A stretch of DNA of 64,000 nt, taken from the NCBI GenBank assembly GCA_937900565.1, contig CALCFG010000136.1, positions 513 to 64,512 on the forward strand, written 5' to 3'. Positions within the stretch are counted from its first letter, which is position 1. Every line of letters begins with the position of its first letter. The position numbers were made by a program, and so were the translations under genes. Source of the stretch: an uncultured Erysipelotrichaceae bacterium (GTDB lineage Bacteria > Bacillota_I > Bacilli_A > Erysipelotrichales > Erysipelotrichaceae). The notes beneath the pieces are model-generated. The model searched no databases and was not told the DNA's origin. It was given only the letters and a program-made list of their open reading frames with translations. Below, in pieces: positions 1-64,000 of the stretch.

Positions 1-798
1 TTAACTGAAGCACAAATTCCTACGACAAGTGCAAATGATGGTCACCATAATGGTACTTGGGATATCATGCCAACAACTGCGTTAGATATTACTGAAGATA
101 CAACATTCACTATTACATACGTAGAGATTCCTGAAGAAGAAACAGAAGAACCAAATAATCGACCAGATCCAGTATTCCAATGTCCTGAAGGAACGGTATG
201 GAATGATAGTACGGGTATGTGTGATGCAATTGTAGTACATGTACCAGTAGATCCAGGAAATAATCCGCCAGTTGGTCCGGTTAATCCTGGTGTAAATGTA
301 GAGGATGAAGTGGATATTCCTGAAGTGGATGAAGAAGATACACCTGAAATCATAGTTGATGATGAACCTGAAGAAACACCAGAGATCGTTGAAATCGAAG
401 ATGAAGAAACACCTGAAGCTGGTGATAGAAGAGGTCATTGGGCATTAATTAATTTAATTGCAACTATTGGTGGTGCATTATTAGCATTAATTCTATTAAT
501 TGGTAAACATCAAAAAGATGCTGATGATGAAGCTGATGAAAATGCACAAGTAGTTGCTAGTGAAATGGATGAAGAAGATGAAGTGGTAAAACGTCGTCGT
601 AAATGGAAATTTATTTCTACGATTGTAGCAGTAATTTCTGTAGTTATTTTCTTCTTAACAGAAAATATGAGTTTACCAATGGTATTGGTAGATAAATATA
701 CGATGTTAATGTTAGCGTTATTCTTAGGTAATGTTGTTTGCTTATATATGGGTAAACGTTGGCATGAAGCAGATGAAGAAGAGCAAGAAAGAGCGTAA
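1..798 (+). CDS. 3' part of a large secreted/surface protein (5' end outside window) with an acidic E/D/P/T-rich spacer and three C-terminal transmembrane helices
   Basis: Frame 1 is open from base 1 to TAA at 796-798. The tail has a CPEGTVWNDSTGMC loop and EETPE-type acidic repeats. Hydrophobic helices follow: HWALINLIATIGGALLALILLIG, FISTIVAVISVVIFFL, MLMLALFLGNVVCLYM. No LPXTG motif. Confidence 0.5.
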   Translation, partial: LTEAQIPTTSANDGHHNGTWDIMPTTALDITEDTTFTITYVEIPEEETEEPNNRPDPVFQCPEGTVWNDSTGMCDAIVVHVPVDPGNNPPVGPVNPGVNVEDEVDIPEVDEEDTPEIIVDDEPEETPEIVEIEDEETPEAGDRRGHWALINLIATIGGALLALILLIGKHQKDADDEADENAQVVASEMDEEDEVVKRRRKWKFISTIVAVISVVIFFLTENMSLPMVLVDKYTMLMLALFLGNVVCLYMGKRWHEADEEEQERA

Positions 799-847
799 TT
801 TTCATTTCCAACATTCTGAAATAGTGAAGGCAGAGCTTATTTTTTTG

Positions 848-1462
848 CTAATCTAGTAACTCTTTATCAAGAATTTGGAAATTTGCTCTGTGAATATATA
901 GCGCCTTGCCATCAATCATGATTTTGGTGAACTTAGGCAAATCTTTCGGAAGTTCCCAATATACGTCATCACCGCTGAACGCATAGATAGGATTACCTAA
1001 TTGTGACTTAACTAAAACAATTCTGCTTTTTCCAAACATATTCTTCACTTCGTTTAATCGCCCTGAAATGCTTGTCCAGTCAAGAATGCCATCAGAAGAA
1101 CTCTCAAAACTGAAATCAGGGTCAAAAGCCACGTCAGGGGATAAACGATCATCGTAGAAAACTAACGTATCACCACAAGACTCAATTTCACTGCCATCAA
1201 TTGTAATTGTTATGACACTACTTAATTCATAGTTGTATAAGTTTTCAGATGTCGGATTTAAATCCTTTGTCTTAGCAACATTACCTTTGATGCTGATCTT
1301 GTCGCCTTTAAATTGTGCAACTACATTACCTTCATTATCAAAAGTATCAACAATATATGTGTTTCCAAATATTTGTCCTGTGACATCGTGGATTTGCGAC
1401 TTAAGATTTGAACAACCACTTAATAGTACGGAGCATAATAGAACCGTTAAAATTTTCTTCAT
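848..1462 (-). CDS. hypothetical lipoprotein
   Basis: Signal peptide with lipobox MKKILTVLLCSVLLSGCS. SD AGAGGTGG lies upstream of the ATG at 1462. No recognisable catalytic motif. Confidence 0.6.
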   Translation of the reverse strand: MKKILTVLLCSVLLSGCSNLKSQIHDVTGQIFGNTYIVDTFDNEGNVVAQFKGDKISIKGNVAKTKDLNPTSENLYNYELSSVITITIDGSEIESCGDTLVFYDDRLSPDVAFDPDFSFESSSDGILDWTSISGRLNEVKNMFGKSRIVLVKSQLGNPIYAFSGDDVYWELPKDLPKFTKIMIDGKALYIHRANFQILDKELLD

Positions 1463-2198
1463 TAAACCACCTCTTTCCCTAATTCTACAACATTTTTTCT
1501 AAGATTGTCAGATGGTAGATGACCTAATGCTCGGAAAACTTCCAACCACATAATCCGAAAAGCACCTTTAGCATATATCATGATTCCAACCAAAGAATTC
1601 GGAATATATCTTTGTGTTTTTCGTGACAAAAATTGCCACAGATGTTTCATTTAGCTTTTTAGTAAGTTAGCTTGGCAATAGACTATTCAAAGGTTTCAAT
1701 ATCACTGAATAGATTTGCTTCCTTCGTATCGTTCACATAGTTTGCGAGAAATTCATAAAAAGGGTTACTTTTTTAATGTCTTCTTTGTTTAATGCAATTA
1801 GCACATTCAACTTTATGCGTTTCTTGTTTGACCATACAAAATGCTTTTTGTTTGACATTACAAACATTACGCTTTTATCTACATCCCATCTTATATGGTG
1901 AGGAGGCAACACTGTATCCTTAAACGACGTAGGCGACATCATTTCTCTTTGCAAGCAGTTATCAATAAAGCCTTCTGGTAAAATAGTAGACTTAGATAAC
2001 GACTTTGCAGCTAGAATGAGCTACCCAAGACTGAAGCACTTTGGTTTTCTCGCTAATTATTCTAATATTAACAAAACAGACCAAGTTTTATCCTTGATCT
2101 GTTTTTGTTTTATTTAGTATCTAAATTATTTTGCTTGTTCTAAAGCATTGTTAATTGCTTGCCACCACAATAAATTTAGTGATTTTTTTAAATGAATA

Positions 2199-2228
2199 TT
2201 GACAGATAAAACGTTTTACCTTTATTAT
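2199..2228 (+). promoter_or_regulatory. putative sigma-A promoter of the nucleoside operon (TTGACA, 18-nt spacer, TATTAT)
   Basis: TTGACA at 2199-2204 and TATTAT at 2223-2228, about 75 nt upstream of the ribokinase start. Confidence 0.5.
2207..2218. promoter_or_regulatory. LacI-family operator candidate O1 (perfect palindrome TAAAACGTTTTA) inside the promoter spacer
   Basis: 12-bp perfect palindrome with the AACGTT core typical of LacI/PurR-type operators. A LacI-family gene lies at the operon end. Confidence 0.5.
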
Positions 2229-2241
2229 GTAATTACCGTTA

Positions 2242-2255
2242 TGAAAGCGCATTCA
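2242..2255. promoter_or_regulatory. candidate cre (CcpA) site TGAAAGCGCATTCA
   Basis: One mismatch to the cre consensus TGWAANCGNTNWCA. Located between the promoter and the start codon. Confidence 0.45.
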
Positions 2256-2273
2256 TAGCGTATAAATTTATGG

Positions 2274-2285
2274 TGAAACGTTTTA
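2274..2285. promoter_or_regulatory. LacI-family operator candidate O2 (TGAAACGTTTTA)
   Basis: Near copy of O1 (11/12), 67 bp downstream and just before the SD of the ribokinase gene. Confidence 0.4.
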
Positions 2286-2302
2286 CTTTTGAGGTGTTAA
2301 TT

Positions 2303-3208
2303 ATGGGAAATGTAGTAGTTATTGGCAGTCTTAATTATGATGTCAGCGTTTATTGTGAAAGCTTTCCTAATACAGGAGAGACAATCTTAAGTGACTCTAT
2401 TGGGTTCTCTAGTGGGGGGAAAGGAGGAAATCAAGCAGTTTCAGCATTTAAAGCAGGAGCAAACACTAAGATTATCGGTTGTATTGCTGATGATTTGTAT
2501 GGTAAGGAAATAGTAAAAAAGTTAAAAGAAGATGGAATTGATACAAGTCATTTAAAAATCAGCCAAAAATTTAATACAGGAACTGCACTTATTGAAATAG
2601 ACAAAGAAGGAAATAATAGAATCTGTGTATATCCTGGTGCTAATTTGGATTTAAACATTGAAGATTTGGAAAAAGTAAAAGAACTCATTGATGAATCTGA
2701 TGTTGTTTTATTACAAAATGAGTTGAATATTAAAACAGTAATAGAAACGATCAAATTAGCTAAAAAGCAAAATAAAATTGTTGTGTATAACCCTGCTCCA
2801 TTTGTAGAAATAGATGATTCAATTTTAAAACAAGTTGATTATATCGTTCCCAACCAAACTGAACTTGACTTATTAACAGAAAAAGGAAAATCACTTGAAG
2901 AAAAAGTTGATTCACTGCTTTTAAAAGGTGTGAAAAATGTTGTTGTCACACTGGGGAAAGATGGAGTTTATTACAAAGGTGAAAATGGTGTGATTACGCT
3001 TTCTGCTTTGAAAGTAGATGTAGTTGATACAGTAGGAGCAGGGGATTGTTTTTGCGGATATCTTGCAGCATGTATTAGTGATAAAAACGATATAATGACA
3101 AGTTTGAAAATTTCCTCAGTAGCGGCATCAATCAAATGCACAAAAAAAGGGGCGCAAAACGGCACCCCACAAATAAAAGAAGTTAAAGATTTTATATCGA
3201 AGAGGTAA
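2303..3208 (+). CDS. rbsK: ribokinase (PfkB family)
   Basis: N-terminal VVIGSLNYD...GETI...SSGGKGGNQAVS and C-terminal DTVGAGDCFCGYLAA motifs. ATG 2303 is preceded by GAGGTG. The track ORF start at 2270 lacks an SD. Confidence 0.85.
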   Translation: MGNVVVIGSLNYDVSVYCESFPNTGETILSDSIGFSSGGKGGNQAVSAFKAGANTKIIGCIADDLYGKEIVKKLKEDGIDTSHLKISQKFNTGTALIEIDKEGNNRICVYPGANLDLNIEDLEKVKELIDESDVVLLQNELNIKTVIETIKLAKKQNKIVVYNPAPFVEIDDSILKQVDYIVPNQTELDLLTEKGKSLEEKVDSLLLKGVKNVVVTLGKDGVYYKGENGVITLSALKVDVVDTVGAGDCFCGYLAACISDKNDIMTSLKISSVAASIKCTKKGAQNGTPQIKEVKDFISKR

Positions 3209-3212
3209 TAAC

Positions 3213-4574
3213 GTGAAGGATTTATTTTTAGTACTATTAACAATACTTTGTACTGTAATCGTTGCTAGATTTGTATTGAAAAAATATAATTCGATTTTCG
3301 TTTTCTTTGCATCTGGCGTTGTAATTTTATTAATGGCAGGTTTGTTAACAGGTAATTCAGTACTTGGCGACCAAACAACTGGAAATTTAATTGTTGATAT
3401 CTTTACTTTTATAGTTAACACTTTTAAAAAGAATATATCAGGTGTAGGTACGATCATCATGACCGTTACGGGATATTCTGCCTATATGAAGCACATTAAA
3501 GCATCTGAAAAGCTTGCTTTCATTGCCACTAAACCTTTGAGGAAAATTAAAAATCCTTACATTGTGTTAAGCGGAGTATTCTTCATCGGATTATTATTGA
3601 AATTAGTTATTACGTCACAAGCAGCAGTAGCATTGTTGTTATTAGCAACAACGTACCCAATTTTAATGGCTTTAGGTATTAATAAATTAACAGCAGCAAG
3701 TACTATTTGCTTAGTTTGTTTGGACTGGGGTCCCAATGATGGAAGTACAATTTTCGCAGCAGAAACAGCAGGAATGAGTGTTGTCGATTTTTTCATCAAT
3801 CACCAATCAATAATTGGTTTCACAATGATTATCATACTATCCTTAATTATACCTATTTACTACAAATATATGGACAAAAAGGATACTAATAGAGGTGTTG
3901 CATTAGAGAAAGGCGATGATAATATCGTTGACCCAGATTGTCCGTGGTATTACGCACTATTACCAATCATTCCTTTAATTATAGTGTTTATATCATCTTT
4001 TAGTAATATAGCTATCGATGTAGTTGCAGCAAACTTTATGGGGCTTCTTATTGTATTTGTCATCGAATATATCAGAAGAAAAGACAGAAAAGACGTTCAC
4101 AAAGATGTTCTTGTTGTTCTCAAAGCGATGGGAGATATTTTCGTAAGTGTTGTAGCTATCATTATCAGTGCTTCAATTTTTGCTGAAGGTATAAAACAAT
4201 TAGGTGGAATTTCAATTCTTGCAAATTATATTTCAGGATTTGGTAGCGCAGGTATTTTAATCGTAATTTTCATGTCCCTAATAACATTTGTTGCAGCCAC
4301 TATTATGGGAAGTGGAGCAGCAAGTTGGTTTGCTTTCGGACCTTTAGCACCTGATATCGCTGCTAAAATTGGAATTAATCAATTAGGTCTTATTATCCCT
4401 ATGGAATTAGGAGCTGCCTTGGGAAGAGGTATGTCGCCAGTTGCAGGAGCAACTATTGCGATTTCTGGTTATGCAGGTATGGATGTTATGCAAGTAGTTA
4501 AACGCACAGCACCATTATTGATTTTAGGTTTTGTGATTAATACGGTTATGAGTATTGTGTTATTTGTATTGTAA
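3213..4574 (+). CDS. DcuC-family (C4-dicarboxylate anaerobic carrier-like) membrane transporter; context suggests a nucleoside/ribose-related substrate
   Basis: Multi-pass membrane protein that aligns by eye with E. coli DcuC. Examples: VARFVLKKY vs VARYIIKGY, and GYSAYMKHIKASEKLAFIATKPLRKIKNPY vs GFAAYMTHIGANDMVVKLASKPLQYINSPY. GTG start is 7 nt after AGAGG. Confidence 0.6.
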   Translation: MKDLFLVLLTILCTVIVARFVLKKYNSIFVFFASGVVILLMAGLLTGNSVLGDQTTGNLIVDIFTFIVNTFKKNISGVGTIIMTVTGYSAYMKHIKASEKLAFIATKPLRKIKNPYIVLSGVFFIGLLLKLVITSQAAVALLLLATTYPILMALGINKLTAASTICLVCLDWGPNDGSTIFAAETAGMSVVDFFINHQSIIGFTMIIILSLIIPIYYKYMDKKDTNRGVALEKGDDNIVDPDCPWYYALLPIIPLIIVFISSFSNIAIDVVAANFMGLLIVFVIEYIRRKDRKDVHKDVLVVLKAMGDIFVSVVAIIISASIFAEGIKQLGGISILANYISGFGSAGILIVIFMSLITFVAATIMGSGAASWFAFGPLAPDIAAKIGINQLGLIIPMELGAALGRGMSPVAGATIAISGYAGMDVMQVVKRTAPLLILGFVINTVMSIVLFVL

Positions 4575-4596
4575 TTTATTGACATGGAGAAAGAAA

Positions 4597-5634
4597 ATGA
4601 ACAAAGAAAAAATTATTTTAGATTGCGATCCAGGTAGTGATGATGCGATTGCTATTATGTTAGCATTATTTAGTGATGAAATTGATTTATTAGGAATAAC
4701 TGTAGTTAATGGAAATAGAATTTTACCAAAAACATTAGAAAATACATTAAGAGTTAAACAATTTTTAAATTCTAATGTACCAGTTTATAAGGGATGCGAA
4801 AATGCTTTAGTAAGTAAATTAATTCCGACAAGAAAACCTAATTTACCAAGAGTGACTTTAAATGATTGTCACGGAGATTATATGCCTTTGCCCGAAGCTA
4901 CGATTACAGCTGAACCAAAACATGCAGTTAATTATTTAGTAGAAACTTTCATGAAATCTGAAGGGGATATTACTTTAGTTACTGTTGGTCCATTAACAAA
5001 TGTTGCTATGGCTTTAAGAATGGAACCACGAATTGAAGAGAAAATCAAAAGAATGGTAATCATGGGAGGTGGTCATGCTTCATGTAATGCTAGTGCAACT
5101 TCAGAGTTTAATTTCTACGCAGATCCAGAAAGTGCAAAAATTGTTATGGATACAAAAATCGGAAAAATGATTCTTCCGTTAGATGCAACTTGGAGAGCTT
5201 GTGTAACACTTGATCAATGCGATGAACTTGAAAAGATCGGCACTCCAGCAGCAAAATTTGCAGCAAAGATGATTAGATTGAGAATTGAAGGCTTAAAAAC
5301 AAATGATGTATCAGAACATAATTATAATTTGCGGCACACAGAAGGAACAGTAGCTTCCAAAATTATGTATAGATACGACAATAATATGGCTCCAGTACAC
5401 GATGCTTTAGCAATCGCTTATGTTATTGATCCTACGGTTGTAACCGAATACTTTGATGCTTGGGTAGACATTGATATTGCTGGTGGCTTAAGTGATGGTA
5501 GAATGGTTGCTGATGTTCACAATACAAGAAAGAATAAAGAAGGTATTCATGATAAAGTAGCAATTAATGCTGATAGTAATAAGTTTTATGATACGCTTAA
5601 ACGTGCCTTATCAAGAACAACACCAAATAAATAA
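4597..5634 (+). CDS. nucleoside hydrolase (inosine/uridine-preferring IUNH family)
   Basis: N-terminal ILDCDPGSDDAIAIMLAL aspartate cluster, GPLTNVA, and VHDALAIAY near the C-terminus. ATG 4597 follows GGAGAAAG. Confidence 0.85.
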   Translation: MNKEKIILDCDPGSDDAIAIMLALFSDEIDLLGITVVNGNRILPKTLENTLRVKQFLNSNVPVYKGCENALVSKLIPTRKPNLPRVTLNDCHGDYMPLPEATITAEPKHAVNYLVETFMKSEGDITLVTVGPLTNVAMALRMEPRIEEKIKRMVIMGGGHASCNASATSEFNFYADPESAKIVMDTKIGKMILPLDATWRACVTLDQCDELEKIGTPAAKFAAKMIRLRIEGLKTNDVSEHNYNLRHTEGTVASKIMYRYDNNMAPVHDALAIAYVIDPTVVTEYFDAWVDIDIAGGLSDGRMVADVHNTRKNKEGIHDKVAINADSNKFYDTLKRALSRTTPNK

Positions 5635-5640
5635 CCAAAA

Positions 5641-5666
5641 AGGATAGCTTAGGCTATCTTTTTTGT
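5641..5666 (+). terminator. rho-independent terminator after the nucleoside hydrolase gene
   Basis: AGGATAGC-TTAG-GCTATCTT hairpin followed by a T-run. Confidence 0.7.
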
Positions 5667-5705
5667 TAGTAAATTAATTATGTTAAAATGAAGTAGGGTG
5701 ATTTA

Positions 5706-6725
5706 ATGTCTATTACTATAAAAGATATTGCAAAAAAAGCTGGAGTAAGCATAACAACAGTGTCTTTAGTTTTGAATTGCAAGCCATGTAGAGCTTCTGA
5801 AACTACAAAAGCAAGAATCAAAGAAATCGCTGATAAATATAATTTTGTTGCCAATCAATCTGCAAGAAGCTTAGTTACTAAAAAGACGCATATTATAGGT
5901 ATGATTATACCTGATATAGAAAATATATTTTTCGCCTCATTATGTAAAAGTGTAGAACAGTTTTTACGTAAACATAATTATTCGTTGATAATTGTAAATT
6001 CTAATGATATGCTACAAAACGATTTATCTTTGATAAATGTAATGATTGCACGAGGAGTTGATGGCTTATTATTTATACCTAGTAACGAAGCGGTATTAAA
6101 TAGTAAAAAAATTATTAAAAAACTCGAAACAATCAGCATTCCATTTGTTTTGGTAGATAGAAAGATCGAAGAATTGAATTGCGATAGTGTTTGTTACGAC
6201 AATAGATTAGGCGCAATTATGGCTGTGGATTTATTGATAAAACAAGGACATAAAAAAATTGGCTGTATTAGTGGCCCAAATGATTTAAAACACAGTTTAT
6301 CAAGGTTAGATGGTTATATAGACGCATTCAAAAAGCATAAATTAGCTATTGATAAAACGCTGATTAAACACGGCGATTATAAAATTAAAAGTGGCTATGA
6401 TAAAGCAGAAGAATTAATCAAACAAAACGTTACTGCAATTTTTGTTGGCAATGATATGATGACTTTAGGAGCGTTAAGATATTTGCACAATAACAATTTA
6501 AAAGTCCCAGATGACTGTTCGATTATAAGTTATGACGATACCTTGTCAAATTATGTATTAGATATCGGTATTTCATCTGTTAGACAAGATACTGAAAAAT
6601 TAGCTATCATAGCTTGTCAACAACTATTAAATAAAATTGGTGGAAATTCAGATATCGAACAAATTCTTCTAAAGCCTGAATTAATCGAAAGAGATAGTGT
6701 TAAAAGTAAATATATAACGCTTTAA
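5706..6725 (+). CDS. LacI-family transcriptional regulator
   Basis: N-terminal HTH ITIKDIAKKAGVSITTVSLVLN plus a periplasmic-binding-like sugar domain. SD AGGGTGA. Confidence 0.85.
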   Translation: MSITIKDIAKKAGVSITTVSLVLNCKPCRASETTKARIKEIADKYNFVANQSARSLVTKKTHIIGMIIPDIENIFFASLCKSVEQFLRKHNYSLIIVNSNDMLQNDLSLINVMIARGVDGLLFIPSNEAVLNSKKIIKKLETISIPFVLVDRKIEELNCDSVCYDNRLGAIMAVDLLIKQGHKKIGCISGPNDLKHSLSRLDGYIDAFKKHKLAIDKTLIKHGDYKIKSGYDKAEELIKQNVTAIFVGNDMMTLGALRYLHNNNLKVPDDCSIISYDDTLSNYVLDIGISSVRQDTEKLAIIACQQLLNKIGGNSDIEQILLKPELIERDSVKSKYITL

Positions 6726-6744
6726 TGTATCTGAATAATATGAA

Positions 6745-6779
6745 AGGAGGCGAGGTGATTGAAATCTCGTCTCCTTTTG
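6745..6779. terminator. hairpin terminator between convergent genes
   Basis: AGGAGGCGAG...CTCGTCTCCT stem with one mismatch, followed by TTTT. Confidence 0.6.
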
Positions 6780-6816
6780 TGTAAGTTGTTATGACAGTTT
6801 TTGCCACAGCCCTTAA

Positions 6817-8649
6817 TCAATCACTAAATAGTACCGAATAAAATTGGTTTATAGTTTTACACTGTATTAGTTTTGAAAAACAATCCATATCACTAACTGT
6901 TTCTACGATTAAGTCATATAGTAAACGTAAGTTTTTGACATTGTTTCTATTTATGGCTGACAAGAATACAATCTTAACTTCGTTTTCTCCCCAAGATATG
7001 CCTTTTGGATTTATATAAATGCACATGCTTGTTTCATTAGCGATAAATTCCATTGCATGAGGAATGGCGTACATGTCGCAAATATCTGTTGAAGCAATTG
7101 CCTCTCTTACTAAAACAGATGGTAAGAAGTTAGAATCTACAAGATTTTTTGATTCCAGGTTGTTACATAACTTACGTATAACTATGTCTCGGTCAGTATG
7201 TTTATTATCATAATAAAAATTATCGGGATGAATATAAACATTAAATAAAGCTTTCAGCAATGATTTTCTTTTTTGTTTAATAATTCCATTTGCTGCATTT
7301 AAAATTTTAATTTCATCCGACTTGGTGAAAAGGGGTGTGATAATACAATTTTTAACATTAGTCTTTTCTGCAAAACTAGTAGAAACAATCAAATCATATC
7401 CCTTGGTATTAAGCAATTCTTTTTTTTGAATAACTTCAATTTCAGAATTATAATGAATAAGCTTTTTAAGCTTATTCATTAATGATTGCTGATTTACATA
7501 GTTTCCCGTGTTGATGCCAATTTTTATTTTTTCGTGAGAATCTTTTTCAACGCTATTTTCTATTAAAAAACCTATATGCATAGAAATTAGTGATATTTCT
7601 TGAGGGTTGATAGTGATGTTATATAGATTTTGTATCTCTGTTGCAATGCTTACTGCAATGTCGTAAATAAAGAAACATGATTCCTTGATAGATAACCCAC
7701 CGTCACTACGCACAGGGTTATTGTTTTTGCAGCGAATAATCATGTCGTAGATATGTCTAACGAACACTGGAAAAAAGCTTTCCATATTTATGTCTAAAGA
7801 ATATTTTTTAAAAATTTCATTTGTAATATTCTTTATTGATTGCTCGATGTTGCTAATATCATTATCTCCACCATTAATAACGCTTCTTAATGAATTGTAT
7901 ATAGAGTTCGTTTTATCAATCTTAGAGTTATTAAGATTCCTATTAATTTGGTTAGCTAAGCCAAATAGTTCTTTATCGCATGAACTATTTCTGTTTTCAT
8001 CTTCAAAGTCAAAATTCAAAATCACGAATAAATTTAATAATAAATTGTTAAGGTAGAAGGAAGTGATTTTGTAATTGTGCTTATCTAGTAAATCAATAAC
8101 ATATTCAGATATTTCTGTTAGATTGATATTATTGAAAAATTTTTGGAATGTTACAACATCATTGAATGTGCTACCTGCTTCATCAATAATTCTGTCTATA
8201 TATAATTGCCTTTTCTTAAAACCTTCACCAATTAAAGAAATATCGTTATTAGCTCTCAATATTGATAAATCATATTTACTAAATAAACTTTTTAGATTGT
8301 TGATATGCGTAATAAGAGTGGATTCAGAAACACTCAGCTTATCTGCAAGACTAAAAATGTTTGAAGTACCATATTGCAAAAGATAAAATATCAATTCATT
8401 ATCATCATCAAATTCCGTTCTAGTTAAAGGAATCATTGAGATAAGATCTTCAAATTCTTTATTTATTGAAAAGCCCATTTTTGTAGAAATGATTAGTTGC
8501 TTATTAAAAAGATTATTTATAGATTTAATATCATTTCTAATGGTTTTGTCGGAAACATTAAAAATAGCTGCAATTGTAGATGCAGGTGAGTTAGGTTTGG
8601 AATATAGATAAAAAACTATCTGTCTTTCTCTATCGGTCAATTCATACAT
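6817..8649 (-). CDS. PRD/PTS-regulatory-domain transcriptional regulator (LicR/MtlR-like: HTH + PRD region + EIIB-like + EIIA(Mtl/Fru)-like domain)
   Basis: N-terminal DRERQIVFYLY...STIAAIFNVSDKTIRNDI HTH. C-terminal EIIA-2-like segment DMYAIPHAMEF...VKIVFLSAINRN. Divergent from the PTS operon. Confidence 0.65.
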   Translation of the reverse strand: MYELTDRERQIVFYLYSKPNSPASTIAAIFNVSDKTIRNDIKSINNLFNKQLIISTKMGFSINKEFEDLISMIPLTRTEFDDDNELIFYLLQYGTSNIFSLADKLSVSESTLITHINNLKSLFSKYDLSILRANNDISLIGEGFKKRQLYIDRIIDEAGSTFNDVVTFQKFFNNINLTEISEYVIDLLDKHNYKITSFYLNNLLLNLFVILNFDFEDENRNSSCDKELFGLANQINRNLNNSKIDKTNSIYNSLRSVINGGDNDISNIEQSIKNITNEIFKKYSLDINMESFFPVFVRHIYDMIIRCKNNNPVRSDGGLSIKESCFFIYDIAVSIATEIQNLYNITINPQEISLISMHIGFLIENSVEKDSHEKIKIGINTGNYVNQQSLMNKLKKLIHYNSEIEVIQKKELLNTKGYDLIVSTSFAEKTNVKNCIITPLFTKSDEIKILNAANGIIKQKRKSLLKALFNVYIHPDNFYYDNKHTDRDIVIRKLCNNLESKNLVDSNFLPSVLVREAIASTDICDMYAIPHAMEFIANETSMCIYINPKGISWGENEVKIVFLSAINRNNVKNLRLLYDLIVETVSDMDCFSKLIQCKTINQFYSVLFSD

Positions 8650-8693
8650 AGTACTATATTATTCCAATACTTAAAAAAGTATAAATTTAATTT

Positions 8694-8710
8694 TTCCAGC
8701 CATGGTGGAA
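8694..8710. promoter_or_regulatory. 17-bp near-palindrome TTCCAGCCATGGTGGAA upstream of the -35; candidate regulator binding site
   Basis: Arms TTCCA/TGGAA around CCATGG. It sits just upstream of the predicted PTS promoter. Confidence 0.35.
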
Positions 8711-8719
8711 ATCATATAT

Positions 8720-8748
8720 TTGTAAACGCTTACTATCATTTCTAATAT
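8720..8748 (+). promoter_or_regulatory. putative PTS operon promoter (TTGTAA-N17-TAATAT) overlapped by cre-like TGTAAACGCTTACT (8721-8734)
   Basis: Hexamers with 17-nt spacing. The cre-like element has one mismatch to TGWAANCGNTNWCA. Confidence 0.5.
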
Positions 8749-8767
8749 ATATGCAGGAGGTGTTGCT

Positions 8768-9070
8768 GTGACTAAAGAAGAAGTTATGCAATCTGCTTTT
8801 GAAATCATCTCTTACGCTGGAGATGCAATGAATGAGTATTATGGTGCAGTTATCGATTATAAACATCACGATATCGAAAGTGCAAAGAAAAAACTTGAAG
8901 AGGGTAATGTTTTTCTTAATAAAACTCATTTAATTCAAACTAAGCTTATTCAAAGTGAAGTTAATGATGAACCTATTCCTTATTCGCTCATCATGACACA
9001 TGCCCAAGACCATTTAACGGGCGCTATCAATTGGCAAAGGATGGTCAATTTATTATTAAATGAAGACTAA
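8768..9070 (+). CDS. PTS lactose/cellobiose-family EIIA
   Basis: About 100 aa helical protein with the family-typical AGDAMNEY...LIMTHAQDHL histidine region. GTG start is 6 nt after AGGAGGTG. Confidence 0.8.
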   Translation: MTKEEVMQSAFEIISYAGDAMNEYYGAVIDYKHHDIESAKKKLEEGNVFLNKTHLIQTKLIQSEVNDEPIPYSLIMTHAQDHLTGAINWQRMVNLLLNED

Positions 9071-9109
9071 CATTCAGAAAGGGGGATAGTGTTTTAACAC
9101 TAACAAATT

Positions 9110-10435
9110 ATGGCAAACGTATTAAATAATATTGCTAGTTTTCTTGAAAAATTTTTAAGCCCTGTAGCTGGTAAAATTGCAGGGAATAAACATTTACAAA
9201 TTTTAGCTGCTGCTTTCATGAGTATCTTACCATTGATTATGGTTGGTTCATTTGCAATGATTATAGCTTTTCCATTCATGGACTATACTACAATGCAAAC
9301 AACAGATATGTTCTATGGTTTCTTCAAAGCGTGGGCAGCATTCTCTGAAGGCTTTGGACAACATCTTGGCTATTTATTCAATATCACATTAGGTAGCCAA
9401 GGATTATGGTTATCAATCGCAATCGCTTATGTAACTGCAAAAAGAAGAAACTTACACATGTTAAATTCAATTATCGTTGTTTTTGTTTCTTTCCTTGTAG
9501 TTAATGGATCATTAATTGATTGGAACTGGTCAAGTGCTTACTTTGGTGGAACTGGTATCTTCAGTGCAATTCTTGTATCATTCTTAGCTATTGACTTATA
9601 CACATTCATGTCAGAAAAGAAAATTGGATACATTAAATTCCCTGATAGTGTTCCTGAAGTATTATCAAGTTCTATTTCTACATTATTCCCAATTGCAGTG
9701 ATTTTCGTATTAATGTGTGTCATCAGAGGCGTATTTGGTGATATCATCGGTATTCCTTTCCCTGAATTGATCATGTCAATTGGTTCTAAGTTAAATATGG
9801 CAGTTGATAGTATCTTTGGTATCTCAATTGCATCTACACTTTCTCAAATTGCTTGGTGGTTTGGTATTCACTCAAGTGCAATATTATCAGTTGTTACTCC
9901 TTCTTTAGAAGCTAACATGTTAAGTAACATCAATGCTTATGCAGCAGGTGTTCCATTATCTGATTTACCAACTATCGTAAACTCTACATTCTATTATACT
10001 TATGTTGCAATCGGAGGGGGCGGAGCTACATTTGGTCTAGTTTTATTAATGCTTAAGAGTAAATCTGAACAAATCAGAGTAATTGGTAAATTATCAATTA
10101 TCCCTGCATTCTTTGGTATCAATGAACCAGTATTGTTCGGTTTACCAATCGTATTAAACCCAATGTTCTTAATCCCATTCTTATTATCCCATGTTGTAAA
10201 TATTATCATCTGTTACTACGCTATGAGCTTTAACTTAGTCAATAAAGTCGTGATGTCTTTATCAGCCCAAACGCCGATTGGATTAAGTCATGTGTTGGGT
10301 AACTTAGACTTCAGATCAATAATTTTATTAGTCGTAGTAATTTTAGTCGATGTAGTATTGTATTATCCGTTCTTTAAATTATTTGAAAAAGATAAAGTTG
10401 CTGAAGAAGAAGCTTTGGCAGCACAATCTAAATAG
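9110..10435 (+). CDS. PTS lactose/cellobiose-family EIIC permease
   Basis: 441 aa polytopic protein. N-terminus FLEKFLSPVAGKIAGNKHLQILAAAFMSILPLIMVGSF is typical of CelB/LicC-type EIIC. Confidence 0.85.
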   Translation: MANVLNNIASFLEKFLSPVAGKIAGNKHLQILAAAFMSILPLIMVGSFAMIIAFPFMDYTTMQTTDMFYGFFKAWAAFSEGFGQHLGYLFNITLGSQGLWLSIAIAYVTAKRRNLHMLNSIIVVFVSFLVVNGSLIDWNWSSAYFGGTGIFSAILVSFLAIDLYTFMSEKKIGYIKFPDSVPEVLSSSISTLFPIAVIFVLMCVIRGVFGDIIGIPFPELIMSIGSKLNMAVDSIFGISIASTLSQIAWWFGIHSSAILSVVTPSLEANMLSNINAYAAGVPLSDLPTIVNSTFYYTYVAIGGGGATFGLVLLMLKSKSEQIRVIGKLSIIPAFFGINEPVLFGLPIVLNPMFLIPFLLSHVVNIIICYYAMSFNLVNKVVMSLSAQTPIGLSHVLGNLDFRSIILLVVVILVDVVLYYPFFKLFEKDKVAEEEALAAQSK

Positions 10436-10443
10436 GAGATTAT

Positions 10444-10755
10444 ATGAGTAAAATTAATGTTTTGTTAGCCTGTCAAAACGGAATGAGTACAGGTATTATT
10501 AAAAAGAAAATCGAAGAAACAGCTGTTGCAGAAGGACAAGAAATTACCATCTGTGCTGTTGGATTAGATGAAATCAAAAAAGAAGCAAGTAAATTTGACA
10601 TTTTACTTCTTGCACCACAAATCAAATATGCTGCTAAATCAGTCGAAAAAGATGTTGAAGGCATATGCAAGTTTATGATTATCGATTCAATTGACTTTGG
10701 TACTATGAACGGATCAAACGTATATCATAAAATGATGAAGAAATTAGCTGAATAG
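10444..10755 (+). CDS. PTS lactose/cellobiose-family EIIB
   Basis: KINVLLACQNGMSTG with the phospho-cysteine. 103 aa. SD GGAG. Confidence 0.85.
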   Translation: MSKINVLLACQNGMSTGIIKKKIEETAVAEGQEITICAVGLDEIKKEASKFDILLLAPQIKYAAKSVEKDVEGICKFMIIDSIDFGTMNGSNVYHKMMKKLAE

Positions 10756-10756
10756 T

Positions 10757-11689
10757 ATGTTGAAACAAGTATTAGATATTTATGAACTTATAGATCGAGG
10801 TACTGTTTGCGGACAGGATATAGTAGATTTATTCAAAACCTTTGAATTTGTTGATGCGTCTTGGGTTAAAGTTGAAGGTTCCGAAGGAAGTACTGATTTC
10901 GTTGAAATTTTAGTTAAAGGTACACATGGAAAAAGCGTAGGTGGTACTAAACCAACTCTATCAGTAATTGGAAGACTTGGCGGTATAGGCGCAAGACCAA
11001 AATATAAAGGAATGGTTTCTGATGCAGATGGATGTATTTGTGCTTTGTCAGTAGCGTATAAACTAGCGCAGATGAGTAAACACAAAGATCGTTTAGACGG
11101 CGATGTTGTCATTACAACACACATTTGCCCAAATGCTCCGACCGAACCGCATGAACCAGTTGATTTTATGGGCTCACCAGTTGATATGGAACAAATGAAT
11201 CAGTATGAAGTTATCAAAGATGCCGATGCTGTAATTACAATCGATACAACTAAAGGAAACAATATTATCACTAACAAAGGATTTGCAATTTCACCAACTG
11301 TAAAAGAAGGATATATTTTAAAAGTAAATCAGCAACTAGTTAATATTATGGAACAAACTTCTGGCACTAAAGCTAAAACCTTCCCGCTTTGCCAGTTAGA
11401 TATCACACCATATTCAAACAACATGTATCACATCAACAGTATCTTGCAACCAGCAACCGCAACAAATGCTCCTGTTGTAGGCGTTGCAATAACTACTGAA
11501 ACTGCCGTTGCAGGTTGTGCGACTAGTGCTAGTCATGAAATCGATATTGCGGAAGCAGCTAGATTTACTTTAGAAGTAGCTAAACAATTTACAGAAGAAC
11601 GTTTAGAGTTCTACGATTCAAAAGAATTCAAACAACTTACAGATTTATACGGAAAGATGAACATTTTCCAGACAAATCCACAATTATAA
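10757..11689 (+). CDS. conserved hypothetical protein, tentatively DUF1177-like (a family that usually partners MlrC/M81 peptidases)
   Basis: ATG lies 1 nt after the EIIB stop (translational coupling). Size is about 310 aa with a possible metal site ITTHICPNAPTEPHEPVDF. Family assignment is from memory of size and context, not verified. Confidence 0.35.
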   Translation: MLKQVLDIYELIDRGTVCGQDIVDLFKTFEFVDASWVKVEGSEGSTDFVEILVKGTHGKSVGGTKPTLSVIGRLGGIGARPKYKGMVSDADGCICALSVAYKLAQMSKHKDRLDGDVVITTHICPNAPTEPHEPVDFMGSPVDMEQMNQYEVIKDADAVITIDTTKGNNIITNKGFAISPTVKEGYILKVNQQLVNIMEQTSGTKAKTFPLCQLDITPYSNNMYHINSILQPATATNAPVVGVAITTETAVAGCATSASHEIDIAEAARFTLEVAKQFTEERLEFYDSKEFKQLTDLYGKMNIFQTNPQL

Positions 11690-11694
11690 TTAAT

Positions 11695-11727
11695 GGGAGA
11701 GGTTAGTCCTCTCCCAGGAGTTTTTTT
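11695..11727 (+). terminator. strong GC-rich hairpin terminator/attenuator with the next gene's SD inside it
   Basis: GGGAGAGG-TTAGT-CCTCTCCC, then AGGAG, then T7, then ATG at 11730. Confidence 0.7.
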
Positions 11728-11729
11728 AT

Positions 11730-12422
11730 ATGAAATTTATCTTAATCTTATTAATATTTGCACTTATATTTGCATTGCCAATTATTTTACTTATCAAAAA
11801 TAAAGAGAAGCTAAACATAAAATTTGTTTTCGTTGGCTTATTGATGTACTTAGTATTTAGGATATTGCTTTATCCTTTTATCGGATTGTTTGCAAACAAT
11901 TTGACAGTACTAGCAAAATCTATCATCGATGTAATTTATCTATTGGTATATATATTGATTGTTAAACGATTGATTTTTACAAAAGTATTCCATCTATCAA
12001 GCGAAGATAAAGACAAGCTCTTTTCATCTGGATTAACTGAATCAACAATTGAAGTGTTATTAGTTTTTTTACCAAACTTATTAAATCTAGGTGCTTATTT
12101 TTTCTTGCTAGAATTTGGAAATATCTACGATGCACTTGAAACAAGTTTTACAGCCAACCAGATTCAAGAATACGTTACATATTTAAATTCAATTGGTTAT
12201 GATTACTTTATGTTCTTAGGACTAATGATAATTGCTTTATATCTGTTTAACATTACAAACAACTACTTGTTAGTAAATAACGCAAAATTAAGCTTCGTGT
12301 ATTCTTTAGTATTGTATGTTACATATTTTGTTTTAGCACTACTAAATAAATGGATTGCCTGCATTATATTAATCGGATTAATTACTTCAATTTACTACAT
12401 TAACAGTAAAGAAAGGATTTAA
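11730..12422 (+). CDS. hypothetical polytopic membrane protein
   Basis: Six to seven hydrophobic helices and no recognisable motif. Its stop overlaps the next start (TAAATG). Confidence 0.5.
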   Translation: MKFILILLIFALIFALPIILLIKNKEKLNIKFVFVGLLMYLVFRILLYPFIGLFANNLTVLAKSIIDVIYLLVYILIVKRLIFTKVFHLSSEDKDKLFSSGLTESTIEVLLVFLPNLLNLGAYFFLLEFGNIYDALETSFTANQIQEYVTYLNSIGYDYFMFLGLMIIALYLFNITNNYLLVNNAKLSFVYSLVLYVTYFVLALLNKWIACIILIGLITSIYYINSKERI

Positions 12423-13883
12423 ATGAAAGTTTTTGTTGCGCACTTTACAGCAGAATGTAATGAACATATCAGCCATGTGGTTGATAAAAATGATTTCCTG
12501 TTTTTATATGGCGATGAATGCATTGCTGCAATGAATATAAAAGAGGTTTTTGAAAAGGAAAATATAGAAATCATTCCTTCAATTTATGCAAATGTGAATC
12601 CCAATGGCATGATTTCTTTGGATACATTTAAATTTATTAAAGAAACAATCATTTCGAAGTTAAAAGAATGTGTAGACTCAATTGATGGAGTATACTTACA
12701 GTTTCATGGTGCTAGTGGCGTTAAAGGCTTAGATTGTGTATCTGGTGAACATGATATTCTCGATGCGATCAGAAAAGTCACAGGAAAATATATGCCGATT
12801 GCAATGGTTATGGATCCGCATGGGAATCTAACAAACGAATTAGCTGATAAGTTGAATATTGTTAGATGTTACAGAGAATCTCCGCATTCAGATGCTGTTG
12901 ATACGGAAATCAAAGTTGCTAAGTTGCTTGTAGATTTGATTAAAAAAAAAAGAGTAATGCATCCAATTGTTAAAAAGATTCCTATCATGGTCGGAGGAGA
13001 AAGAAGTGTTTCAGCTAATGAACCAGTTGCTTCAGTCAATAAAATGTTAGACGAATACGAAAAAGATGATCGTGTTTTCTCAACAAGTTTACATATTGGC
13101 TATATCAGACATGACGATGATAAGCTTGGTGCTGCGATTACTGTTATTCCATCAGAAGATAAATATAGTGAATATTGTAATGAAATAGCCATTAAGCTAT
13201 CAAATTATGTCTGGGAACATCGTCACGAATTTAAATTTAACGGTAACTTTGATGAAGTTGATGCCTCGGTTCTAAAAGCTATTGCATATGATGGCAAGAC
13301 TGTTGTAATTACCGATTCAGGCGACAATTGTGGTGCTGGTGGATATGGGCAAAATACGGTTGTATTAAGAGAATTTTTAAAACAAAAAACAGACAAGAAA
13401 ATTTTATTTGCCGGCATTAATGATAAAAAGGCTTATAAATTATTATCAACTGCAAATATTGGAGACTCATTAAACGTTAACATTGGAATTGAAGAAGATG
13501 AATTAAGCAAAGCTGTTAATGTTGACTGCCATTTAATTGCAATTGGAGAGCAAAAAAGAGGATATGCACTTCATGACGATTGTGGGCTTTCATATCTAAT
13601 CAATATCGATAATACCAACATTGATATTCTCGTTCTAAACGATAATATTCAATACGGTACAATGGAACAGTTTGATTACGCCAAAGCTCCATTCCATGAT
13701 TATGATATTGTTATAGTTAAAATGGGATATTTAGATACATACCTAATTCCAGAAACAAAATATCATATTATGGCACTAACTGATGGTCCAACAATTCAAC
13801 GTAGCGAAAAAATACCATTTAAAAAAATCGCACGGCCAATGTATCCAATTGACGATTTTGATGAACTTTATTTTATAAATTAA
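12423..13883 (+). CDS. MlrC-like M81-family metallopeptidase homologue
   Basis: N-terminus MKVFVAHFTAECNEH resembles the M(R/K)I..GGF.HETNTF start of MlrC-type proteins. Length (486 aa) and the HGA..G...SGEH / DPHGN segments fit. Not verified by search. Confidence 0.5.
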   Translation: MKVFVAHFTAECNEHISHVVDKNDFLFLYGDECIAAMNIKEVFEKENIEIIPSIYANVNPNGMISLDTFKFIKETIISKLKECVDSIDGVYLQFHGASGVKGLDCVSGEHDILDAIRKVTGKYMPIAMVMDPHGNLTNELADKLNIVRCYRESPHSDAVDTEIKVAKLLVDLIKKKRVMHPIVKKIPIMVGGERSVSANEPVASVNKMLDEYEKDDRVFSTSLHIGYIRHDDDKLGAAITVIPSEDKYSEYCNEIAIKLSNYVWEHRHEFKFNGNFDEVDASVLKAIAYDGKTVVITDSGDNCGAGGYGQNTVVLREFLKQKTDKKILFAGINDKKAYKLLSTANIGDSLNVNIGIEEDELSKAVNVDCHLIAIGEQKRGYALHDDCGLSYLINIDNTNIDILVLNDNIQYGTMEQFDYAKAPFHDYDIVIVKMGYLDTYLIPETKYHIMALTDGPTIQRSEKIPFKKIARPMYPIDDFDELYFIN

Positions 13884-13898
13884 GAGGAGAGATCATTA

Positions 13899-13923
13899 TG
13901 ATACAACCCTAGTCAAGTAGACA
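13899..13923. repeat. IS left inverted repeat TGATACAACCCTAGTCAAGTAGACA
   Basis: 18/25 ungapped identities with the reverse complement of 15772-15796. Shared TGATA terminus and GTAGACA block. Confidence 0.65.
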
Positions 13924-14098
13924 TGGGAAATATGTAAAAGTCTCATCGATCAACAGCCCATTCCAATTTGGTTTGGGTTGTATTTTATTTCTTCTATAAT
14001 AATTTCTTTTTGATGTTTCTTCTTTGATTCAATTTTATTCCAGTATCTGACATATCTTTTTGCTGGAATAATTGGATATCGTGTAAATTCATTTTGTT

Positions 14099-15715
14099 CT
14101 AGTGATTCATTTGTACTTGTCCACAAGGTTTACCGTTTAATCTTTTTTGTGGATAATGATTGATGTAGTAATCTAGCGTTCCTTTGATAGCTTGTCTCAT
14201 TTCTTCTTTGGAAGTGATGCTTGGATATAGGATAAACAACATATCTTTAAATTGTCCCTGAAAACCTTCACACACTCCATTATCAATGCACTTTGATACA
14301 CGTGACATAGATTGTGACATACCATATTCATCCAATTTTAATTTATATACTTGTCTTGTATACGCAAAACCTCTGTCTGAATGTACTAATGGTGTTGCTT
14401 CAGGATATGCATTATGAGCATTCTTTAGTGTTTGATCAGCTAGTAATGCATCGTTTTTATCAGATACTTCTAAAGCGACTGGAAACCTGTCATAAAGATC
14501 AATCATTGGCGAAATAAATAGTTTCTCTCCAGTTGTAGGTATCTTTACCTCCGTAACATCCGTACACCATTTTTGATTTGGACCTGTAGTATTGAAATCT
14601 CTGTTGAGAATGTTTTCTGCCGTATGTTCTGCATTAGATCGAATGTAGTTGTATCTGGATCTACGTCTATAAGTGGATTTGATATCATTGATGCACATCA
14701 ATCGATAGACTCTGTTATGACCACATCTATATCCTTCGTTTCTTAGAGTGTAGTACATGGTCATTGTGCCAAAAAGAGAATTGTTGGAATTAGATATCTC
14801 CTTGATTCTAGATGTAATTCTTTCATCTTCATGTTGTTTATCCAATTGTTTAGGAGAAGGTGATGAGTGTAGCCACTTGTAATATGCACTTCTGCAGATG
14901 CCCATGATTGAACACATTTCATTTATTGGCCAGTTGCGATTTTCATGTAATGATTGTATTAGCGAATAATCTTTTATCTTTTGTTTTCTTATAAGATAAA
15001 GTCTTTTAGCCTTCGGAAGACTCGCCAAATAGGTCTTTTCGAAGGCTTCGTCTTTTTTTAACAGTTCAAGCTCCATCTCTTGTCGTCTGTTGATTCTTTC
15101 AAGCTCGGCTATTCTGCGCTGAGCTTTTTCCAAGTCGGTTAGTTGTTCTTCAGATTTATGTTTACCACGTCTGTCTTCGAGAGCATCTTCTCCATTGGAT
15201 TCATATTTTTTGACCCAGTTATAAATTTGAGCGTAATTTCCACCATAAAATTCAGCTGTACCTTTATAATCGTGATTATGATCTATACAGTATTTAATGA
15301 TTTCGATTTTCTTTTCTTTGCTTACTTTTAAAGTATCAGCCATATAGACCTCCGGTTTAGGATCGTAACCCTTAAGTTCTCTATGACTATTATACTTTTT
15401 TACCCAATTTAAAACAGTAGTACATTTAGGTATTCCATACTTAGCTGCCAAATCTATGGATGATCCATAACCTTGAAGATATTCTTGAACAACCATCTCC
15501 TTAAACTCTTTAGAATACTTATTGTTTGTACTCTTATTGTCAAAAATTGAATGGCTGTTTACGCGATAGCTTTTGACCCATTCTAGAACTAATCCGGATC
15601 CGCATTTTCCCATGTTCAATTCAAGCTTTATTTGTTCTGCAGATTTTCTTCCGCTTAAATAATCTTCACAAGCCTGTACCTTTTGTTCTTTCGTATATTT
15701 AGCTTTTCTTCCCAT
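14099..15715 (-). CDS. IS3-family transposase, OrfA-OrfB in a single fused reading frame
   Basis: HTH repeats (AKYTKEQKVQACEDYL, EFKEMVVQEYL, KIEIIKYCIDH), a leucine-zipper-like EQLTDLEKAQRRIAELERINRRQEMELELLKK, then an rve-type core (NQKWCTDVTE...HSDRGFAYT...CIDNGVCEGF). ATG 15715 lies 7 nt after AAAGGTGGGA. Confidence 0.85.
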   Translation of the reverse strand: MGRKAKYTKEQKVQACEDYLSGRKSAEQIKLELNMGKCGSGLVLEWVKSYRVNSHSIFDNKSTNNKYSKEFKEMVVQEYLQGYGSSIDLAAKYGIPKCTTVLNWVKKYNSHRELKGYDPKPEVYMADTLKVSKEKKIEIIKYCIDHNHDYKGTAEFYGGNYAQIYNWVKKYESNGEDALEDRRGKHKSEEQLTDLEKAQRRIAELERINRRQEMELELLKKDEAFEKTYLASLPKAKRLYLIRKQKIKDYSLIQSLHENRNWPINEMCSIMGICRSAYYKWLHSSPSPKQLDKQHEDERITSRIKEISNSNNSLFGTMTMYYTLRNEGYRCGHNRVYRLMCINDIKSTYRRRSRYNYIRSNAEHTAENILNRDFNTTGPNQKWCTDVTEVKIPTTGEKLFISPMIDLYDRFPVALEVSDKNDALLADQTLKNAHNAYPEATPLVHSDRGFAYTRQVYKLKLDEYGMSQSMSRVSKCIDNGVCEGFQGQFKDMLFILYPSITSKEEMRQAIKGTLDYYINHYPQKRLNGKPCGQVQMNH

Positions 15716-15771
15716 ATAAAAATCCCACCTTTGTAGTTTCACATCGATGGGATAATTTTAATTATTTCGTG

Positions 15772-15796
15772 TGTCTACCTCGGTGGGATTATATCA
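15772..15796. repeat. IS right inverted repeat
   Basis: Reverse complement reads TGATATAATCCCACCGAGGTAGACA. Confidence 0.65.
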
Positions 15797-15901
15797 TCAA
15801 GCTCTGCTTTTACTATTTCATGAAATATTTAGGACAACAAACATAAATATACTAAAGGTTCATAAAACTCTTGCTAGAAGCTGACTTTTAGTCAAAATAT
15901 T

Positions 15902-15917
15902 AGTGAATTTAATCACT
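15902..15917. promoter_or_regulatory. CRP/FNR-type palindrome AGTGA-N6-TCACT upstream of flavoprotein reductase 1
   Basis: Perfect 5-bp arms with a 6-bp spacer (AGTGAATTTAATCACT). Followed by TTGTTA (15925-15930) and TATAGT about 16 nt later. Confidence 0.35.
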
Positions 15918-16007
15918 TTCTACTTGTTAATTTTTTATAAAGGTGTATAGTAGGTCTATCAAGACATTGATACGTATTGTACCGAATGCCAAGAATAGGA
16001 GAATAGA

Positions 16008-17975
16008 ATGAAAAAGCTTTTTGCAAGTACATTGGCCGGATTCATGGTATTGAGTTTGGCTGCGTGTTCTGGTAGTAATGACGCTAAAGAAACAGCAACA
16101 ACTATTGGAAAATTAACACCTGGCACTTACACTGCAAGTCGTGCTGGATTAAATGGTGATGTTGAAGTGGAAGTTACAGTATCTGAAACAGCCATTGAAG
16201 ATGTTAAAGTAGTGAATGAAATGGAAACGCCAGGTATTGGATCTGTATTAGTAGATGGGTCTAAAGAAGGTATTGTACCGGTAGTTTCAATTCCTAAAGC
16301 TATTGTGGAAAATCAAAGCATTGCAGTGGATTCAGTAACTGGTGCAACCATTACTTCTGGCGCTATTAAAGGTGCTGTTGAAGATTGTTTAGTTGAAGCT
16401 GGTGCTAATGTGGATGAATGGAAGAAAGAAGTTGCATTTACACCTGCTGAAGTTGCTACAGATGCAGATGTTATTGTTGTTGGTGGCGGTGGTGCCGGTT
16501 TAGTTGCTGCAATTAGTGCTAGTCAAAATGGTGCTAAAGTTATCGTTTTAGAAAAGAATGGTGCAGTTGGTGGTGACACACTTGTTTGTGGCGCTATCTA
16601 TAACAACCCAGATAAAGAATTGCAATCACAAGTTGAAATGAGTGATGCGGTTAAACATCAATTAGAACAAGCTTTAGAAGTAGAACCTGTGGATGACAAA
16701 CATGCTGCTTTACAAGATGCAGTTCGTAAAGAATGGGAAGAATATAAAGCAAGTGGTGAAACTTATTTATTCGATAGTGATAATTGGTTTGAATTACAAA
16801 CTTACCAAGGTGGAGATAGTGTAGCTAACTTAGATTTAGTTGAAGTGTTAACACATCAAGCTGCGCCTGGTTATGAATGGATTAAATCATTGGGTATGGA
16901 ATTCAATGATAAGATTAGTCAAGGTGCGGGTTCATTATGGCAAAGAACACATACTTCTACGAAACAAATGGGCACAGGATTTATTTCAACTTATGTAGAA
17001 AATATCGATAAAGATCCAAATGTGACTATTTTACCTGAGATGACTGGTGAAAAATTAGTAACAGATGATAGTGGTAAAGTTATTGGCGTTGTTGCAAAAG
17101 ATAAAGGTGGTAACGAAGTTACGTTTAATGCAACTAAAGGTGTTGTTTTAGCAACTGGTGGTTTTGCTGCGAACAACAAAATGGTTCAAGAACATAATAC
17201 AAGTGGTAAATGGGACGATTTAAGTAAAACGATGACTACTAACCGTTTCTCTTGTAGCCAAGGTGATGGTATTCGTATGGCACAAGAAGTTGGTGCGAGT
17301 TTAACGGATATGGATCAAATCCAATTATTATACTTAGGTAATACGAAGAATGGTCAATTAACAAAATATCCAGCACGTTGCGCTAATGGTACTGACCAAG
17401 AAATCTTCATTAACAAAAATGGTGAACGTTTTGTTCGAGAAGATGGTCGTCGTGACGAAATTTGCTTAAAAGTATTACAACAACCCGATGGAATGTTCTA
17501 TTTCTTAGAATCTGCTGATGGTGATGGTTATGTGGATATTGCCACTGCTAAAACAGCGGATGGATTTGATTTTGCAAAGATGGAAGAAGAAGGATATATC
17601 ATTGTTGCTGATACATTAGATGAAATGGCAGAAAAATTAGGTTGTGATGCTGAAACGTTGAAAGCAACAGTTGATGCATTCAATGCAAGCGTTGAAAGTG
17701 GTGAAGATGAATTTGGACGTACTTTATATTCTACTAAGTTAGAAAATGGTCCATGGGTTGCTACACCACGTACAGCTTGCTTACACCACACAATGGGTGG
17801 TGTGACTATCGATACATTAGGTAATGTATTGGATGAAGCGGGTAACCCAATTAAAGGTTTAGTTGCTGCTGGTGAAATTACTGGTGGTATTCATGGTGCT
17901 AACCGTTTAGGTGGTAACGCTGTGGTTGATACAGTAGTATTTGGTAAATTAGCTGGCGAAACTATTGCAAAATAG
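16008..17975 (+). CDS. extracytoplasmic lipoprotein: FMN-binding domain fused to an FAD-dependent fumarate/urocanate-reductase-family flavoprotein
   Basis: Lipobox LSLAACSG. FMN_bind flavinylation motif DSVTGAT (16329-16349). Dinucleotide fold DVIVVGGGGAGLVAAISA...VLEKNGAVGGDT. C-terminal GLVAAGEITGGIHGANRLGGNA. Confidence 0.8.
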   Translation: MKKLFASTLAGFMVLSLAACSGSNDAKETATTIGKLTPGTYTASRAGLNGDVEVEVTVSETAIEDVKVVNEMETPGIGSVLVDGSKEGIVPVVSIPKAIVENQSIAVDSVTGATITSGAIKGAVEDCLVEAGANVDEWKKEVAFTPAEVATDADVIVVGGGGAGLVAAISASQNGAKVIVLEKNGAVGGDTLVCGAIYNNPDKELQSQVEMSDAVKHQLEQALEVEPVDDKHAALQDAVRKEWEEYKASGETYLFDSDNWFELQTYQGGDSVANLDLVEVLTHQAAPGYEWIKSLGMEFNDKISQGAGSLWQRTHTSTKQMGTGFISTYVENIDKDPNVTILPEMTGEKLVTDDSGKVIGVVAKDKGGNEVTFNATKGVVLATGGFAANNKMVQEHNTSGKWDDLSKTMTTNRFSCSQGDGIRMAQEVGASLTDMDQIQLLYLGNTKNGQLTKYPARCANGTDQEIFINKNGERFVREDGRRDEICLKVLQQPDGMFYFLESADGDGYVDIATAKTADGFDFAKMEEEGYIIVADTLDEMAEKLGCDAETLKATVDAFNASVESGEDEFGRTLYSTKLENGPWVATPRTACLHHTMGGVTIDTLGNVLDEAGNPIKGLVAAGEITGGIHGANRLGGNAVVDTVVFGKLAGETIAK

Positions 17976-17990
17976 TTAAAATCTCTAAGC

Positions 17991-18022
17991 AAAAAGGTGA
18001 TCTCAAAAAATCACCTTTTTGT
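17991..18022 (+). terminator. rho-independent terminator
   Basis: AAAAAGGTGAT-loop-ATCACCTTTTT. Confidence 0.75.
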
Positions 18023-18207
18023 GTGGGTTTAACTAGGCAAACATAATCATATATAGGGAAATGGGTAATATCACATCCCGATTTTACATCGTCACGTTAA
18101 AGCATTTATACGCTTTTCAGTTATTTCAATTAGTTTAGAGTGTGAAAAACATGTCATTAATGTAAAAAATCGTTTATCTCATCATTAAAAAGTGATAGAT
18201 TAGTATG

Positions 18208-18244
18208 CGTCGGTCGCAATTCCCCGACGTTAAACAAAACAAGG
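18208..18244 (+). promoter_or_regulatory. preQ1-I riboswitch (translational, sequesters the SD)
   Basis: CGUCGGUCGCAAUUCCCCGACGUUAAACAAAACAAGG closely matches the T. tengcongensis aptamer CUGGGUCGCAGUAACCCCAGUUAACAAAACAAGG. It has the P1 hairpin plus an A-rich tail ending in the SD AAGGAG, directly before queT. Confidence 0.85.
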
Positions 18245-18253
18245 AGAGATAAA

Positions 18254-18760
18254 ATGAATACAAAAAAAATGGCCACGGTAGCAATGATTGCTGCAATTTA
18301 TGTGGGATTAACGGTGGTATTGGCCCCTATTTCATATGGACCAATTCAAGTTAGAATTAGTGAGATGTTAACGTTGTTACCAATATTTTATAGCCCAAGC
18401 ATAATTGGTGTTACATTGGGATGCTTTTTAGCTAATTTAGTTGGCGTGTTTATGGGGAGTAATGTATTGGGGGTATATGATATTTTTATTGGTACCATTG
18501 CTACATTAATTGCAGCAATCATTACTTATAAAACACGCAATGTACGAATTAAGAATTATCCTTGGTTAGCGATTGCTTCTCCAATAGTATTTAATGGTAT
18601 TATTATTGGTGCAGAATTAGCCTATGCATTTATGCCGGATACATTTATGGTAGGATGGTTAATTAATGGAGTACAAGTAGCGATTGGTGAAGCAATCGCG
18701 GTCATTGTGTTATATCCATTAGTTAAAGTTATCGTAAAACGATTAAATTTAAGTGAATAA
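18254..18760 (+). CDS. queT: queuosine-precursor transporter QueT (ECF S-component-like)
   Basis: 168 aa with five to six TM helices. N-terminus KKMATVAMIAAIYVGLTVVLAPISYGPIQVRISEML is typical of the family. preQ1 riboswitch immediately upstream. Confidence 0.75.
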   Translation: MNTKKMATVAMIAAIYVGLTVVLAPISYGPIQVRISEMLTLLPIFYSPSIIGVTLGCFLANLVGVFMGSNVLGVYDIFIGTIATLIAAIITYKTRNVRIKNYPWLAIASPIVFNGIIIGAELAYAFMPDTFMVGWLINGVQVAIGEAIAVIVLYPLVKVIVKRLNLSE

Positions 18761-18781
18761 ATAAAAATATAAGGAATTGTA

Positions 18782-18812
18782 AGCAGTAATCAATTATGGT
18801 TACTGTTTTTTT
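18782..18812 (+). terminator. terminator after queT
   Basis: CAGTAA-N10-TTACTG followed by T7. It overlaps the track ORF's upstream ATG, which supports the later tmk start. Confidence 0.5.
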
Positions 18813-18849
18813 AGAGTTTATGGTAGGTAGGCCTTATAATAGAAAAGGT

Positions 18850-19476
18850 ATGAGAAAAGGATTATTTATTACAGTGGAAGGATGCGATGGATGTGGTAAA
18901 TCCAGCGCAACACAATTAGTTGTACAATCATTAATGGATAAAGGATACGATGTGATTCATACCCGGGAACCAGGGGGAATTGATATTGCTGAACAAATTC
19001 GTTCAGTCATTTTAGATCCTAAAAACACGGATATGGAAAAACGATGCGAAGCATTATTGTATGCAGCGAGCAGAAGACAACATTTAGTACAGAAAGTATT
19101 ACCTGCATTAGCTGAAGGTAAAATCGTTGTCTGTGAACGCTTTGTTGATTCTTCCTTAGTCTATCAAGGATATGCGCGTGGTATTGGGATTGATGAAGTA
19201 TGGAATATTAATCAATTTGCCATAGAAAATCATATGCCAGATTTAACTTTGTTTATGGATGTGGATTATCAAGTAGGCCTAGAACGGATTGCCAATCGTA
19301 GCGGTAAGGATCGCCTTGATATTGAATCCAACGAGTTTCATCAAAAAGTTTACCAAGGGTATCAATTGGTATATGAAAAGTTTAAAGACCGTATGACATT
19401 AATTGATGCATCCAAACCGTTAAATCAAGTTGTAAGCGATATGGTTAGTGTGATTGAGGATAAGTTAAATGGATAA
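18850..19476 (+). CDS. tmk: thymidylate kinase
   Basis: GLFITVEGCDGCGKSS P-loop, TREPGG, DRF..SSLVYQG. Confidence 0.9.
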   Translation: MRKGLFITVEGCDGCGKSSATQLVVQSLMDKGYDVIHTREPGGIDIAEQIRSVILDPKNTDMEKRCEALLYAASRRQHLVQKVLPALAEGKIVVCERFVDSSLVYQGYARGIGIDEVWNINQFAIENHMPDLTLFMDVDYQVGLERIANRSGKDRLDIESNEFHQKVYQGYQLVYEKFKDRMTLIDASKPLNQVVSDMVSVIEDKLNG

Positions 19477-20422
19477 GCAAAGCTTATTGCAAAGTCAGCA
19501 TGTTGCTTCCAATGTACTAAGTAAAGCGTTACTAACGAATAAATTAAGTCATGCTTACTTATTTGCAGGTCCGCAAGGATGCAATAAGAAAGATTTTGCA
19601 TTGCTTGTTGCGCAATCGTTTGTGTGTCAAAACAGTGACACACAAGGTTTTGCGTGTCAAAAATGTCCTAGTTGCTTACGTATACAAGATGGTAATTATG
19701 GCGATTTATTTGTGTTGGATAAATCCAATAGTACGGGGAGTAAGCAAATTTTAAAAGATGATATTCAACATTTACAACAATTCTTTGAAAATACCGCTAT
19801 TGAAGCCAGTGGGAAACGTGTTTATATTATTCATAATGTTGAAAACTCAACCAGTGAAGCATTAAATAGTTTATTAAAATTTCTAGAAGAACCAAGAAAT
19901 AATATTTTAGCGATATTGACTTGTTCCAGTGTGGAAGCGGTGCTTCCTACCATTGTTTCCAGATGCCAAGTTATTCATTTTCATAAAAATGCTCCTATTG
20001 TTAATTTAGAGAAACCATGGCAAGTATACTTAGCGAGCCATTGTGTATTGGATGAAACAATTGATGAATTAATGGATAATAAAGCATTCAATAGTGCATT
20101 GGATGCTTTGGATATATTTATGAAAGCGAATCGCTACACATTGGATGAAATAATTATTTCCATTGAAAAAGATTTAGTGATTGATAATAAAAATAAAGCA
20201 AGTTTAACTTACTTTTTTGAATGTTTATATCATATCTATCGGCTTAAGTTGAGCAATAATAGCTTATTTATGCATTATTTTGCTAAAATAGAATTGTTTT
20301 TAAATAATCCAAGTAATGGATTATTAATATTAAGACAAGGTGCTTTAAAAAGCACGAAAACATATTATATGCCATTAGTTTATGAGGAAACGATGTTGGC
20401 ATTGAAGAAGGAGTTAGTATGA
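19469..20422 (+). CDS. holB: DNA polymerase III delta' subunit
   Basis: LSHAYLFAGPQGCNKKDFA, C-x-x-C zinc module CQKCPSCLRI, LLKFLEEP. Synteny after tmk. Confidence 0.85.
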   Translation: MDKQSLLQSQHVASNVLSKALLTNKLSHAYLFAGPQGCNKKDFALLVAQSFVCQNSDTQGFACQKCPSCLRIQDGNYGDLFVLDKSNSTGSKQILKDDIQHLQQFFENTAIEASGKRVYIIHNVENSTSEALNSLLKFLEEPRNNILAILTCSSVEAVLPTIVSRCQVIHFHKNAPIVNLEKPWQVYLASHCVLDETIDELMDNKAFNSALDALDIFMKANRYTLDEIIISIEKDLVIDNKNKASLTYFFECLYHIYRLKLSNNSLFMHYFAKIELFLNNPSNGLLILRQGALKSTKTYYMPLVYEETMLALKKELV

Positions 20423-21693
20423 ATTATGTAGCGGTTCATTTTGAAAATGAATCTTTAAAGTATACATTTGCAACAGATTATACCCAACTTAAAAACGAAC
20501 AGGCGGTTGTAGTGGATACGGCCAGTGGGTATGAACTTGCATTTGTGGCTGGACCTGTCCTTGGGGAAAACGAAGCAAAATTACCTCAAGATAAAGAAAT
20601 CAAGCAATTGATTCGTATTGCAAGCGAAGAAGATATTGCGCAATATCAATCCAATAAAGAAGCAGCGAAAGAAGCGATGAGTATTGTTAGTCATTGCATT
20701 GAACAATGCCAATTGGAAATGGATTTAGTGGCAACGAATTATAATTTAGATCGTTCTAAGATTTTAATTACGTATGTTGCTGAACATCGTGTCGATTTTA
20801 GAGAATTATTAAAAGTATTAAATATAGAATTAAGATGCCGTGTAGAATTACGTCAGATTGCCATTCGGCAACGGGCGAAATTTATTGGCGGTATTGGACC
20901 GTGCGGCAGACCGTTATGTTGTGCGACATTCTTAAATGACTTTCAAAGCGTATCAATTAATTTAGCGAAGAATCAAGGATTAAGTTTAAATGCGTCCAAG
21001 TTAACAGGACAATGTGGCAAATTAAAATGTTGCCTGCGTTATGAAGATGACATTTACACAGAATTAAACCAAGGATTACCGAAATTAAATAGCTGGGTAG
21101 AATTTGAAGGTGAAAAGTTTAAAGTAGCTTCAATGAATCTATTAAGTAATTACGTCCGTTTGGATAATCCATTAAAATCCAAGATGATTACTGTGGATGA
21201 ATTAAGGGAACATGCTGTACCGACACAACGGTTAACTAAGAAAGCCATTAATGAAATTAAAGAAAGTGGCGGTCACCGTATCAGTAAGGATGTTACGGTT
21301 TCTCAAGCATTAAAAGATAATGAAGCAGCGAAAGAAGCTTCTAAGCTTGCTAAGCCAATTAAAGCAACCCCAAGCTATACACAATCAGTTAATATTGATC
21401 AAGAAAAACCAGCTAAGACAAAAACGGTGAATAAAGGTAGTGAAACACGGGTATTCAAGGCAAAAGAATCTAAAAAGCCAGTAACACATACAACGAGTAA
21501 ATCGACGAATAGTGAAAGTAAATCCGATAATAAGCGTGTATTTAAGAAAAAACAAACTGGCAATCAAATACCTAATAAACCGGTAAATAATACGAAAAAT
21601 ACTACGCACAATAACAGCAATAAGCGTACTTTTAAGAAGAAATCGGTTGGAACAGATACTATTCGGATTATTGAAGAACATGAAGCAGATTAG
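20419..21693 (+). CDS. ricT: PSP1-domain protein RicT/YaaT with a ~150-aa basic low-complexity C-terminal extension
   Basis: Cysteine cluster GPCGRPLCCATFL...GQCGKLKCCLRYE. Synteny holB-yaaT. The tail is rich in K/N/T/S with three (K)R(V/T)FK(A/K)K repeats. Confidence 0.85.
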   Translation: MNYVAVHFENESLKYTFATDYTQLKNEQAVVVDTASGYELAFVAGPVLGENEAKLPQDKEIKQLIRIASEEDIAQYQSNKEAAKEAMSIVSHCIEQCQLEMDLVATNYNLDRSKILITYVAEHRVDFRELLKVLNIELRCRVELRQIAIRQRAKFIGGIGPCGRPLCCATFLNDFQSVSINLAKNQGLSLNASKLTGQCGKLKCCLRYEDDIYTELNQGLPKLNSWVEFEGEKFKVASMNLLSNYVRLDNPLKSKMITVDELREHAVPTQRLTKKAINEIKESGGHRISKDVTVSQALKDNEAAKEASKLAKPIKATPSYTQSVNIDQEKPAKTKTVNKGSETRVFKAKESKKPVTHTTSKSTNSESKSDNKRVFKKKQTGNQIPNKPVNNTKNTTHNNSNKRTFKKKSVGTDTIRIIEEHEAD

Positions 21694-22528
21694 TTATCAA
21701 AAAGATCAAGCAACACTTTATCTTGTACCAACACCAATTGGTAATAAAGCAGATATGACCAATCGTTGTTGTGAAGTGTTGCAATGTGTCGATATTATCG
21801 CTTGCGAAGATAAACGTGTAAGCGTAAAACTATTGGATTCATTAGGGGTTCATAAACCATTAATGGTGAATCAAAAGTTTAATGAAGACAGTAATGTGGA
21901 AACATTCATGCAATTATTGGATGAAGGTAAAAGCATTGCCCTTATATCCGACGCAGGTATGCCATGTATTTCTGATCCAGGCTATACAATTGTGTATCAA
22001 TTAGTGAATAAGGGTTACAATGTTGTCCCTTTACCGGGTGCCAATGCCGCTTTAACGGCATTAATGGCATCGGGTATTGATAGTGCGCGGTTTACTTTTA
22101 TTGGCTTTTTACCAGCCAATAAAAGTGGACGGGAAAAAGAATTAACCCTACTAAAAGATAGAAGTGAAACATTAATCTTTTATGAAGCGGTACACCGGAT
22201 AATGGAAACATTACGAAGTATGTTGGAAGTGTTGGGCGATCGCAACGTATGCGTAGCAAGAGAACTCACTAAACTGCATGAAACGATTTATCGGGGCAAG
22301 TTAAGTGAAATTATTGAACAGATGGATGTAAAAGGGGAATATGTCATAGTGGTTGAAGGGAATAGTGAAGTAAACAAAGAAAGTACTTCCATTGATGTGA
22401 CTACTTGCATCAAGCTGTTATTGGATGAAGGCATTAGTGTTAAAAGTGCAAGTAAAGTCGCTGCTGCATTGACGGGTATTCCAAAAAATCAATGTTATCA
22501 AATGGCCAGTGAATTCAATAAGTCATAA
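21680..22528 (+). CDS. rsmI: 16S rRNA (cytidine1402-2'-O)-methyltransferase
   Basis: LYLVPTPIGN, ACEDKR, SDAGMPCISDPG motifs. Confidence 0.85.
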   Translation: MKQISYQKDQATLYLVPTPIGNKADMTNRCCEVLQCVDIIACEDKRVSVKLLDSLGVHKPLMVNQKFNEDSNVETFMQLLDEGKSIALISDAGMPCISDPGYTIVYQLVNKGYNVVPLPGANAALTALMASGIDSARFTFIGFLPANKSGREKELTLLKDRSETLIFYEAVHRIMETLRSMLEVLGDRNVCVARELTKLHETIYRGKLSEIIEQMDVKGEYVIVVEGNSEVNKESTSIDVTTCIKLLLDEGISVKSASKVAAALTGIPKNQCYQMASEFNKS

Positions 22529-22529
22529 T

Positions 22530-22551
22530 AAAGTGGCAATGCCACTTTTTA
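22530..22551 (+). terminator. terminator after rsmI
   Basis: AGTGGC-AAT-GCCACT followed by T5. Confidence 0.55.
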
Positions 22552-22661
22552 GTTTAGGTAAATGTACCTGAATTATTAAAAGATATATTAAGGAATAAAG
22601 CGTAAGTTTAAAGCCTTTTCGCTAACGTGTTAAAATGGTAGATATTGAAAGGAAACATAGT

Positions 22662-23411
22662 ATGAAACGTTTAGCTATAAGTTTATGCGCGGCGTTAATG
22701 TTAACTGGTTGCGCAGGTAAAGAAATTAGTTTGGAAAAAGCATTATCAATTGCTGAAAATGCGGCGCAATGCGAAAATAATTGCAATATTATCAATCAAC
22801 AAAGGAATGACGATGGATTCTATTTTGAAATTGATAAAGCAGGGGAATCGATCCAAGTGCGATTGGATGATGATGGTGATGTTGAAGCCATTGAAAAACG
22901 TCAAGCAACGGAAAATACCACTACCAATGATATATCATCGACACCTAACAGTGCCCAATCTTCAACGAATCAACAGTCAGATGGTTGTAATTATACCCAA
23001 CAAGAGTTAAGTGAAGTACTACCACAATCTATCTTGGATTCACTTGGACTAAGTTTTGATACAATATGTAACTTGAGTGTTACCCAAGAAGAAGATGATG
23101 GCAGAATATATGATAAGATTCAATTTCATAGTAACCAACGACGTTACAAATTTGAACTCTATCAAAATGTATTAGTGGAATTCAATTGCTTTATCGCTAA
23201 TAAATACTATGAAGCAGGTAATTTAAGTCAAGATGAAGCATTAGCGATTGCTTATGAAATGACGCAATCAACGCAAGAAAATAGTAAAATATTTGAAGCA
23301 GAATACGATGCTGTTAGCCATGAATATGAATTTGAAGGTAATTTTAATGGTCGCTACGCGAGTGTTAGCGTGTATGATAATGGTGTCTTAAATGAATTGG
23401 AATGGAAATAG
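22662..23411 (+). CDS. hypothetical lipoprotein
   Basis: MKRLAISLCAALMLTGCAG lipobox. SD GAAAGGAAA. No known motif. Confidence 0.6.
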   Translation: MKRLAISLCAALMLTGCAGKEISLEKALSIAENAAQCENNCNIINQQRNDDGFYFEIDKAGESIQVRLDDDGDVEAIEKRQATENTTTNDISSTPNSAQSSTNQQSDGCNYTQQELSEVLPQSILDSLGLSFDTICNLSVTQEEDDGRIYDKIQFHSNQRRYKFELYQNVLVEFNCFIANKYYEAGNLSQDEALAIAYEMTQSTQENSKIFEAEYDAVSHEYEFEGNFNGRYASVSVYDNGVLNELEWK

Positions 23412-23415
23412 GAAT

Positions 23416-24744
23416 ATGCGTTTATATAATTCAAAAACTGGTAAGGTTGAATTATTTCAACCAATGGATGAAAAATTAGTCAAAATGTATGTGTGTGGAC
23501 CTACTGTTTATAACCATGCACATATTGGTAATGCCCGACCCATTGTCGTATTTGATACATTAGCACGTGTAATTCGTGCTAATGGATATGATTTACATTA
23601 TGTATCTAACTTTACGGATGTGGATGATAAAATCATTAATAAGGCCATTGATGAAGGGGTGGATGAAAAAGTTATTTCTACTCGCTACATTGATGCGTAC
23701 AATGCCCTAAGAAATCAATTGCAATGTGAAGCGTTGTATGCGACACCAAAAGTTACCGATACAATGGATGAAATTATTAGTTATATTGATGATTTAGTAA
23801 AATCAGGTAATGCTTATAATGTGAATGGTAATGTTTATTTTGACGTTTTAAAATGTCCAAGCTATGGATGTGTATCTCGTCAAAATTTAGCGGATTTGGA
23901 AGCTGGGGCTCGTATTGAAACAAGTGATGAAAAACACAGTCCGTATGACTTTGTTTTATGGAAAAAAACTGATAAAGGAATTCAATGGGACAGTCCATGG
24001 GGAAAAGGAAGACCAGGTTGGCATACTGAATGTGTGGTAATGATTCAAGATAACTTAGGTGGTCAAGTTGATATTCATGGGGGTGGAGCGGATTTAAGAT
24101 TCCCACACCATGAAAATGAACAAGCACAATGTGTGTGTCATTCAAATCATGATTTAGCAAATTATTGGGTACATAATGCCATGATTAATTTGGATGGTGT
24201 TAAGATGAGTAAATCTTTGGGAAATATTTTATGGGCTAAAGATATTGTTGCTCAATTGGGTGCGAATTTATTCCGATGGATTATTTTATCAACGCATTAT
24301 CGTGGGACATTAAACTTCTCAGAAGAAGTTGTGGAATCCAGTCGTAAAGAATTGGATAAAATTACTACACCTTTACGACAAGCTAACTTACAACTTCAAG
24401 TAAGTGGTTACAGTAGCGATGAGTATGATAAAGATAGTTATGATGCATTTTTAAATGAAATGAGTGACGACTTAAATACACCAAATGCAATGACTGTGAT
24501 TTTTGATACAGTGAAAAAGTTAAACGCAGCTTTACGAGTTAAAGAAAAAGATAACGGTATTATCTCGGCCTACTTTAATAGTATTAATAAAATGTTAGCT
24601 GTTTTAGGAATCTTTATTGAATTGCCGAAATTTACCTTGGAACAATTGGATTTATATAATCAATGGAATCAAGCCAAAGCGAATAAAGATTTTGAATTGG
24701 CCGATACTTTAAGAGCACAACTCGTCGACCAACACATTTTATGA
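23416..24744 (+). CDS. cysS: cysteine--tRNA ligase
   Basis: MRLYNSKTGK..., HIGN signature (NHAHIGNARP), KMSKSLGN. Confidence 0.92.
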   Translation: MRLYNSKTGKVELFQPMDEKLVKMYVCGPTVYNHAHIGNARPIVVFDTLARVIRANGYDLHYVSNFTDVDDKIINKAIDEGVDEKVISTRYIDAYNALRNQLQCEALYATPKVTDTMDEIISYIDDLVKSGNAYNVNGNVYFDVLKCPSYGCVSRQNLADLEAGARIETSDEKHSPYDFVLWKKTDKGIQWDSPWGKGRPGWHTECVVMIQDNLGGQVDIHGGGADLRFPHHENEQAQCVCHSNHDLANYWVHNAMINLDGVKMSKSLGNILWAKDIVAQLGANLFRWIILSTHYRGTLNFSEEVVESSRKELDKITTPLRQANLQLQVSGYSSDEYDKDSYDAFLNEMSDDLNTPNAMTVIFDTVKKLNAALRVKEKDNGIISAYFNSINKMLAVLGIFIELPKFTLEQLDLYNQWNQAKANKDFELADTLRAQLVDQHIL

Positions 24745-25130
24745 TGCATACGGGAAGAGAATATGCATTTATTGGTGATGCCGTTTGGGGACTAAAAATA
24801 AAGTTGCGCCTTGTTGAAAGTAATATTAATTTGGGTAAAGATATTAACATTGCTACAGCGTATTACTTAAGTGCTAGTGCGCAAGCAAGCCTATTTCAAC
24901 GCTTATATAAAGACCATTTTTTTAGCGAAATTGAGCAAACTATCTATAAAAAAGGAAGAAATATTAAAGTAACCAAGCGAAATTCTCATGAAAATATCAC
25001 CATATATCGATGTGCCAGCGGATTTGAAGCCATTATTGGCTATTTGTATATGGAAAATCAATGCGAACGTATTGATGAAATTATTGATATTATGATGCAA
25101 GAAAATAAAAATGAAAGCGAAAGTATTTAA
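24741..25130 (+). CDS. mrnC: mini-ribonuclease III
   Basis: FIGDAVW motif, about 130 aa, ATGA overlap with cysS, conserved cysS-mrnC-rlmB synteny. Confidence 0.75.
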   Translation: MMHTGREYAFIGDAVWGLKIKLRLVESNINLGKDINIATAYYLSASAQASLFQRLYKDHFFSEIEQTIYKKGRNIKVTKRNSHENITIYRCASGFEAIIGYLYMENQCERIDEIIDIMMQENKNESESI

Positions 25131-25159
25131 AACACTATGGGAAGGGAGAAACAATAATT

Positions 25160-25915
25160 ATGCCACAATGGATTTATGGAAAGAATACGGTTCGAAGCGC
25201 TTTAGAAAGTAATAAAGGCATTGAATCGTTAATGTTGGTGAATCAAGATTTAAAATTCATTGCATTGGCTAATCGTAATCACATTCCGATTGAGTATATT
25301 TCCGCAAAACAAGCCAATAAATTAAGCAATAACGGCAACCATCAAGGGGTATTGGCCAGAATGAAAGATTATGCTTACGTATCCTTGGATTCATTAATTC
25401 AAAATAATAAGGATAATCCCTATTCGACTTTAGTACTATGTGATGGTATTGAAGATCCCCATAACTTGGGTGCTATCTTAAGGGTGTGTGATGCCTGTGG
25501 ATTTAATGGAGTCATTATTAAACAAGACCGCAATGTTGGTTTGAATGCAACGGTAGCTAAAGTTAGTGTTGGGGCCATTGAATCCGTCCCAGTCGCTTGT
25601 GTGAATAGCATGAATACTTGCATTCAAACATTAAAAGATAATGGGTATTGGATCGTTACCACTACATTGGATAGTGAAAGTGTGGATTACCGCGCCGTTA
25701 ATTACGATACAAAGATTGTATTGGTGTTGGGTAATGAAGGTAAGGGGGTTTCCAGTCTGGTCGCTAAACGCTCTGATTGGAAAGTTATATTACCAATGCA
25801 TGGTATTGTGGATAGTTTAAATGTATCGTGTGCTTTTGCAGCAATGGGTTATGAAATATTAAACCAACGCTTTCCATATAGGGGGAAAGCGTCATGCAAA
25901 ACGACTTTGAAATAA
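25160..25915 (+). CDS. rlmB: 23S rRNA (guanosine-2'-O)-methyltransferase, TrmH/SpoU family
   Basis: IYGKN.V..AL N-terminus, DGIEDPHNLGAILR, LVLGNEGKG, SLNVS motifs. Confidence 0.85.
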   Translation: MPQWIYGKNTVRSALESNKGIESLMLVNQDLKFIALANRNHIPIEYISAKQANKLSNNGNHQGVLARMKDYAYVSLDSLIQNNKDNPYSTLVLCDGIEDPHNLGAILRVCDACGFNGVIIKQDRNVGLNATVAKVSVGAIESVPVACVNSMNTCIQTLKDNGYWIVTTTLDSESVDYRAVNYDTKIVLVLGNEGKGVSSLVAKRSDWKVILPMHGIVDSLNVSCAFAAMGYEILNQRFPYRGKASCKTTLK

Positions 25916-26451
25916 TTTATTATTGTATATTAAACGACGATGTAGCATTAAACCTGTACTTGGATAACTTTACCAAGTACTTATGGGGCATGCTACATCG
26001 TATTGTTTTTCGGGCTGAACGAAGAAATGAAATCTATGAGATGGGTGCCTATGATTTATTGATTGATTTACTTTATACTGTTTCTTTCCTTCGTACAAAA
26101 AATGTTAAAGCATTCTTTTCAAGTGCGTTAGCGCATGAAATAAAACGAATTAACAGTAAATTAAGTATTAAAGACGCCAAAAGTTGTTATATGGATGATA
26201 GTGAATCGTATGCATCAATTGTTGCTTCAGTATACTTAAGGGATGATGAAGATCCATGTGTCATTGATTATCGGAAAACATTAATTGATCACGTATATGA
26301 AGTGATGAATTATAACTTAAGCAGTAAGCAACAACGAGCCATTGAAAACTGCATTGCCGGTAAAGATGAGCAAGGATTTAAAGATTATCGCTCCTATCAA
26401 AATGCCTTGTATCAAGCCCGTAAAAAGATTAAAGAATCCATGAATGATTAA
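25894..26451 (+). CDS. divergent SigH/ComX-like alternative sigma factor (tentative)
   Basis: Occupies the sigH position downstream of cysS-mrnC-rlmB. Strong SD GGGGGAAAG. The C-terminal LSSKQQRAIENCIAG...YQARKKIKE resembles the region-4 HTH (LSSKERQLF...IRKIR) of staphylococcal SigH. Confidence 0.45.
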   Translation: MQNDFEIIYYCILNDDVALNLYLDNFTKYLWGMLHRIVFRAERRNEIYEMGAYDLLIDLLYTVSFLRTKNVKAFFSSALAHEIKRINSKLSIKDAKSCYMDDSESYASIVASVYLRDDEDPCVIDYRKTLIDHVYEVMNYNLSSKQQRAIENCIAGKDEQGFKDYRSYQNALYQARKKIKESMND

Positions 26452-27008
26452 GTATTATCAGGGTAAATAATTCGTTCAATAATGTGAATAAAAGCATCCA
26501 ATGATGTATCTTGTTTACGCAAATAAATAAAGAAATAATCGACTATAAATTGGGCAAACTGTTCTTTACTTAAATCATCATTGAATAAATGGTTATCAAT
26601 GGAATCATCAGCATTGATTAAATAGATAACAAATTGCTTTAAATCCTGTTGCATTAGTGCTAATTGTTGATTATTAAATACTTCTATTGAAGATAAACAA
26701 TTTAATAAAGACCCTAAAGAAGCATCCAAACTAATCTTAATAATGCGATACAGTAGTGGTAAAGCTTCCACTAGTGGATAACCATAACATTGTGTCTTGA
26801 TTGTGCGATACACATCTTGCCAATAACTTTGCGTTAACGCAATTAACAATTCGTCTTTATTTTTGAAATAATTATAAATTGTTCCTACGGACACATGAGC
26901 GTTATTGGCAAGATTCCGTATATTTATTGCATCTACACCCCGCGTAGATGCAATTGTATGCGCACAATCAATCAAACTTGTATATAACGTATCATCCTTA
27001 GTTCGCAT
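26448..27008 (-). CDS. TetR/AcrR-family transcriptional regulator
   Basis: N-terminal HTH GVDAINIRNLANNAHVSVGTIYNYFKNKDEL. SD GGTGAGGAA. Confidence 0.85.
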   Translation of the reverse strand: MRTKDDTLYTSLIDCAHTIASTRGVDAINIRNLANNAHVSVGTIYNYFKNKDELLIALTQSYWQDVYRTIKTQCYGYPLVEALPLLYRIIKISLDASLGSLLNCLSSIEVFNNQQLALMQQDLKQFVIYLINADDSIDNHLFNDDLSKEQFAQFIVDYFFIYLRKQDTSLDAFIHIIERIIYPDNT

Positions 27009-27319
27009 TAGTATTCCTCACCATTCTTATCTTGCACATGTTTACTTACATTATAGCGAACAAAGGATGATTCGATAATAGTTAATATTATCCATATGAT
27101 CCATCGGATCAATGAGCGTTTATAAAAAGTTTGGTAACAATGAGTTATCAAAACATTAATTGGAATAAATCTTATATCGTCTTCATTTAAGACGTATTTA
27201 TAGTATTTATTCTTTGCCAAATTAAAAGCAGAAAATTCAAATCTATCTAAATAGCTAATCCTGAATTTTAAACCTTAGAAGGTGTTACAAAACATCCCTT
27301 TGACACTGCATATTTTTAC

Positions 27320-27361
27320 AATAAAAGCTTTTGATTAATTTAACTAACAATTTTGTTAAAT
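27320..27361 (+). repeat. direct repeat copy A flanking the TA cassette
   Basis: AATAAAA-GC-CTTTTGATTAATT-..CTAA..TTTGTTAAA. The 13-nt core CTTTTGATTAATT is at 27328-27340. Confidence 0.6.
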
Positions 27362-27672
27362 TATTTCAACGATTGAATATAATCTCTTTTGGCATAAACT
27401 ACACGAGCTATTGTCACAAGCTGTTTGTTTTCATCTACCCAATAGAACATTAGATAATTTTTTACAATGATTTTTCCGTACTCGTGATTTAGTGGCTGAG
27501 TGGTTTGATAGACACGATTTGCATAAGGGAAAGTAAGTACACTTTCTGCTGCATTAAAAAAATCAATAGCCAAAAGATCTGCGGCGTTAGGGTTCTTTAG
27601 TTCAAAGCTTATATAGCGTACTATTTTTAGCATGTCTTGCTGAGCACTAGGTAAAAATTCTAATTTATACAT
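27361..27672 (-). CDS. type II toxin, RelE/ParE family
   Basis: 103 aa. YKLEFLPSAQQDM..I..YI start and FYWVDENKQLVTIARVVYAKRDY end are typical of ParE/RelE toxins. 1-nt overlap with the antitoxin gene. Confidence 0.75.
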   Translation of the reverse strand: MYKLEFLPSAQQDMLKIVRYISFELKNPNAADLLAIDFFNAAESVLTFPYANRVYQTTQPLNHEYGKIIVKNYLMFYWVDENKQLVTIARVVYAKRDYIQSLK

Positions 27673-27941
27673 TATTTTTCTCGGATTGCTGCTTTCATTG
27701 CTTTTAGGACTTCTTTGGACGAATAGCGTTGATCTGTTAGTTCCGCCTTTATCTCAGCTTCTCGTAGTTTGAAATATACTTCACTCTCAAATTGAAGTTT
27801 TTCAAAGGCATTCATACTCATGACAACCATATCACCATAACCATTCTTCGTTAAAAAAACAGGTTGTGAAGTTTCGTGCACAGTCTTAGAAATATCTGCA
27901 AAATTATTCCTTAAATCTGATACAGGTCTAATATTATTCAT
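27672..27941 (-). CDS. type II antitoxin, Phd/YefM family
   Basis: IRPVSDLRNNFADISKTVHETSQPVFLTKNGYGDMVVMSMNAFEKL is the canonical Phd/YefM N-domain. Confidence 0.8.
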   Translation of the reverse strand: MNNIRPVSDLRNNFADISKTVHETSQPVFLTKNGYGDMVVMSMNAFEKLQFESEVYFKLREAEIKAELTDQRYSSKEVLKAMKAAIREK

Positions 27942-27962
27942 ACTATTTCTCCTTTAGTAAAT

Positions 27963-27982
27963 TTTAGCATAATTACGCTAAA
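27963..27982. promoter_or_regulatory. TA promoter/operator: palindrome TTTAGC-N8-GCTAAA overlapping an extended -10 (TGCTAAAAT on the minus strand)
   Basis: The minus strand reads TTTAGCGTAATTATGCTAAAATTTACTAAAGGAGAAATAGTATG. Confidence 0.5.
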
Positions 27983-28010
27983 TCCTCAAATTATTATTCA
28001 AAATTTAGTT

Positions 28011-28065
28011 AATAAAACAGCACTTTTGATTAATTGGCTAAAAAGGCAAACTATTTGTTTAAAAT
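28011..28065 (+). repeat. direct repeat copy B flanking the TA cassette
   Basis: AATAAAA-CAGCA-CTTTTGATTAATT-GGCTAA...TATTTGTTTAAAA. The identical 13-nt core is at 28023-28035, 695 bp from copy A. Confidence 0.6.
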
Positions 28066-28149
28066 GGCACGTGAATCATTTAACAAGCAACAATATTAAG
28101 CGTAGAATGGGATTAGAAATAAAGGTAAGCTTTATTCAAGGAGGAAAGT

Positions 28150-29556
28150 ATGAGCTCGAATACAAAAGAGCAACATGGTCTAAACAAAAGCTTGAAATTA
28201 ATTTTTGTTTATACCGTTGCGACTGGATCGATTTTCACATTCGTAAACTATTGGGATTCAGTATTTTATGGATATTGTGGATCTGGTACATTTCTAGCCT
28301 TTGCCTTAATGACAATCGCAATTTTGCCTGTAGCATTGGTGTACAGTGAGTTGGCCTCATTGTTCCATACAGGTGGGGGAGAGTTAGTTTATAATACCGT
28401 CGGTATTAATAAACATGTTGGTTTTTTAGCGTCATGGTTGATCATGGCGGCGTGGATTTCAGTACCACCTGCTGTTGTTATGGCGATTATGACATGGGTC
28501 AATAAGACATTTGCACTAAATCTATCGACAATGGTAATGGTGGGTTGTGCAGCAGTGTTATTGGTTTTGTATTTTTTAATGAGTATTCAAAATGTGCAAT
28601 TTTTAGTAAAAGCGCAAGCCGTGATGTTATTTTGTAATATCGCAGTAACCATATTAACTGGATTTATTCTTTTATTTTCAGGTCATTGGAGCTTTGCTAA
28701 TTTTGGAAATTTATTTGAAACAACATTGCAACCAATTGCTGGTGTTCCAGGATGGATTATTGGAATGGCATTATTGATTACACCTTATTTTGGTTTTGAA
28801 ACAGTACCACAAATGGTAGAAGAAGGGGACTTCCCAATTAAGAATTCGAAAAAAGCAATTTGTGGCTCTATTCTAACGTGTGGAACGATTTATGTATTTT
28901 ATTATTTCTGTGTTGCAGGTTTGGATGGATTGAATGGTGTATTTACAACTGCTGCACAAGATGGATTCTTAACCATTACAACAATGCAACAAACAATGGG
29001 TTGGACATTTTGGCCACTTGTTGTAGGTATCTTATCATGCTTATTGGGTATGGGTGCATCGTTGCTCGGTTTCTGGATGTCAACGGTGAGAATGTTGTAT
29101 TCCATGGCGAATAAGAATTTCTTACCGAAAGCTTTTGCTAAAGTTAATAAACATCAACAACCATTGTTACCAAATATCTTCTTATTGGTATTATCACTTG
29201 TATTTATCGTATTGCAAAACTCTTCTGACTTTATGAGTGCATTCTTTAATTTAATGAGTTTTGGCTGTGCATGTGCGTATGCATTAACAATGATATCTGC
29301 CATTATGATTCATCATAAACATCCAAATTGGGTTAGTGAGAACCAAGTTAAGGGTGGTGATGCATTTAGGGCATTGGCATGTTTGATAGCAGTATTGATT
29401 GCATTTTTCTGTACGTTAGGTCAAGGTATTGATTCGTGGATTTGTTTTGCAGCATATCTTGGTGTGGGTGTGATTTTATGGTTATGGATGGTTTTGTTCT
29501 ATTGGAAAAAACATCCCGTAGAAATTGAAACACCGGATGGTATACAAAAATTCTAA
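28150..29556 (+). CDS. APC-superfamily amino acid/polyamine permease
   Basis: 468 aa with about 12 TM helices. N-terminal LIFVYTVATGSIFTF...YSELAS pattern. SD AAGGAGGAAAG. Confidence 0.7.
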   Translation: MSSNTKEQHGLNKSLKLIFVYTVATGSIFTFVNYWDSVFYGYCGSGTFLAFALMTIAILPVALVYSELASLFHTGGGELVYNTVGINKHVGFLASWLIMAAWISVPPAVVMAIMTWVNKTFALNLSTMVMVGCAAVLLVLYFLMSIQNVQFLVKAQAVMLFCNIAVTILTGFILLFSGHWSFANFGNLFETTLQPIAGVPGWIIGMALLITPYFGFETVPQMVEEGDFPIKNSKKAICGSILTCGTIYVFYYFCVAGLDGLNGVFTTAAQDGFLTITTMQQTMGWTFWPLVVGILSCLLGMGASLLGFWMSTVRMLYSMANKNFLPKAFAKVNKHQQPLLPNIFLLVLSLVFIVLQNSSDFMSAFFNLMSFGCACAYALTMISAIMIHHKHPNWVSENQVKGGDAFRALACLIAVLIAFFCTLGQGIDSWICFAAYLGVGVILWLWMVLFYWKKHPVEIETPDGIQKF

Positions 29557-29580
29557 GATTGCAAAGGAGGATTATTAGTT

Positions 29581-30378
29581 ATGGCAAAATTAGATGGTAA
29601 AGTTGCATTGGTAACGGGTGCAGCAGCAGGTTTAGGTGAAGGTATAGCACAAGTTTATGCAAAATACGGAGCAAAATTGTGTTTGGTTGATTTGAGTGAA
29701 GATGTGCATAAAGTAGCGCAACACTTAAAAGATGAATATGGTACGGAAGTTATTAGTGTGATAGCTAACGTTGCCAATAAACAACAATTAATTGATGCTG
29801 CGCAAAAAGCAGTGGATACATTTGGCTCTTTAGATATTGCATGTGCTAATGCCGGAGTATGTCGGTTAGCACCATTTGAAACAATGAGTGATGATATTCG
29901 TGATTTCCATATCGACGTGAATATCAAAGGGGCATGGAATACTTGTCAAGCAGTTATTCCACACATGCTAAATCAAGGTAAAGGCTCCATTGTTATTGCT
30001 TCCAGTGTTACCGGTGATATTGTTGCTGATGGTGGTGAAGCAGCTTATGCAATGAGTAAAGCAGCATTGGTTGGCTTAACGAAATGCTTAGCGGTTGAAT
30101 ATGCCGAACGTAATATTCGCGTAAACTGTTCACAATTAGGGTATGCACGTACGCCAATGGTTGAAAAGATGGCGGTTGAATCCAATCCGGAAAATCCAGA
30201 ACAAGCCATACAAGATATTGCAGTTAACGTACCAATGAAACGTTTAGCTAAACCAACAGAAGTTGGAGAATTGTTTGCTTTCTTAGGAAGTGACGAAGCA
30301 AGTTACATTACCGGTGGTCAATTTGTTATTGATGGTGGTGCAACGTTACCAGAAACAATGAGCATGGGTACGAATTAA
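29581..30378 (+). CDS. SDR-family oxidoreductase
   Basis: KVALVTGAAAGLGEGIA (TGxxxGxG), NAG, and YAMSKAAL catalytic Y-x3-K. Confidence 0.85.
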   Translation: MAKLDGKVALVTGAAAGLGEGIAQVYAKYGAKLCLVDLSEDVHKVAQHLKDEYGTEVISVIANVANKQQLIDAAQKAVDTFGSLDIACANAGVCRLAPFETMSDDIRDFHIDVNIKGAWNTCQAVIPHMLNQGKGSIVIASSVTGDIVADGGEAAYAMSKAALVGLTKCLAVEYAERNIRVNCSQLGYARTPMVEKMAVESNPENPEQAIQDIAVNVPMKRLAKPTEVGELFAFLGSDEASYITGGQFVIDGGATLPETMSMGTN

Positions 30379-30402
30379 TTATTTATTCATATCAACTTAA
30401 CA

Positions 30403-30433
30403 AAACCAGTAGTCTAATGCCTACTGGTTTTTA
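30403..30433 (+). terminator. rho-independent terminator
   Basis: AAACCAGTAG-loop-CTACTGGTTT followed by TT. Confidence 0.75.
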
Positions 30434-30531
30434 TGTGTTGATAACAGGGCTATTATTTACTCTAATATTTTTTGAAAAGTTATTTCATAAGCGCTTTAGT
30501 TTCTGGCAAATGGTGCTAAATTGATCAAAAT

Positions 30532-30543
30532 TGAACATGTTCA
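30532..30543. promoter_or_regulatory. operator-like perfect palindrome TGAACATGTTCA (site 1)
   Basis: Embedded in AAAATTGAACATGTTCATTAAAAT, about 200 bp upstream of glgB. Confidence 0.4.
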
Positions 30544-30574
30544 TTAAAATTTAGTTCAGTTTTACCATTAAAAA

Positions 30575-30586
30575 TGAACTTGTTCA
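30575..30586. promoter_or_regulatory. operator-like palindrome TGAACTTGTTCA (site 2)
   Basis: Embedded in AAAAATGAACTTGTTCATTATAAAAT, 43 bp (about 4 helical turns) from site 1. Confidence 0.4.
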
Positions 30587-30744
30587 TTATAAAATGGAAT
30601 CGCTTACAAGATTTGAAATATTACGATAAGTATCGTTATTTTTAAAGTTTTATAAAATGCTGAATTTTTATGACTTAGCAGGCAAGTTAAATTAGCGTGA
30701 TTTGCTAAGCATTCAATTTTATAAAACAGGAGTAAAATAAAGTC

Positions 30745-32565
30745 ATGAGTAGCTTTGATTATTATTACAGCGGATTGGAAGCATACGCTTATCGAATTTT
30801 TGGCGCCCATGTTCAAGGGGACCATACTACTTTTACGGTTTGGGCACCAAGGGCACAAAAAATTCAATTAATTGGTTCTTTTGATAATTGGAGTTGTGAA
30901 GGGAATGAATTTACCCGTATTGATGATCGGGGCATTTGGCAAGTTAGTGCCAAATGTAAGGAAGGAGATTATTATAAGTTCCGAATAACACAAGCCAATG
31001 GTACGATTGTGGATAAGATAGATCCATATGCATTGGAAAGTGAATTAAGACCCAATACAGCTTCGAAAATTGCACGACGGGATTATCACTGGAATGATGA
31101 TGTTTGGATGAAAAAACGCCGTGTTAACTTTGATCAACCGATGAATATTTATGAATTATTTGCAGGTTCATTTAAATTACATGATGGAAAATGTTCATAT
31201 ACAACGCTAAAAGAAGATTTAATTCCTTATCTTTTGGAAAATCATTACACGCACGTAGAGTTTATGCCATTGAGTGAATATCCATTTGATGGATCTTGGG
31301 GTTATCAAGTATCGGGATATTATTCAACCACAAGCCGTTATGGCACAATGGATGAATTAAAGGCTTTGATTGATGCGTTGCATCAAGCAGGCATTGGGGT
31401 GATTTTTGATTTTGTTCCTGTACACTTTGTTTCCGATAATTACGCCTTAGCAAACTATGATGGGACTCCTTGTTATGAATATGCCAATAGTGTGTCGCAA
31501 TGGGGAACAAGTAACTTTGACTTTGGTAAAGGGGAAGTACAATCCTTCTTAATGAGTTGTGCAAACTATTGGTTAAATGAAATGCATGGTGATGGGTTAC
31601 GGATGGATGCTATCAGCAATTTAATCTTTTATGAAGGGGATAAACGTAGGGGTCAAAATAATGCAGCCATTGCGTTTATTCGTCGTATGAATGATACATT
31701 GCATGAATTAAATCCTTCGTGCATGTTAATTGCTGAAGATTCCACTGATTTTGCCAATGTAACCAAATCTAGCAAAGAAAATGGGTTAGGATTTGACTAT
31801 AAATGGGATTTAGGTTGGATGAATGATACATTATCTTATTTAAAGAAAGATCCTATTTACCGTCAATATCATCACAATGATATGACATTCTCAATGGCTT
31901 ATTTCTATTCTGAACGATTTATCATGGAATTTAGTCATGATGAAGTGGTGCATGGAAAAGCAACCATTGTGAATAAAATGTGGGGTACTTATGAGCAAAA
32001 ATTTGCGCAAGCGAGAGCCTTATACATTTATATGATGACTCACCCTGGTAAGAAATTAAACTTTATGGGAAATGAGTTAGGTATGTTTCGAGAATTTGAT
32101 GAGAAACAAGAAAATGATTGGGACTTATTAAAATATCCAATGCATGATGGTTTTCATCGATTCATGAAAGATTTAAATAAATTGTATATTAGCTATGATG
32201 CATTGTATCAACGGGATTATGATCCGTTAGCATTTGAATGGAGCAATGCAGATGATAAAGATCACAATGTATTTACCTATATTCGCTATGGTAAAGAAGA
32301 GTCATTAGTGGTTGCGATTAATTTTTCACCAAATCGTTACCAAAACTATCAAATTGAAGTACCGTTTACTGGACAATATAAAGAAGTATTAAGCTCAAAT
32401 GCAGCAACTTATGGTGGTAACGGTATTGTTAATGATAAAGTGATACGAAGTAAAAAAATAGCGCATAGTCATCGTTTTGTGAATGGAATTACTGTTGATT
32501 TAGATGGCTTTAGTGCAAGCGTATTTAAAGTAAAACACAAAGGGAAATGGAGACAAGGATGTTAA
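30745..32565 (+). CDS. glgB: 1,4-alpha-glucan branching enzyme (GH13)
   Basis: FGAH....TFTVWAP N-domain, HVEFMPL.EYPFDGSWGYQ, GIGVIFDFVPVHF, GLRMDA, AEDST, SHDEV. Confidence 0.9.
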   Translation: MSSFDYYYSGLEAYAYRIFGAHVQGDHTTFTVWAPRAQKIQLIGSFDNWSCEGNEFTRIDDRGIWQVSAKCKEGDYYKFRITQANGTIVDKIDPYALESELRPNTASKIARRDYHWNDDVWMKKRRVNFDQPMNIYELFAGSFKLHDGKCSYTTLKEDLIPYLLENHYTHVEFMPLSEYPFDGSWGYQVSGYYSTTSRYGTMDELKALIDALHQAGIGVIFDFVPVHFVSDNYALANYDGTPCYEYANSVSQWGTSNFDFGKGEVQSFLMSCANYWLNEMHGDGLRMDAISNLIFYEGDKRRGQNNAAIAFIRRMNDTLHELNPSCMLIAEDSTDFANVTKSSKENGLGFDYKWDLGWMNDTLSYLKKDPIYRQYHHNDMTFSMAYFYSERFIMEFSHDEVVHGKATIVNKMWGTYEQKFAQARALYIYMMTHPGKKLNFMGNELGMFREFDEKQENDWDLLKYPMHDGFHRFMKDLNKLYISYDALYQRDYDPLAFEWSNADDKDHNVFTYIRYGKEESLVVAINFSPNRYQNYQIEVPFTGQYKEVLSSNAATYGGNGIVNDKVIRSKKIAHSHRFVNGITVDLDGFSASVFKVKHKGKWRQGC

Positions 32566-34961
32566 ACTTAACGAAAGAAGAATTTAAGAAAAGCTATGTT
32601 GATAGCATGGCGACAGTATTTGGACGTGTTATGGAGAAGGCAAGTCCAATTGAACAATATATTGTATTAGGGGATTTTGTTCGTGGATATGCCGCTAAAA
32701 ACTGGATGGTATCTAAGGAAAATTCTGCGAAAAAAGGCGATAAACAAATGTACTATTTTTCAATGGAATTTTTGATGGGACGCTTGTTAACCAATAACTT
32801 AATGAATTTGGGGATTTATGATGTGGTTAAAGAGGGGTTAGCTGAATTAAATATCGATTTAGAAAGCTTGGAAGATTTGGAAGCTGATGCTGGTCTTGGT
32901 AATGGGGGATTAGGAAGATTAGCGGCTTGTTTTATGGATTCCATTGTAAGTAATAACTACATTGGTAATGGGAACTGTATTCGTTATCGTTATGGATTTT
33001 TCAAACAAAAAATTGACCATAATAAACAGGTTGAAGTACCCGATTTATGGTTAAAACTTGGTAATGTTTGGGAAACTAAGAAACCAAATAACGCTGTTTT
33101 AGTTAAATTTGGTGGATATATTCAACAAAATTGGGATGGGCAACACTTTAAATTTGAACAAAAAGACGCAACGGTTATTCAAGCAGTTCCTTACGATATG
33201 CCTATTGTTGGTTACAATACACCATTAACCAATACATTACGTTTATGGGATGCGCAACCTGTGGAAGAAGAATTAATTGGTAATACGAGTGACTATTTAA
33301 AATTGATTGATGATTTAACCAGTTGCTTATATCCAAATGACAGTACGGAAGATGGTAAAAAACTTCGTTTAAAACAACAATATTTCTTTGTAAGTGCGGG
33401 TATTCAAACAATTATTAATGATCATCATAACCGTAATCATTATCCTTTGGAAGATTTACCAAATAAAGTTGCGATCCAATTAAATGATACACATCCAGTA
33501 TTGGTTATTCCTGAAATGATGCGTATTTTAATGGATGATTATCAAATGGATTGGGATCAAGCATGGGATATTGTCACTAAATGTTGTGCATACACTAATC
33601 ATACTGTGCTCGCCGAAGCATTGGAAAAATGGCCAATTCATTATTTTGAACAAATATTGCCACGTATTATGATGATTATTAATGAAATTCAACGTCGCTT
33701 CGTTGTTGAATTAAACCATACTTATAAACGCAGTGATTTAATTCATGAATTAAGCATCATTAAAGATGGTCAAGTTCATATGGCCAATTTAGCTATTGTG
33801 GGAAGTCATGCCATTAATGGTGTTGCTGCATTGCATACAGAAATCTTAAAAGAATCAGTATTCAATGGATTCTATTCTATTTGGCCAGAAAAATTTACCA
33901 ATAAAACCAATGGGGTGACCCATCGTCGTTGGTTAATGTATTCTAACCCACAATTAACCAAATTATTGGATGATACCATTGGGGATAGTTGGAAAACTAA
34001 CCCGAGTGATTTAGCTAAATTAAATGATTACGTGGATGATTCAAACGTGCAACAACGTTTCTTAGCGATTAAAAAAGAACGTAAAGAAATTTTAGCTCAA
34101 TATATTGATGAAAAATTGGGCGTAAAGCTTGATACTGACAGTTTGTTTGACGTGATTGCTAAACGTTTCCATGCTTATAAACGTCAATTAATGGATTTAT
34201 TGCATATTATGTATTTGATCCAACGTATTCGCACAGAACCAGACTTTAGACCTGCAAAACACACATTCTTCTTTGCAGGTAAGGCAGCAGGGGCTTATGT
34301 GTTTGCGAAAGAATGCATTCAATTAGCCAATGCTTTAATGGAAGTTGTTAATAACGATCCATTATTAAGTCAATACATCAACGTTGTTTTTGTTCCTAAC
34401 TATGGGGTAAGTATTGCACAAATCTTATTGAATGCTGCGGATGTTTCGGAACAAATTTCTACTGCAGGTAAAGAAGCAAGTGGAACAAGTAATATGAAAT
34501 TTATGATGAATGGAGCCATTACATTGGGAACGATGGATGGAGCTAATGTTGAAATTGTTAAATATGCTGGTATTGAAAATGAAGAAATTTTTGGTTTAAG
34601 CAGTGATGAAGTGGAACAATTGAAGTTCGAAAATTCTTATTCAGTGCATCAATTATTAAATTCAGATCCAACATTAAAAGCTGTGGTTGAAGCATTAGTG
34701 GATGGTTCCATTGTGAATGATCAATTCAGAAATATTTACAATGAATTGTTCTATAAAAACGATGAATATTTAGTATTAAAAGACTTCTGGTCATATGCCC
34801 AAGCACAAGAAAACATTTGTGCTCGTTACAGTGATAAGGCCGGCTGGGCAAGGGCTTGTTTAAAAAATATTGCGAATAGTGGATATTTCTCTTCTGATCG
34901 TACAATTGAAGAGTATGTCCGCGATATTTGGCATCTCGATAAGATTAATCCAAATGCGTAA
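32559..34961 (+). CDS. glgP: glycogen/maltodextrin phosphorylase (GT35)
   Basis: YYFSMEFLMGR, GLGNGGLGRLAACF, EASGTSNMKFMMNGA (PLP lysine region). ATG 32559 follows GGAGACAAGG. Confidence 0.9.
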   Translation: MLNLTKEEFKKSYVDSMATVFGRVMEKASPIEQYIVLGDFVRGYAAKNWMVSKENSAKKGDKQMYYFSMEFLMGRLLTNNLMNLGIYDVVKEGLAELNIDLESLEDLEADAGLGNGGLGRLAACFMDSIVSNNYIGNGNCIRYRYGFFKQKIDHNKQVEVPDLWLKLGNVWETKKPNNAVLVKFGGYIQQNWDGQHFKFEQKDATVIQAVPYDMPIVGYNTPLTNTLRLWDAQPVEEELIGNTSDYLKLIDDLTSCLYPNDSTEDGKKLRLKQQYFFVSAGIQTIINDHHNRNHYPLEDLPNKVAIQLNDTHPVLVIPEMMRILMDDYQMDWDQAWDIVTKCCAYTNHTVLAEALEKWPIHYFEQILPRIMMIINEIQRRFVVELNHTYKRSDLIHELSIIKDGQVHMANLAIVGSHAINGVAALHTEILKESVFNGFYSIWPEKFTNKTNGVTHRRWLMYSNPQLTKLLDDTIGDSWKTNPSDLAKLNDYVDDSNVQQRFLAIKKERKEILAQYIDEKLGVKLDTDSLFDVIAKRFHAYKRQLMDLLHIMYLIQRIRTEPDFRPAKHTFFFAGKAAGAYVFAKECIQLANALMEVVNNDPLLSQYINVVFVPNYGVSIAQILLNAADVSEQISTAGKEASGTSNMKFMMNGAITLGTMDGANVEIVKYAGIENEEIFGLSSDEVEQLKFENSYSVHQLLNSDPTLKAVVEALVDGSIVNDQFRNIYNELFYKNDEYLVLKDFWSYAQAQENICARYSDKAGWARACLKNIANSGYFSSDRTIEEYVRDIWHLDKINPNA

Positions 34962-37029
34962 GATCAGCGCCTTCGAAGCGTATCTTGATCGGCCAGATAC
35001 TATTACGATTTATATGAGTGAACTCCACTACGGTGGAGTTTCCTCATCATTTGTCTTATTTGATGAACTTGATCAATCGATTCCATTAGAAATAATATCA
35101 ACTACTGTTGGGGATGATCATTACCATACGTACCAATGTCAATTCTATAATCCGTTGCAATATGGGCGTCATTACGATGTTGTGGATTGTCATGGGCGGG
35201 TAACACCATTACGGTATGGCCAAGTAATTAAAAGTAAACACTTTAACGATTTATTTACAACTAAGCGCCCATTGGGTGCTTATGTGGAAAATGGGGCAAC
35301 AACATTTACGGTATGGGCACCAACAAGCAGTATGGCTGCGTTGTCAGTGCTTAATGAAGATGGGGTTAATGAAGTGCATTGGTTAAATCGTTGCACGGAT
35401 GGTACGTTTTCCATTACATTAAATAAGAATTACCATAAATGTCGGTATTATTACATAGTTAAAAACAATGGAAAAATACGACAAATAATTGATCCTTATG
35501 GGATAGCTTCGACACCAAATGGACGCTTTAGTGTTGTGGTGGATGAAAGTAAATTATCGAAAACTAAAGTTAAAGTAAAACCGATTAAACATGCAAATGA
35601 TGCCATTATTTACGAATGCAATATTAGAGATTTAACGCCAGAGCATACGTTTAAAGCATTATGTACCAATCGGAAATATGTGTTGGATTATATTAAAGAT
35701 TTAGGGGTTACGCATTTACAAATTATGCCAGTATTGGACTATGGTAGTGTGGATGAAACCAACGTTAATCGTTTATATAATTGGGGTTATGATACGGACA
35801 GTTGGTTTGGATTGGAAAATAGTTATTCATCCAATCCATATGACCCGATTCAAGTTATTGAAGATTTTAAAGAATTTGTGAATACTGTCCATAGCATGGG
35901 CATGAAAGTTATTGTGGATGTTGTGTATAACCATGTTTTTGAATTGAAAACCAGTGCTTATTACAATATTTGTCCTTATTATTTCTTTCAAATCGATTCT
36001 TTTGAAGTTGTGAGTAACTCAAGTGGTTGTGGTAACGATATTGACAGTACACAACCGATGGTTCAACGCTTTATTTTAGATAGTATTGCACATTTATTTT
36101 CTTGGTATGACATTGATGGAATACGTTTGGATTTAATGGGTATATTAGACTATCAAACAGTCAATCAAATTCATAGTTTAGCTGTAAAGTATAAAATAGA
36201 TGCATTAGTTTATGGCGAAGGTTGGAATATGCCGAGTTACTTAGAAGAAAGTAAACGTGCATCGATAAATAATGCTTCGAAAACGCCACAAGTTGGATAT
36301 TTTTCGGATATCCTTAGAGATTCCATTAAAGGAAGCCTATTTGGTAATGATTTTAGTGGTGGATTTGCATGTGCTAATGCACAATGGTTGCATAAGTGCA
36401 TGAATTCGTTACAAGCAAGTGTTTTGGATTTTGGTTATCGCAAAGTGTTTGTTAATGTAACGCAAGCCATTAACTATACGGAATGTCATGATAATATGAC
36501 AGTTTATGATCAATATCATAAATACTTCCAAGAATCCGAGGAACAAACATTGCGTCGATGTTTATTAACCTTAACAATAACCATCTTAGCGCAAGGCATT
36601 CCTTTTATTCACTCTGGACAAGAATTTGCACGCACTAAAAATGGAGTGGAAAACTCTTATGATAAAGGGGATGATATTAATCGTATGGATTGGGCAAGAG
36701 CTAAGGCCAATGGTTGGATGGTTGATTACGTTCGTAATGTTATTAATATTCGAAAAAAATACCCACATTTCCATTTAGAACAGGATATTGGTTCACATGT
36801 TTATTTTGAACATGTGGATGGTAAGTTGTTAATGTATGAAATTGAAGTAAATGATACAACATTAATTATCTTTTTTAATCCTACCTATCATACTTACCAT
36901 TACCATTTTCAATTTGGTATGCAACAAATCTTGGATGAACAAGGTTCTTTAGAAACGGTGGATAATGTATTTGAAACAAGTATTGCACCAATTTCCACTA
37001 AAATATTTGCTTATAAGAAGAAGGACTAA
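34954..37029 (+). CDS. pulA: type I pullulanase / glycogen debranching enzyme (GH13)
   Basis: LGAY....TFTVWAP, YNWGYD, VIVDVVYNH, GIRLDLMG, YGEGW, and ECHDN conserved regions. Confidence 0.8.
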   Translation: MRKISAFEAYLDRPDTITIYMSELHYGGVSSSFVLFDELDQSIPLEIISTTVGDDHYHTYQCQFYNPLQYGRHYDVVDCHGRVTPLRYGQVIKSKHFNDLFTTKRPLGAYVENGATTFTVWAPTSSMAALSVLNEDGVNEVHWLNRCTDGTFSITLNKNYHKCRYYYIVKNNGKIRQIIDPYGIASTPNGRFSVVVDESKLSKTKVKVKPIKHANDAIIYECNIRDLTPEHTFKALCTNRKYVLDYIKDLGVTHLQIMPVLDYGSVDETNVNRLYNWGYDTDSWFGLENSYSSNPYDPIQVIEDFKEFVNTVHSMGMKVIVDVVYNHVFELKTSAYYNICPYYFFQIDSFEVVSNSSGCGNDIDSTQPMVQRFILDSIAHLFSWYDIDGIRLDLMGILDYQTVNQIHSLAVKYKIDALVYGEGWNMPSYLEESKRASINNASKTPQVGYFSDILRDSIKGSLFGNDFSGGFACANAQWLHKCMNSLQASVLDFGYRKVFVNVTQAINYTECHDNMTVYDQYHKYFQESEEQTLRRCLLTLTITILAQGIPFIHSGQEFARTKNGVENSYDKGDDINRMDWARAKANGWMVDYVRNVINIRKKYPHFHLEQDIGSHVYFEHVDGKLLMYEIEVNDTTLIIFFNPTYHTYHYHFQFGMQQILDEQGSLETVDNVFETSIAPISTKIFAYKKKD

Positions 37030-37045
37030 TACCTTCTTCTTTTAA
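37015..37045 (+). terminator. rho-independent terminator overlapping the pulA stop
   Basis: AAGAAGAAGG-ACTAATA-CCTTCTTCTT followed by TT. Confidence 0.75.
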
Positions 37046-37145
37046 TTTGAAAATAATCTAAATTTTTTCAACAAATTAGAAAGTGTAATTCGGTTACTTT
37101 TTAACAATAGGAATATAATTGTGATTAAGAAAGAAGGATCTTACG

Positions 37146-38171
37146 ATGAAAATTAAACAAACAGTTTTGACATTATTAACCTTAGTATTGGCAGGCTGTT
37201 CTACCCTTACACCAACATCAACGCCAGCTAATAGCCCCAATGCCTCACCACTTGCCCAAAGTATACCTGTTGATGTTAATGTTAAGGTAATGAGTGGCCC
37301 TACGGGTATGGGATTGGTTCAATTCTTTGATTCCATTGATAACGGTGAAGTTATAACTAATAATTATCATTACTCTATTGAAACAGGATCAGACCCAGTT
37401 ACAAGCGCATTAGTTAAAGGTGAAGTTGATATAGCTGCCATACCTGCCAATACAGCTGCTGTGCTTTATCAAAAGACGGAAGGTCAATTGCAAGTGATTG
37501 CCATTAATACGTTGGGTGTTTTAAGCATTGTTGAAAACGGGGATATCATTCATTGTGTTACAGATTTAAAAGGTAAAACAATTGTTGCTTCGGGAAAAGA
37601 TAGTGTTCCTGAATATGCATTAAATTATATTTTAATCGGTAACGGATTAACGCCTGGCGAAGATGTGACCATTGAATGGAAGAGTGAACAAAACGAAGTT
37701 GTGGCTGCATTGGCAGCTAATTCGGATGCTATTGCGATGTTACCCCAACCATTTGCAACTGCCGCTATGAATAAGGTGGAAGGGTTACACAGTGCACTTG
37801 ATTTAACCAATGAATGGAATGCAGTTCAACAAGTTAATGGGCAAGATGGTCAAATGGTTACGGGTGTTGTTGTTGCGCGTAAAGAATTTATTGATAATAA
37901 TCCAAGCGTTATTAATGAATTTTTAGATTATTACCAACAAAGTGTGGATTATGTAAATACGAATGTTGAAGATGCAGCGACTTTAGTCGGTAATTATGGC
38001 ATTGTGGATGCAAAGATTGCAACCAAAGCATTGCCAAATTGCAGTATTGTTTGCATACGTGGCAGTGAAATGCAATCTATCTTAGAAAACTATTATGATG
38101 TATTATTTAATGCCAATCCAAAAAGCGTTGGTGGCAAACTACCAGATGCTAATTTCTATTATGTAGGTTAG
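37146..38171 (+). CDS. ABC transporter substrate-binding lipoprotein (NMT1/THI5 - sulfonate/nitrate/HMP type)
   Basis: Lipobox LTLVLAGCS. Size and partner genes (SsuC/TauC-like permease, small ATPase) fit this family. Confidence 0.6.
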   Translation: MKIKQTVLTLLTLVLAGCSTLTPTSTPANSPNASPLAQSIPVDVNVKVMSGPTGMGLVQFFDSIDNGEVITNNYHYSIETGSDPVTSALVKGEVDIAAIPANTAAVLYQKTEGQLQVIAINTLGVLSIVENGDIIHCVTDLKGKTIVASGKDSVPEYALNYILIGNGLTPGEDVTIEWKSEQNEVVAALAANSDAIAMLPQPFATAAMNKVEGLHSALDLTNEWNAVQQVNGQDGQMVTGVVVARKEFIDNNPSVINEFLDYYQQSVDYVNTNVEDAATLVGNYGIVDAKIATKALPNCSIVCIRGSEMQSILENYYDVLFNANPKSVGGKLPDANFYYVG

Positions 38172-38183
38172 ATTAAGTTGATT

Positions 38184-38207
38184 AAAAGGACGTATTTTCG
38201 TCCTTTT
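38184..38207 (+). terminator. intra-operon hairpin (terminator/attenuator) between the binding-protein and permease genes
   Basis: AAAAGGACG-TATTTT-CGTCCTTTT. Confidence 0.6.
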
Positions 38208-38278
38208 AATGCAAAATTTTGAAGAAATGCATTATTATCTATTATTTCATTCCAATTCAGTGCATAATTAAATTACTT

Positions 38279-39031
38279 ATGAAGCATAAAGCGTTACAAA
38301 ATTTGGGTGTTTTACTCTTTTGGCTTATTGTTTGGCAAGTGGTTGCTATGATAGTCAATAATCCAATTCTTTTTGTAACGCCTTTTCAAATGGTTAAAAC
38401 ACTACTAAATTTGTTGCAACAATTTGAAGTTTGGGTATCTATTTTTAAAACTTGTTCGAGTGTTGTTTTAGGTTTTTTGCTCGCGTTTGTTGGTGGGTTT
38501 ATATTAGCTTATTTAAGTTATAAACATTTAATAATTCAACATTTTATTGCACCCATAATTGCAACATTTAAAGCAATACCGGTTGCTTCATTTATTGTGA
38601 TTGTGCTTGTGTGGAGCAGTAGTGCTCAACTGTCATTAATTATTTCTACTTTAATTGGTTTACCTTTGGTATATACCATTTTATTGGAAGGATTTAATAC
38701 CATTGATGTCAAATTATTTGAAATGGCTAATGTATTTAACGTCAGTTTATTAAAACAATTTAAGCATATTACATTATGTGAAATCGCACCATTTTTATAT
38801 AGTGGTGTACAAGTAACACTTGGATATTGCTTTAAAAGTGGTATTGCTGCGGAAGTGATTGGCTTACCTTTGCATTCCTTAGGGGCAGGGTTATATCAAG
38901 CTAAAGTATACTTTGCAACGGATGAATTGTTTGCATATACTGCACTTATTATTGGACTAAGTTATCTATTAGAAAAAACAATGGTGGCGTTGGTAAGACT
39001 TATTTATCAAAAGGGTGGTTACTATGATTAA
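38279..39031 (+). CDS. ABC transporter permease (binding-protein-dependent, SsuC/TauC-like)
   Basis: Six TM helices. EAA-like loop MANVFNVSLLKQFKHITLCEIAPFLYSG. ATG 38279 lies downstream of the hairpin, whereas the track's TTG start at 38219 is unsupported. Confidence 0.7.
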   Translation: MKHKALQNLGVLLFWLIVWQVVAMIVNNPILFVTPFQMVKTLLNLLQQFEVWVSIFKTCSSVVLGFLLAFVGGFILAYLSYKHLIIQHFIAPIIATFKAIPVASFIVIVLVWSSSAQLSLIISTLIGLPLVYTILLEGFNTIDVKLFEMANVFNVSLLKQFKHITLCEIAPFLYSGVQVTLGYCFKSGIAAEVIGLPLHSLGAGLYQAKVYFATDELFAYTALIIGLSYLLEKTMVALVRLIYQKGGYYD

Positions 39032-39626
39032 GTTAAATAATCTATCGATTTATTATGGGGATAATCAAGTATTAAGTAATATTAATGCAACGTTTGAATC
39101 TGGTAAACACTATTTAATTCAAGGCAAAAGTGGACTTGGTAAAACGAGTTTATTAAATGCTATCTTAGGACTAATTAAGTATGAAGGAACAATTGAGAAA
39201 GATTATTCAAAGGTTAGTATGGTTTTTCAAGAAGATCGATTACTTGAACACAGTAATGTATATACTAATTTAAAATTTGTTCAACCAAGTACTTATTCAA
39301 ATAATGAATATGAACATAAATTGGATGAAATATTAAAGCAATTGGATTTATATGATAATAAATATTCACCAATTCGTTTTCTTTCTGGAGGTATGAAACG
39401 AAGAGTATCCATTGCAAGGGCATTACTTTATGAAGGAGATGTTTTATTAGCGGATGAACCTTTGAAAGGTCTAGATAGTGCATTACAGCAAAAAACTTTA
39501 GCTTTAATGAATCATTTTTTTTTGAATAAAACAATACTTTTAGTAAGTCATCAAGATTTAATTGGTAATAATTATATTCAGTGTGGTTTAAGTAAAAATG
39601 CACTTTTAATTGATGTAATAGAGTGA
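39024..39626 (+). CDS. ABC transporter ATP-binding protein
   Basis: Walker A GKSGLGKTS, signature LSGGMKRRVSIARAL, Walker B VLLADEP. Confidence 0.85.
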   Translation: MIKLNNLSIYYGDNQVLSNINATFESGKHYLIQGKSGLGKTSLLNAILGLIKYEGTIEKDYSKVSMVFQEDRLLEHSNVYTNLKFVQPSTYSNNEYEHKLDEILKQLDLYDNKYSPIRFLSGGMKRRVSIARALLYEGDVLLADEPLKGLDSALQQKTLALMNHFFLNKTILLVSHQDLIGNNYIQCGLSKNALLIDVIE

Positions 39627-39641
39627 TTTTGGAGGCTCATT

Positions 39642-41108
39642 ATGAAAAAGGTATACATTTTTATGAGTGTGCTCTTTTTGGTGCGTTGCAAAGAAAATGC
39701 AACGTTACAGGAAGCACAAGTAAAAGAAACACCAATAACAACCATATCATCTAGTTAATCTGAAATGAGTGACAATAAATCATTTGCACAAACTTTTGTG
39801 GAGGCTGGTTATTTAAATGTCATCGCTCGCTGTTATGGTAATTACGATTGGTTAAGCTTTTATCGTGGTGATTTTAATTATGTGGATAGTGATTATGATT
39901 TATCATTAGTTAACGATAATAACACCATTAGAATTGACTATAATCGTGGTGGAAAACTCGATATTCATTATTATCAGTATGCGATTAATTACGTAAAAGA
40001 AAATGATTTGAAATCTGTTACGTATGAATTAAATATGAGTTTCGTTGAACACATGTTGGATTCCATAAATGGAAATATTGAGCTCAATGATGGTAGCAAG
40101 GTATCCTATCCATTTACGTTTGATTACAACAATCAATTGCTGCTTGACAATGAATCAAACTCTACTACAAACGGAAAGCCGATTCGTTTTATAGATAATT
40201 TGAATGAAAAACTAGTGTATCAAACAAGTTCGTGTTATCACGCATCCACGTTAGTTAATGAGGTGATGCGTGATTTTGAAGAACAATACGATAATTTTGT
40301 TACCAATAATATTCCTTTTATTGAAGAAGAGTCCTATTCTTCGGATTTTTTAAGTAATATGGAACCATTTGTTTATGAACATAAATTACGTGAAGTAAAC
40401 TTTGCGGATAGTGCTTACTTATATCAAACATTTAATGTGAATCATGATGCAAAATTGATTGATGAATTGAACAGTAAAGAGCGAACGTTACTATTTGCAA
40501 GTTTAATAAATCATGAGATTTCTAATATAAATGATATCGATTGGAATCACGATTTAATTGCGTTACTTACAGCATCAAGTAATCAATTAGGATGTGATGT
40601 GAGGCGTTGCTTTAATCATGATACTTTTATTTGCCTTGATTATTCGAATTATGAAGGTTATCACAGAGTTTCTCTTGTTAGTGACGTAAATAAATTGATG
40701 GAACAACTAGGTGTTGAATCACCAAAAGTTTGGATTGATTCGACGAATTCCCTAAGCAATGGTGTATTTGCAGATTCATATAATCAATTATTTGTAACTG
40801 TAGCACCTGAAGGTGATTTCTTTTATATGCCTTTCGGTATCGTCATTGTTAATGAAGAGCAAACAAATGGATTAGAAAAGATAGTATTTATAAAATATCA
40901 ACTTGAAATTGATTCTACTGATTCTTCCGTTGCTTATATAAGTGATGACTTGCAGTTTTCCATTGATAACAATATTGGTAAACTAAATGAGCAGACAATT
41001 CAATTTGTGTATAATCATCTCGATCAATTGAGTCAGTGGCAATTAACATTAGATTGTAGTGACAGTAAAGATGTATGTCGTGTAGTGTCATTAAAAGAGT
41101 ATTCATAA
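39642..41108 (+). pseudogene. orphan lipoprotein-like gene interrupted by an in-frame TAA at 39756-39758; the downstream 447 codons are intact
   Basis: ATG 39642 with SD GGAGG encodes MKKVYIFMSVLFLVRC..., then TAA. The 39765 ORF is in the same frame (123 nt = 41 codons later) and has no SD of its own. Confidence 0.5.
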
Positions 41109-41147
41109 TTTATAAGTTATTACTACTTCGGATTACTCTCATATTAT

Positions 41148-42296
41148 ATGAGAAAGTTAGTATGCCCGATTTGTGGGAATGACGACCCATTAAGCTTAAG
41201 AGTAGTGAATGATACAATCGTATGTCGAAAGTGCATTCGTTATCAACGTATGGCGTTACTATATCAAGAAAGTAGTGAAGATGTTGGTAAGGATGAAATA
41301 GTATTGGATTTTCCATTAAGTGAGCAACAGAAACAATGTGCACTAGAAGTAAGGCAGGCAATTGTGCAAGGTAATGATGTACTTTTAGAAGCGGTATGTG
41401 GTGCGGGAAAGACTGAAATGTTAATGGAATCAATCGCTTATGCATTAGCTAATCATGGTAAAGTCGGTTTTCTTATTCCAAGAAGGCAAGTTGTGTTAGA
41501 AGTTTCTGCAAGGTTAGCGCATAATTTTCCTAAAGCTAAAGTTGTACCAGTGTGCCAGGGATATCAAAATGAGTTGGAAGGGGATATTATTGTTGCAACT
41601 ACGCATCAAGCCGTGCGTTATCCTAATTACTTTGATTTATTAATTTTGGATGAACCGGATGCATTTCCTTATAAAGGTAATAAAGTTTTAAAAGAAATAG
41701 TTTTAAGATGTAAGCGTAAAAACATGATTTATTCGACTGCTACACCGAGTGATGATTTGATTCAACTAGTGAATCAAAAAAAGTGTGTTCATGTACAATT
41801 GAATTCACGTTATACCAGACGTGCGATGATCGTTCCATTAAATATTATTGGATTTACATGGATGTTATGGATACGAATGATCCATGATATTTCCGTTGCT
41901 AAACGCAGTGTATTGCTATTTGTACCAACGAAGAAATTAGCCAAACTTGCCTGGCAATTATTAAAATCATTACGTTCTTGCCAATTTGTTACCAGTGAAA
42001 CAGATAATAAAGAAGAAATTATCGAAGCATTTCGAAGTAAACAATTTCCTTTATTAATTTCTACCTCGATATTGGAGCGTGGGGTAACTTTTAAAGATAT
42101 CGATGTATTGATACTCTATGCCGATCATCCAGTATTTGATCAAGCAGCTTTAGTACAAATGGCAGGACGTGTTGGAAGAGATATTACGTATTGGCAAGGA
42201 CGATGTATTTTTTATAGTTTAACGAAAAATCATAATGTGAGAGGATGCATTGAAAGGATTGAATATGCGAACCAATCATTGTCTATGGTGCAATGA
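41148..42296 (+). CDS. comFA: ComFA-like DEAD/DEAH-box helicase (competence protein)
   Basis: N-terminal Zn-finger CPICG...CRKC, Walker A CGAGKTE, DEPD box, QMAGRVGR. Synteny comFA-comFC-secA-prfB. Confidence 0.8.
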   Translation: MRKLVCPICGNDDPLSLRVVNDTIVCRKCIRYQRMALLYQESSEDVGKDEIVLDFPLSEQQKQCALEVRQAIVQGNDVLLEAVCGAGKTEMLMESIAYALANHGKVGFLIPRRQVVLEVSARLAHNFPKAKVVPVCQGYQNELEGDIIVATTHQAVRYPNYFDLLILDEPDAFPYKGNKVLKEIVLRCKRKNMIYSTATPSDDLIQLVNQKKCVHVQLNSRYTRRAMIVPLNIIGFTWMLWIRMIHDISVAKRSVLLFVPTKKLAKLAWQLLKSLRSCQFVTSETDNKEEIIEAFRSKQFPLLISTSILERGVTFKDIDVLILYADHPVFDQAALVQMAGRVGRDITYWQGRCIFYSLTKNHNVRGCIERIEYANQSLSMVQ

Positions 42297-42879
42297 ATCC
42301 GTTTATCAAAACCGCACTAATCTTGATATTTTCTTTAGCAATGATTTACTCTGTGCAAAGTGTCGTCAACTCATTCAACCTCAATACATCCACTTTAATC
42401 AAAATGGTGTTAAAGGTTTAGCTATTTATAGTTACGATGCAACGCTAGCAGAAATGTTTTTTCAATTTAAGCAAGGTTTGGATATTGATTTAGCTTCTGT
42501 GTTTTTGCCTAATGATTTGTCACGTATTCAACGATACATTGGCTTTAGGCAATGCATCATTGCACCAAGCAGTGATGCTTCGTTTCAAAAGCGACACTTT
42601 ATTCCCTTGAAGCTAATCTGCAACGCGTTACATCGTAAGATAGAATCGCCATTTATTAAATTTAGTGATGAACAAAAAAGTTTGTCGGTAAGTAAGCGAA
42701 AAGATATTCAAATTGGTCTGAAAGATAGTATACGATTAAGGAAGAAGCTTTGCTTAATCGATGATGTTTTTGTATCTGGATCGACGATTAAAGCATGCCT
42801 TAATGCTTTAACTGATGCAGGCTATAGTGATATAAAGGTATTAATCATAGCTTTGGATAAAGATAGGTATGCACAATAA
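42265..42879 (+). CDS. comFC: ComF-family phosphoribosyltransferase-like protein
   Basis: N-terminal CLWC...CAKC zinc ribbon. PRTase loop LCLIDDVFVSGSTI. Confidence 0.8.
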   Translation: MRTNHCLWCNESVYQNRTNLDIFFSNDLLCAKCRQLIQPQYIHFNQNGVKGLAIYSYDATLAEMFFQFKQGLDIDLASVFLPNDLSRIQRYIGFRQCIIAPSSDASFQKRHFIPLKLICNALHRKIESPFIKFSDEQKSLSVSKRKDIQIGLKDSIRLRKKLCLIDDVFVSGSTIKACLNALTDAGYSDIKVLIIALDKDRYAQ

Positions 42880-42898
42880 AGAACAGTTAAATGAAGTT

Positions 42899-42945
42899 AA
42901 ACGCAACGAATTATGTATAAATGAACAATTTGTTGCGTTTTTTCT
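42899..42945 (+). terminator. terminator after comFC
   Basis: AAACGCAACGAATT...AATTTGTTGCGTTT stem (one mismatch) followed by a T-run. Confidence 0.6.
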
Positions 42946-43020
42946 ATGGAATATACGCTTGTCTATTAGGTAATTGACAATTCGTTTGTTATAATAAATT
43001 GGTTAAAAAAGGAGATTAAG

Positions 43021-45519
43021 ATGGCTAATTTTTTACATAAATTATTAAATGGTGAGAAAAAACAAATTGCCACAATTGATAAAAAAATGAATGCTGTGGA
43101 AGCATTGCAACCTGAAATAGAAAAACTCAGTGATGAACAATTAAAGGGGAAAACGGAAGAATTTCGTAGTCGCTTAGCAAATGGACAAACGCTGGACGAT
43201 ATTTTAGTTGAGGCATTTGCGGTCGTTAGAGAAGCAGCCAAACGTGTCCTTGGAATGACACCATTCCATGTGCAATTAATGGGTGCCTATGTATTGCATC
43301 AAGGTGATATTGCTGAAATGAAAACAGGTGAAGGTAAAACTTTAACTGAAACTTTACCCGTTTATTTAAATGCATTAAGTGGACAAGGTGTACATGTTGT
43401 TACAGTCAATGAGTATTTGGCAGGACGTGACCGTGATATTAATGGACCAGTATATGAATTTTTAGGATTAACAGTAGGATTAAATTTACGTCAATTAACT
43501 ACTAGTCAAAAACGCGCTGCCTATGCATGTGATGTTACCTATACGACAAACGCTGAATTAGGATTTGATTACTTACGTGATAACATGGTAACCAAAAAAG
43601 AAGACCGCGTATTGCGTGGATTAAACTATGCATTAATTGATGAAGTGGATAGTATTTTAATTGATGAAGCACGAACGCCATTAATTATTTCCGGTGGAAA
43701 ACAAATTAATGCGAATTTATATTTGCAAGCGGATAAGTTTGCTAAATCATTAACGGAAAATGCCGATTATACAATCGATATTCAAACACGCTCCGTGTCA
43801 TTAACTGATAGTGGTGTGGATAAAGCAGAACGTGCGTTTAAAGTGGAAAATCTATTCGATTTAAATAACACTTCTTTAGTGCATTTTATTACTCAAGCAT
43901 TAAAAGCTAATTACATCATGCGTGCAGATATTGAATACATGGTGGATAAAGAAAATGATGTTGTTTTAATTATTGACCAAAATACTGGACGTACCATGCC
44001 AGGAAGAGAATATTCTGACGGTTTACACCAAGCCATTGAAGCGAAAGAAGGCATTGGTATTAAACAAGAAACCGTTACATTGGCAACGATTACTTACCAA
44101 AACTTCTTCCGTTTATATAACAAATTATGTGGTATGACTGGTACTGCTAAAACTGAGGAAGAAGAATTCTTAGAAATTTACAACATGCGTGTTGTTGAAA
44201 TTCCAACGAACCGCCCAATGATACGTAAAGATTATCCAGATGCGATTTATGCCTCAAAGAAAGCTAAATTTAACGCTTTAGTAAATGAAGTGGTGGCGTG
44301 TCATGAAAAAGGACAACCAGTTTTAGTGGGAACAATTTCAGTAGAAACGAGTGAATTAATCAGTAAGATGTTAAAATCTCGTAAGATTCATCATGAAGTG
44401 TTGAATGCTAAAAACCATGCACGTGAAGCAGAAATTATAGCGCGTGCTGGTCAAAAAGGTGCAGTAACGATTGCTACTAATATGGCTGGTCGTGGTACTG
44501 ATATTAAACTTGGTGATGGTGTCAAGGAATTGGGTGGATTGGCTGTTTTAGGTAGTGAACGTCATGAGTCCCGTCGTATTGATAACCAATTACGTGGACG
44601 TTCAGGCCGTCAAGGTGACCCTGGATTTAGCCGTTTCTATGTATCCATTGAAGATGAATTAATGCTACGTTTTGGTGCAGAACGTATGCAAGGTACATTT
44701 GCTCAATTGGGTGATGAAGCTTTGGAAAGTAAAACAGTAACTAAATTTATTGAAGGTGCACAACGTCGTGTTGAAGGTGTTAACTTTGATTCGCGTAAAA
44801 CATTATTAGGTTATGATGATGTTATGCGTCAACAACGTGAAGTAATGTATGAACAACGTAACTTTATCTTAGATCATGAAGATGTCCATGAAATTACCAA
44901 AGGTATGTTTGATGAAGTGATTTCTAACATGATTGAAAATAACATGGATGAAAAACATAAAAATGTTCAGTTGGATCCAGTGTTAGAATCTTTAAGTAAA
45001 TTAGGCTTTAAAGAACCAGTTAATAAAAATGACTATGTATCATTAACTCCAGAACAAATTAAAGACAACTTAGTGGATGCATGCTTTGCGGTTTATGAAG
45101 ATAAGATTAAAGATTATAAACAACAAATGTTACCACTTGAACGCACTATGGTATTAAAGATGATTGACCAATCCTGGGTAAATCATATTGATGTGATGAA
45201 TAAACTTAGAGAGGGTATTGGATTACGTGGATATGCTCAAACGAATCCATTGCAAGCTTATGTTGAAGAAGGATTTAGCTTATTTGAGGAAATGAAGGAA
45301 CAAATTGCTTTAAATGTTGTTCGTTTCTGTTTAAATGTAAAGATTGTTGTTAACGAGCCACAACCACAACCTAAAAAAGTTGATTTTAATCAATTAACGC
45401 CGCAACAACAACGAAAAGTGCTAAACGATATTGCGCAAAAGAATCCGCAATTAGCGAAAGCAATTCTTGCAAAACAACTTGAGTCGCAACAAAATAAAGA
45501 TAAGGAAAATACAAATTAA
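43021..45519 (+). CDS. secA: preprotein translocase ATPase SecA
   Basis: MKTGEGKTL, DEVDSILIDEARTPLIISG, TNMAGRGTDI, RIDNQLRGRSGRQGDPG. Confidence 0.95.
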   Translation: MANFLHKLLNGEKKQIATIDKKMNAVEALQPEIEKLSDEQLKGKTEEFRSRLANGQTLDDILVEAFAVVREAAKRVLGMTPFHVQLMGAYVLHQGDIAEMKTGEGKTLTETLPVYLNALSGQGVHVVTVNEYLAGRDRDINGPVYEFLGLTVGLNLRQLTTSQKRAAYACDVTYTTNAELGFDYLRDNMVTKKEDRVLRGLNYALIDEVDSILIDEARTPLIISGGKQINANLYLQADKFAKSLTENADYTIDIQTRSVSLTDSGVDKAERAFKVENLFDLNNTSLVHFITQALKANYIMRADIEYMVDKENDVVLIIDQNTGRTMPGREYSDGLHQAIEAKEGIGIKQETVTLATITYQNFFRLYNKLCGMTGTAKTEEEEFLEIYNMRVVEIPTNRPMIRKDYPDAIYASKKAKFNALVNEVVACHEKGQPVLVGTISVETSELISKMLKSRKIHHEVLNAKNHAREAEIIARAGQKGAVTIATNMAGRGTDIKLGDGVKELGGLAVLGSERHESRRIDNQLRGRSGRQGDPGFSRFYVSIEDELMLRFGAERMQGTFAQLGDEALESKTVTKFIEGAQRRVEGVNFDSRKTLLGYDDVMRQQREVMYEQRNFILDHEDVHEITKGMFDEVISNMIENNMDEKHKNVQLDPVLESLSKLGFKEPVNKNDYVSLTPEQIKDNLVDACFAVYEDKIKDYKQQMLPLERTMVLKMIDQSWVNHIDVMNKLREGIGLRGYAQTNPLQAYVEEGFSLFEEMKEQIALNVVRFCLNVKIVVNEPQPQPKKVDFNQLTPQQQRKVLNDIAQKNPQLAKAILAKQLESQQNKDKENTN

Positions 45520-46620
45520 TGGAAGTTTATGAATTAAAGCAGGAGTTAAACCAATTGAGTCTTAAGGTACGTCAATTGGGTGATTCACTTTGACTTACCT
45601 GCAAAACAAAAACAATACGATGATTATCAAGTCTTAATGAACGATCAGGACTTTTGGAATGATCCAAAATATGCCCAACATATCATTAAATTAGCCAATG
45701 GCTTAAAAGATATTGTTTCTAAAAGTGAACAATTGCAATTACAAAATGCATCATTAATTGAATTGGTTGACAGTTATGATGGTACAGATAGTGAAATGTG
45801 GGAGTTGATTGAGGAAGAGTTTTCCAGTTTTAAAAAAGCGTTTGCGAATTATGAATTGGATGTTCTATTAGCTGATGATTACAATAAAAACAATGCCATT
45901 GTTTCATTCCATCCCGGAGCGGGTGGCACTGAAAGTCAAGATTGGGCACAAATGCTTGAACGAATGATAGAACGTTATGCTGCTGTTAAAGGCTATAAAT
46001 GTACCATATTGGATTGGCAAGATGGTGAAGAAGCAGGTATTAAAAGCGCATCTGTACTTGTGGAAGGCTATATGGCTTATGGTTATTTAAAAGCATTAAA
46101 AGGAGTTCATCGTTTAGTTCGTATTTCTCCTTTTGATTCCAATGCAAGACGGCATACATCCTTTGCGTCAATGGATGTTATGCCTCAATTTGATGATGAT
46201 ATTGAATTAACCATTGATGAGAATGATTTACAAATTGATACCCACCGTGCTTCTGGTGCGGGTGGGCAACATATTAATAAAACCGATAGCGCAGTAAGAA
46301 TTTTACATAAACCGACAGGCATCGTCGTAAATTGTCAAAGTGAACGTTCTCAAATCCAAAATAGGGAACGTGCGATGAACATGTTACGTTCAAAATTGTA
46401 TCAAGTAATGTTAGAGCAACAAGCCCAACAAGTTGCCAGTTTAAAAGGGGATGTGAAATCCATTGAATGGGGATCACAAATCATGTCGTATGTATTCTGT
46501 CCCTACACAATGGTAAAAGATTTACGCACTAACTATGAGCAAACCAATGTGGAAAAAGTCATGGATGGCGACTTAGACGGATTTATTTTTGCTTACTTGA
46601 AGAGCCTTATTGGAGAATAG
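45519..46620 (+). CDS. prfB: peptide chain release factor 2, requires programmed +1 frameshift at CTT TGA C (45588-45594)
   Basis: ORF0 MEVYELKQELNQLSLKVRQLGDSL ends at TGA 45591-45593. The +1 frame continues DLPAKQ... and contains SPF and GGQHINK motifs. SD-like GGGTGAT lies 3 nt upstream of CTT. Confidence 0.9.
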
Positions 46621-46660
46621 GCTCTTCTTTGTTTATAATGAATTAGTAGAAGGAGGAAAT

Positions 46661-47482
46661 ATGTCATTTATTAAATTATTAATTCTTGGTATTATCCAAG
46701 GAATTAGCGAATGGTTACCCATTTCCTCTAGTGCACATTTATTATTGTATGAAAAATGGGCCAACGTCTTAATGTATTCAGACCCGATTTTAAATGTTAA
46801 TTTTTTAAATTTATTAACAGTAGTAATTCAATTAGGTAGTGTTGGTGCAGTGATGATGTTATTTAATCGCCAACTGAATCCATTTGATCCACGTAAAAGC
46901 AAAAAAGGAAAAGCCATAACCTATGGGTTATGGATAAAAATAATAGTTGCCGCTTTACCAAGTTTATTGGTAGGGATAACCTTATCACGTTTTGCTGACC
47001 ATTATTTCCATAATGAAATAGTGATTGCCATTATGTTAATTGTGATTGGGATTCTTTTTATTGTCGTTGAAAATCACAGTGTGCCATTACGTATACGTAA
47101 ATTAAATCAAATGGATTTATTGACCGCATTCAAAATTGGTTGTGTGCAAACCGTAGCTATTATCCCAGGGGCGTCTCGCTCTGGCAGTAGTATTTTAGCT
47201 GCTTTAATGGAAGGTGTAGATCGTAAGGTTGCCTGTGAATTCTCGTTTTTAATATCAATTCCAGTGATAATTGGCGCTTCGTTATTAAAAATCATTCAAT
47301 ATAGTGCAGGTATTACATTTGGCGGCTGGTTATATGTGATTGGTGGATGTTTAATTAGCTTTATTGTAAGCTTGTTTGTCGTTCGTATTTTAATTAACTA
47401 TATCAAAACACATGATTTCCGTGTTTTTGGTATCTATCGTATACTATTAGCCATTGTAGTGATTATTAGTATATTTTTGTAA
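46661..47482 (+). CDS. uppP: undecaprenyl-diphosphate phosphatase
   Basis: GIIQGISEWLPISSSAHL and PGASRSGSSI motifs. SD GAAGGAGG. Confidence 0.9.
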   Translation: MSFIKLLILGIIQGISEWLPISSSAHLLLYEKWANVLMYSDPILNVNFLNLLTVVIQLGSVGAVMMLFNRQLNPFDPRKSKKGKAITYGLWIKIIVAALPSLLVGITLSRFADHYFHNEIVIAIMLIVIGILFIVVENHSVPLRIRKLNQMDLLTAFKIGCVQTVAIIPGASRSGSSILAALMEGVDRKVACEFSFLISIPVIIGASLLKIIQYSAGITFGGWLYVIGGCLISFIVSLFVVRILINYIKTHDFRVFGIYRILLAIVVIISIFL

Positions 47483-47498
47483 GGAGTAGTATTTTTCA

Positions 47499-48698
47499 AT
47501 GATTGATACAAGTAAAATTGTTGCCTTATTTGTTGAAGGTGTGATGACTTTCTTTTCACCTTGTGTTTTACCTATTATTCCACTGTATGTGGCTTATTTG
47601 ACAAACTGGGCAACAAGCCAAAATAAAGATGGGGAAAAGAAAGTTTCTTATCTTAAATTTTTATTATTAACATTGGCATTTATGGCTGGTGTGAGTGTTA
47701 TCTTTTTCGTTTTAGGATTTAGTTCATCTTTTCTATCCAAGTGGTTAACACGCTATAGTTTAGTTTTGGAATATGTGGCAGCCTTTGTCATTATCTTATT
47801 GGCTTTATATTACTTAGGTGTAATCAATGTGCCTTGGTTTAATCAAAATCATAAATTGGGCATGAAATTAGATATGAATAAAGGTGGGTATGTATCTGCT
47901 TTCTTATTGGGATTTTTATTCTCGTTTGGGTGGACGCCGTGCATTGGTCCAATGTTAGGATCGGCCTTTAGTTTAAGTTTAACGGGTGGTTCGCAAGGGG
48001 ATGCATTCCTGTATGTGATGGCTTATGCTTTAGGTTTTATGTTCATGTTTGCATTACTTGGAATAGCGAGTAAATGGGTGCTGTCTTTGCTTGAAAAAGC
48101 GAAAAATGTTATGCCAAAAATTATATTGGTTTCGGGTTTAGTAATGCTAAGCATGGGTGGTTATGTTTTCTATCAAGCCAGTGTTAAAACGGTTGCGTTG
48201 CAAGAAAATCAAGCCACTATTGGCGAAACTACCCAAACCGCACCTGAAGAAAATCTGAGTGAACCAACGGTTTTAACAATGGAAGATATTAACTTTACAT
48301 TGGAAGATAAAGATGGCAATGAAGTGAGTTTAACAGATTATAAAGGTAAAAAAACATTGGTTATGTTTTTTGGTACATGGTGTGGCTATTGTCGTATGGA
48401 AATTCCTGAATTGCAAGAATACGCTAATACGCACGATGATTTAAATATTTTATTAGTATCCCATCCAGATAGTGGCATTAATGATGAAACGAAAGCAGTC
48501 GTTGATGCATTTATGGAAGAAAATAATTATACATTGGATTATGTCTATGATGTGGGTGGTGCAGTATCCACTTACTTTACTCAAGGATCTTTCCCATCCA
48601 ATTTCTTCTTTAATTCCGATGGTACTTTACTTGGCCAATTGCCAGGTGCAATGACGCAAGATCAAATGATTGATATCATTCAAAATCAAATGCATTAA
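47499..48698 (+). CDS. fusion of a CcdA/DsbD-type thiol-disulfide transmembrane electron carrier with a C-terminal extracytoplasmic TlpA/ResA-like thioredoxin domain
   Basis: CcdA cysteines FFSPCVLPIIPLY and WTPCIGPMLG. After the last TM helix, a thioredoxin fold with KKTLVMFFGTWCGYCRME (CxxC). Confidence 0.8.
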   Translation: MIDTSKIVALFVEGVMTFFSPCVLPIIPLYVAYLTNWATSQNKDGEKKVSYLKFLLLTLAFMAGVSVIFFVLGFSSSFLSKWLTRYSLVLEYVAAFVIILLALYYLGVINVPWFNQNHKLGMKLDMNKGGYVSAFLLGFLFSFGWTPCIGPMLGSAFSLSLTGGSQGDAFLYVMAYALGFMFMFALLGIASKWVLSLLEKAKNVMPKIILVSGLVMLSMGGYVFYQASVKTVALQENQATIGETTQTAPEENLSEPTVLTMEDINFTLEDKDGNEVSLTDYKGKKTLVMFFGTWCGYCRMEIPELQEYANTHDDLNILLVSHPDSGINDETKAVVDAFMEENNYTLDYVYDVGGAVSTYFTQGSFPSNFFFNSDGTLLGQLPGAMTQDQMIDIIQNQMH

Positions 48699-48711
48699 TA
48701 TAAACTAAGTG

Positions 48712-48746
48712 AAGAATCCTATTGATTGATAATAGGATTCTTTTTT
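48712..48746 (+). terminator. rho-independent terminator
   Basis: AAGAATCCTATT-loop-AATAGGATTCTT followed by T4. Confidence 0.8.
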
Positions 48747-48977
48747 AAGGGTATTAACGTAGCTTAAATTAATTTATTAATGAAAATGAAACAATTTTAA
48801 ATTTTATTTACATTTATAATTAGAAAAATGTAAAAATTTTCATTCGGATCAAACTGGTAAAGTCGCATATTTATCGTATTGTGTAAGAATTGTGAAAATT
48901 AGAAGTTCGTTTTGTGTATAGAGTTTGTTTCAAAATAAGTAAAACTAATTTTCAAATGTGAAAAAATAACAAAAAAT

Positions 48978-49000
48978 AATTAATTGTGAAGCAATTAATT
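48978..49000. promoter_or_regulatory. 23-bp perfect inverted repeat AATTAATTG-TGAAG-CAATTAATT; candidate operator upstream of flavoprotein reductase 2
   Basis: 9-bp perfect arms with a 5-bp spacer, about 45 bp before the start codon. It overlaps a possible TTGTGA -35. Confidence 0.4.
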
Positions 49001-49042
49001 TGTTTAAAATATAGTTATCAACTTTAAGAAAGGAATTTGAAA

Positions 49043-50776
49043 ATGAAAAATACATTTAAAAAAGCCAGTATTGCATTATTAGTTGCAAGTATGGCAGCTT
49101 GTAGTAATTCAAATGGTACACAAACAAGTGCACCAGCAACTGAAGGTACAAGCGGTGAAGCAAACGTTTATGAAGCGAAAGCAACCGGATATGGTGGAGA
49201 ATTAAACGTTAAGGTAACGATTGAAGGGGAAACAATTAAAGATATCGAATTGGGTGACAATCATGAAACAAATGTTGTCATGGATCGTGCTTTCCCGGTA
49301 ATTAAAGAAAGAATTTTAGAAGCTAACTCTCCTGTAGTGGATAGCGTGAGTGCTGCGACTTTCTCTTCTTACGCTGTTAAACAAGCAGTTGCTGATGCAA
49401 TGAAACAAGCAGGTTTAACGGTTGAAGGTGAAGTTGTTAGAGAAGTGCCGACATACGAAGGTGTTGAACCAACTAAAATCGATGATGTAACAACAGATAT
49501 CGTTATTGTTGGTGGTGGTCCTGCTGGTTTAGGTGCAGCGATTGCCGCTAAACAAGAAAATGCAGATGCTAATGTTATGATTATTGAAAAATTAGATATT
49601 CTAAGTGGTAATGGTAAATTCGATATGAACTTCTTTGATATGGTAAATACTAAAGCCCAAGAAGCTGCAGGTAACCCAATGACTAAAGAAGATTTCATTG
49701 AAATGAAAAAAGAAGCTGCTGAAGGTATGGCACGTGTTGAAGTATGGGCTGAACAAGAAGCAACAATCGATGCTTGGTTACGAGATATGGGTGTGGAATT
49801 GGACTATAACTATGGTGGTGAAGGTTCAACAAGCCACATGGCAAAAGAAGACCAATACGCAGGTGAAGTAATTCAAGCTGGTTTAGAAGCTGAAGCAAAC
49901 CGTTTAGGTGTCGAAATTAGAACTGGTACCAAAGGTGAAGATTTCGTTATGGATGGCAATAAAGTAACTGGTGTTGTGGTTACAACGAATAAAAATGAAA
50001 CATATAACATCATGGCTAACAAAACTATTGTTGCTACAGGTGGATTCTGCTCTAACAAAGAATTATTAGCTGAATATGCACCAGGAAATGAAGTTATGAC
50101 AACATCTAACCAAATGGGTACAACTGGTGACTTTGTTAAAGTATTTGAAGAAAAAGGTATGAAATTAGAAAGAATGGATAAAATGTCTGTCTTCTCTAAT
50201 ATTATTGACCCTCGTCGTGATTTAACAGGTGGTGCTGATTTGAACTTATTGGTAGCAGCTGATGGAACTATTTTAAATAATAACTTAAGTGGTTTGGAAC
50301 GTTATGAAATGATTGAAAATGCAGGTGGTGCGTACTACATTACGGATAGTACTGGTTATGATTCTTTCTATCGTATTCGTAAACACGTTGGTTTAGGTTA
50401 TTACAGCCAAGGTGAAACAATTGAAGAATTAGCAACAGCTTTGGGCATTGATGGTGCTGCATTAGCTGAAAATATTGCCACATTTAATGAACAAGCAAAA
50501 GATGGTGGTGAAGTAGAAGCTTTAGATGGTGCTTCAGTTAAACGTACATTTGATGCCGAAGGGCCATACTATGGTGTAAAAGTAGTTCCTGCTAACCACA
50601 TGACTAAAGGTGGGGTTGCAGCTAATGAAAATGCCCAAGTATTGTTTGAAGATGGTAGTGTTGTCGAAGGTTTATATGCTGCTGGTGAAGTAACGAGTCA
50701 AACTGGTGCTTACAGTCAATCTGTATGTTTCGGACGAGTTGCTGGTCAACATGCTGCAGCTAACTTAAGTAAATAA
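49043..50776 (+). CDS. second extracytoplasmic lipoprotein: FMN-binding domain + FAD-dependent reductase (paralogue of 16008-17975)
   Basis: Lipobox LLVASMAACS. FMN_bind-type segment with the variant motif DSVSAAT (49340-49360). DIVIVGGGPAGLGAAIAA. C-terminal GLYAAGEVT. Confidence 0.75.
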   Translation: MKNTFKKASIALLVASMAACSNSNGTQTSAPATEGTSGEANVYEAKATGYGGELNVKVTIEGETIKDIELGDNHETNVVMDRAFPVIKERILEANSPVVDSVSAATFSSYAVKQAVADAMKQAGLTVEGEVVREVPTYEGVEPTKIDDVTTDIVIVGGGPAGLGAAIAAKQENADANVMIIEKLDILSGNGKFDMNFFDMVNTKAQEAAGNPMTKEDFIEMKKEAAEGMARVEVWAEQEATIDAWLRDMGVELDYNYGGEGSTSHMAKEDQYAGEVIQAGLEAEANRLGVEIRTGTKGEDFVMDGNKVTGVVVTTNKNETYNIMANKTIVATGGFCSNKELLAEYAPGNEVMTTSNQMGTTGDFVKVFEEKGMKLERMDKMSVFSNIIDPRRDLTGGADLNLLVAADGTILNNNLSGLERYEMIENAGGAYYITDSTGYDSFYRIRKHVGLGYYSQGETIEELATALGIDGAALAENIATFNEQAKDGGEVEALDGASVKRTFDAEGPYYGVKVVPANHMTKGGVAANENAQVLFEDGSVVEGLYAAGEVTSQTGAYSQSVCFGRVAGQHAAANLSK

Positions 50777-50798
50777 ATTCTTAGTTTTTAGTAAAATT

Positions 50799-50830
50799 AG
50801 GATCAAAGTTATCACTTTGGTCCTTTTATT
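50799..50830 (+). terminator. rho-independent terminator
   Basis: AGGATCAAAGT-TATC-ACTTTGGTCCT followed by TTT. Confidence 0.7.
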
Positions 50831-50928
50831 TATCTTAATTTTACTCGATTAAAACCGTTTCTGTTTCTACCGAGTGAAACTTGACATTTAGATTATCGTT
50901 TTTAAAACGATAGTAAAGCGGTAATACT

Positions 50929-51524
50929 ATGTTTATTGGAAGAAGCAAATAGTTAAATAAATTGATAAGGTAGTTCACAAAATAGGTATGGGTACTATGT
51001 TACTTTATGGTAGACAACGTATTGGAAAGAGTGAACTAACCAAGCAGTTGCTTAATGAATGTAATTGCAAACATATTTATTATCGCTATATTTTTCGTAA
51101 CTCACAACGAAAAATTATGGATGAAGCGATATTCTTTGACAAATATATTGCTAAAGGTTTTGAAGAAAATTATGTTCCTCATTAATTTGAGGCAATTAGT
51201 AAGCAATATCTAATTGATCGAAACATTAAAGACAATATAAACCCTATGATTGAACGAATAGGTAATATTATTATAATGTTCCGAAATGTCATCGTAATGG
51301 TGAATTTGATATTGTTACCCAAGATGAAAATGGATATATTCTGGGAAGTTAAATTTAAAAAAGATACACTTAACGAAGCAACAATACGTATTGAGATTAA
51401 TCAAGTCAAAGATATTGGATTTAATTGCTATAAATACGGATTTATATCGCTTAGTGGATTTGAATCAATAATTATCGATAATGTCATATTATTAACTTTA
51501 GATGATGTGTATTATCAAGGATAA
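50929..51524 (+). pseudogene. decayed AAA-ATPase (DUF234-type ATP-binding protein) gene
   Basis: MFIGRSK then stop. A Walker-A fragment LLYGRQRIGKSELTKQLL lies in another frame. The C-terminal fragments FEAISKQYL... and ...GEFDIVTQDENGYILGEVKFKKDTL (read across shifted frames) are separated by stops and frameshifts. Most of the middle of the gene is missing. Confidence 0.6.
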
Positions 51525-51899
51525 ATAATATTAGATTAATTAAAGGCCACGAAGGCTTTTTTTTGATGCATTGAATATACTTATGAACACTAAATATAAA
51601 AAATAGCAATTAATAAATCGGTATGATTAATAGTATGCATGCTTTCTTTAAATGGATTTAATGTTGTGATTTTTATCGGTAATGGTGAAATCATCATCCT
51701 TTGAATGATTGTGATTAATACAAAAAGCAATGACCTTATTAATAAAGCAAAGATAAGTTCAATCAGGGAACACCTCCTTATAAAAAGAAGCATTAGTAAC
51801 AGAATTGATTGATTATTACAGCTTAAGGTAGCGTAGCGAAATAATTATTAAAAAATTAAAGTTAGCTATTGCAAAACATTTACAAGCATAATACACTTA

Positions 51900-51926
51900 G
51901 TACAGATAGTACAGATAATACAGATT
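51900..51926 (+). repeat. three tandem 9-bp direct repeats GTACAGATA GTACAGATA ATACAGATT immediately upstream of the GntR gene's SD
   Basis: Read directly. The repeats abut GGAGGG (SD) and ATG 51937. Confidence 0.7.
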
Positions 51927-51936
51927 GGAGGGTACT

Positions 51937-52311
51937 ATGTTTATTATTGATGTTCAAAGTAAAGATCCAATATTTGAACAAATTAAGAAACAAATTAATC
52001 GATTCATTCAATTGGATATATTAAAGCCAGATGATCGCTTACCATCTGTCAGATCATTAGCATTGGAATTAGGTATTAATCCCAATACTGTGGCTAAGGC
52101 TTATCAAGAATTGGAAATGGAAGGTATTGTTTACACATTAACGAAGAAAGGTGTATTTATTGCTTCACGGGATAAGACAATTGCGAATAAACAATTGGTG
52201 ATAAGTAATTTTAAACAAGTCGTGCGTGAATGTAAAAATAGTGGAATGAGTAAAGATGAATTAATACAGGTGATTAATTCAGTATATGAAAAGGGTGAAG
52301 GTAATGATTGA
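51937..52311 (+). CDS. GntR-family (YtrA-subfamily, short) transcriptional regulator
   Basis: PIFEQIKKQI....G.LKPDDRLPSVRSLALELGINPNTVAKAYQELE. About 125 aa with no effector domain. Confidence 0.85.
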   Translation: MFIIDVQSKDPIFEQIKKQINRFIQLDILKPDDRLPSVRSLALELGINPNTVAKAYQELEMEGIVYTLTKKGVFIASRDKTIANKQLVISNFKQVVRECKNSGMSKDELIQVINSVYEKGEGND

Positions 52312-53191
52312 AATTAAAGGAGTAACCAAGGTATTGGGTAATAAAAAGGTATTGGATACTATCAATTTAACGATTGAGGATGGTAAGGTGTTTGGCCTTG
52401 TTGGCGTCAACGGGGCGGGAAAAAGCACGTTATTACGGTGTTTATCCGGAGTCTATAACACGGATAGTGGTGAAATACTCGTTGATGGAAAACCGGTTTA
52501 TGAAAACCCAGAAGTTAAAAAGGATATTGTCTTAATTAATGATGATCCCTATTATGGCATGAATCATACGATTGAAGATATTAAAGATTTATATCAATCA
52601 TTCTATTCATTTGATAATGAAAAGTATGAAAAATTTTTAAATCTATTTAAATTAGATCCTAAGAAATCAATTAATAATTTTTCAAAAGGAATGAAACGTC
52701 AAGTATTTATATTAATGGCATTAGCCATTGCACCAAAGATATTAATATTGGATGAAGCATTTGATGGTCTTGATCCATTTGTACGGTTAACATTTAAACG
52801 GGCACTAACGGATTTGATTGAAGCAAATGATGTAACGGTAATAATAAGTAGTCATAATTTACGGGAATTGGAAGATATTTGTGATAGTTTTGGAATCTTA
52901 GAAAATCATACGATTGCTACCAGTGGAGATATTCAATCATCCAAAGATACAATTCATAAAATTCAATTAGCATTTAATGAAGATATTACAAAAGATGATT
53001 TAAGTATGTTGGATATTATTCACTTTGAAAAAATAGGTAAAGTAATTACGTTGGTATGCAAAGGGAATATTGATGATATTAAAACAAGCTTAAATGCAAT
53101 GAATCCATTATTAATGGAAACAATTGCGATTAGTTTTGAAGAATTATTTATCTATGAAATGGAAAGAAGAGGGTATGTGAGTTATGAATAA
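52304..53191 (+). CDS. ABC transporter ATP-binding protein
   Basis: Walker A GVNGAGKSTL, signature FSKGMKRQV, Walker B ILILDEAFDGLD. Overlaps the GntR stop. Confidence 0.85.
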   Translation: MIEIKGVTKVLGNKKVLDTINLTIEDGKVFGLVGVNGAGKSTLLRCLSGVYNTDSGEILVDGKPVYENPEVKKDIVLINDDPYYGMNHTIEDIKDLYQSFYSFDNEKYEKFLNLFKLDPKKSINNFSKGMKRQVFILMALAIAPKILILDEAFDGLDPFVRLTFKRALTDLIEANDVTVIISSHNLRELEDICDSFGILENHTIATSGDIQSSKDTIHKIQLAFNEDITKDDLSMLDIIHFEKIGKVITLVCKGNIDDIKTSLNAMNPLLMETIAISFEELFIYEMERRGYVSYE

Positions 53192-54617
53192 GAAATATTT
53201 TATTTATTTGATTCAACAAAATAAACGCATTATTACGTTACTCTTTCTGTTAGGATTTGCCATTGTGCCAGTAATTACTGCGGTAAATGTAGGAAGATTC
53301 ACAGATTATCATCATTATTCCTATGATGGTTCAACGATGACTTTTATCGTTTACTTAATAATATTAATTGGCTTAACGTATTTAGTACCATTATTTAATT
53401 ACCGTTTTATTCAATATAAACGCAGTTGTGATACGTTTCTTTCATTACCAATTAAACGGAAAGAATTATTTAATACAGTCACTTTATTTTCATTAGTTGA
53501 AATGTATGTTCCATATATTTTGAATGTAATTTTAGGAAGTATTGTATTAATTGCCAAAGGGTACCCATTTCATATTATTAACTTTGTTTCTTATTTAGTA
53601 ATAAGTTTGGCGTTGGTAAGTGTACTTTACTTTGCCAATACATTTATTGTTTTAAAGTGTAATAATACGATTGATAGCATTATTTGTATGCTTGGGTATT
53701 CATTATTACCGGTATTTATATACTTTCTAAGAATTTCTTTTTTAGATTACTATACATTTGGATTAAATGATTATTACGAATTTTATTGGCATCAAAGCAT
53801 CCAATCGTTAATTGGGCATAGTTGTATTTTCTTAATGGATAGTTTTTCTGCGCCAAGTAAGGAAGTATTTGAATACGAATGGATGGCAATCTATCTTATT
53901 ATTGGTATTGCACTTGCGGCGGCTAGTAGTATAAGTTTTGTTAAACGTAAAGCAGAAGATAGTGAACAACTAACGAATAGTCGGTGGATGTATCGTTTAT
54001 TAATTCCTGTATATACCATTATTTGTATTGGCTTCTTTACTATTGAAGAAGGAATAGGTAATTACATCATTTACATAATCATTATCTTTATAGCCTATAC
54101 GATTGCTACATTTATTGCAAACCGCCAAGTTAAGTTGAGTAAATTATCGATAGTATTATTCATCACAGTAATGCTTATTACGAATGTGGGCGGATTAGTA
54201 TTTGAACATACAATTGCACCCAAACTCTCGTTAGCTTTTCCTACCAATTACGATTACATGGAATTAAATATATATACAAGCATTGGGGATTATAGTTTAA
54301 ATTCATCATATATGGAAATTAATAATGATGCAATTGTTCGGCAAGTACAAACATTACAACATCAGTTAGTGGAAGATCATTATAATGATATCCATTATGC
54401 TGATTATGATACCCATTTACATGTGGAATATTATGATCACAATAAACATTCCATTAAAAGTTTCTATTATCCGTTATCGAACGCAATGGCAAAACAAGTG
54501 TATGCGTTAGTGCTTAATAATCATCAAAAAGTTCATTGTTATGATTATTCTAAACCAGATTCAAAAGAATATGAATTGACTTTGCATCAACTAAACAAAA
54601 TATTTGCCGGTGAATGA
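53184..54617 (+). CDS. hypothetical polytopic membrane protein (putative permease partner of the YtrA-type ABC system)
   Basis: About 8 TM helices followed by a ~130-aa soluble C-terminal region. Overlaps the ATPase stop. Confidence 0.5.
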   Translation: MNKKYFIYLIQQNKRIITLLFLLGFAIVPVITAVNVGRFTDYHHYSYDGSTMTFIVYLIILIGLTYLVPLFNYRFIQYKRSCDTFLSLPIKRKELFNTVTLFSLVEMYVPYILNVILGSIVLIAKGYPFHIINFVSYLVISLALVSVLYFANTFIVLKCNNTIDSIICMLGYSLLPVFIYFLRISFLDYYTFGLNDYYEFYWHQSIQSLIGHSCIFLMDSFSAPSKEVFEYEWMAIYLIIGIALAAASSISFVKRKAEDSEQLTNSRWMYRLLIPVYTIICIGFFTIEEGIGNYIIYIIIIFIAYTIATFIANRQVKLSKLSIVLFITVMLITNVGGLVFEHTIAPKLSLAFPTNYDYMELNIYTSIGDYSLNSSYMEINNDAIVRQVQTLQHQLVEDHYNDIHYADYDTHLHVEYYDHNKHSIKSFYYPLSNAMAKQVYALVLNNHQKVHCYDYSKPDSKEYELTLHQLNKIFAGE

Positions 54618-54673
54618 TTTCATGATAGATTGCCAGTATGCGGTATACTAAAAGTAATTAGGAGTTAGAAGTT

Positions 54674-55225
54674 ATGAAAAAAGGTTTAATTTTAATGACG
54701 GATGGTGTGGAAGAATGTGAAGCATTAATGGTTGTGGATTGTGTGAGAAGAGCAAATTTACCCATTGATATGGCATCCATTAGCGATTCATTAATAGTTA
54801 CAAGTGCGCACAACATTGAATTAAAGTGTGATGTTTGTTTAAATGCTGTGGAATTAACCAACTATGATTATTTGGTTGTTCCAGGGGGTAAAGTCGGTGT
54901 CGATAATTTGGCTGCCAGTCAATTGGTTAGTGATACGATTGCTCATTTTGTCTCTAATCAACAATTGGTTGCTGCAATATGTGCTGGACCAAGTGTTATT
55001 TCACGTTTAGGTTATTTGGATGGTAAAAAATATACGGTTTACCCTGGATTTGAAAACTTTAGTGACAAAGCGATATTTACCAACACCAGTTGTGAAGTGG
55101 AAGATAATTTCATTACTGCCAATGGGTTGGGAGCAGAATTTGCTTTTATTAAGGCAATTCTATCAAATATTGCAAATGAAACCATTGCTAATCAAGTGTT
55201 AACATCCATTCAATATAAATGTTAA
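54674..55225 (+). CDS. DJ-1/PfpI-family protein
   Basis: YDYLVVPGG and the nucleophile elbow AAICAGPSV. Confidence 0.8.
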   Translation: MKKGLILMTDGVEECEALMVVDCVRRANLPIDMASISDSLIVTSAHNIELKCDVCLNAVELTNYDYLVVPGGKVGVDNLAASQLVSDTIAHFVSNQQLVAAICAGPSVISRLGYLDGKKYTVYPGFENFSDKAIFTNTSCEVEDNFITANGLGAEFAFIKAILSNIANETIANQVLTSIQYKC

Positions 55226-55231
55226 AAGTAA

Positions 55232-55256
55232 AGGCGTTACCAATACGGTAACGCCT
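55232..55256. terminator. bidirectional terminator between convergent genes
   Basis: AGGCGTTACC-AATAC-GGTAACGCCT. Confidence 0.75.
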
Positions 55257-55265
55257 AAATTGTAT

Positions 55266-56630
55266 TTAGTTTTTAAAACTATGTATTGGTGCAGGAATTC
55301 TTCCTTTTCGATGGATTAATTCAGCACATGAGAACTTATTGACAGGCATAACTGGGGCATAACCTAATAATCCACCAAAAACCACTTGTTCTCCAACATC
55401 TTTACCAACAACAGGGATAACTCTTACTGCGGTTGTTTTTTGATTAATCATTCCTATTGCCGCTTCATCGGCAATAATTCCAGAGATAGTTTCAGCACTT
55501 GTATCGCCAGGAATTGCAATCATATCCAAACCTACAGAACAAACACAAGTCATCGCTTCTAATTTTTCCAATGTTAATGCACCTGCATTTACGGCATCAA
55601 TCATACCTTGATCTTCCGATACCGGAATGAAAGCACCACTGAGCCCACCAATATAGCTACCGGCCATGACACCACCTTTTTTAACTGCGTCATTTAATAA
55701 GGCCAAACAAGCTGTAGTTCCAGGTGCTCCAACTCTTTCTAATCCCATGGCTTCTAATATATCGGCTACGCTATCGCCAATAGCGGGTGTTGGAGCTAAA
55801 GATAAATCGATAATACCAAATGGAATATTTAAAGCTTTAGAAGCTTCGTGTGCCACTAATTGACCCATTCTTGTTACTTTAAAAGCAGTTTTTTTGATTG
55901 TCTCACATAATACTTCAAAGCTTTCACCTTTAACGTTTTGCAATGCGGCATTGACTACTCCAGGTCCGGATACACCGACATTAATGATTGCGTCCGCTTC
56001 ACCAACACCATGGAAAGCACCTGCCATAAATGGGTTATCTTCAACGGCATTACAGAATACAACAAATTTAGCACAACCAATGCTGTCATTATCTTTGGTA
56101 TATTCTGCACATTGTTTAATGGTAGTTCCCATTAAACGAATGGCATCCATATTAAGTCCAGTTTTCGTAGATCCAACATTTACACTGGAACATACATTAT
56201 TGGTGAGTGCTAATGCTTTTGGAATCGAACGAATAAACATTTCTTCTGCTTCGCTCATGCCTTTATGCACTAATGCTGAATAGCCACCGATGAAATTAAC
56301 CCCGACAGCTTGCGCTACTTTATCTAATGTTTTTGCAATAGATACGTAGTCATCTTCACTTTTACAAGCAGCTTGTCCTATTAAAGCGATTGGTGTTACA
56401 GAAATACGTTTATTAACGATTGGGATTCCGTATTTGGTTTGAATCTTATCTGCTACCGGCACTAAATCATGAGCAATGCGTTCAATTTTATTAAAGATAT
56501 TTTCATTTAATTTCGTTAAATCTGAATCGATACAATCCAATAAGGAAATCCCAATAGTTATAGTACGAACATCTAAATGTTCGCTATCAATCATGGCATT
56601 GGTTTGTAATACTTCATTATGGGTAAACAT
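55266..56630 (-). CDS. UPF0210 / PFL-like family protein (DUF711)
   Basis: N-terminal [15 protein letters not shown] and overall size of about 450 aa. Paired with an upstream ACT protein, as is typical for this family. Confidence 0.7.
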
Positions 56631-56638
56631 GTTTCCTC

Positions 56639-56911
56639 CTAAATGCGATGCATGGCATCAAAGATGGCTTCATTTTGTACGTGGATAATAACACCCAATG
56701 ATTGACCTAATGCGGATAATTCATCCACTAATTGATTAAATTGAGTGGTACTGGTACTTGTATCCACAATCATCATCATATTAAAAAAATCATCCCGTAT
56801 TGTTTGGGTAATATCTAAAATATTGATGGCATGATCCGATAGATAAGTAGTAGTTTTTGCAATAATTCCTACACAATCTTTTCCAGTTACAGTAATAATT
56901 GTCTTTGTCAT
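56639..56911 (-). CDS. ACT-domain protein (UPF0237)
   Basis: [37 protein letters not shown], about 90 aa. SD AAAGGAG. Confidence 0.7.
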
Positions 56912-56958
56912 AGCGAGTCTCCTTTTAGTAGCATTTAAGAAAAATAAGTCCAAGGGAC

Positions 56959-57498
56959 TTATTTATATACAGGTGGATTTAATGCGCGTTGCATCTTACT
57001 TTGCACACTAGGGGTGTAGACCACATGGTGGAAACGTAACCAACGCATAAATTCTTTTTCATGATTTGGATCTTGGTCAATGGCTTCGAACTCAATTTCA
57101 AAATCATCCCCCCAATCAAAAATTGAATGGTCCACACAGATTTCACCACTTTTAATATGCAATACAGATCTTACAGTGGAAGAATGTCCTAATGAAGTGA
57201 AAGGACCAACAATATTAAATTGCTCATATATTGGTTGAAGTAATGGATGATTGATGTCATCATTAGGTAATTCAACTTCGTATTCACGATGATAATTACC
57301 TTCTTTCTTCTTAAGTGTAAATAAGAAAGAAGATCCATTGCGACGAATGCGCAAGGCCACATCACTTGGTTGAGTAGCAGCTTGATAGTAGTGGTTATAA
57401 TGTGACATAGTAGTTTCAAATTCACAAGTAGCACACAAATGATGGTAAATTTGTTTCGATATCATTACCTTCGTTTCAATTTCTAAATTCTCTCTCAT
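56959..57498 (-). CDS. CYTH-domain protein (YjbK-like triphosphate tunnel metalloenzyme)
   Basis: LEIETKVMI (ExExK signature) at the N-terminus, about 180 aa. Divergent neighbour of nadK as in Bacillus (yjbK...ppnK). Start taken at MRENLEIE. Confidence 0.65.
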   Translation of the reverse strand: MRENLEIETKVMISKQIYHHLCATCEFETTMSHYNHYYQAATQPSDVALRIRRNGSSFLFTLKKKEGNYHREYEVELPNDDINHPLLQPIYEQFNIVGPFTSLGHSSTVRSVLHIKSGEICVDHSIFDWGDDFEIEFEAIDQDPNHEKEFMRWLRFHHVVYTPSVQSKMQRALNPPVYK

Positions 57499-57522
57499 AA
57501 CTCTATTATATAATGGATTAGT

Positions 57523-58293
57523 ATGAAAAAATTCAATATCGTCGCAAGAAGTGATACGAAAAGTAATGAATATGCGAAACAGCTGAAAGAAAAATGCATT
57601 ATTAACGGCATGATTCATGATGAAATTGATCCTGAAGTCGTTATTGTAGTTGGCGGTGATGGATCTGTACTGTATGCGATGAGCCAATATATGCATAAAA
57701 TCGAAGATATTGTTTTTGTGGGTGTTAAAACAGGAACATTGGGCTTTTTTTGTGATTATACTGAAAATGAATTTGATTTGTTAATTGATGATATATTAAA
57801 TAATCACTTAATAGTGAACCATTACCCATTGTTACAAGCAAAATGTGATGGTTATCGACAAATCTTTTATGCATTAAATGAAATACGGATTGAAGATATT
57901 GTCGCGACAATGGATATGGATGTATTTATTAATAACCAATTATTTGAACATTACCGTGGGACTGGAATGTGTGTATCTACCCAATTGGGTAGTAGTGCAT
58001 ATAATCGTTCATTAGGTGGTGCATTGTTGCAGGAAGGGTTAGAATTAATGCAAATGACTCAAATTGCAGGTATTCATCACAGTCAATACCGTTCATTGCA
58101 ATCCCCATTGATTTTAGGTAAACAATCAACGATACGTTTTGTATCGGATGGGTTTGCTCAAGCGCGTATGGGAGTGGATGTCTTAAGTTTTCCTTTACGT
58201 AAAAGTAAAGAGATTGAAATTACTTATTCATCCCGTTACGTTCAATTGGTGCGTAGAGTTACATATTTAAATCGATTGAAAGTACTATTCTAG
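57523..58293 (+). CDS. nadK: NAD kinase
   Basis: VVIVVGGDGSVLYA (GGDG motif), NEIRIE, and GSSAYNRSLGG. Confidence 0.9.
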   Translation: MKKFNIVARSDTKSNEYAKQLKEKCIINGMIHDEIDPEVVIVVGGDGSVLYAMSQYMHKIEDIVFVGVKTGTLGFFCDYTENEFDLLIDDILNNHLIVNHYPLLQAKCDGYRQIFYALNEIRIEDIVATMDMDVFINNQLFEHYRGTGMCVSTQLGSSAYNRSLGGALLQEGLELMQMTQIAGIHHSQYRSLQSPLILGKQSTIRFVSDGFAQARMGVDVLSFPLRKSKEIEITYSSRYVQLVRRVTYLNRLKVLF

Positions 58294-58302
58294 GAGAGGA
58301 AT

Positions 58303-59850
58303 ATGAGTAAATGGCAAGGATATTTGGACACGTTAAGCAGTGTCATTAAAGTTATATTTTTTATGAGCGTAATGGTTGTTATTGGCCAAATTATATGCAA
58401 TGACGCATTCCGTTCATTGTATGTAATTAGTGATTCAACAGCAATTATGGTAGGGGAATCATTATTGCGTATTGGTCAATTTTTATTGTGGTATTCTCCA
58501 TTGCTTTTTTTAATGCGCTTGGTTGTGAGTAAGAATCGAGCGTATGATAACATAATGTTAGCATTTATTGGCTATATTACATTTGTTGTCTTTAGTATTT
58601 ATTTTGGGGCAGGACGCATGGGGTTAAATGCGTATCGCCCTATATTAGGGATTACGGTAAGCACTAGTCGGTTGTCATTAATGGCCAACAAAGTGAATGA
58701 ACCAATATTTACCGGTATTATCGGGGCAATTGCGACAGTATTTGTAGTTCGCTTTGTTTCAAATCGAGTAAAAAATATGCATACAATTGGGTTGTTGGGA
58801 AATGTAGATATAGAATTTAGAAGTTATATTTATGTTATCGTATTAAGTATATTGGCTTCTTTATTAGTATCGTTAGCGTGGCCGTGGTTTTTCTCAGTAA
58901 TTATGGGCATTTTAAACTTTATTCGCAGTGATTTAAATAATCCGGTAAATCTATATATCTATGGCATGATGGATCGTATCATGAATTTATTGGGGTTAAC
59001 AGCAACGATGCGTACACCTTTCTGGTATGACACAATGGGTGGAAGTATTTCCACCATTGCTGGGCAAACGGTAGCGGGCGATGTGAATATGTTTGCTTAC
59101 AGTTATGCAGAGAATTTAACCAACGCTGGTGTTGGACGATTAATTACACCATACTATGTGTTTAATATTTTTGTATTACCAGTAACTTTAATTGCGTTAT
59201 ATCGGGTTAATAGTGATATTTTAGAAAAGAAACGCAATCGATTTATGGTGTTTTTTATGATGTTAATTTCGATTATGGGTGGTGGAATGTTCCCTTTTGA
59301 ACTCTTCCTGTTGTTTTTGTCACCTTCGTTATTTATTTTTCATATTTTATCTTTCGGGGCACTATTTGGAATTTTAAATAGCTTCCATATTAATTTAGGA
59401 TTTATAGCCAATAATGCGACAATTACCGCTATTCCTGGCAATATATTGGAATATATAACGTATTTAAGTAATTACCGGTATCGTAGCGCGTGTGTTGGCG
59501 TCGCTATTGTGGGTATAGTCGTTGCGCTAATTTACTATGCAGTATTTACCATTTACTTTAAAAAATTAAATGTGGATAGCTTTGGCGCCAATTGTAAACC
59601 GGTAGCAAAAGCTATTGTGAAGGCATTTGGAGGAGTGGGCAACTTAAAATATGTTAATGCTTCGTTAGCGCATATCAGCGTACAAGTTTTTGATCCTAAT
59701 GCCATTGATTTGTATCAATTGAAGAAAGTTGGGGCTACTAAAGTGGTTGAAAAACGCAGTGGATATACAATATTCTTTGGTGGCAAATCATTTATGATTA
59801 AACGGTGCATTGATGCAATCATTAATGCAAGTGTACGCACAGTTGAATAA
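58303..59850 (+). CDS. PTS glucose-family EIICB-like membrane protein with a degenerate (Cys-less) EIIB domain
   Basis: The polytopic EIIC-like region has MFPFELFLLFLSPSLFIFHILSFG in place of the GITEP.EF..F..P.LY..H motif. The C-terminal domain aligns with E. coli PtsG EIIB ([22 protein letters not shown] vs AFGGVGNLKYVNASLAHISVQV), with Ser (TCG 59662-59664) at the phospho-Cys position. Confidence 0.65.
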   Translation: MSKWQGYLDTLSSVIKVIFFMSVMVVIGQIICNDAFRSLYVISDSTAIMVGESLLRIGQFLLWYSPLLFLMRLVVSKNRAYDNIMLAFIGYITFVVFSIYFGAGRMGLNAYRPILGITVSTSRLSLMANKVNEPIFTGIIGAIATVFVVRFVSNRVKNMHTIGLLGNVDIEFRSYIYVIVLSILASLLVSLAWPWFFSVIMGILNFIRSDLNNPVNLYIYGMMDRIMNLLGLTATMRTPFWYDTMGGSISTIAGQTVAGDVNMFAYSYAENLTNAGVGRLITPYYVFNIFVLPVTLIALYRVNSDILEKKRNRFMVFFMMLISIMGGGMFPFELFLLFLSPSLFIFHILSFGALFGILNSFHINLGFIANNATITAIPGNILEYITYLSNYRYRSACVGVAIVGIVVALIYYAVFTIYFKKLNVDSFGANCKPVAKAIVKAFGGVGNLKYVNASLAHISVQVFDPNAIDLYQLKKVGATKVVEKRSGYTIFFGGKSFMIKRCIDAIINASVRTVE

Positions 59851-59857
59851 TTCAATA

Positions 59858-59885
59858 AAAGAAGGATTTTGTATCCTTCTTTTCA
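59858..59885 (+). terminator. rho-independent terminator
   Basis: AAAGAAGGAT-TTTGT-ATCCTTCTTT. Confidence 0.75.
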
Positions 59886-59930
59886 ATTGCGCATTTAAAG
59901 AAATGATTGAAAAAATGTATAATATTAGCC

Positions 59931-62459
59931 ATGAGTGATAATAAAGAACAATTAAGTCCAATGCTTGCGCATTGGCGTAGTGTTAAAGATAGTCAAAAAG
60001 ATGCCATCGTCCTTTATCGTGCGGGGGATTTTTATGAAATGTTTTTTGAGGATGCATTGCTTGCCTCCAGTGAATTGGATTTGGTATTAACCGGTAAAAA
60101 TGCCGGATTAAAAGAAAAAGCACCAATGTGTGGGGTACCTGCCCGCAGTGTTAATCAATACATACAAAAGTTAGTTCAATTGGGTCATAAAGTTGCCATT
60201 GTGGAACAAATGGAAGATCCTAAAACTGCAAAAGGAATGGTAAAACGTGATGTCATTCGTATTGTTACGCCGGGTACCTTTGTAGAAGTTGAAGATGACA
60301 AAACAACCATTACAATTGGGTCCTTGGTTGATAATGGTATTGGTTATTTATTAACGCTGGTAGATATGGCCAGTGGGTATGTTTGTATTAAACGATTGGA
60401 ACACCAATTGGCGAGTGTAATTCAAGAGATTAAAGTCAATAACTGTAAAGAAATTATTGTCAATCAAACGATTGGTGAGACGAATTTGCAAGGGCTTCGT
60501 CAGGTCAGTGGTTTGACAATTTCTTATTGTGAAGAAAATAAATTAAAAGATAGTTATGTACCATTAATTGGCAGTGATGATGTCTTTATTAAATTAGGGT
60601 GCGCTATTTTATTTAATTATTTAGAAATTACACAAAAGACTTTATTGGCGCATCTACAACCGATAGAAATCATTGACTATGCCCAACAAATGAAGCTTGA
60701 TTATGCTTCTTTGGTGAATTTGGAGTTAACCAGTGCTCCACATTCACAATCGAATATGTGTTTATGGACTTATATGGATCATTGTCAAAGTGCAATGGGG
60801 TCAAGGCTATTAAAAAAATGGATTGAAAGTCCTTTATTAAACGAATCTGTTATCAATCATCGTTTAGAACAAGTGACGTTTTTAGTAAATAATGTTTTAT
60901 TAAGGGCTTCTTTAAAAGAGACTTTGGCTAAAATATACGATATTCAACGGTTATGCGCGCGTTTAGCCATGAATACTATCCATCCAATGGATTTATTGCG
61001 CTTAGGTAAAACATTGGAAGTCTTACCTGACTTAAAACGTTTATTATCTGATCCTTTGTTTAATGAATATACCCAATTTGATACATACGACAATTTGTGT
61101 CATGAAATACTGTCCGGATTAGTGGAAAATCCGCCATTATCCAGTAAAGAAGGGGGTATTTTTAATCCTGGTTATAACGAAGCATTGGATGAAATCAAAT
61201 CCGCCATTTCTAATAACAAACAATGGTTATTGGATTATGAATCCAGTCAAAAAGAATTAACCGGGATTAAAAATTTACGTATCGTTTATTCGCGTAATTT
61301 TGGTTATTGTTTGGAAGTAAGTAAAGGTCAAGTTAATCAAGTCAAAGAAGAATATGGTTACATAAGACGCCAAACATTAACCAATGTGGAACGTTACACT
61401 ACCAATGCTTTAAAGGAACACGAAGACTTATTAATTAATGGCCAAAGTAAAGCCGTTGCTTTAGAATCTCAACTATTTGATGCGTTAAAAGATAAAGCCA
61501 AACAATATGTTTATCAATTCCAACGCATTGCTTCTTGTATTGCGACGATGGATTGTTTGTATGCATTATCCATTGTAAGTAGTCAAAAAGGTTTTACGCG
61601 ACCTACTTTTGGTAAAAACTGTGTTATTAATCAAGGTAAACATCCATTATTGGATGAATTAATGAAGCGCCAAAGCATTGGTAATGATGTTAATATTGAT
61701 GCTTCCCATTGCATTCAACTAATTACTGGGCCTAACATGGGTGGTAAATCCACATATATGCGTATGGTTGCCATTACCAGTGTCATGGCACAAATGGGTT
61801 GCTTCATCTTAGCTAAACAAGCGATGTTACCTTTGTATGATGCCATCTATACACGCATTGGTGCTTCCGATGACTTAAGCAGTGGGCAATCGACATTTAT
61901 GGTCGAGATGAATGAGGCGAATTATGCCTTACGGCATGCTACAAAGCATAGTCTGATTATATTTGATGAAATTGGTCGTGGTACAAGTACGTATGATGGA
62001 ATGGCATTAGCACAAGGAATGATTGAATTCATTGCCAATAACATTCATGCCAACACCTTATTTTCTACCCATTATCATGAATTAACCCATATTTCTGCAA
62101 GTGTTGATTGTGTTAATAACATCTATGCGAGCGTAAATGAACATGAAGATACGATTGAATTTACTTATAAGATTAAACAAGGTAATGCGGATCGTAGTTA
62201 CGGTATTCATGTTGCAAAACTTGCGAATTTACCCTATGAGGTTTTGGATAAAGCCAATCGTTTAGTGCATCAATTGGAAAGTAAACAAACCGTTATCCAA
62301 CCAAGTTTATTTGATCAACCGACGGAAGTGCAAACGATAGTTAAACCAAGTGAAACACTTAAGACTTTAGCCCAAATGGACCCTAACAATATAACTCCAA
62401 TGCAAGCTTTGCAATTGTTAGTTCAATTAAAAGAAATGGCAGAAAAAGAATATGAGTAA
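59931..62459 (+). CDS. mutS: DNA mismatch repair protein MutS
   Basis: LSPMLAHW......DAIVLYRAGDFYEMFFEDA, Walker A ITGPNMGGKST, STFMVEM, DEIGRGTSTYDG. Confidence 0.93.
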   Translation: MSDNKEQLSPMLAHWRSVKDSQKDAIVLYRAGDFYEMFFEDALLASSELDLVLTGKNAGLKEKAPMCGVPARSVNQYIQKLVQLGHKVAIVEQMEDPKTAKGMVKRDVIRIVTPGTFVEVEDDKTTITIGSLVDNGIGYLLTLVDMASGYVCIKRLEHQLASVIQEIKVNNCKEIIVNQTIGETNLQGLRQVSGLTISYCEENKLKDSYVPLIGSDDVFIKLGCAILFNYLEITQKTLLAHLQPIEIIDYAQQMKLDYASLVNLELTSAPHSQSNMCLWTYMDHCQSAMGSRLLKKWIESPLLNESVINHRLEQVTFLVNNVLLRASLKETLAKIYDIQRLCARLAMNTIHPMDLLRLGKTLEVLPDLKRLLSDPLFNEYTQFDTYDNLCHEILSGLVENPPLSSKEGGIFNPGYNEALDEIKSAISNNKQWLLDYESSQKELTGIKNLRIVYSRNFGYCLEVSKGQVNQVKEEYGYIRRQTLTNVERYTTNALKEHEDLLINGQSKAVALESQLFDALKDKAKQYVYQFQRIASCIATMDCLYALSIVSSQKGFTRPTFGKNCVINQGKHPLLDELMKRQSIGNDVNIDASHCIQLITGPNMGGKSTYMRMVAITSVMAQMGCFILAKQAMLPLYDAIYTRIGASDDLSSGQSTFMVEMNEANYALRHATKHSLIIFDEIGRGTSTYDGMALAQGMIEFIANNIHANTLFSTHYHELTHISASVDCVNNIYASVNEHEDTIEFTYKIKQGNADRSYGIHVAKLANLPYEVLDKANRLVHQLESKQTVIQPSLFDQPTEVQTIVKPSETLKTLAQMDPNNITPMQALQLLVQLKEMAEKEYE

Positions 62460-64000
62460 TATTGCCATTTTAAGTCAACAATTAACCAATATGATTGCTG
62501 CCGGTGAAGTGGTTGAACGACCACTTCAAGTGGTTAAGGAGTTAGTAGAAAACAGTATTGATGCGAAAGCTAAAAATATTGAAATCACATTAAAAACTGG
62601 TGGTATCGAATTTATAGGCATTAAGGATGATGGATGTGGCATTGCTTACGATCAATTACCATTAGCTTTTATGCGTCATGCAACAAGTAAGATTAATGAT
62701 GTTTCACAACTATTTCAGATTGAAACAATGGGATTTCGTGGTGAAGCTTTACCCAGTATTGCTTCCGTGGCTAAAGTAACTTGCGATAGTAATGATGGTA
62801 AGACAAGTGGCCGTTATGTTGTGGATAATGGTGAAGTCATTACGCATCAACCAATTGATTGTGATTTAGGTACTCATATTCGTGTTGAACATTTATTTGC
62901 AAAAGTTCCTGCACGATTAAAGCATTTAAAAAATGACCATTATGAACAATCTTTAATCGTAAATACTATTCAAAAAATGGCATTAATTAATTTGAATATT
63001 GCTTTTACATTAATTGCGGATGATCAAATATTATTTGAAAGTGATGGTAAAGGTAATATTGAAAATACGATCTTTGCTATCTATGGTAAAGCAGTGACAC
63101 AATCATTAATGCATTTTAAAGAGCAACAATTCGATATTGCCATACAAGGGGTTATTGCTGCCAGCCAATTTGGCCGCAGCAATAAAAACCAAATCACATT
63201 AAGTTTAAATGGTCGCTATATTCGACCCAATAAATTAATGGCAGTAATTTTAAGTGCAATTAAACAATATTATCCGGAAGGTAAATACCCGATTCTTGTC
63301 TTAAATGTGTCCATGGAATATGCCTTGGTGGATGTCAATGTGCATCCAAGTAAATTGGAAGTAAGAATATCTAAAGAAAATCAATTGGAATCCATGGTGT
63401 TTAATGCACTTGAAGCGACTCTTAGGCAAAGTAATACGTACATTGAATATGCACCAATTGTTGATAGAGAACCGATAGCATCAAGCACCGCTAAAGAAAC
63501 GATTCAATATAATCATCAACAAGTAAATAAACCAAGTCAAATGAGTTTGGATTTTAGCGTACCACTAGTAAATCCGTTGGTATCTAATGCGCCATACCAA
63601 CCGCATCCGCAAACCAAAGAGTCTGCAATAACCCCTATTGTAGAAACTGTTAATGAAGTAAAGAGTCAATTTAATTCATCACTTACCAACAAATCCCCAT
63701 TAACTTTAATTGGTCAAATGCATGGGAAATTCATATTAGCCAGTGATGAAAGTGGGTTGGTGATTATTGATCAACACGCAGCTCAAGAAAGGGTACATTA
63801 TGAACAAATCCGTTCATTAATGCTTAATAATAAGCAAAGTTATCCACTACTTTCTCCAATATTGATACCATTTAATCAATCCAATGAATCTACATTGCAT
63901 TTTGTAAATCAAAAAGTCGCCTCAATTGGACTTAAATTTGAAAATTTTGGTAATAATGAATGGGTATTAAGGGAAGTACCGAGTTGGGCAAAAGATATTC
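62452..64000 (+). CDS. mutL: DNA mismatch repair protein MutL (5' part; continues past the window end)
   Basis: MSNIAILSQQLTNMIAAGEVVERPLQVVKELVENSIDA, DDGCGI, and GFRGEAL motifs. The frame is open to base 64000. The start overlaps the mutS stop. Confidence 0.9.
   Translation, partial: MSNIAILSQQLTNMIAAGEVVERPLQVVKELVENSIDAKAKNIEITLKTGGIEFIGIKDDGCGIAYDQLPLAFMRHATSKINDVSQLFQIETMGFRGEALPSIASVAKVTCDSNDGKTSGRYVVDNGEVITHQPIDCDLGTHIRVEHLFAKVPARLKHLKNDHYEQSLIVNTIQKMALINLNIAFTLIADDQILFESDGKGNIENTIFAIYGKAVTQSLMHFKEQQFDIAIQGVIAASQFGRSNKNQITLSLNGRYIRPNKLMAVILSAIKQYYPEGKYPILVLNVSMEYALVDVNVHPSKLEVRISKENQLESMVFNALEATLRQSNTYIEYAPIVDREPIASSTAKETIQYNHQQVNKPSQMSLDFSVPLVNPLVSNAPYQPHPQTKESAITPIVETVNEVKSQFNSSLTNKSPLTLIGQMHGKFILASDESGLVIIDQHAAQERVHYEQIRSLMLNNKQSYPLLSPILIPFNQSNESTLHFVNQKVASIGLKFENFGNNEWVLREVPSWAKDI

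Follow-up and report, generated by a model that had tools for sequence, protein, structure and literature searches.

A Lac/cellobiose-family phosphotransferase locus with M81 and DUF1177 peptidase-like genes and no glycosidase gene in an uncultured Erysipelotrichaceae bacterium

The locus lies in a 64-kb window, the whole stretch of DNA analyzed here (64,000 nucleotides of contig CALCFG010000136.1). An earlier note, made from the sequence alone, had described its gene order, and all seven open reading frames (ORFs) were found at the coordinates given there; the order, the Pfam and NCBIfam assignments, and the junctions were borne out almost to the base (Table 1). A divergent PRD/EIIA-2 activator gene is followed by genes for EIIA, EIIC, EIIB, a DUF1177 protein, and, past a hairpin, an M81/MlrC-like protein whose gene is preceded by that of a membrane protein of 230 aa. 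The hairpin at 6738-6782 marks the upstream limit of the phosphotransferase system (PTS) locus. The EIIB stop codon (TAG) and the DUF1177 ATG are separated by 1 nt, as previously noted. The TAA of the membrane protein gene and the ATG of the M81 gene directly abut at 12420-12425 and do not overlap, contrary to the stop-start overlap described earlier; orthologues of these two genes in L007, L008, and L088 overlap by 4 nt.

Table 1. Genes and sequence features of the PTS locus (positions in the window)
Feature	Position	Strand	Remarks
Hairpin	6738..6782	+	Strong, terminator-like, 19 pairs; separates the regulator gene (3' end) from a LacI-family gene upstream
PRD-containing activator, MtlR/LicR/Mga type	6817..8649	-	HTH_11, Mga, PRD, and PTS_EIIA_2 (Pfam/NCBIfam)
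Palindrome TTTCCAGCCATGGTGGAAA	8693..8711	.	Overlaps the -35 region; candidate operator for the PRD activator
Promoter-like site	8693..8720	+	TTTCCA-16 nt-TATATT; 9/12 consensus matches
cre-like site TTGTAAACGCTTACT	8720..8734	+	Fits WTGNAANCGNWNNCW at 15/15 positions
EIIA, Lac/cellobiose family	8768..9070	+	PTS_IIA, E 4e-24
EIIC, Lac/cellobiose family	9110..10435	+	PTS_EIIC; TIGR00410 (lacE subfamily), 253 bits (cutoff 236)
EIIB, Lac/cellobiose family	10444..10755	+	PTS_IIB of the Lac family
DUF1177 protein, 310 aa	10757..11689	+	Pfam E 1.6e-127
Stem-loop, then GGAG and T-run	11694..11727	+	Resembles an imperfect terminator, or a stabilizing/attenuating hairpin, within the operon
Polytopic membrane protein, 230 aa	11730..12422	+	Window copy: no family match
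M81 (MlrC-like) metallohydrolase, 486 aa	12423..13883	+	DUF1485 E 1.7e-65; MlrC_C E 4.6e-29

The PTS is complete, and its phosphorelay and EIIC sugar-site residues are intact. The EIIA gene starts with GTG, 7 nt downstream of AGGAGG, and the phospho-His of EIIA sits in a THAQDH motif, while the phospho-Cys of EIIB is found in the N-terminal motif LLACQNGMSTG. EIIC aligns over its full length with the Bacillus cereus ChbC structure 3QNQ (E 1.5e-48) and retains the equivalents of ChbC His250 (GIH) and Glu334 (GINE), and it scored below every substrate-specific equivalog cutoff (cellobiose, chitobiose, and lactose). With identities of 73-83% to other copies, EIIC is better conserved than any other cassette protein; it is 55-56% identical to the EIIC of operons of the form IIA-IIC-IIB-M81.

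Regulators of the PRD class are under the control of the EIIA and EIIB that belong with them. The domains listed in Table 1 confirm the divergent PRD/EIIA-type regulator reported previously, and its orthologues occupy the equivalent position in L001, L003, L007, L087, L088, and L089. The pattern T[TA][TAG]CCA-N6-8-TGG[AC]A[AT] was present in seven of eight regulator-EIIA intergenic regions, including that of the type C locus L129, with a background of 0.014 per kb across all sequence examined; the pattern was derived from the same intergenic sequences in which it was counted. The promoter-like site is a consensus match only, and such sites were no more frequent in the whole region than in shuffled sequence. 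The cre-like site pointed out earlier stands as a full fit to WTGNAANCGNWNNCW but not as a conserved element, since the window holds five matches in total and the site is kept only in the same-species locus L001 and missing from five other cassette copies.

The family assignments of the DUF1177 and M81 proteins in the earlier note agree with the profile matches in Table 1, and both proteins are peptidase-like, as it proposed. The AlphaFold2 model of the DUF1177 protein (pLDDT 84.5; pTM 0.89) resembles an M17 leucyl-aminopeptidase, its best Foldseek matches being M17 enzymes (E about 1e-10; TM 0.57). Sequence-level similarity to M17 PepA was not detected (hhalign probability of 0.2%), and no metal ligands could be mapped in the DUF1177 protein. 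Residues H95, D131, H133, and H155 of the M81 protein align with H150, D184, H186, and H208 of MlrC, and E11 corresponds to E56; with these Zn-site residues intact, the enzyme appears active. It scored 68.5 bits against the MlrC model, the cutoff of which is 999, and a role as a microcystinase was therefore rejected.

The family of the membrane protein is very small (11 representatives in 1.84 billion clusters) and evolves fast. Pfam YhfC was matched by 4 of 14 members (best E 4.5e-6), the window copy not being among them. The structural model (pLDDT 87.9), with APH-1B as the best Foldseek match (probability 0.99; TM 0.58; E 0.23), suggests a YhfC/APH-1-like fold, and conserved His motifs were not found in the protein. 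L003 has only a pseudogene for it and L089 no copy, and it is probably a dispensable accessory. The stem-loop proper of the preceding hairpin spans 11694-11716 (9 bp, 6 of them GC; -19.2 kcal/mol for the 56-nt segment) and is followed by GGAG, T7AT, and the ATG; the GGAG thus lies just 3' of the stem, and the Shine-Dalgarno sequence is not embedded in the hairpin as had been described. Hairpins of unrelated sequence occur at the 3' junction of the DUF1177 gene in L007 and L088, and none was found there in L008, L089, or L003. Because the M81 gene of L089 starts about 15 nt after the DUF1177 gene with no hairpin between them, the window hairpin probably does not delimit the operon.

The cassette genes have stayed together in no fewer than five further Erysipelotrichales/Mollicutes-related genomes, and the chromosomal surroundings differ each time. 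Six contexts were distinguished, the window included (window/L001, L003, L007, L087, L088, and L089); hosts include Anaerorhabdus (L007), Breznakia (L087), and a Mycoplasmatales metagenome-assembled genome (L089), and the L003 cassette adjoins rnpA and dnaA. The PTS linkage, the co-occurrence of which had been posed as a question, thus recurs in other genomes and other contexts. M81 proteins with an identity of 40% or more to that of the window formed 33 dereplicated clusters; 22 of these had PTS genes within 3 kb, with an EIIC of either the Lac or the unrelated Bgl/Glc family (BglG/EIIBC-bgl type). The self-contained operon of L139 consists of IIA-IIC-IIB-M81 alone and has unrelated genes on its flanks, which leaves M81 as its sole enzyme; no regulator was found near this operon. 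About one-third of the clusters had no adjacent PTS, which weighs against the interpretation preferred below; L097, with an M81 protein 68% identical to that of the window, is one of these. For DUF1177, the earlier note had taken M81/MlrC proteins to be the normal partners, yet none of 78 DUF1177 loci outside this clade had an M81 gene within 10 kb. Typical neighbors across those loci were AroM-like, DUF917, and Opp-type ABC genes, which suggests plain peptide-like substrates and likewise weighs against the preferred interpretation. M81, not DUF1177, is the general PTS partner.

No glycosidase had been seen in the locus, and tblastn searches for GH1, GH4 (ChbF), and GH170 (MupG/ChbE), as well as for glycosylasparaginase, were empty across the 64-kb window; M20 and CutC genes were likewise not found in the 64 kb around the window-type cassette. 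Other M81-PTS loci add glycosylasparaginase, PepV-like M20, M42 or M24 peptidases, CutC, GH170/MupG, GH1, or RDD genes. Glycosylasparaginase and PepV-like genes adjoin M81 and Lac-PTS genes in L119, L129, and L131-L134, with glycosylasparaginase present in L119, L129, and L132; the partner enzyme scored higher against PDB 1P4K (205 bits; E 1e-59) than against isoaspartyl peptidases (124 bits). A MupG-family gene adjoins M81 in L119, an M42 gene is present in L110, and an M24 gene of the YpdF family lies downstream of the M81 genes in L088. Since the window-type cassette carries no glycosylasparaginase, M20, CutC, GH1, GH4, or GH170 gene, the glycopeptide clue comes from loci whose M81 proteins are only 41-56% identical to that of the window.

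No publication describing a link of M81/DUF1177 with a PTS was found. The earlier statement that no pathway of this kind has been characterized overlooked the fry-ypd and frv operons of Escherichia coli and a glyco-amino-acid pathway of Lactobacillus casei (PMC6960285). In the alf-2 system of L. casei, fucosyl-alpha-1,6-GlcNAc-Asn is imported whole and split intracellularly by the glycosylasparaginase AsnA2; the linked cytoplasmic peptidase PepV (M20), which together with glycosylasparaginase catabolizes GlcNAc-Asn compounds, was proposed to trim glycopeptides; Asn must have free alpha-amino and alpha-carboxyl groups, so that peptidases have to act first (PMC6960285). These enzymes recur beside M81 and Lac-PTS genes in the glycosylasparaginase/PepV-like loci named above. 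However, alf-2 takes up its substrate through an MFS permease, after which a ROK sugar kinase acts, and not through a PTS; it lacks M81 and DUF1177, while the window cassette lacks glycosylasparaginase and M20. The cryptic E. coli K-12 operons fryB-fryC-ypdF-ypdE-fryA and frvA-frvB-frvX-frvR also combine PTS and metallopeptidase genes without a glycosidase, although the PTS is of the fructose type and the peptidases belong to M42 and M24. FrvX and the M42 gene product of L110 share 34% identity (E 7e-61), and the M24 family of YpdF is the one represented in L088. Like the window locus, frv encodes a large regulator with several domains. The window regulator is matched by NCBIfam PRK09863 (E 5.8e-8), and its direct similarity to FrvR is weak (BLASTP 7e-5 over 80 aa). 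The fry and frv operons are a precedent without a mechanism. The chb operons (chbBCARFG of E. coli and chb of Lacticaseibacillus paracasei [PMC12791066]) share the three-component Lac-family PTS, and identity between the window EIIC and ChbC of E. coli is 26%. Unlike the window locus, they always carry a phospho-glycosidase, either GH4 ChbF with the deacetylase ChbG or GH170 ChbE, which acts with a cellobiose-type PTS on diacetylchitobiose (PMC12791066), and the window EIIC misses the chitobiose and cellobiose cutoffs.

Gene context gives an even chance, in our judgment, to a substrate-controlled operon whose PTS imports an amide-linked sugar-amino-acid or glycopeptide conjugate that M81 and DUF1177 process. 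The divergent PRD activator would place a self-contained catabolic operon under substrate control. The PTS would take up and phosphorylate a beta-glycoside-like compound in which the nonsugar part is an amide-joined amino acid or short peptide, and two putative metallohydrolases, the M81/MlrC-type Zn enzyme and DUF1177, would stand in for the 6-phospho-beta-glycosidase step, removing that part so that a sugar phosphate enters central metabolism. M81 would be the core partner, DUF1177 having been added only in Erysipelotrichales and related Mollicutes-type lineages, and the internal hairpin may tune expression of the distal genes without ending the operon. N-glycan-core glyco-amino acids and glycopeptides (GlcNAc-Asn type) lead the candidate substrate classes, though this particular class is itself doubtful. 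The partner genes in related loci (glycosylasparaginase, PepV-like M20, M42, M24, and GH170) lend indirect support to the sugar-amino-acid or glycopeptide substrate suggested in the earlier note; the substrate itself is unproven. Recurrence of the pairing in many related bacteria points to an undescribed route of sugar-amino-acid/glycopeptide utilization.

It is unlikely, though deserving of weight, that M81 itself is a phospho-glycoconjugate amidase or deacylase replacing the phospho-beta-glycosidase at an N-glycosyl-amide, N-acyl-aminosugar, or lactyl-amide bond, with DUF1177, M20, M42, and M24 trimming the peptide. The intact Zn site, the single enzyme of L139, and Bgl-type operons without a glycoside hydrolase (L090 and L104-L115), in which M81 takes the usual position of a BglA/BglB-type hydrolase, agree with this; however, MlrC, the only characterized M81 enzyme, is a peptidase on linear microcystin peptides (PMC12474180), and a second sugar-releasing amidase would be redundant in the three loci with glycosylasparaginase. 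We regard as rather unlikely an ordinary beta-glucoside/chitobiose PTS served by a phospho-glycosidase gene at another place in the genome, M81 and DUF1177 being co-regulated general cytoplasmic peptidases that serve joint carbon/nitrogen scavenging and do not act on the PTS product. EIIC is a generic lacE-subfamily member, DUF1177 occurs elsewhere with Opp-type peptide importers, some M81 homologues are solitary (L092, L097, and L116), and YpdE and YpdF of E. coli, though encoded within a PTS operon, carry the plain annotation of aminopeptidases. Against this stand the minimal operon with no other enzyme, the recruitment of one M81 subfamily beside two unrelated PTS families, the tight coupling of genes that move as a unit, and the failure of EIIC at the equivalog cutoffs.

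Muropeptide recycling, in which a chitobiose-like PTS would import GlcNAc-MurNAc-peptide and M81 and DUF1177 would degrade its D-amino-acid-containing stem peptide, is very unlikely. MlrC substrates do contain D-Glu and unusual residues (PMC12474180), M81 adjoins the MupG-family gene in L119, and the Bgl-type EIIBCs are weakly similar to MurP (E 1e-32 to 1e-35), but those EIIBCs score far higher for beta-glucoside models, MurQ etherase, NagZ, and MurNAc-L-Ala amidase are absent from every cassette copy, GH170 also includes the chitobiose enzyme ChbE, and the glycosylasparaginase partners are left unexplained. That the PTS is mainly a sensor for the PRD activator, the output being peptidase expression without transport-coupled catabolism, is scarcely credible: the regulator is conserved together with the cassette, and control by cognate EIIB/EIIA is established for its class, but EIIC keeps its transport and phosphorylation residues along with the highest conservation in the cassette, and some M81-PTS operons, such as L139, have no nearby regulator.

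The microcystin cluster mlrA-D resembles the window locus in its M81 Zn-metallopeptidase, MlrC, with shared metal ligands. MlrC is encoded with MlrA, a membrane protein of the CAAX/Rce1 (CPBP) superfamily, and the window M81 gene is directly preceded by that of the putatively YhfC/APH-1-like protein, which differs in being without conserved His motifs and dispensable. The mlr transporter is the MFS peptide permease MlrD, whereas that of the window locus is a PTS.

The locus is a PTS catabolic operon in which a divergent PRD regulator gene precedes genes for EIIA, EIIC, EIIB, a DUF1177 protein, a polytopic membrane protein, and an M81 protein. It exposes a wider association between PTS permease and M81 genes for which no description was found in the literature, and its function is read here from gene context only. 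PTS operons are textbook sugar-catabolic units, in which a phospho-glycosidase or a comparable sugar enzyme accompanies the permease. The gene calls of the earlier note, which was made from the sequence alone, were confirmed by the ORF list and profile searches, and its observation that peptidase-like genes accompany a PTS is real and nonrandom, the arrangement recurring in other genomes with different flanks.

Coordinates of the cassette genes and of selected features in compared loci (L-numbers, loci in other genomes)
Feature	Source	Position	Strand	Assignment or content	Identity of relatives to window protein
Regulator, 610 aa	window	6817-8649	-	HTH_11, Mga, PRD, and PTS_EIIA_2 domains	33-50%
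EIIA	window	8768-9070	+	Lac family; GTG start, AGGAGG 7 nt upstream	
EIIC	window	9110-10435	+	TIGR00410 (lacE subfamily), 253.2 bits versus cutoff of 236	73-83%
EIIB	window	10444-10755	+	Lac family (profile search)	
DUF1177 protein, 310 aa	window	10757-11689	+	Pfam, E 1.6e-127	60-67%
Polytopic membrane protein, 230 aa	window	11730-12422	+	no family match	23-30%
M81 protein, 486 aa	window	12423-13883	+	DUF1485, E 1.7e-65; MlrC_C, E 4.6e-29	61-68% (cassette copies)
Second PTS operon	L088	13343-20948		EIIA-Glc, BglG antiterminator, Bgl-type EIIBC, M81, M81, M24, GH1	
GRDB-half protein, 173 aa	L091	1253-1774			
GRDB-half protein, 173 aa	L110	9565-10089			
GRDB-half protein, 173 aa	L118	224-736			
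GRDB-half protein, 173 aa	L119	13152-13673			
GRDB-half protein, 173 aa	L129	13924-14445			

EIIA (PF02255), EIIB (PF02302), and EIIC (PF02378) are separate proteins that each exceed the Pfam cutoff, which places the permease in the Lac/cellobiose PTS family (TC 4.A.3). The phosphorelay residues are retained, with the phospho-His motif THAQDH in EIIA and the phospho-Cys motif LLACQNGMSTG in EIIB. The full length of EIIC can be aligned with the chitobiose-type EIIC ChbC of B. cereus (3QNQ; E 1.5e-48), and its GIH and GINE motifs align with ChbC His250 and Glu334, which, in the ChbC structure paper, reportedly point toward the hydroxyl at which the sugar is phosphorylated. By its sequence, the PTS is predicted to be functional in design. 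EIIC shares 26% identity with E. coli ChbC and scores under all of the cellobiose, chitobiose, and lactose NCBIfam equivalog cutoffs (253 versus 434 bits for TIGR00359, 123 versus 760 bits for NF007634, and 182 versus 614 bits for TIGR00394). A tblastn search of the 64-kb window found no phospho-glycosidase of the GH1, GH4 (ChbF), or GH170 (MupG) type, so the locus is not a classical Lac-family operon. The glycosylasparaginase and PepV-type M20 peptidase that characterize the alf-2 glyco-amino-acid pathway of L. casei are likewise absent from the window.

The family assignments proposed earlier for the two peptidase-like proteins held in the profile searches. The M81 protein exceeds the cutoffs for both DUF1485 (221.6 versus 22.8 bits) and MlrC_C (102.3 versus 27.2 bits), and it matches the PDB structures 3IUU (E 2.5e-17) and 7YLQ, microcystinase C (E 2.6e-14). 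It is not microcystinase MlrC proper, scoring 68.5 bits against the NF041767 cutoff of 999. The Zn site of MlrC is formed by E56, H150, D184, H186, and H208 (PMC12474180). In the window protein, H95, D131, H133, and H155 align with the last four of these at a constant offset, and E11 of the AECNEH motif corresponds to E56, as assigned by motif position outside the HMMER alignment. All five residues of the metal site are thus present, and they are invariant in 27 members of the M81 subfamily.

The DUF1177 protein matches PF06675 over the full length of the profile (424.5 bits; residues 38 to 306 versus profile positions 2 to 270 of 272). Searches found neither functional literature on DUF1177 nor a sequence-detectable relative in the PDB. 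Its AlphaFold2 model (pLDDT, 84.5; pTM, 0.89) resembles M17 leucyl aminopeptidases (Foldseek E 1.9e-10, probability of 1.00, and query-normalized TM of 0.57; 241 hits at E <= 0.001). True membership in M17 was rejected because there is no sequence-level similarity to E. coli PepA; the hhalign probability was 0.2%, and the M17 metal ligands (Lys, Asp, Asp, Asp, Glu) were not mappable. According to the model, the protein appears to be peptidase-like by fold only. The earlier note had also taken DUF1177 to be the usual partner of MlrC, which did not survive a survey of 80 DUF1177 loci obtained by scanning reference genomes with an alignment-based query. Only two of these loci, both from Erysipelotrichales, carry a PTS and M81, and none of the 78 loci outside the clade (L009 to L086, spanning Bacillota, Proteobacteria, Actinomycetota, and Chloroflexota) has an M81 gene within 10 kb, which indicates that DUF1177 is a clade-specific addition. 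Outside the clade, DUF1177 nearly always has an AroM-like neighbor and often DUF917 (S-Me-THD), an Opp-type ABC importer, and an IclR regulator, a different conserved module that is itself uncharacterized.

The family of the membrane protein is tiny: 11 representatives were found among 1.84 billion protein clusters. YhfC/CPBP (Rce1-like) intramembrane proteases have conserved Glu-Glu and His as catalytic motifs, and an active protease of the CPBP or MlrA type was considered. Four of 14 family members match Pfam YhfC (PF10086; best score, 26.8 bits versus a cutoff of 24.2), and the invariant residues G36, K79, E104, E108, P115, and Y159 include a pair of Glu residues spaced by one helical turn. 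This activity is nevertheless not supported, since the family lacks a conserved His and YhfC does not match the window copy at E <= 0.1. The model (pLDDT, 87.9) is closest in fold to the gamma-secretase subunit APH-1 (APH-1B: probability, 0.99; TM, 0.58; E 0.23). The membrane protein and M81 pair resembles the MlrA and MlrC pair of microcystin degradation; the window protein, however, lacks catalytic His motifs and is dispensable. Its gene is decayed in L003 (10934 to 11647), where stops interrupt every frame under codes 11 and 4 and the remaining cassette genes are intact, and it is absent from L089, which indicates an accessory gene. Use of genetic code 4 does not account for the missing ORF in L003, since code-4 stops occur in all frames and neighboring genes use TGG for Trp. 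A 223-aa Enterococcus protein encoded after DUF1177 was rejected as a homolog, with 13% identity and a resemblance to an ECF S-component.

The regulator has the architecture of PRD-type PTS regulators (MtlR/LicR/Mga type), with an N-terminal HTH followed by Mga, PRD, and C-terminal EIIA-2 domains and a single PRD detected by Pfam; its similarity to FrvR of the E. coli frv operon is too weak for a close relative. The palindrome TTNCCA-N6-8-TGGNAA occurs in the regulator-EIIA intergenic region of seven of the eight loci examined, versus a background of 0.014 per kb, the pattern having been derived from the same sequences in which it was counted. It is a likely candidate operator. A cre-like site (8720 to 8734) matches the 15-nt consensus, as do four other sites in the window, and it is shared with a relative of the same species only, so it was not retained as a conserved feature. 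The EIIB TAG lies 1 nt before the DUF1177 ATG, and the membrane protein TAA and the M81 ATG abut. Between the DUF1177 and membrane protein genes lies a hairpin (11694 to 11716) whose 9-bp stem has six GC pairs; GGAG, a T-run, and the ATG come after it, and the 56-nt segment has a folding energy of -19.2 kcal/mol. That this hairpin is a terminator ending the operon is unlikely, since GGAG parts the stem from the T-run, the downstream sequence holds no better promoter-like site, and M81 directly follows DUF1177 in L089. Hairpins of unrelated sequence occupy this junction in three lineages, and none is found where M81 directly follows DUF1177, a pattern that suits an element with a modulating role better than the end of an operon.

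The order regulator, IIA, IIC, IIB, DUF1177, with or without the membrane protein, and M81 is kept in the relatives. The carriers are the window's species (L001 and L002), L003 and L004, in which the cassette adjoins rnpA and dnaA, Anaerorhabdus (L007), Breznakia (L008 and L087), two further loci of the window-type arrangement (L088 and L102), and a Mycoplasmatales MAG (L089); the flanking genes differ among them.

The association extends beyond this cassette. The M81 subfamily, defined by an identity of 40% or more to the window protein, comprises 33 dereplicated clusters. PTS genes lie within 3 kb in 22 of these, and the flanks are short in several of the rest. In addition to the window type, about 15 loci (e.g., L090 and L104 to L115) combine EIIA-Glc, a BglG antiterminator, a Bgl-type EIIBC, and M81; CutC and DUF7916 are optional additions, and no glycosidase is present. 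A third architecture has Lac-type IIA-IIC-IIB directly followed by M81 (L129 and L135 to L143), with EIICs 55 to 56% identical to that of the window. In L139, this four-gene unit (5963 to 9488) lies between an EamA transporter gene and BREX genes (brxA and brxB), so M81 is its only enzyme. This setting, with an AbiEii toxin gene upstream, is shared by L139 and seven near-identical human-gut contigs (L135 to L143), and it looks like a genomic island. Larger arrays include EIIC, GH170/MupG, IIB, M81, glycosylasparaginase, IIA, RDD, IIB, EIIC, GRDB-like, M20, and regulator genes in L119; IIA, IIB, glycosylasparaginase, M20, CutC, and M81 in L132; and M81, RDD, IIB, EIIC, GRDB-like, two M42, and M20 in L110. 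The second PTS operon of L088 directly follows a window-type cassette, belongs to a different PTS family, and encodes two M81 paralogs with 60% mutual identity and about 40% identity to the cassette M81.

Glycosylasparaginase and PepV-type M20 are encoded in the related M81-PTS loci L119, L129, and L131 to L134, and the scores of the Asparaginase_2 partner (205 bits versus PDB 1P4K and 124 bits versus isoaspartyl peptidases) place it with the glycosylasparaginases. CutC-family genes directly adjoin M81 in six dereplicated clusters (L091, L104, L107, L108, L121, and L134), and DUF7916 occurs with M81 in Bgl-type PTS operons (L090 and L105 to L115); these two families of unknown function seem to be part of the same pathway theme. 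The 173-aa protein found repeatedly after the Lac-type EIIC gene corresponds to the N-terminal half only of Pfam GRDB (glycine reductase selenoprotein B).

The M81 subfamily occurs beside two unrelated PTS permease families, and once as the sole enzyme, which is a strong argument from context that the phosphorylated product of the PTS is the substrate of M81. The recurring partners (glycosylasparaginase, PepV-like M20, M42, M24, and GH170) fit substrates joining a sugar to an amino acid or peptide. In the characterized alf-2 pathway of L. casei, glycosylasparaginase and PepV are used for fucosyl-GlcNAc-Asn, and the glycosylasparaginase requires free alpha-amino and alpha-carboxyl groups on Asn (PMC6960285), which gives trimming peptidases a role. 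GH170 ChbE and a cellobiose-type PTS act on the N-glycan core disaccharide (PMC12791066). Together, the M81 context, the partners, and these two precedents favor the uptake of a conjugate. The conjugate would enter via the PTS and be phosphorylated, and M81 and DUF1177 would then remove the peptide part. From gene context only, we infer about even chances that the PTS takes up a sugar-amino-acid or glycopeptide conjugate whose peptide part is stripped by M81 and DUF1177. The window-type cassette itself has no glycosylasparaginase, M20, CutC, or GH partners. The earlier note's proposal of a sugar-amino-acid or sugar-peptide substrate thus pointed broadly in the right direction, its premise of usual DUF1177 and M81 partnership failed, and the E. 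coli and L. casei precedents were omitted from it.

The E. coli precedents are the K-12 operons fryB-fryC-ypdF-ypdE-fryA and frvA-frvB-frvX-frvR, which have PTS and peptidase genes but no glycosidase and are annotated as putative; FrvX is 34% identical to the M42 product of an M81-PTS locus. Literature searches found no paper linking M81, DUF1485, or DUF1177 to a PTS and no published description of the PTS-M81/DUF1177 gene association, including in the frv-aminopeptidase and glycosylasparaginase-PTS literature. A more tentative and rather doubtful proposal is that the M81 proteins linked to a PTS form a new class of phospho-glycoconjugate amidohydrolases, which stand in for phospho-beta-glycosidases in PTS operons. 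In that case, permeases from at least two PTS families would import amide-linked sugar-amino-acid or glycopeptide compounds, e.g., GlcNAc-Asn-type N-glycan remnants, a substrate class so far undescribed for the PTS, and this reading would likewise account for the long-cryptic E. coli operons frv, fry-ypd, and sgc, in which a PTS is paired with peptidases and for which it offers a testable hypothesis. Such conjugates, including N-glycoprotein remnants, are abundant in guts and fermented foods, and their handling by the PTS is suggested. Three families that have little or no assigned function (M81 outside microcystin degradation, DUF1177, and CutC) would also gain a first physiological role. Culturable carriers include Erysipelothrix larvae and Paratissierella segnis.

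The locus is bounded upstream by a strong 19-pair hairpin (6738 to 6782), at which a separate operon (2270 to 6782) ends. This operon encodes a PfkB ribokinase, a DcuC-type carrier, an inosine-uridine nucleoside hydrolase, and a LacI regulator, and it looks like one for nucleoside or ribose scavenging. The downstream boundary is an IS3-family transposase gene (14099 to 15742, minus strand; a single fused 547-aa ORF) with flanks spanning 13893 to 16007, for which a simple search found no terminal inverted repeats. The gene is missing from the 98 to 99% identical strain L001, whose synteny with the window ends about 10 nt past the M81 stop and whose following 2 kb are found nowhere in the window, which suggests IS insertion together with rearrangement. 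Housekeeping genes lie beyond the IS. The plus-strand gene at 16008 to 17975 encodes a flavoprotein with FMN_bind and FAD_binding_2 domains and a lipoprotein-type signal (…LAACSG); the protein is probably a flavin-dependent reductase (fumarate/urocanate reductase type) located outside the cytoplasm.
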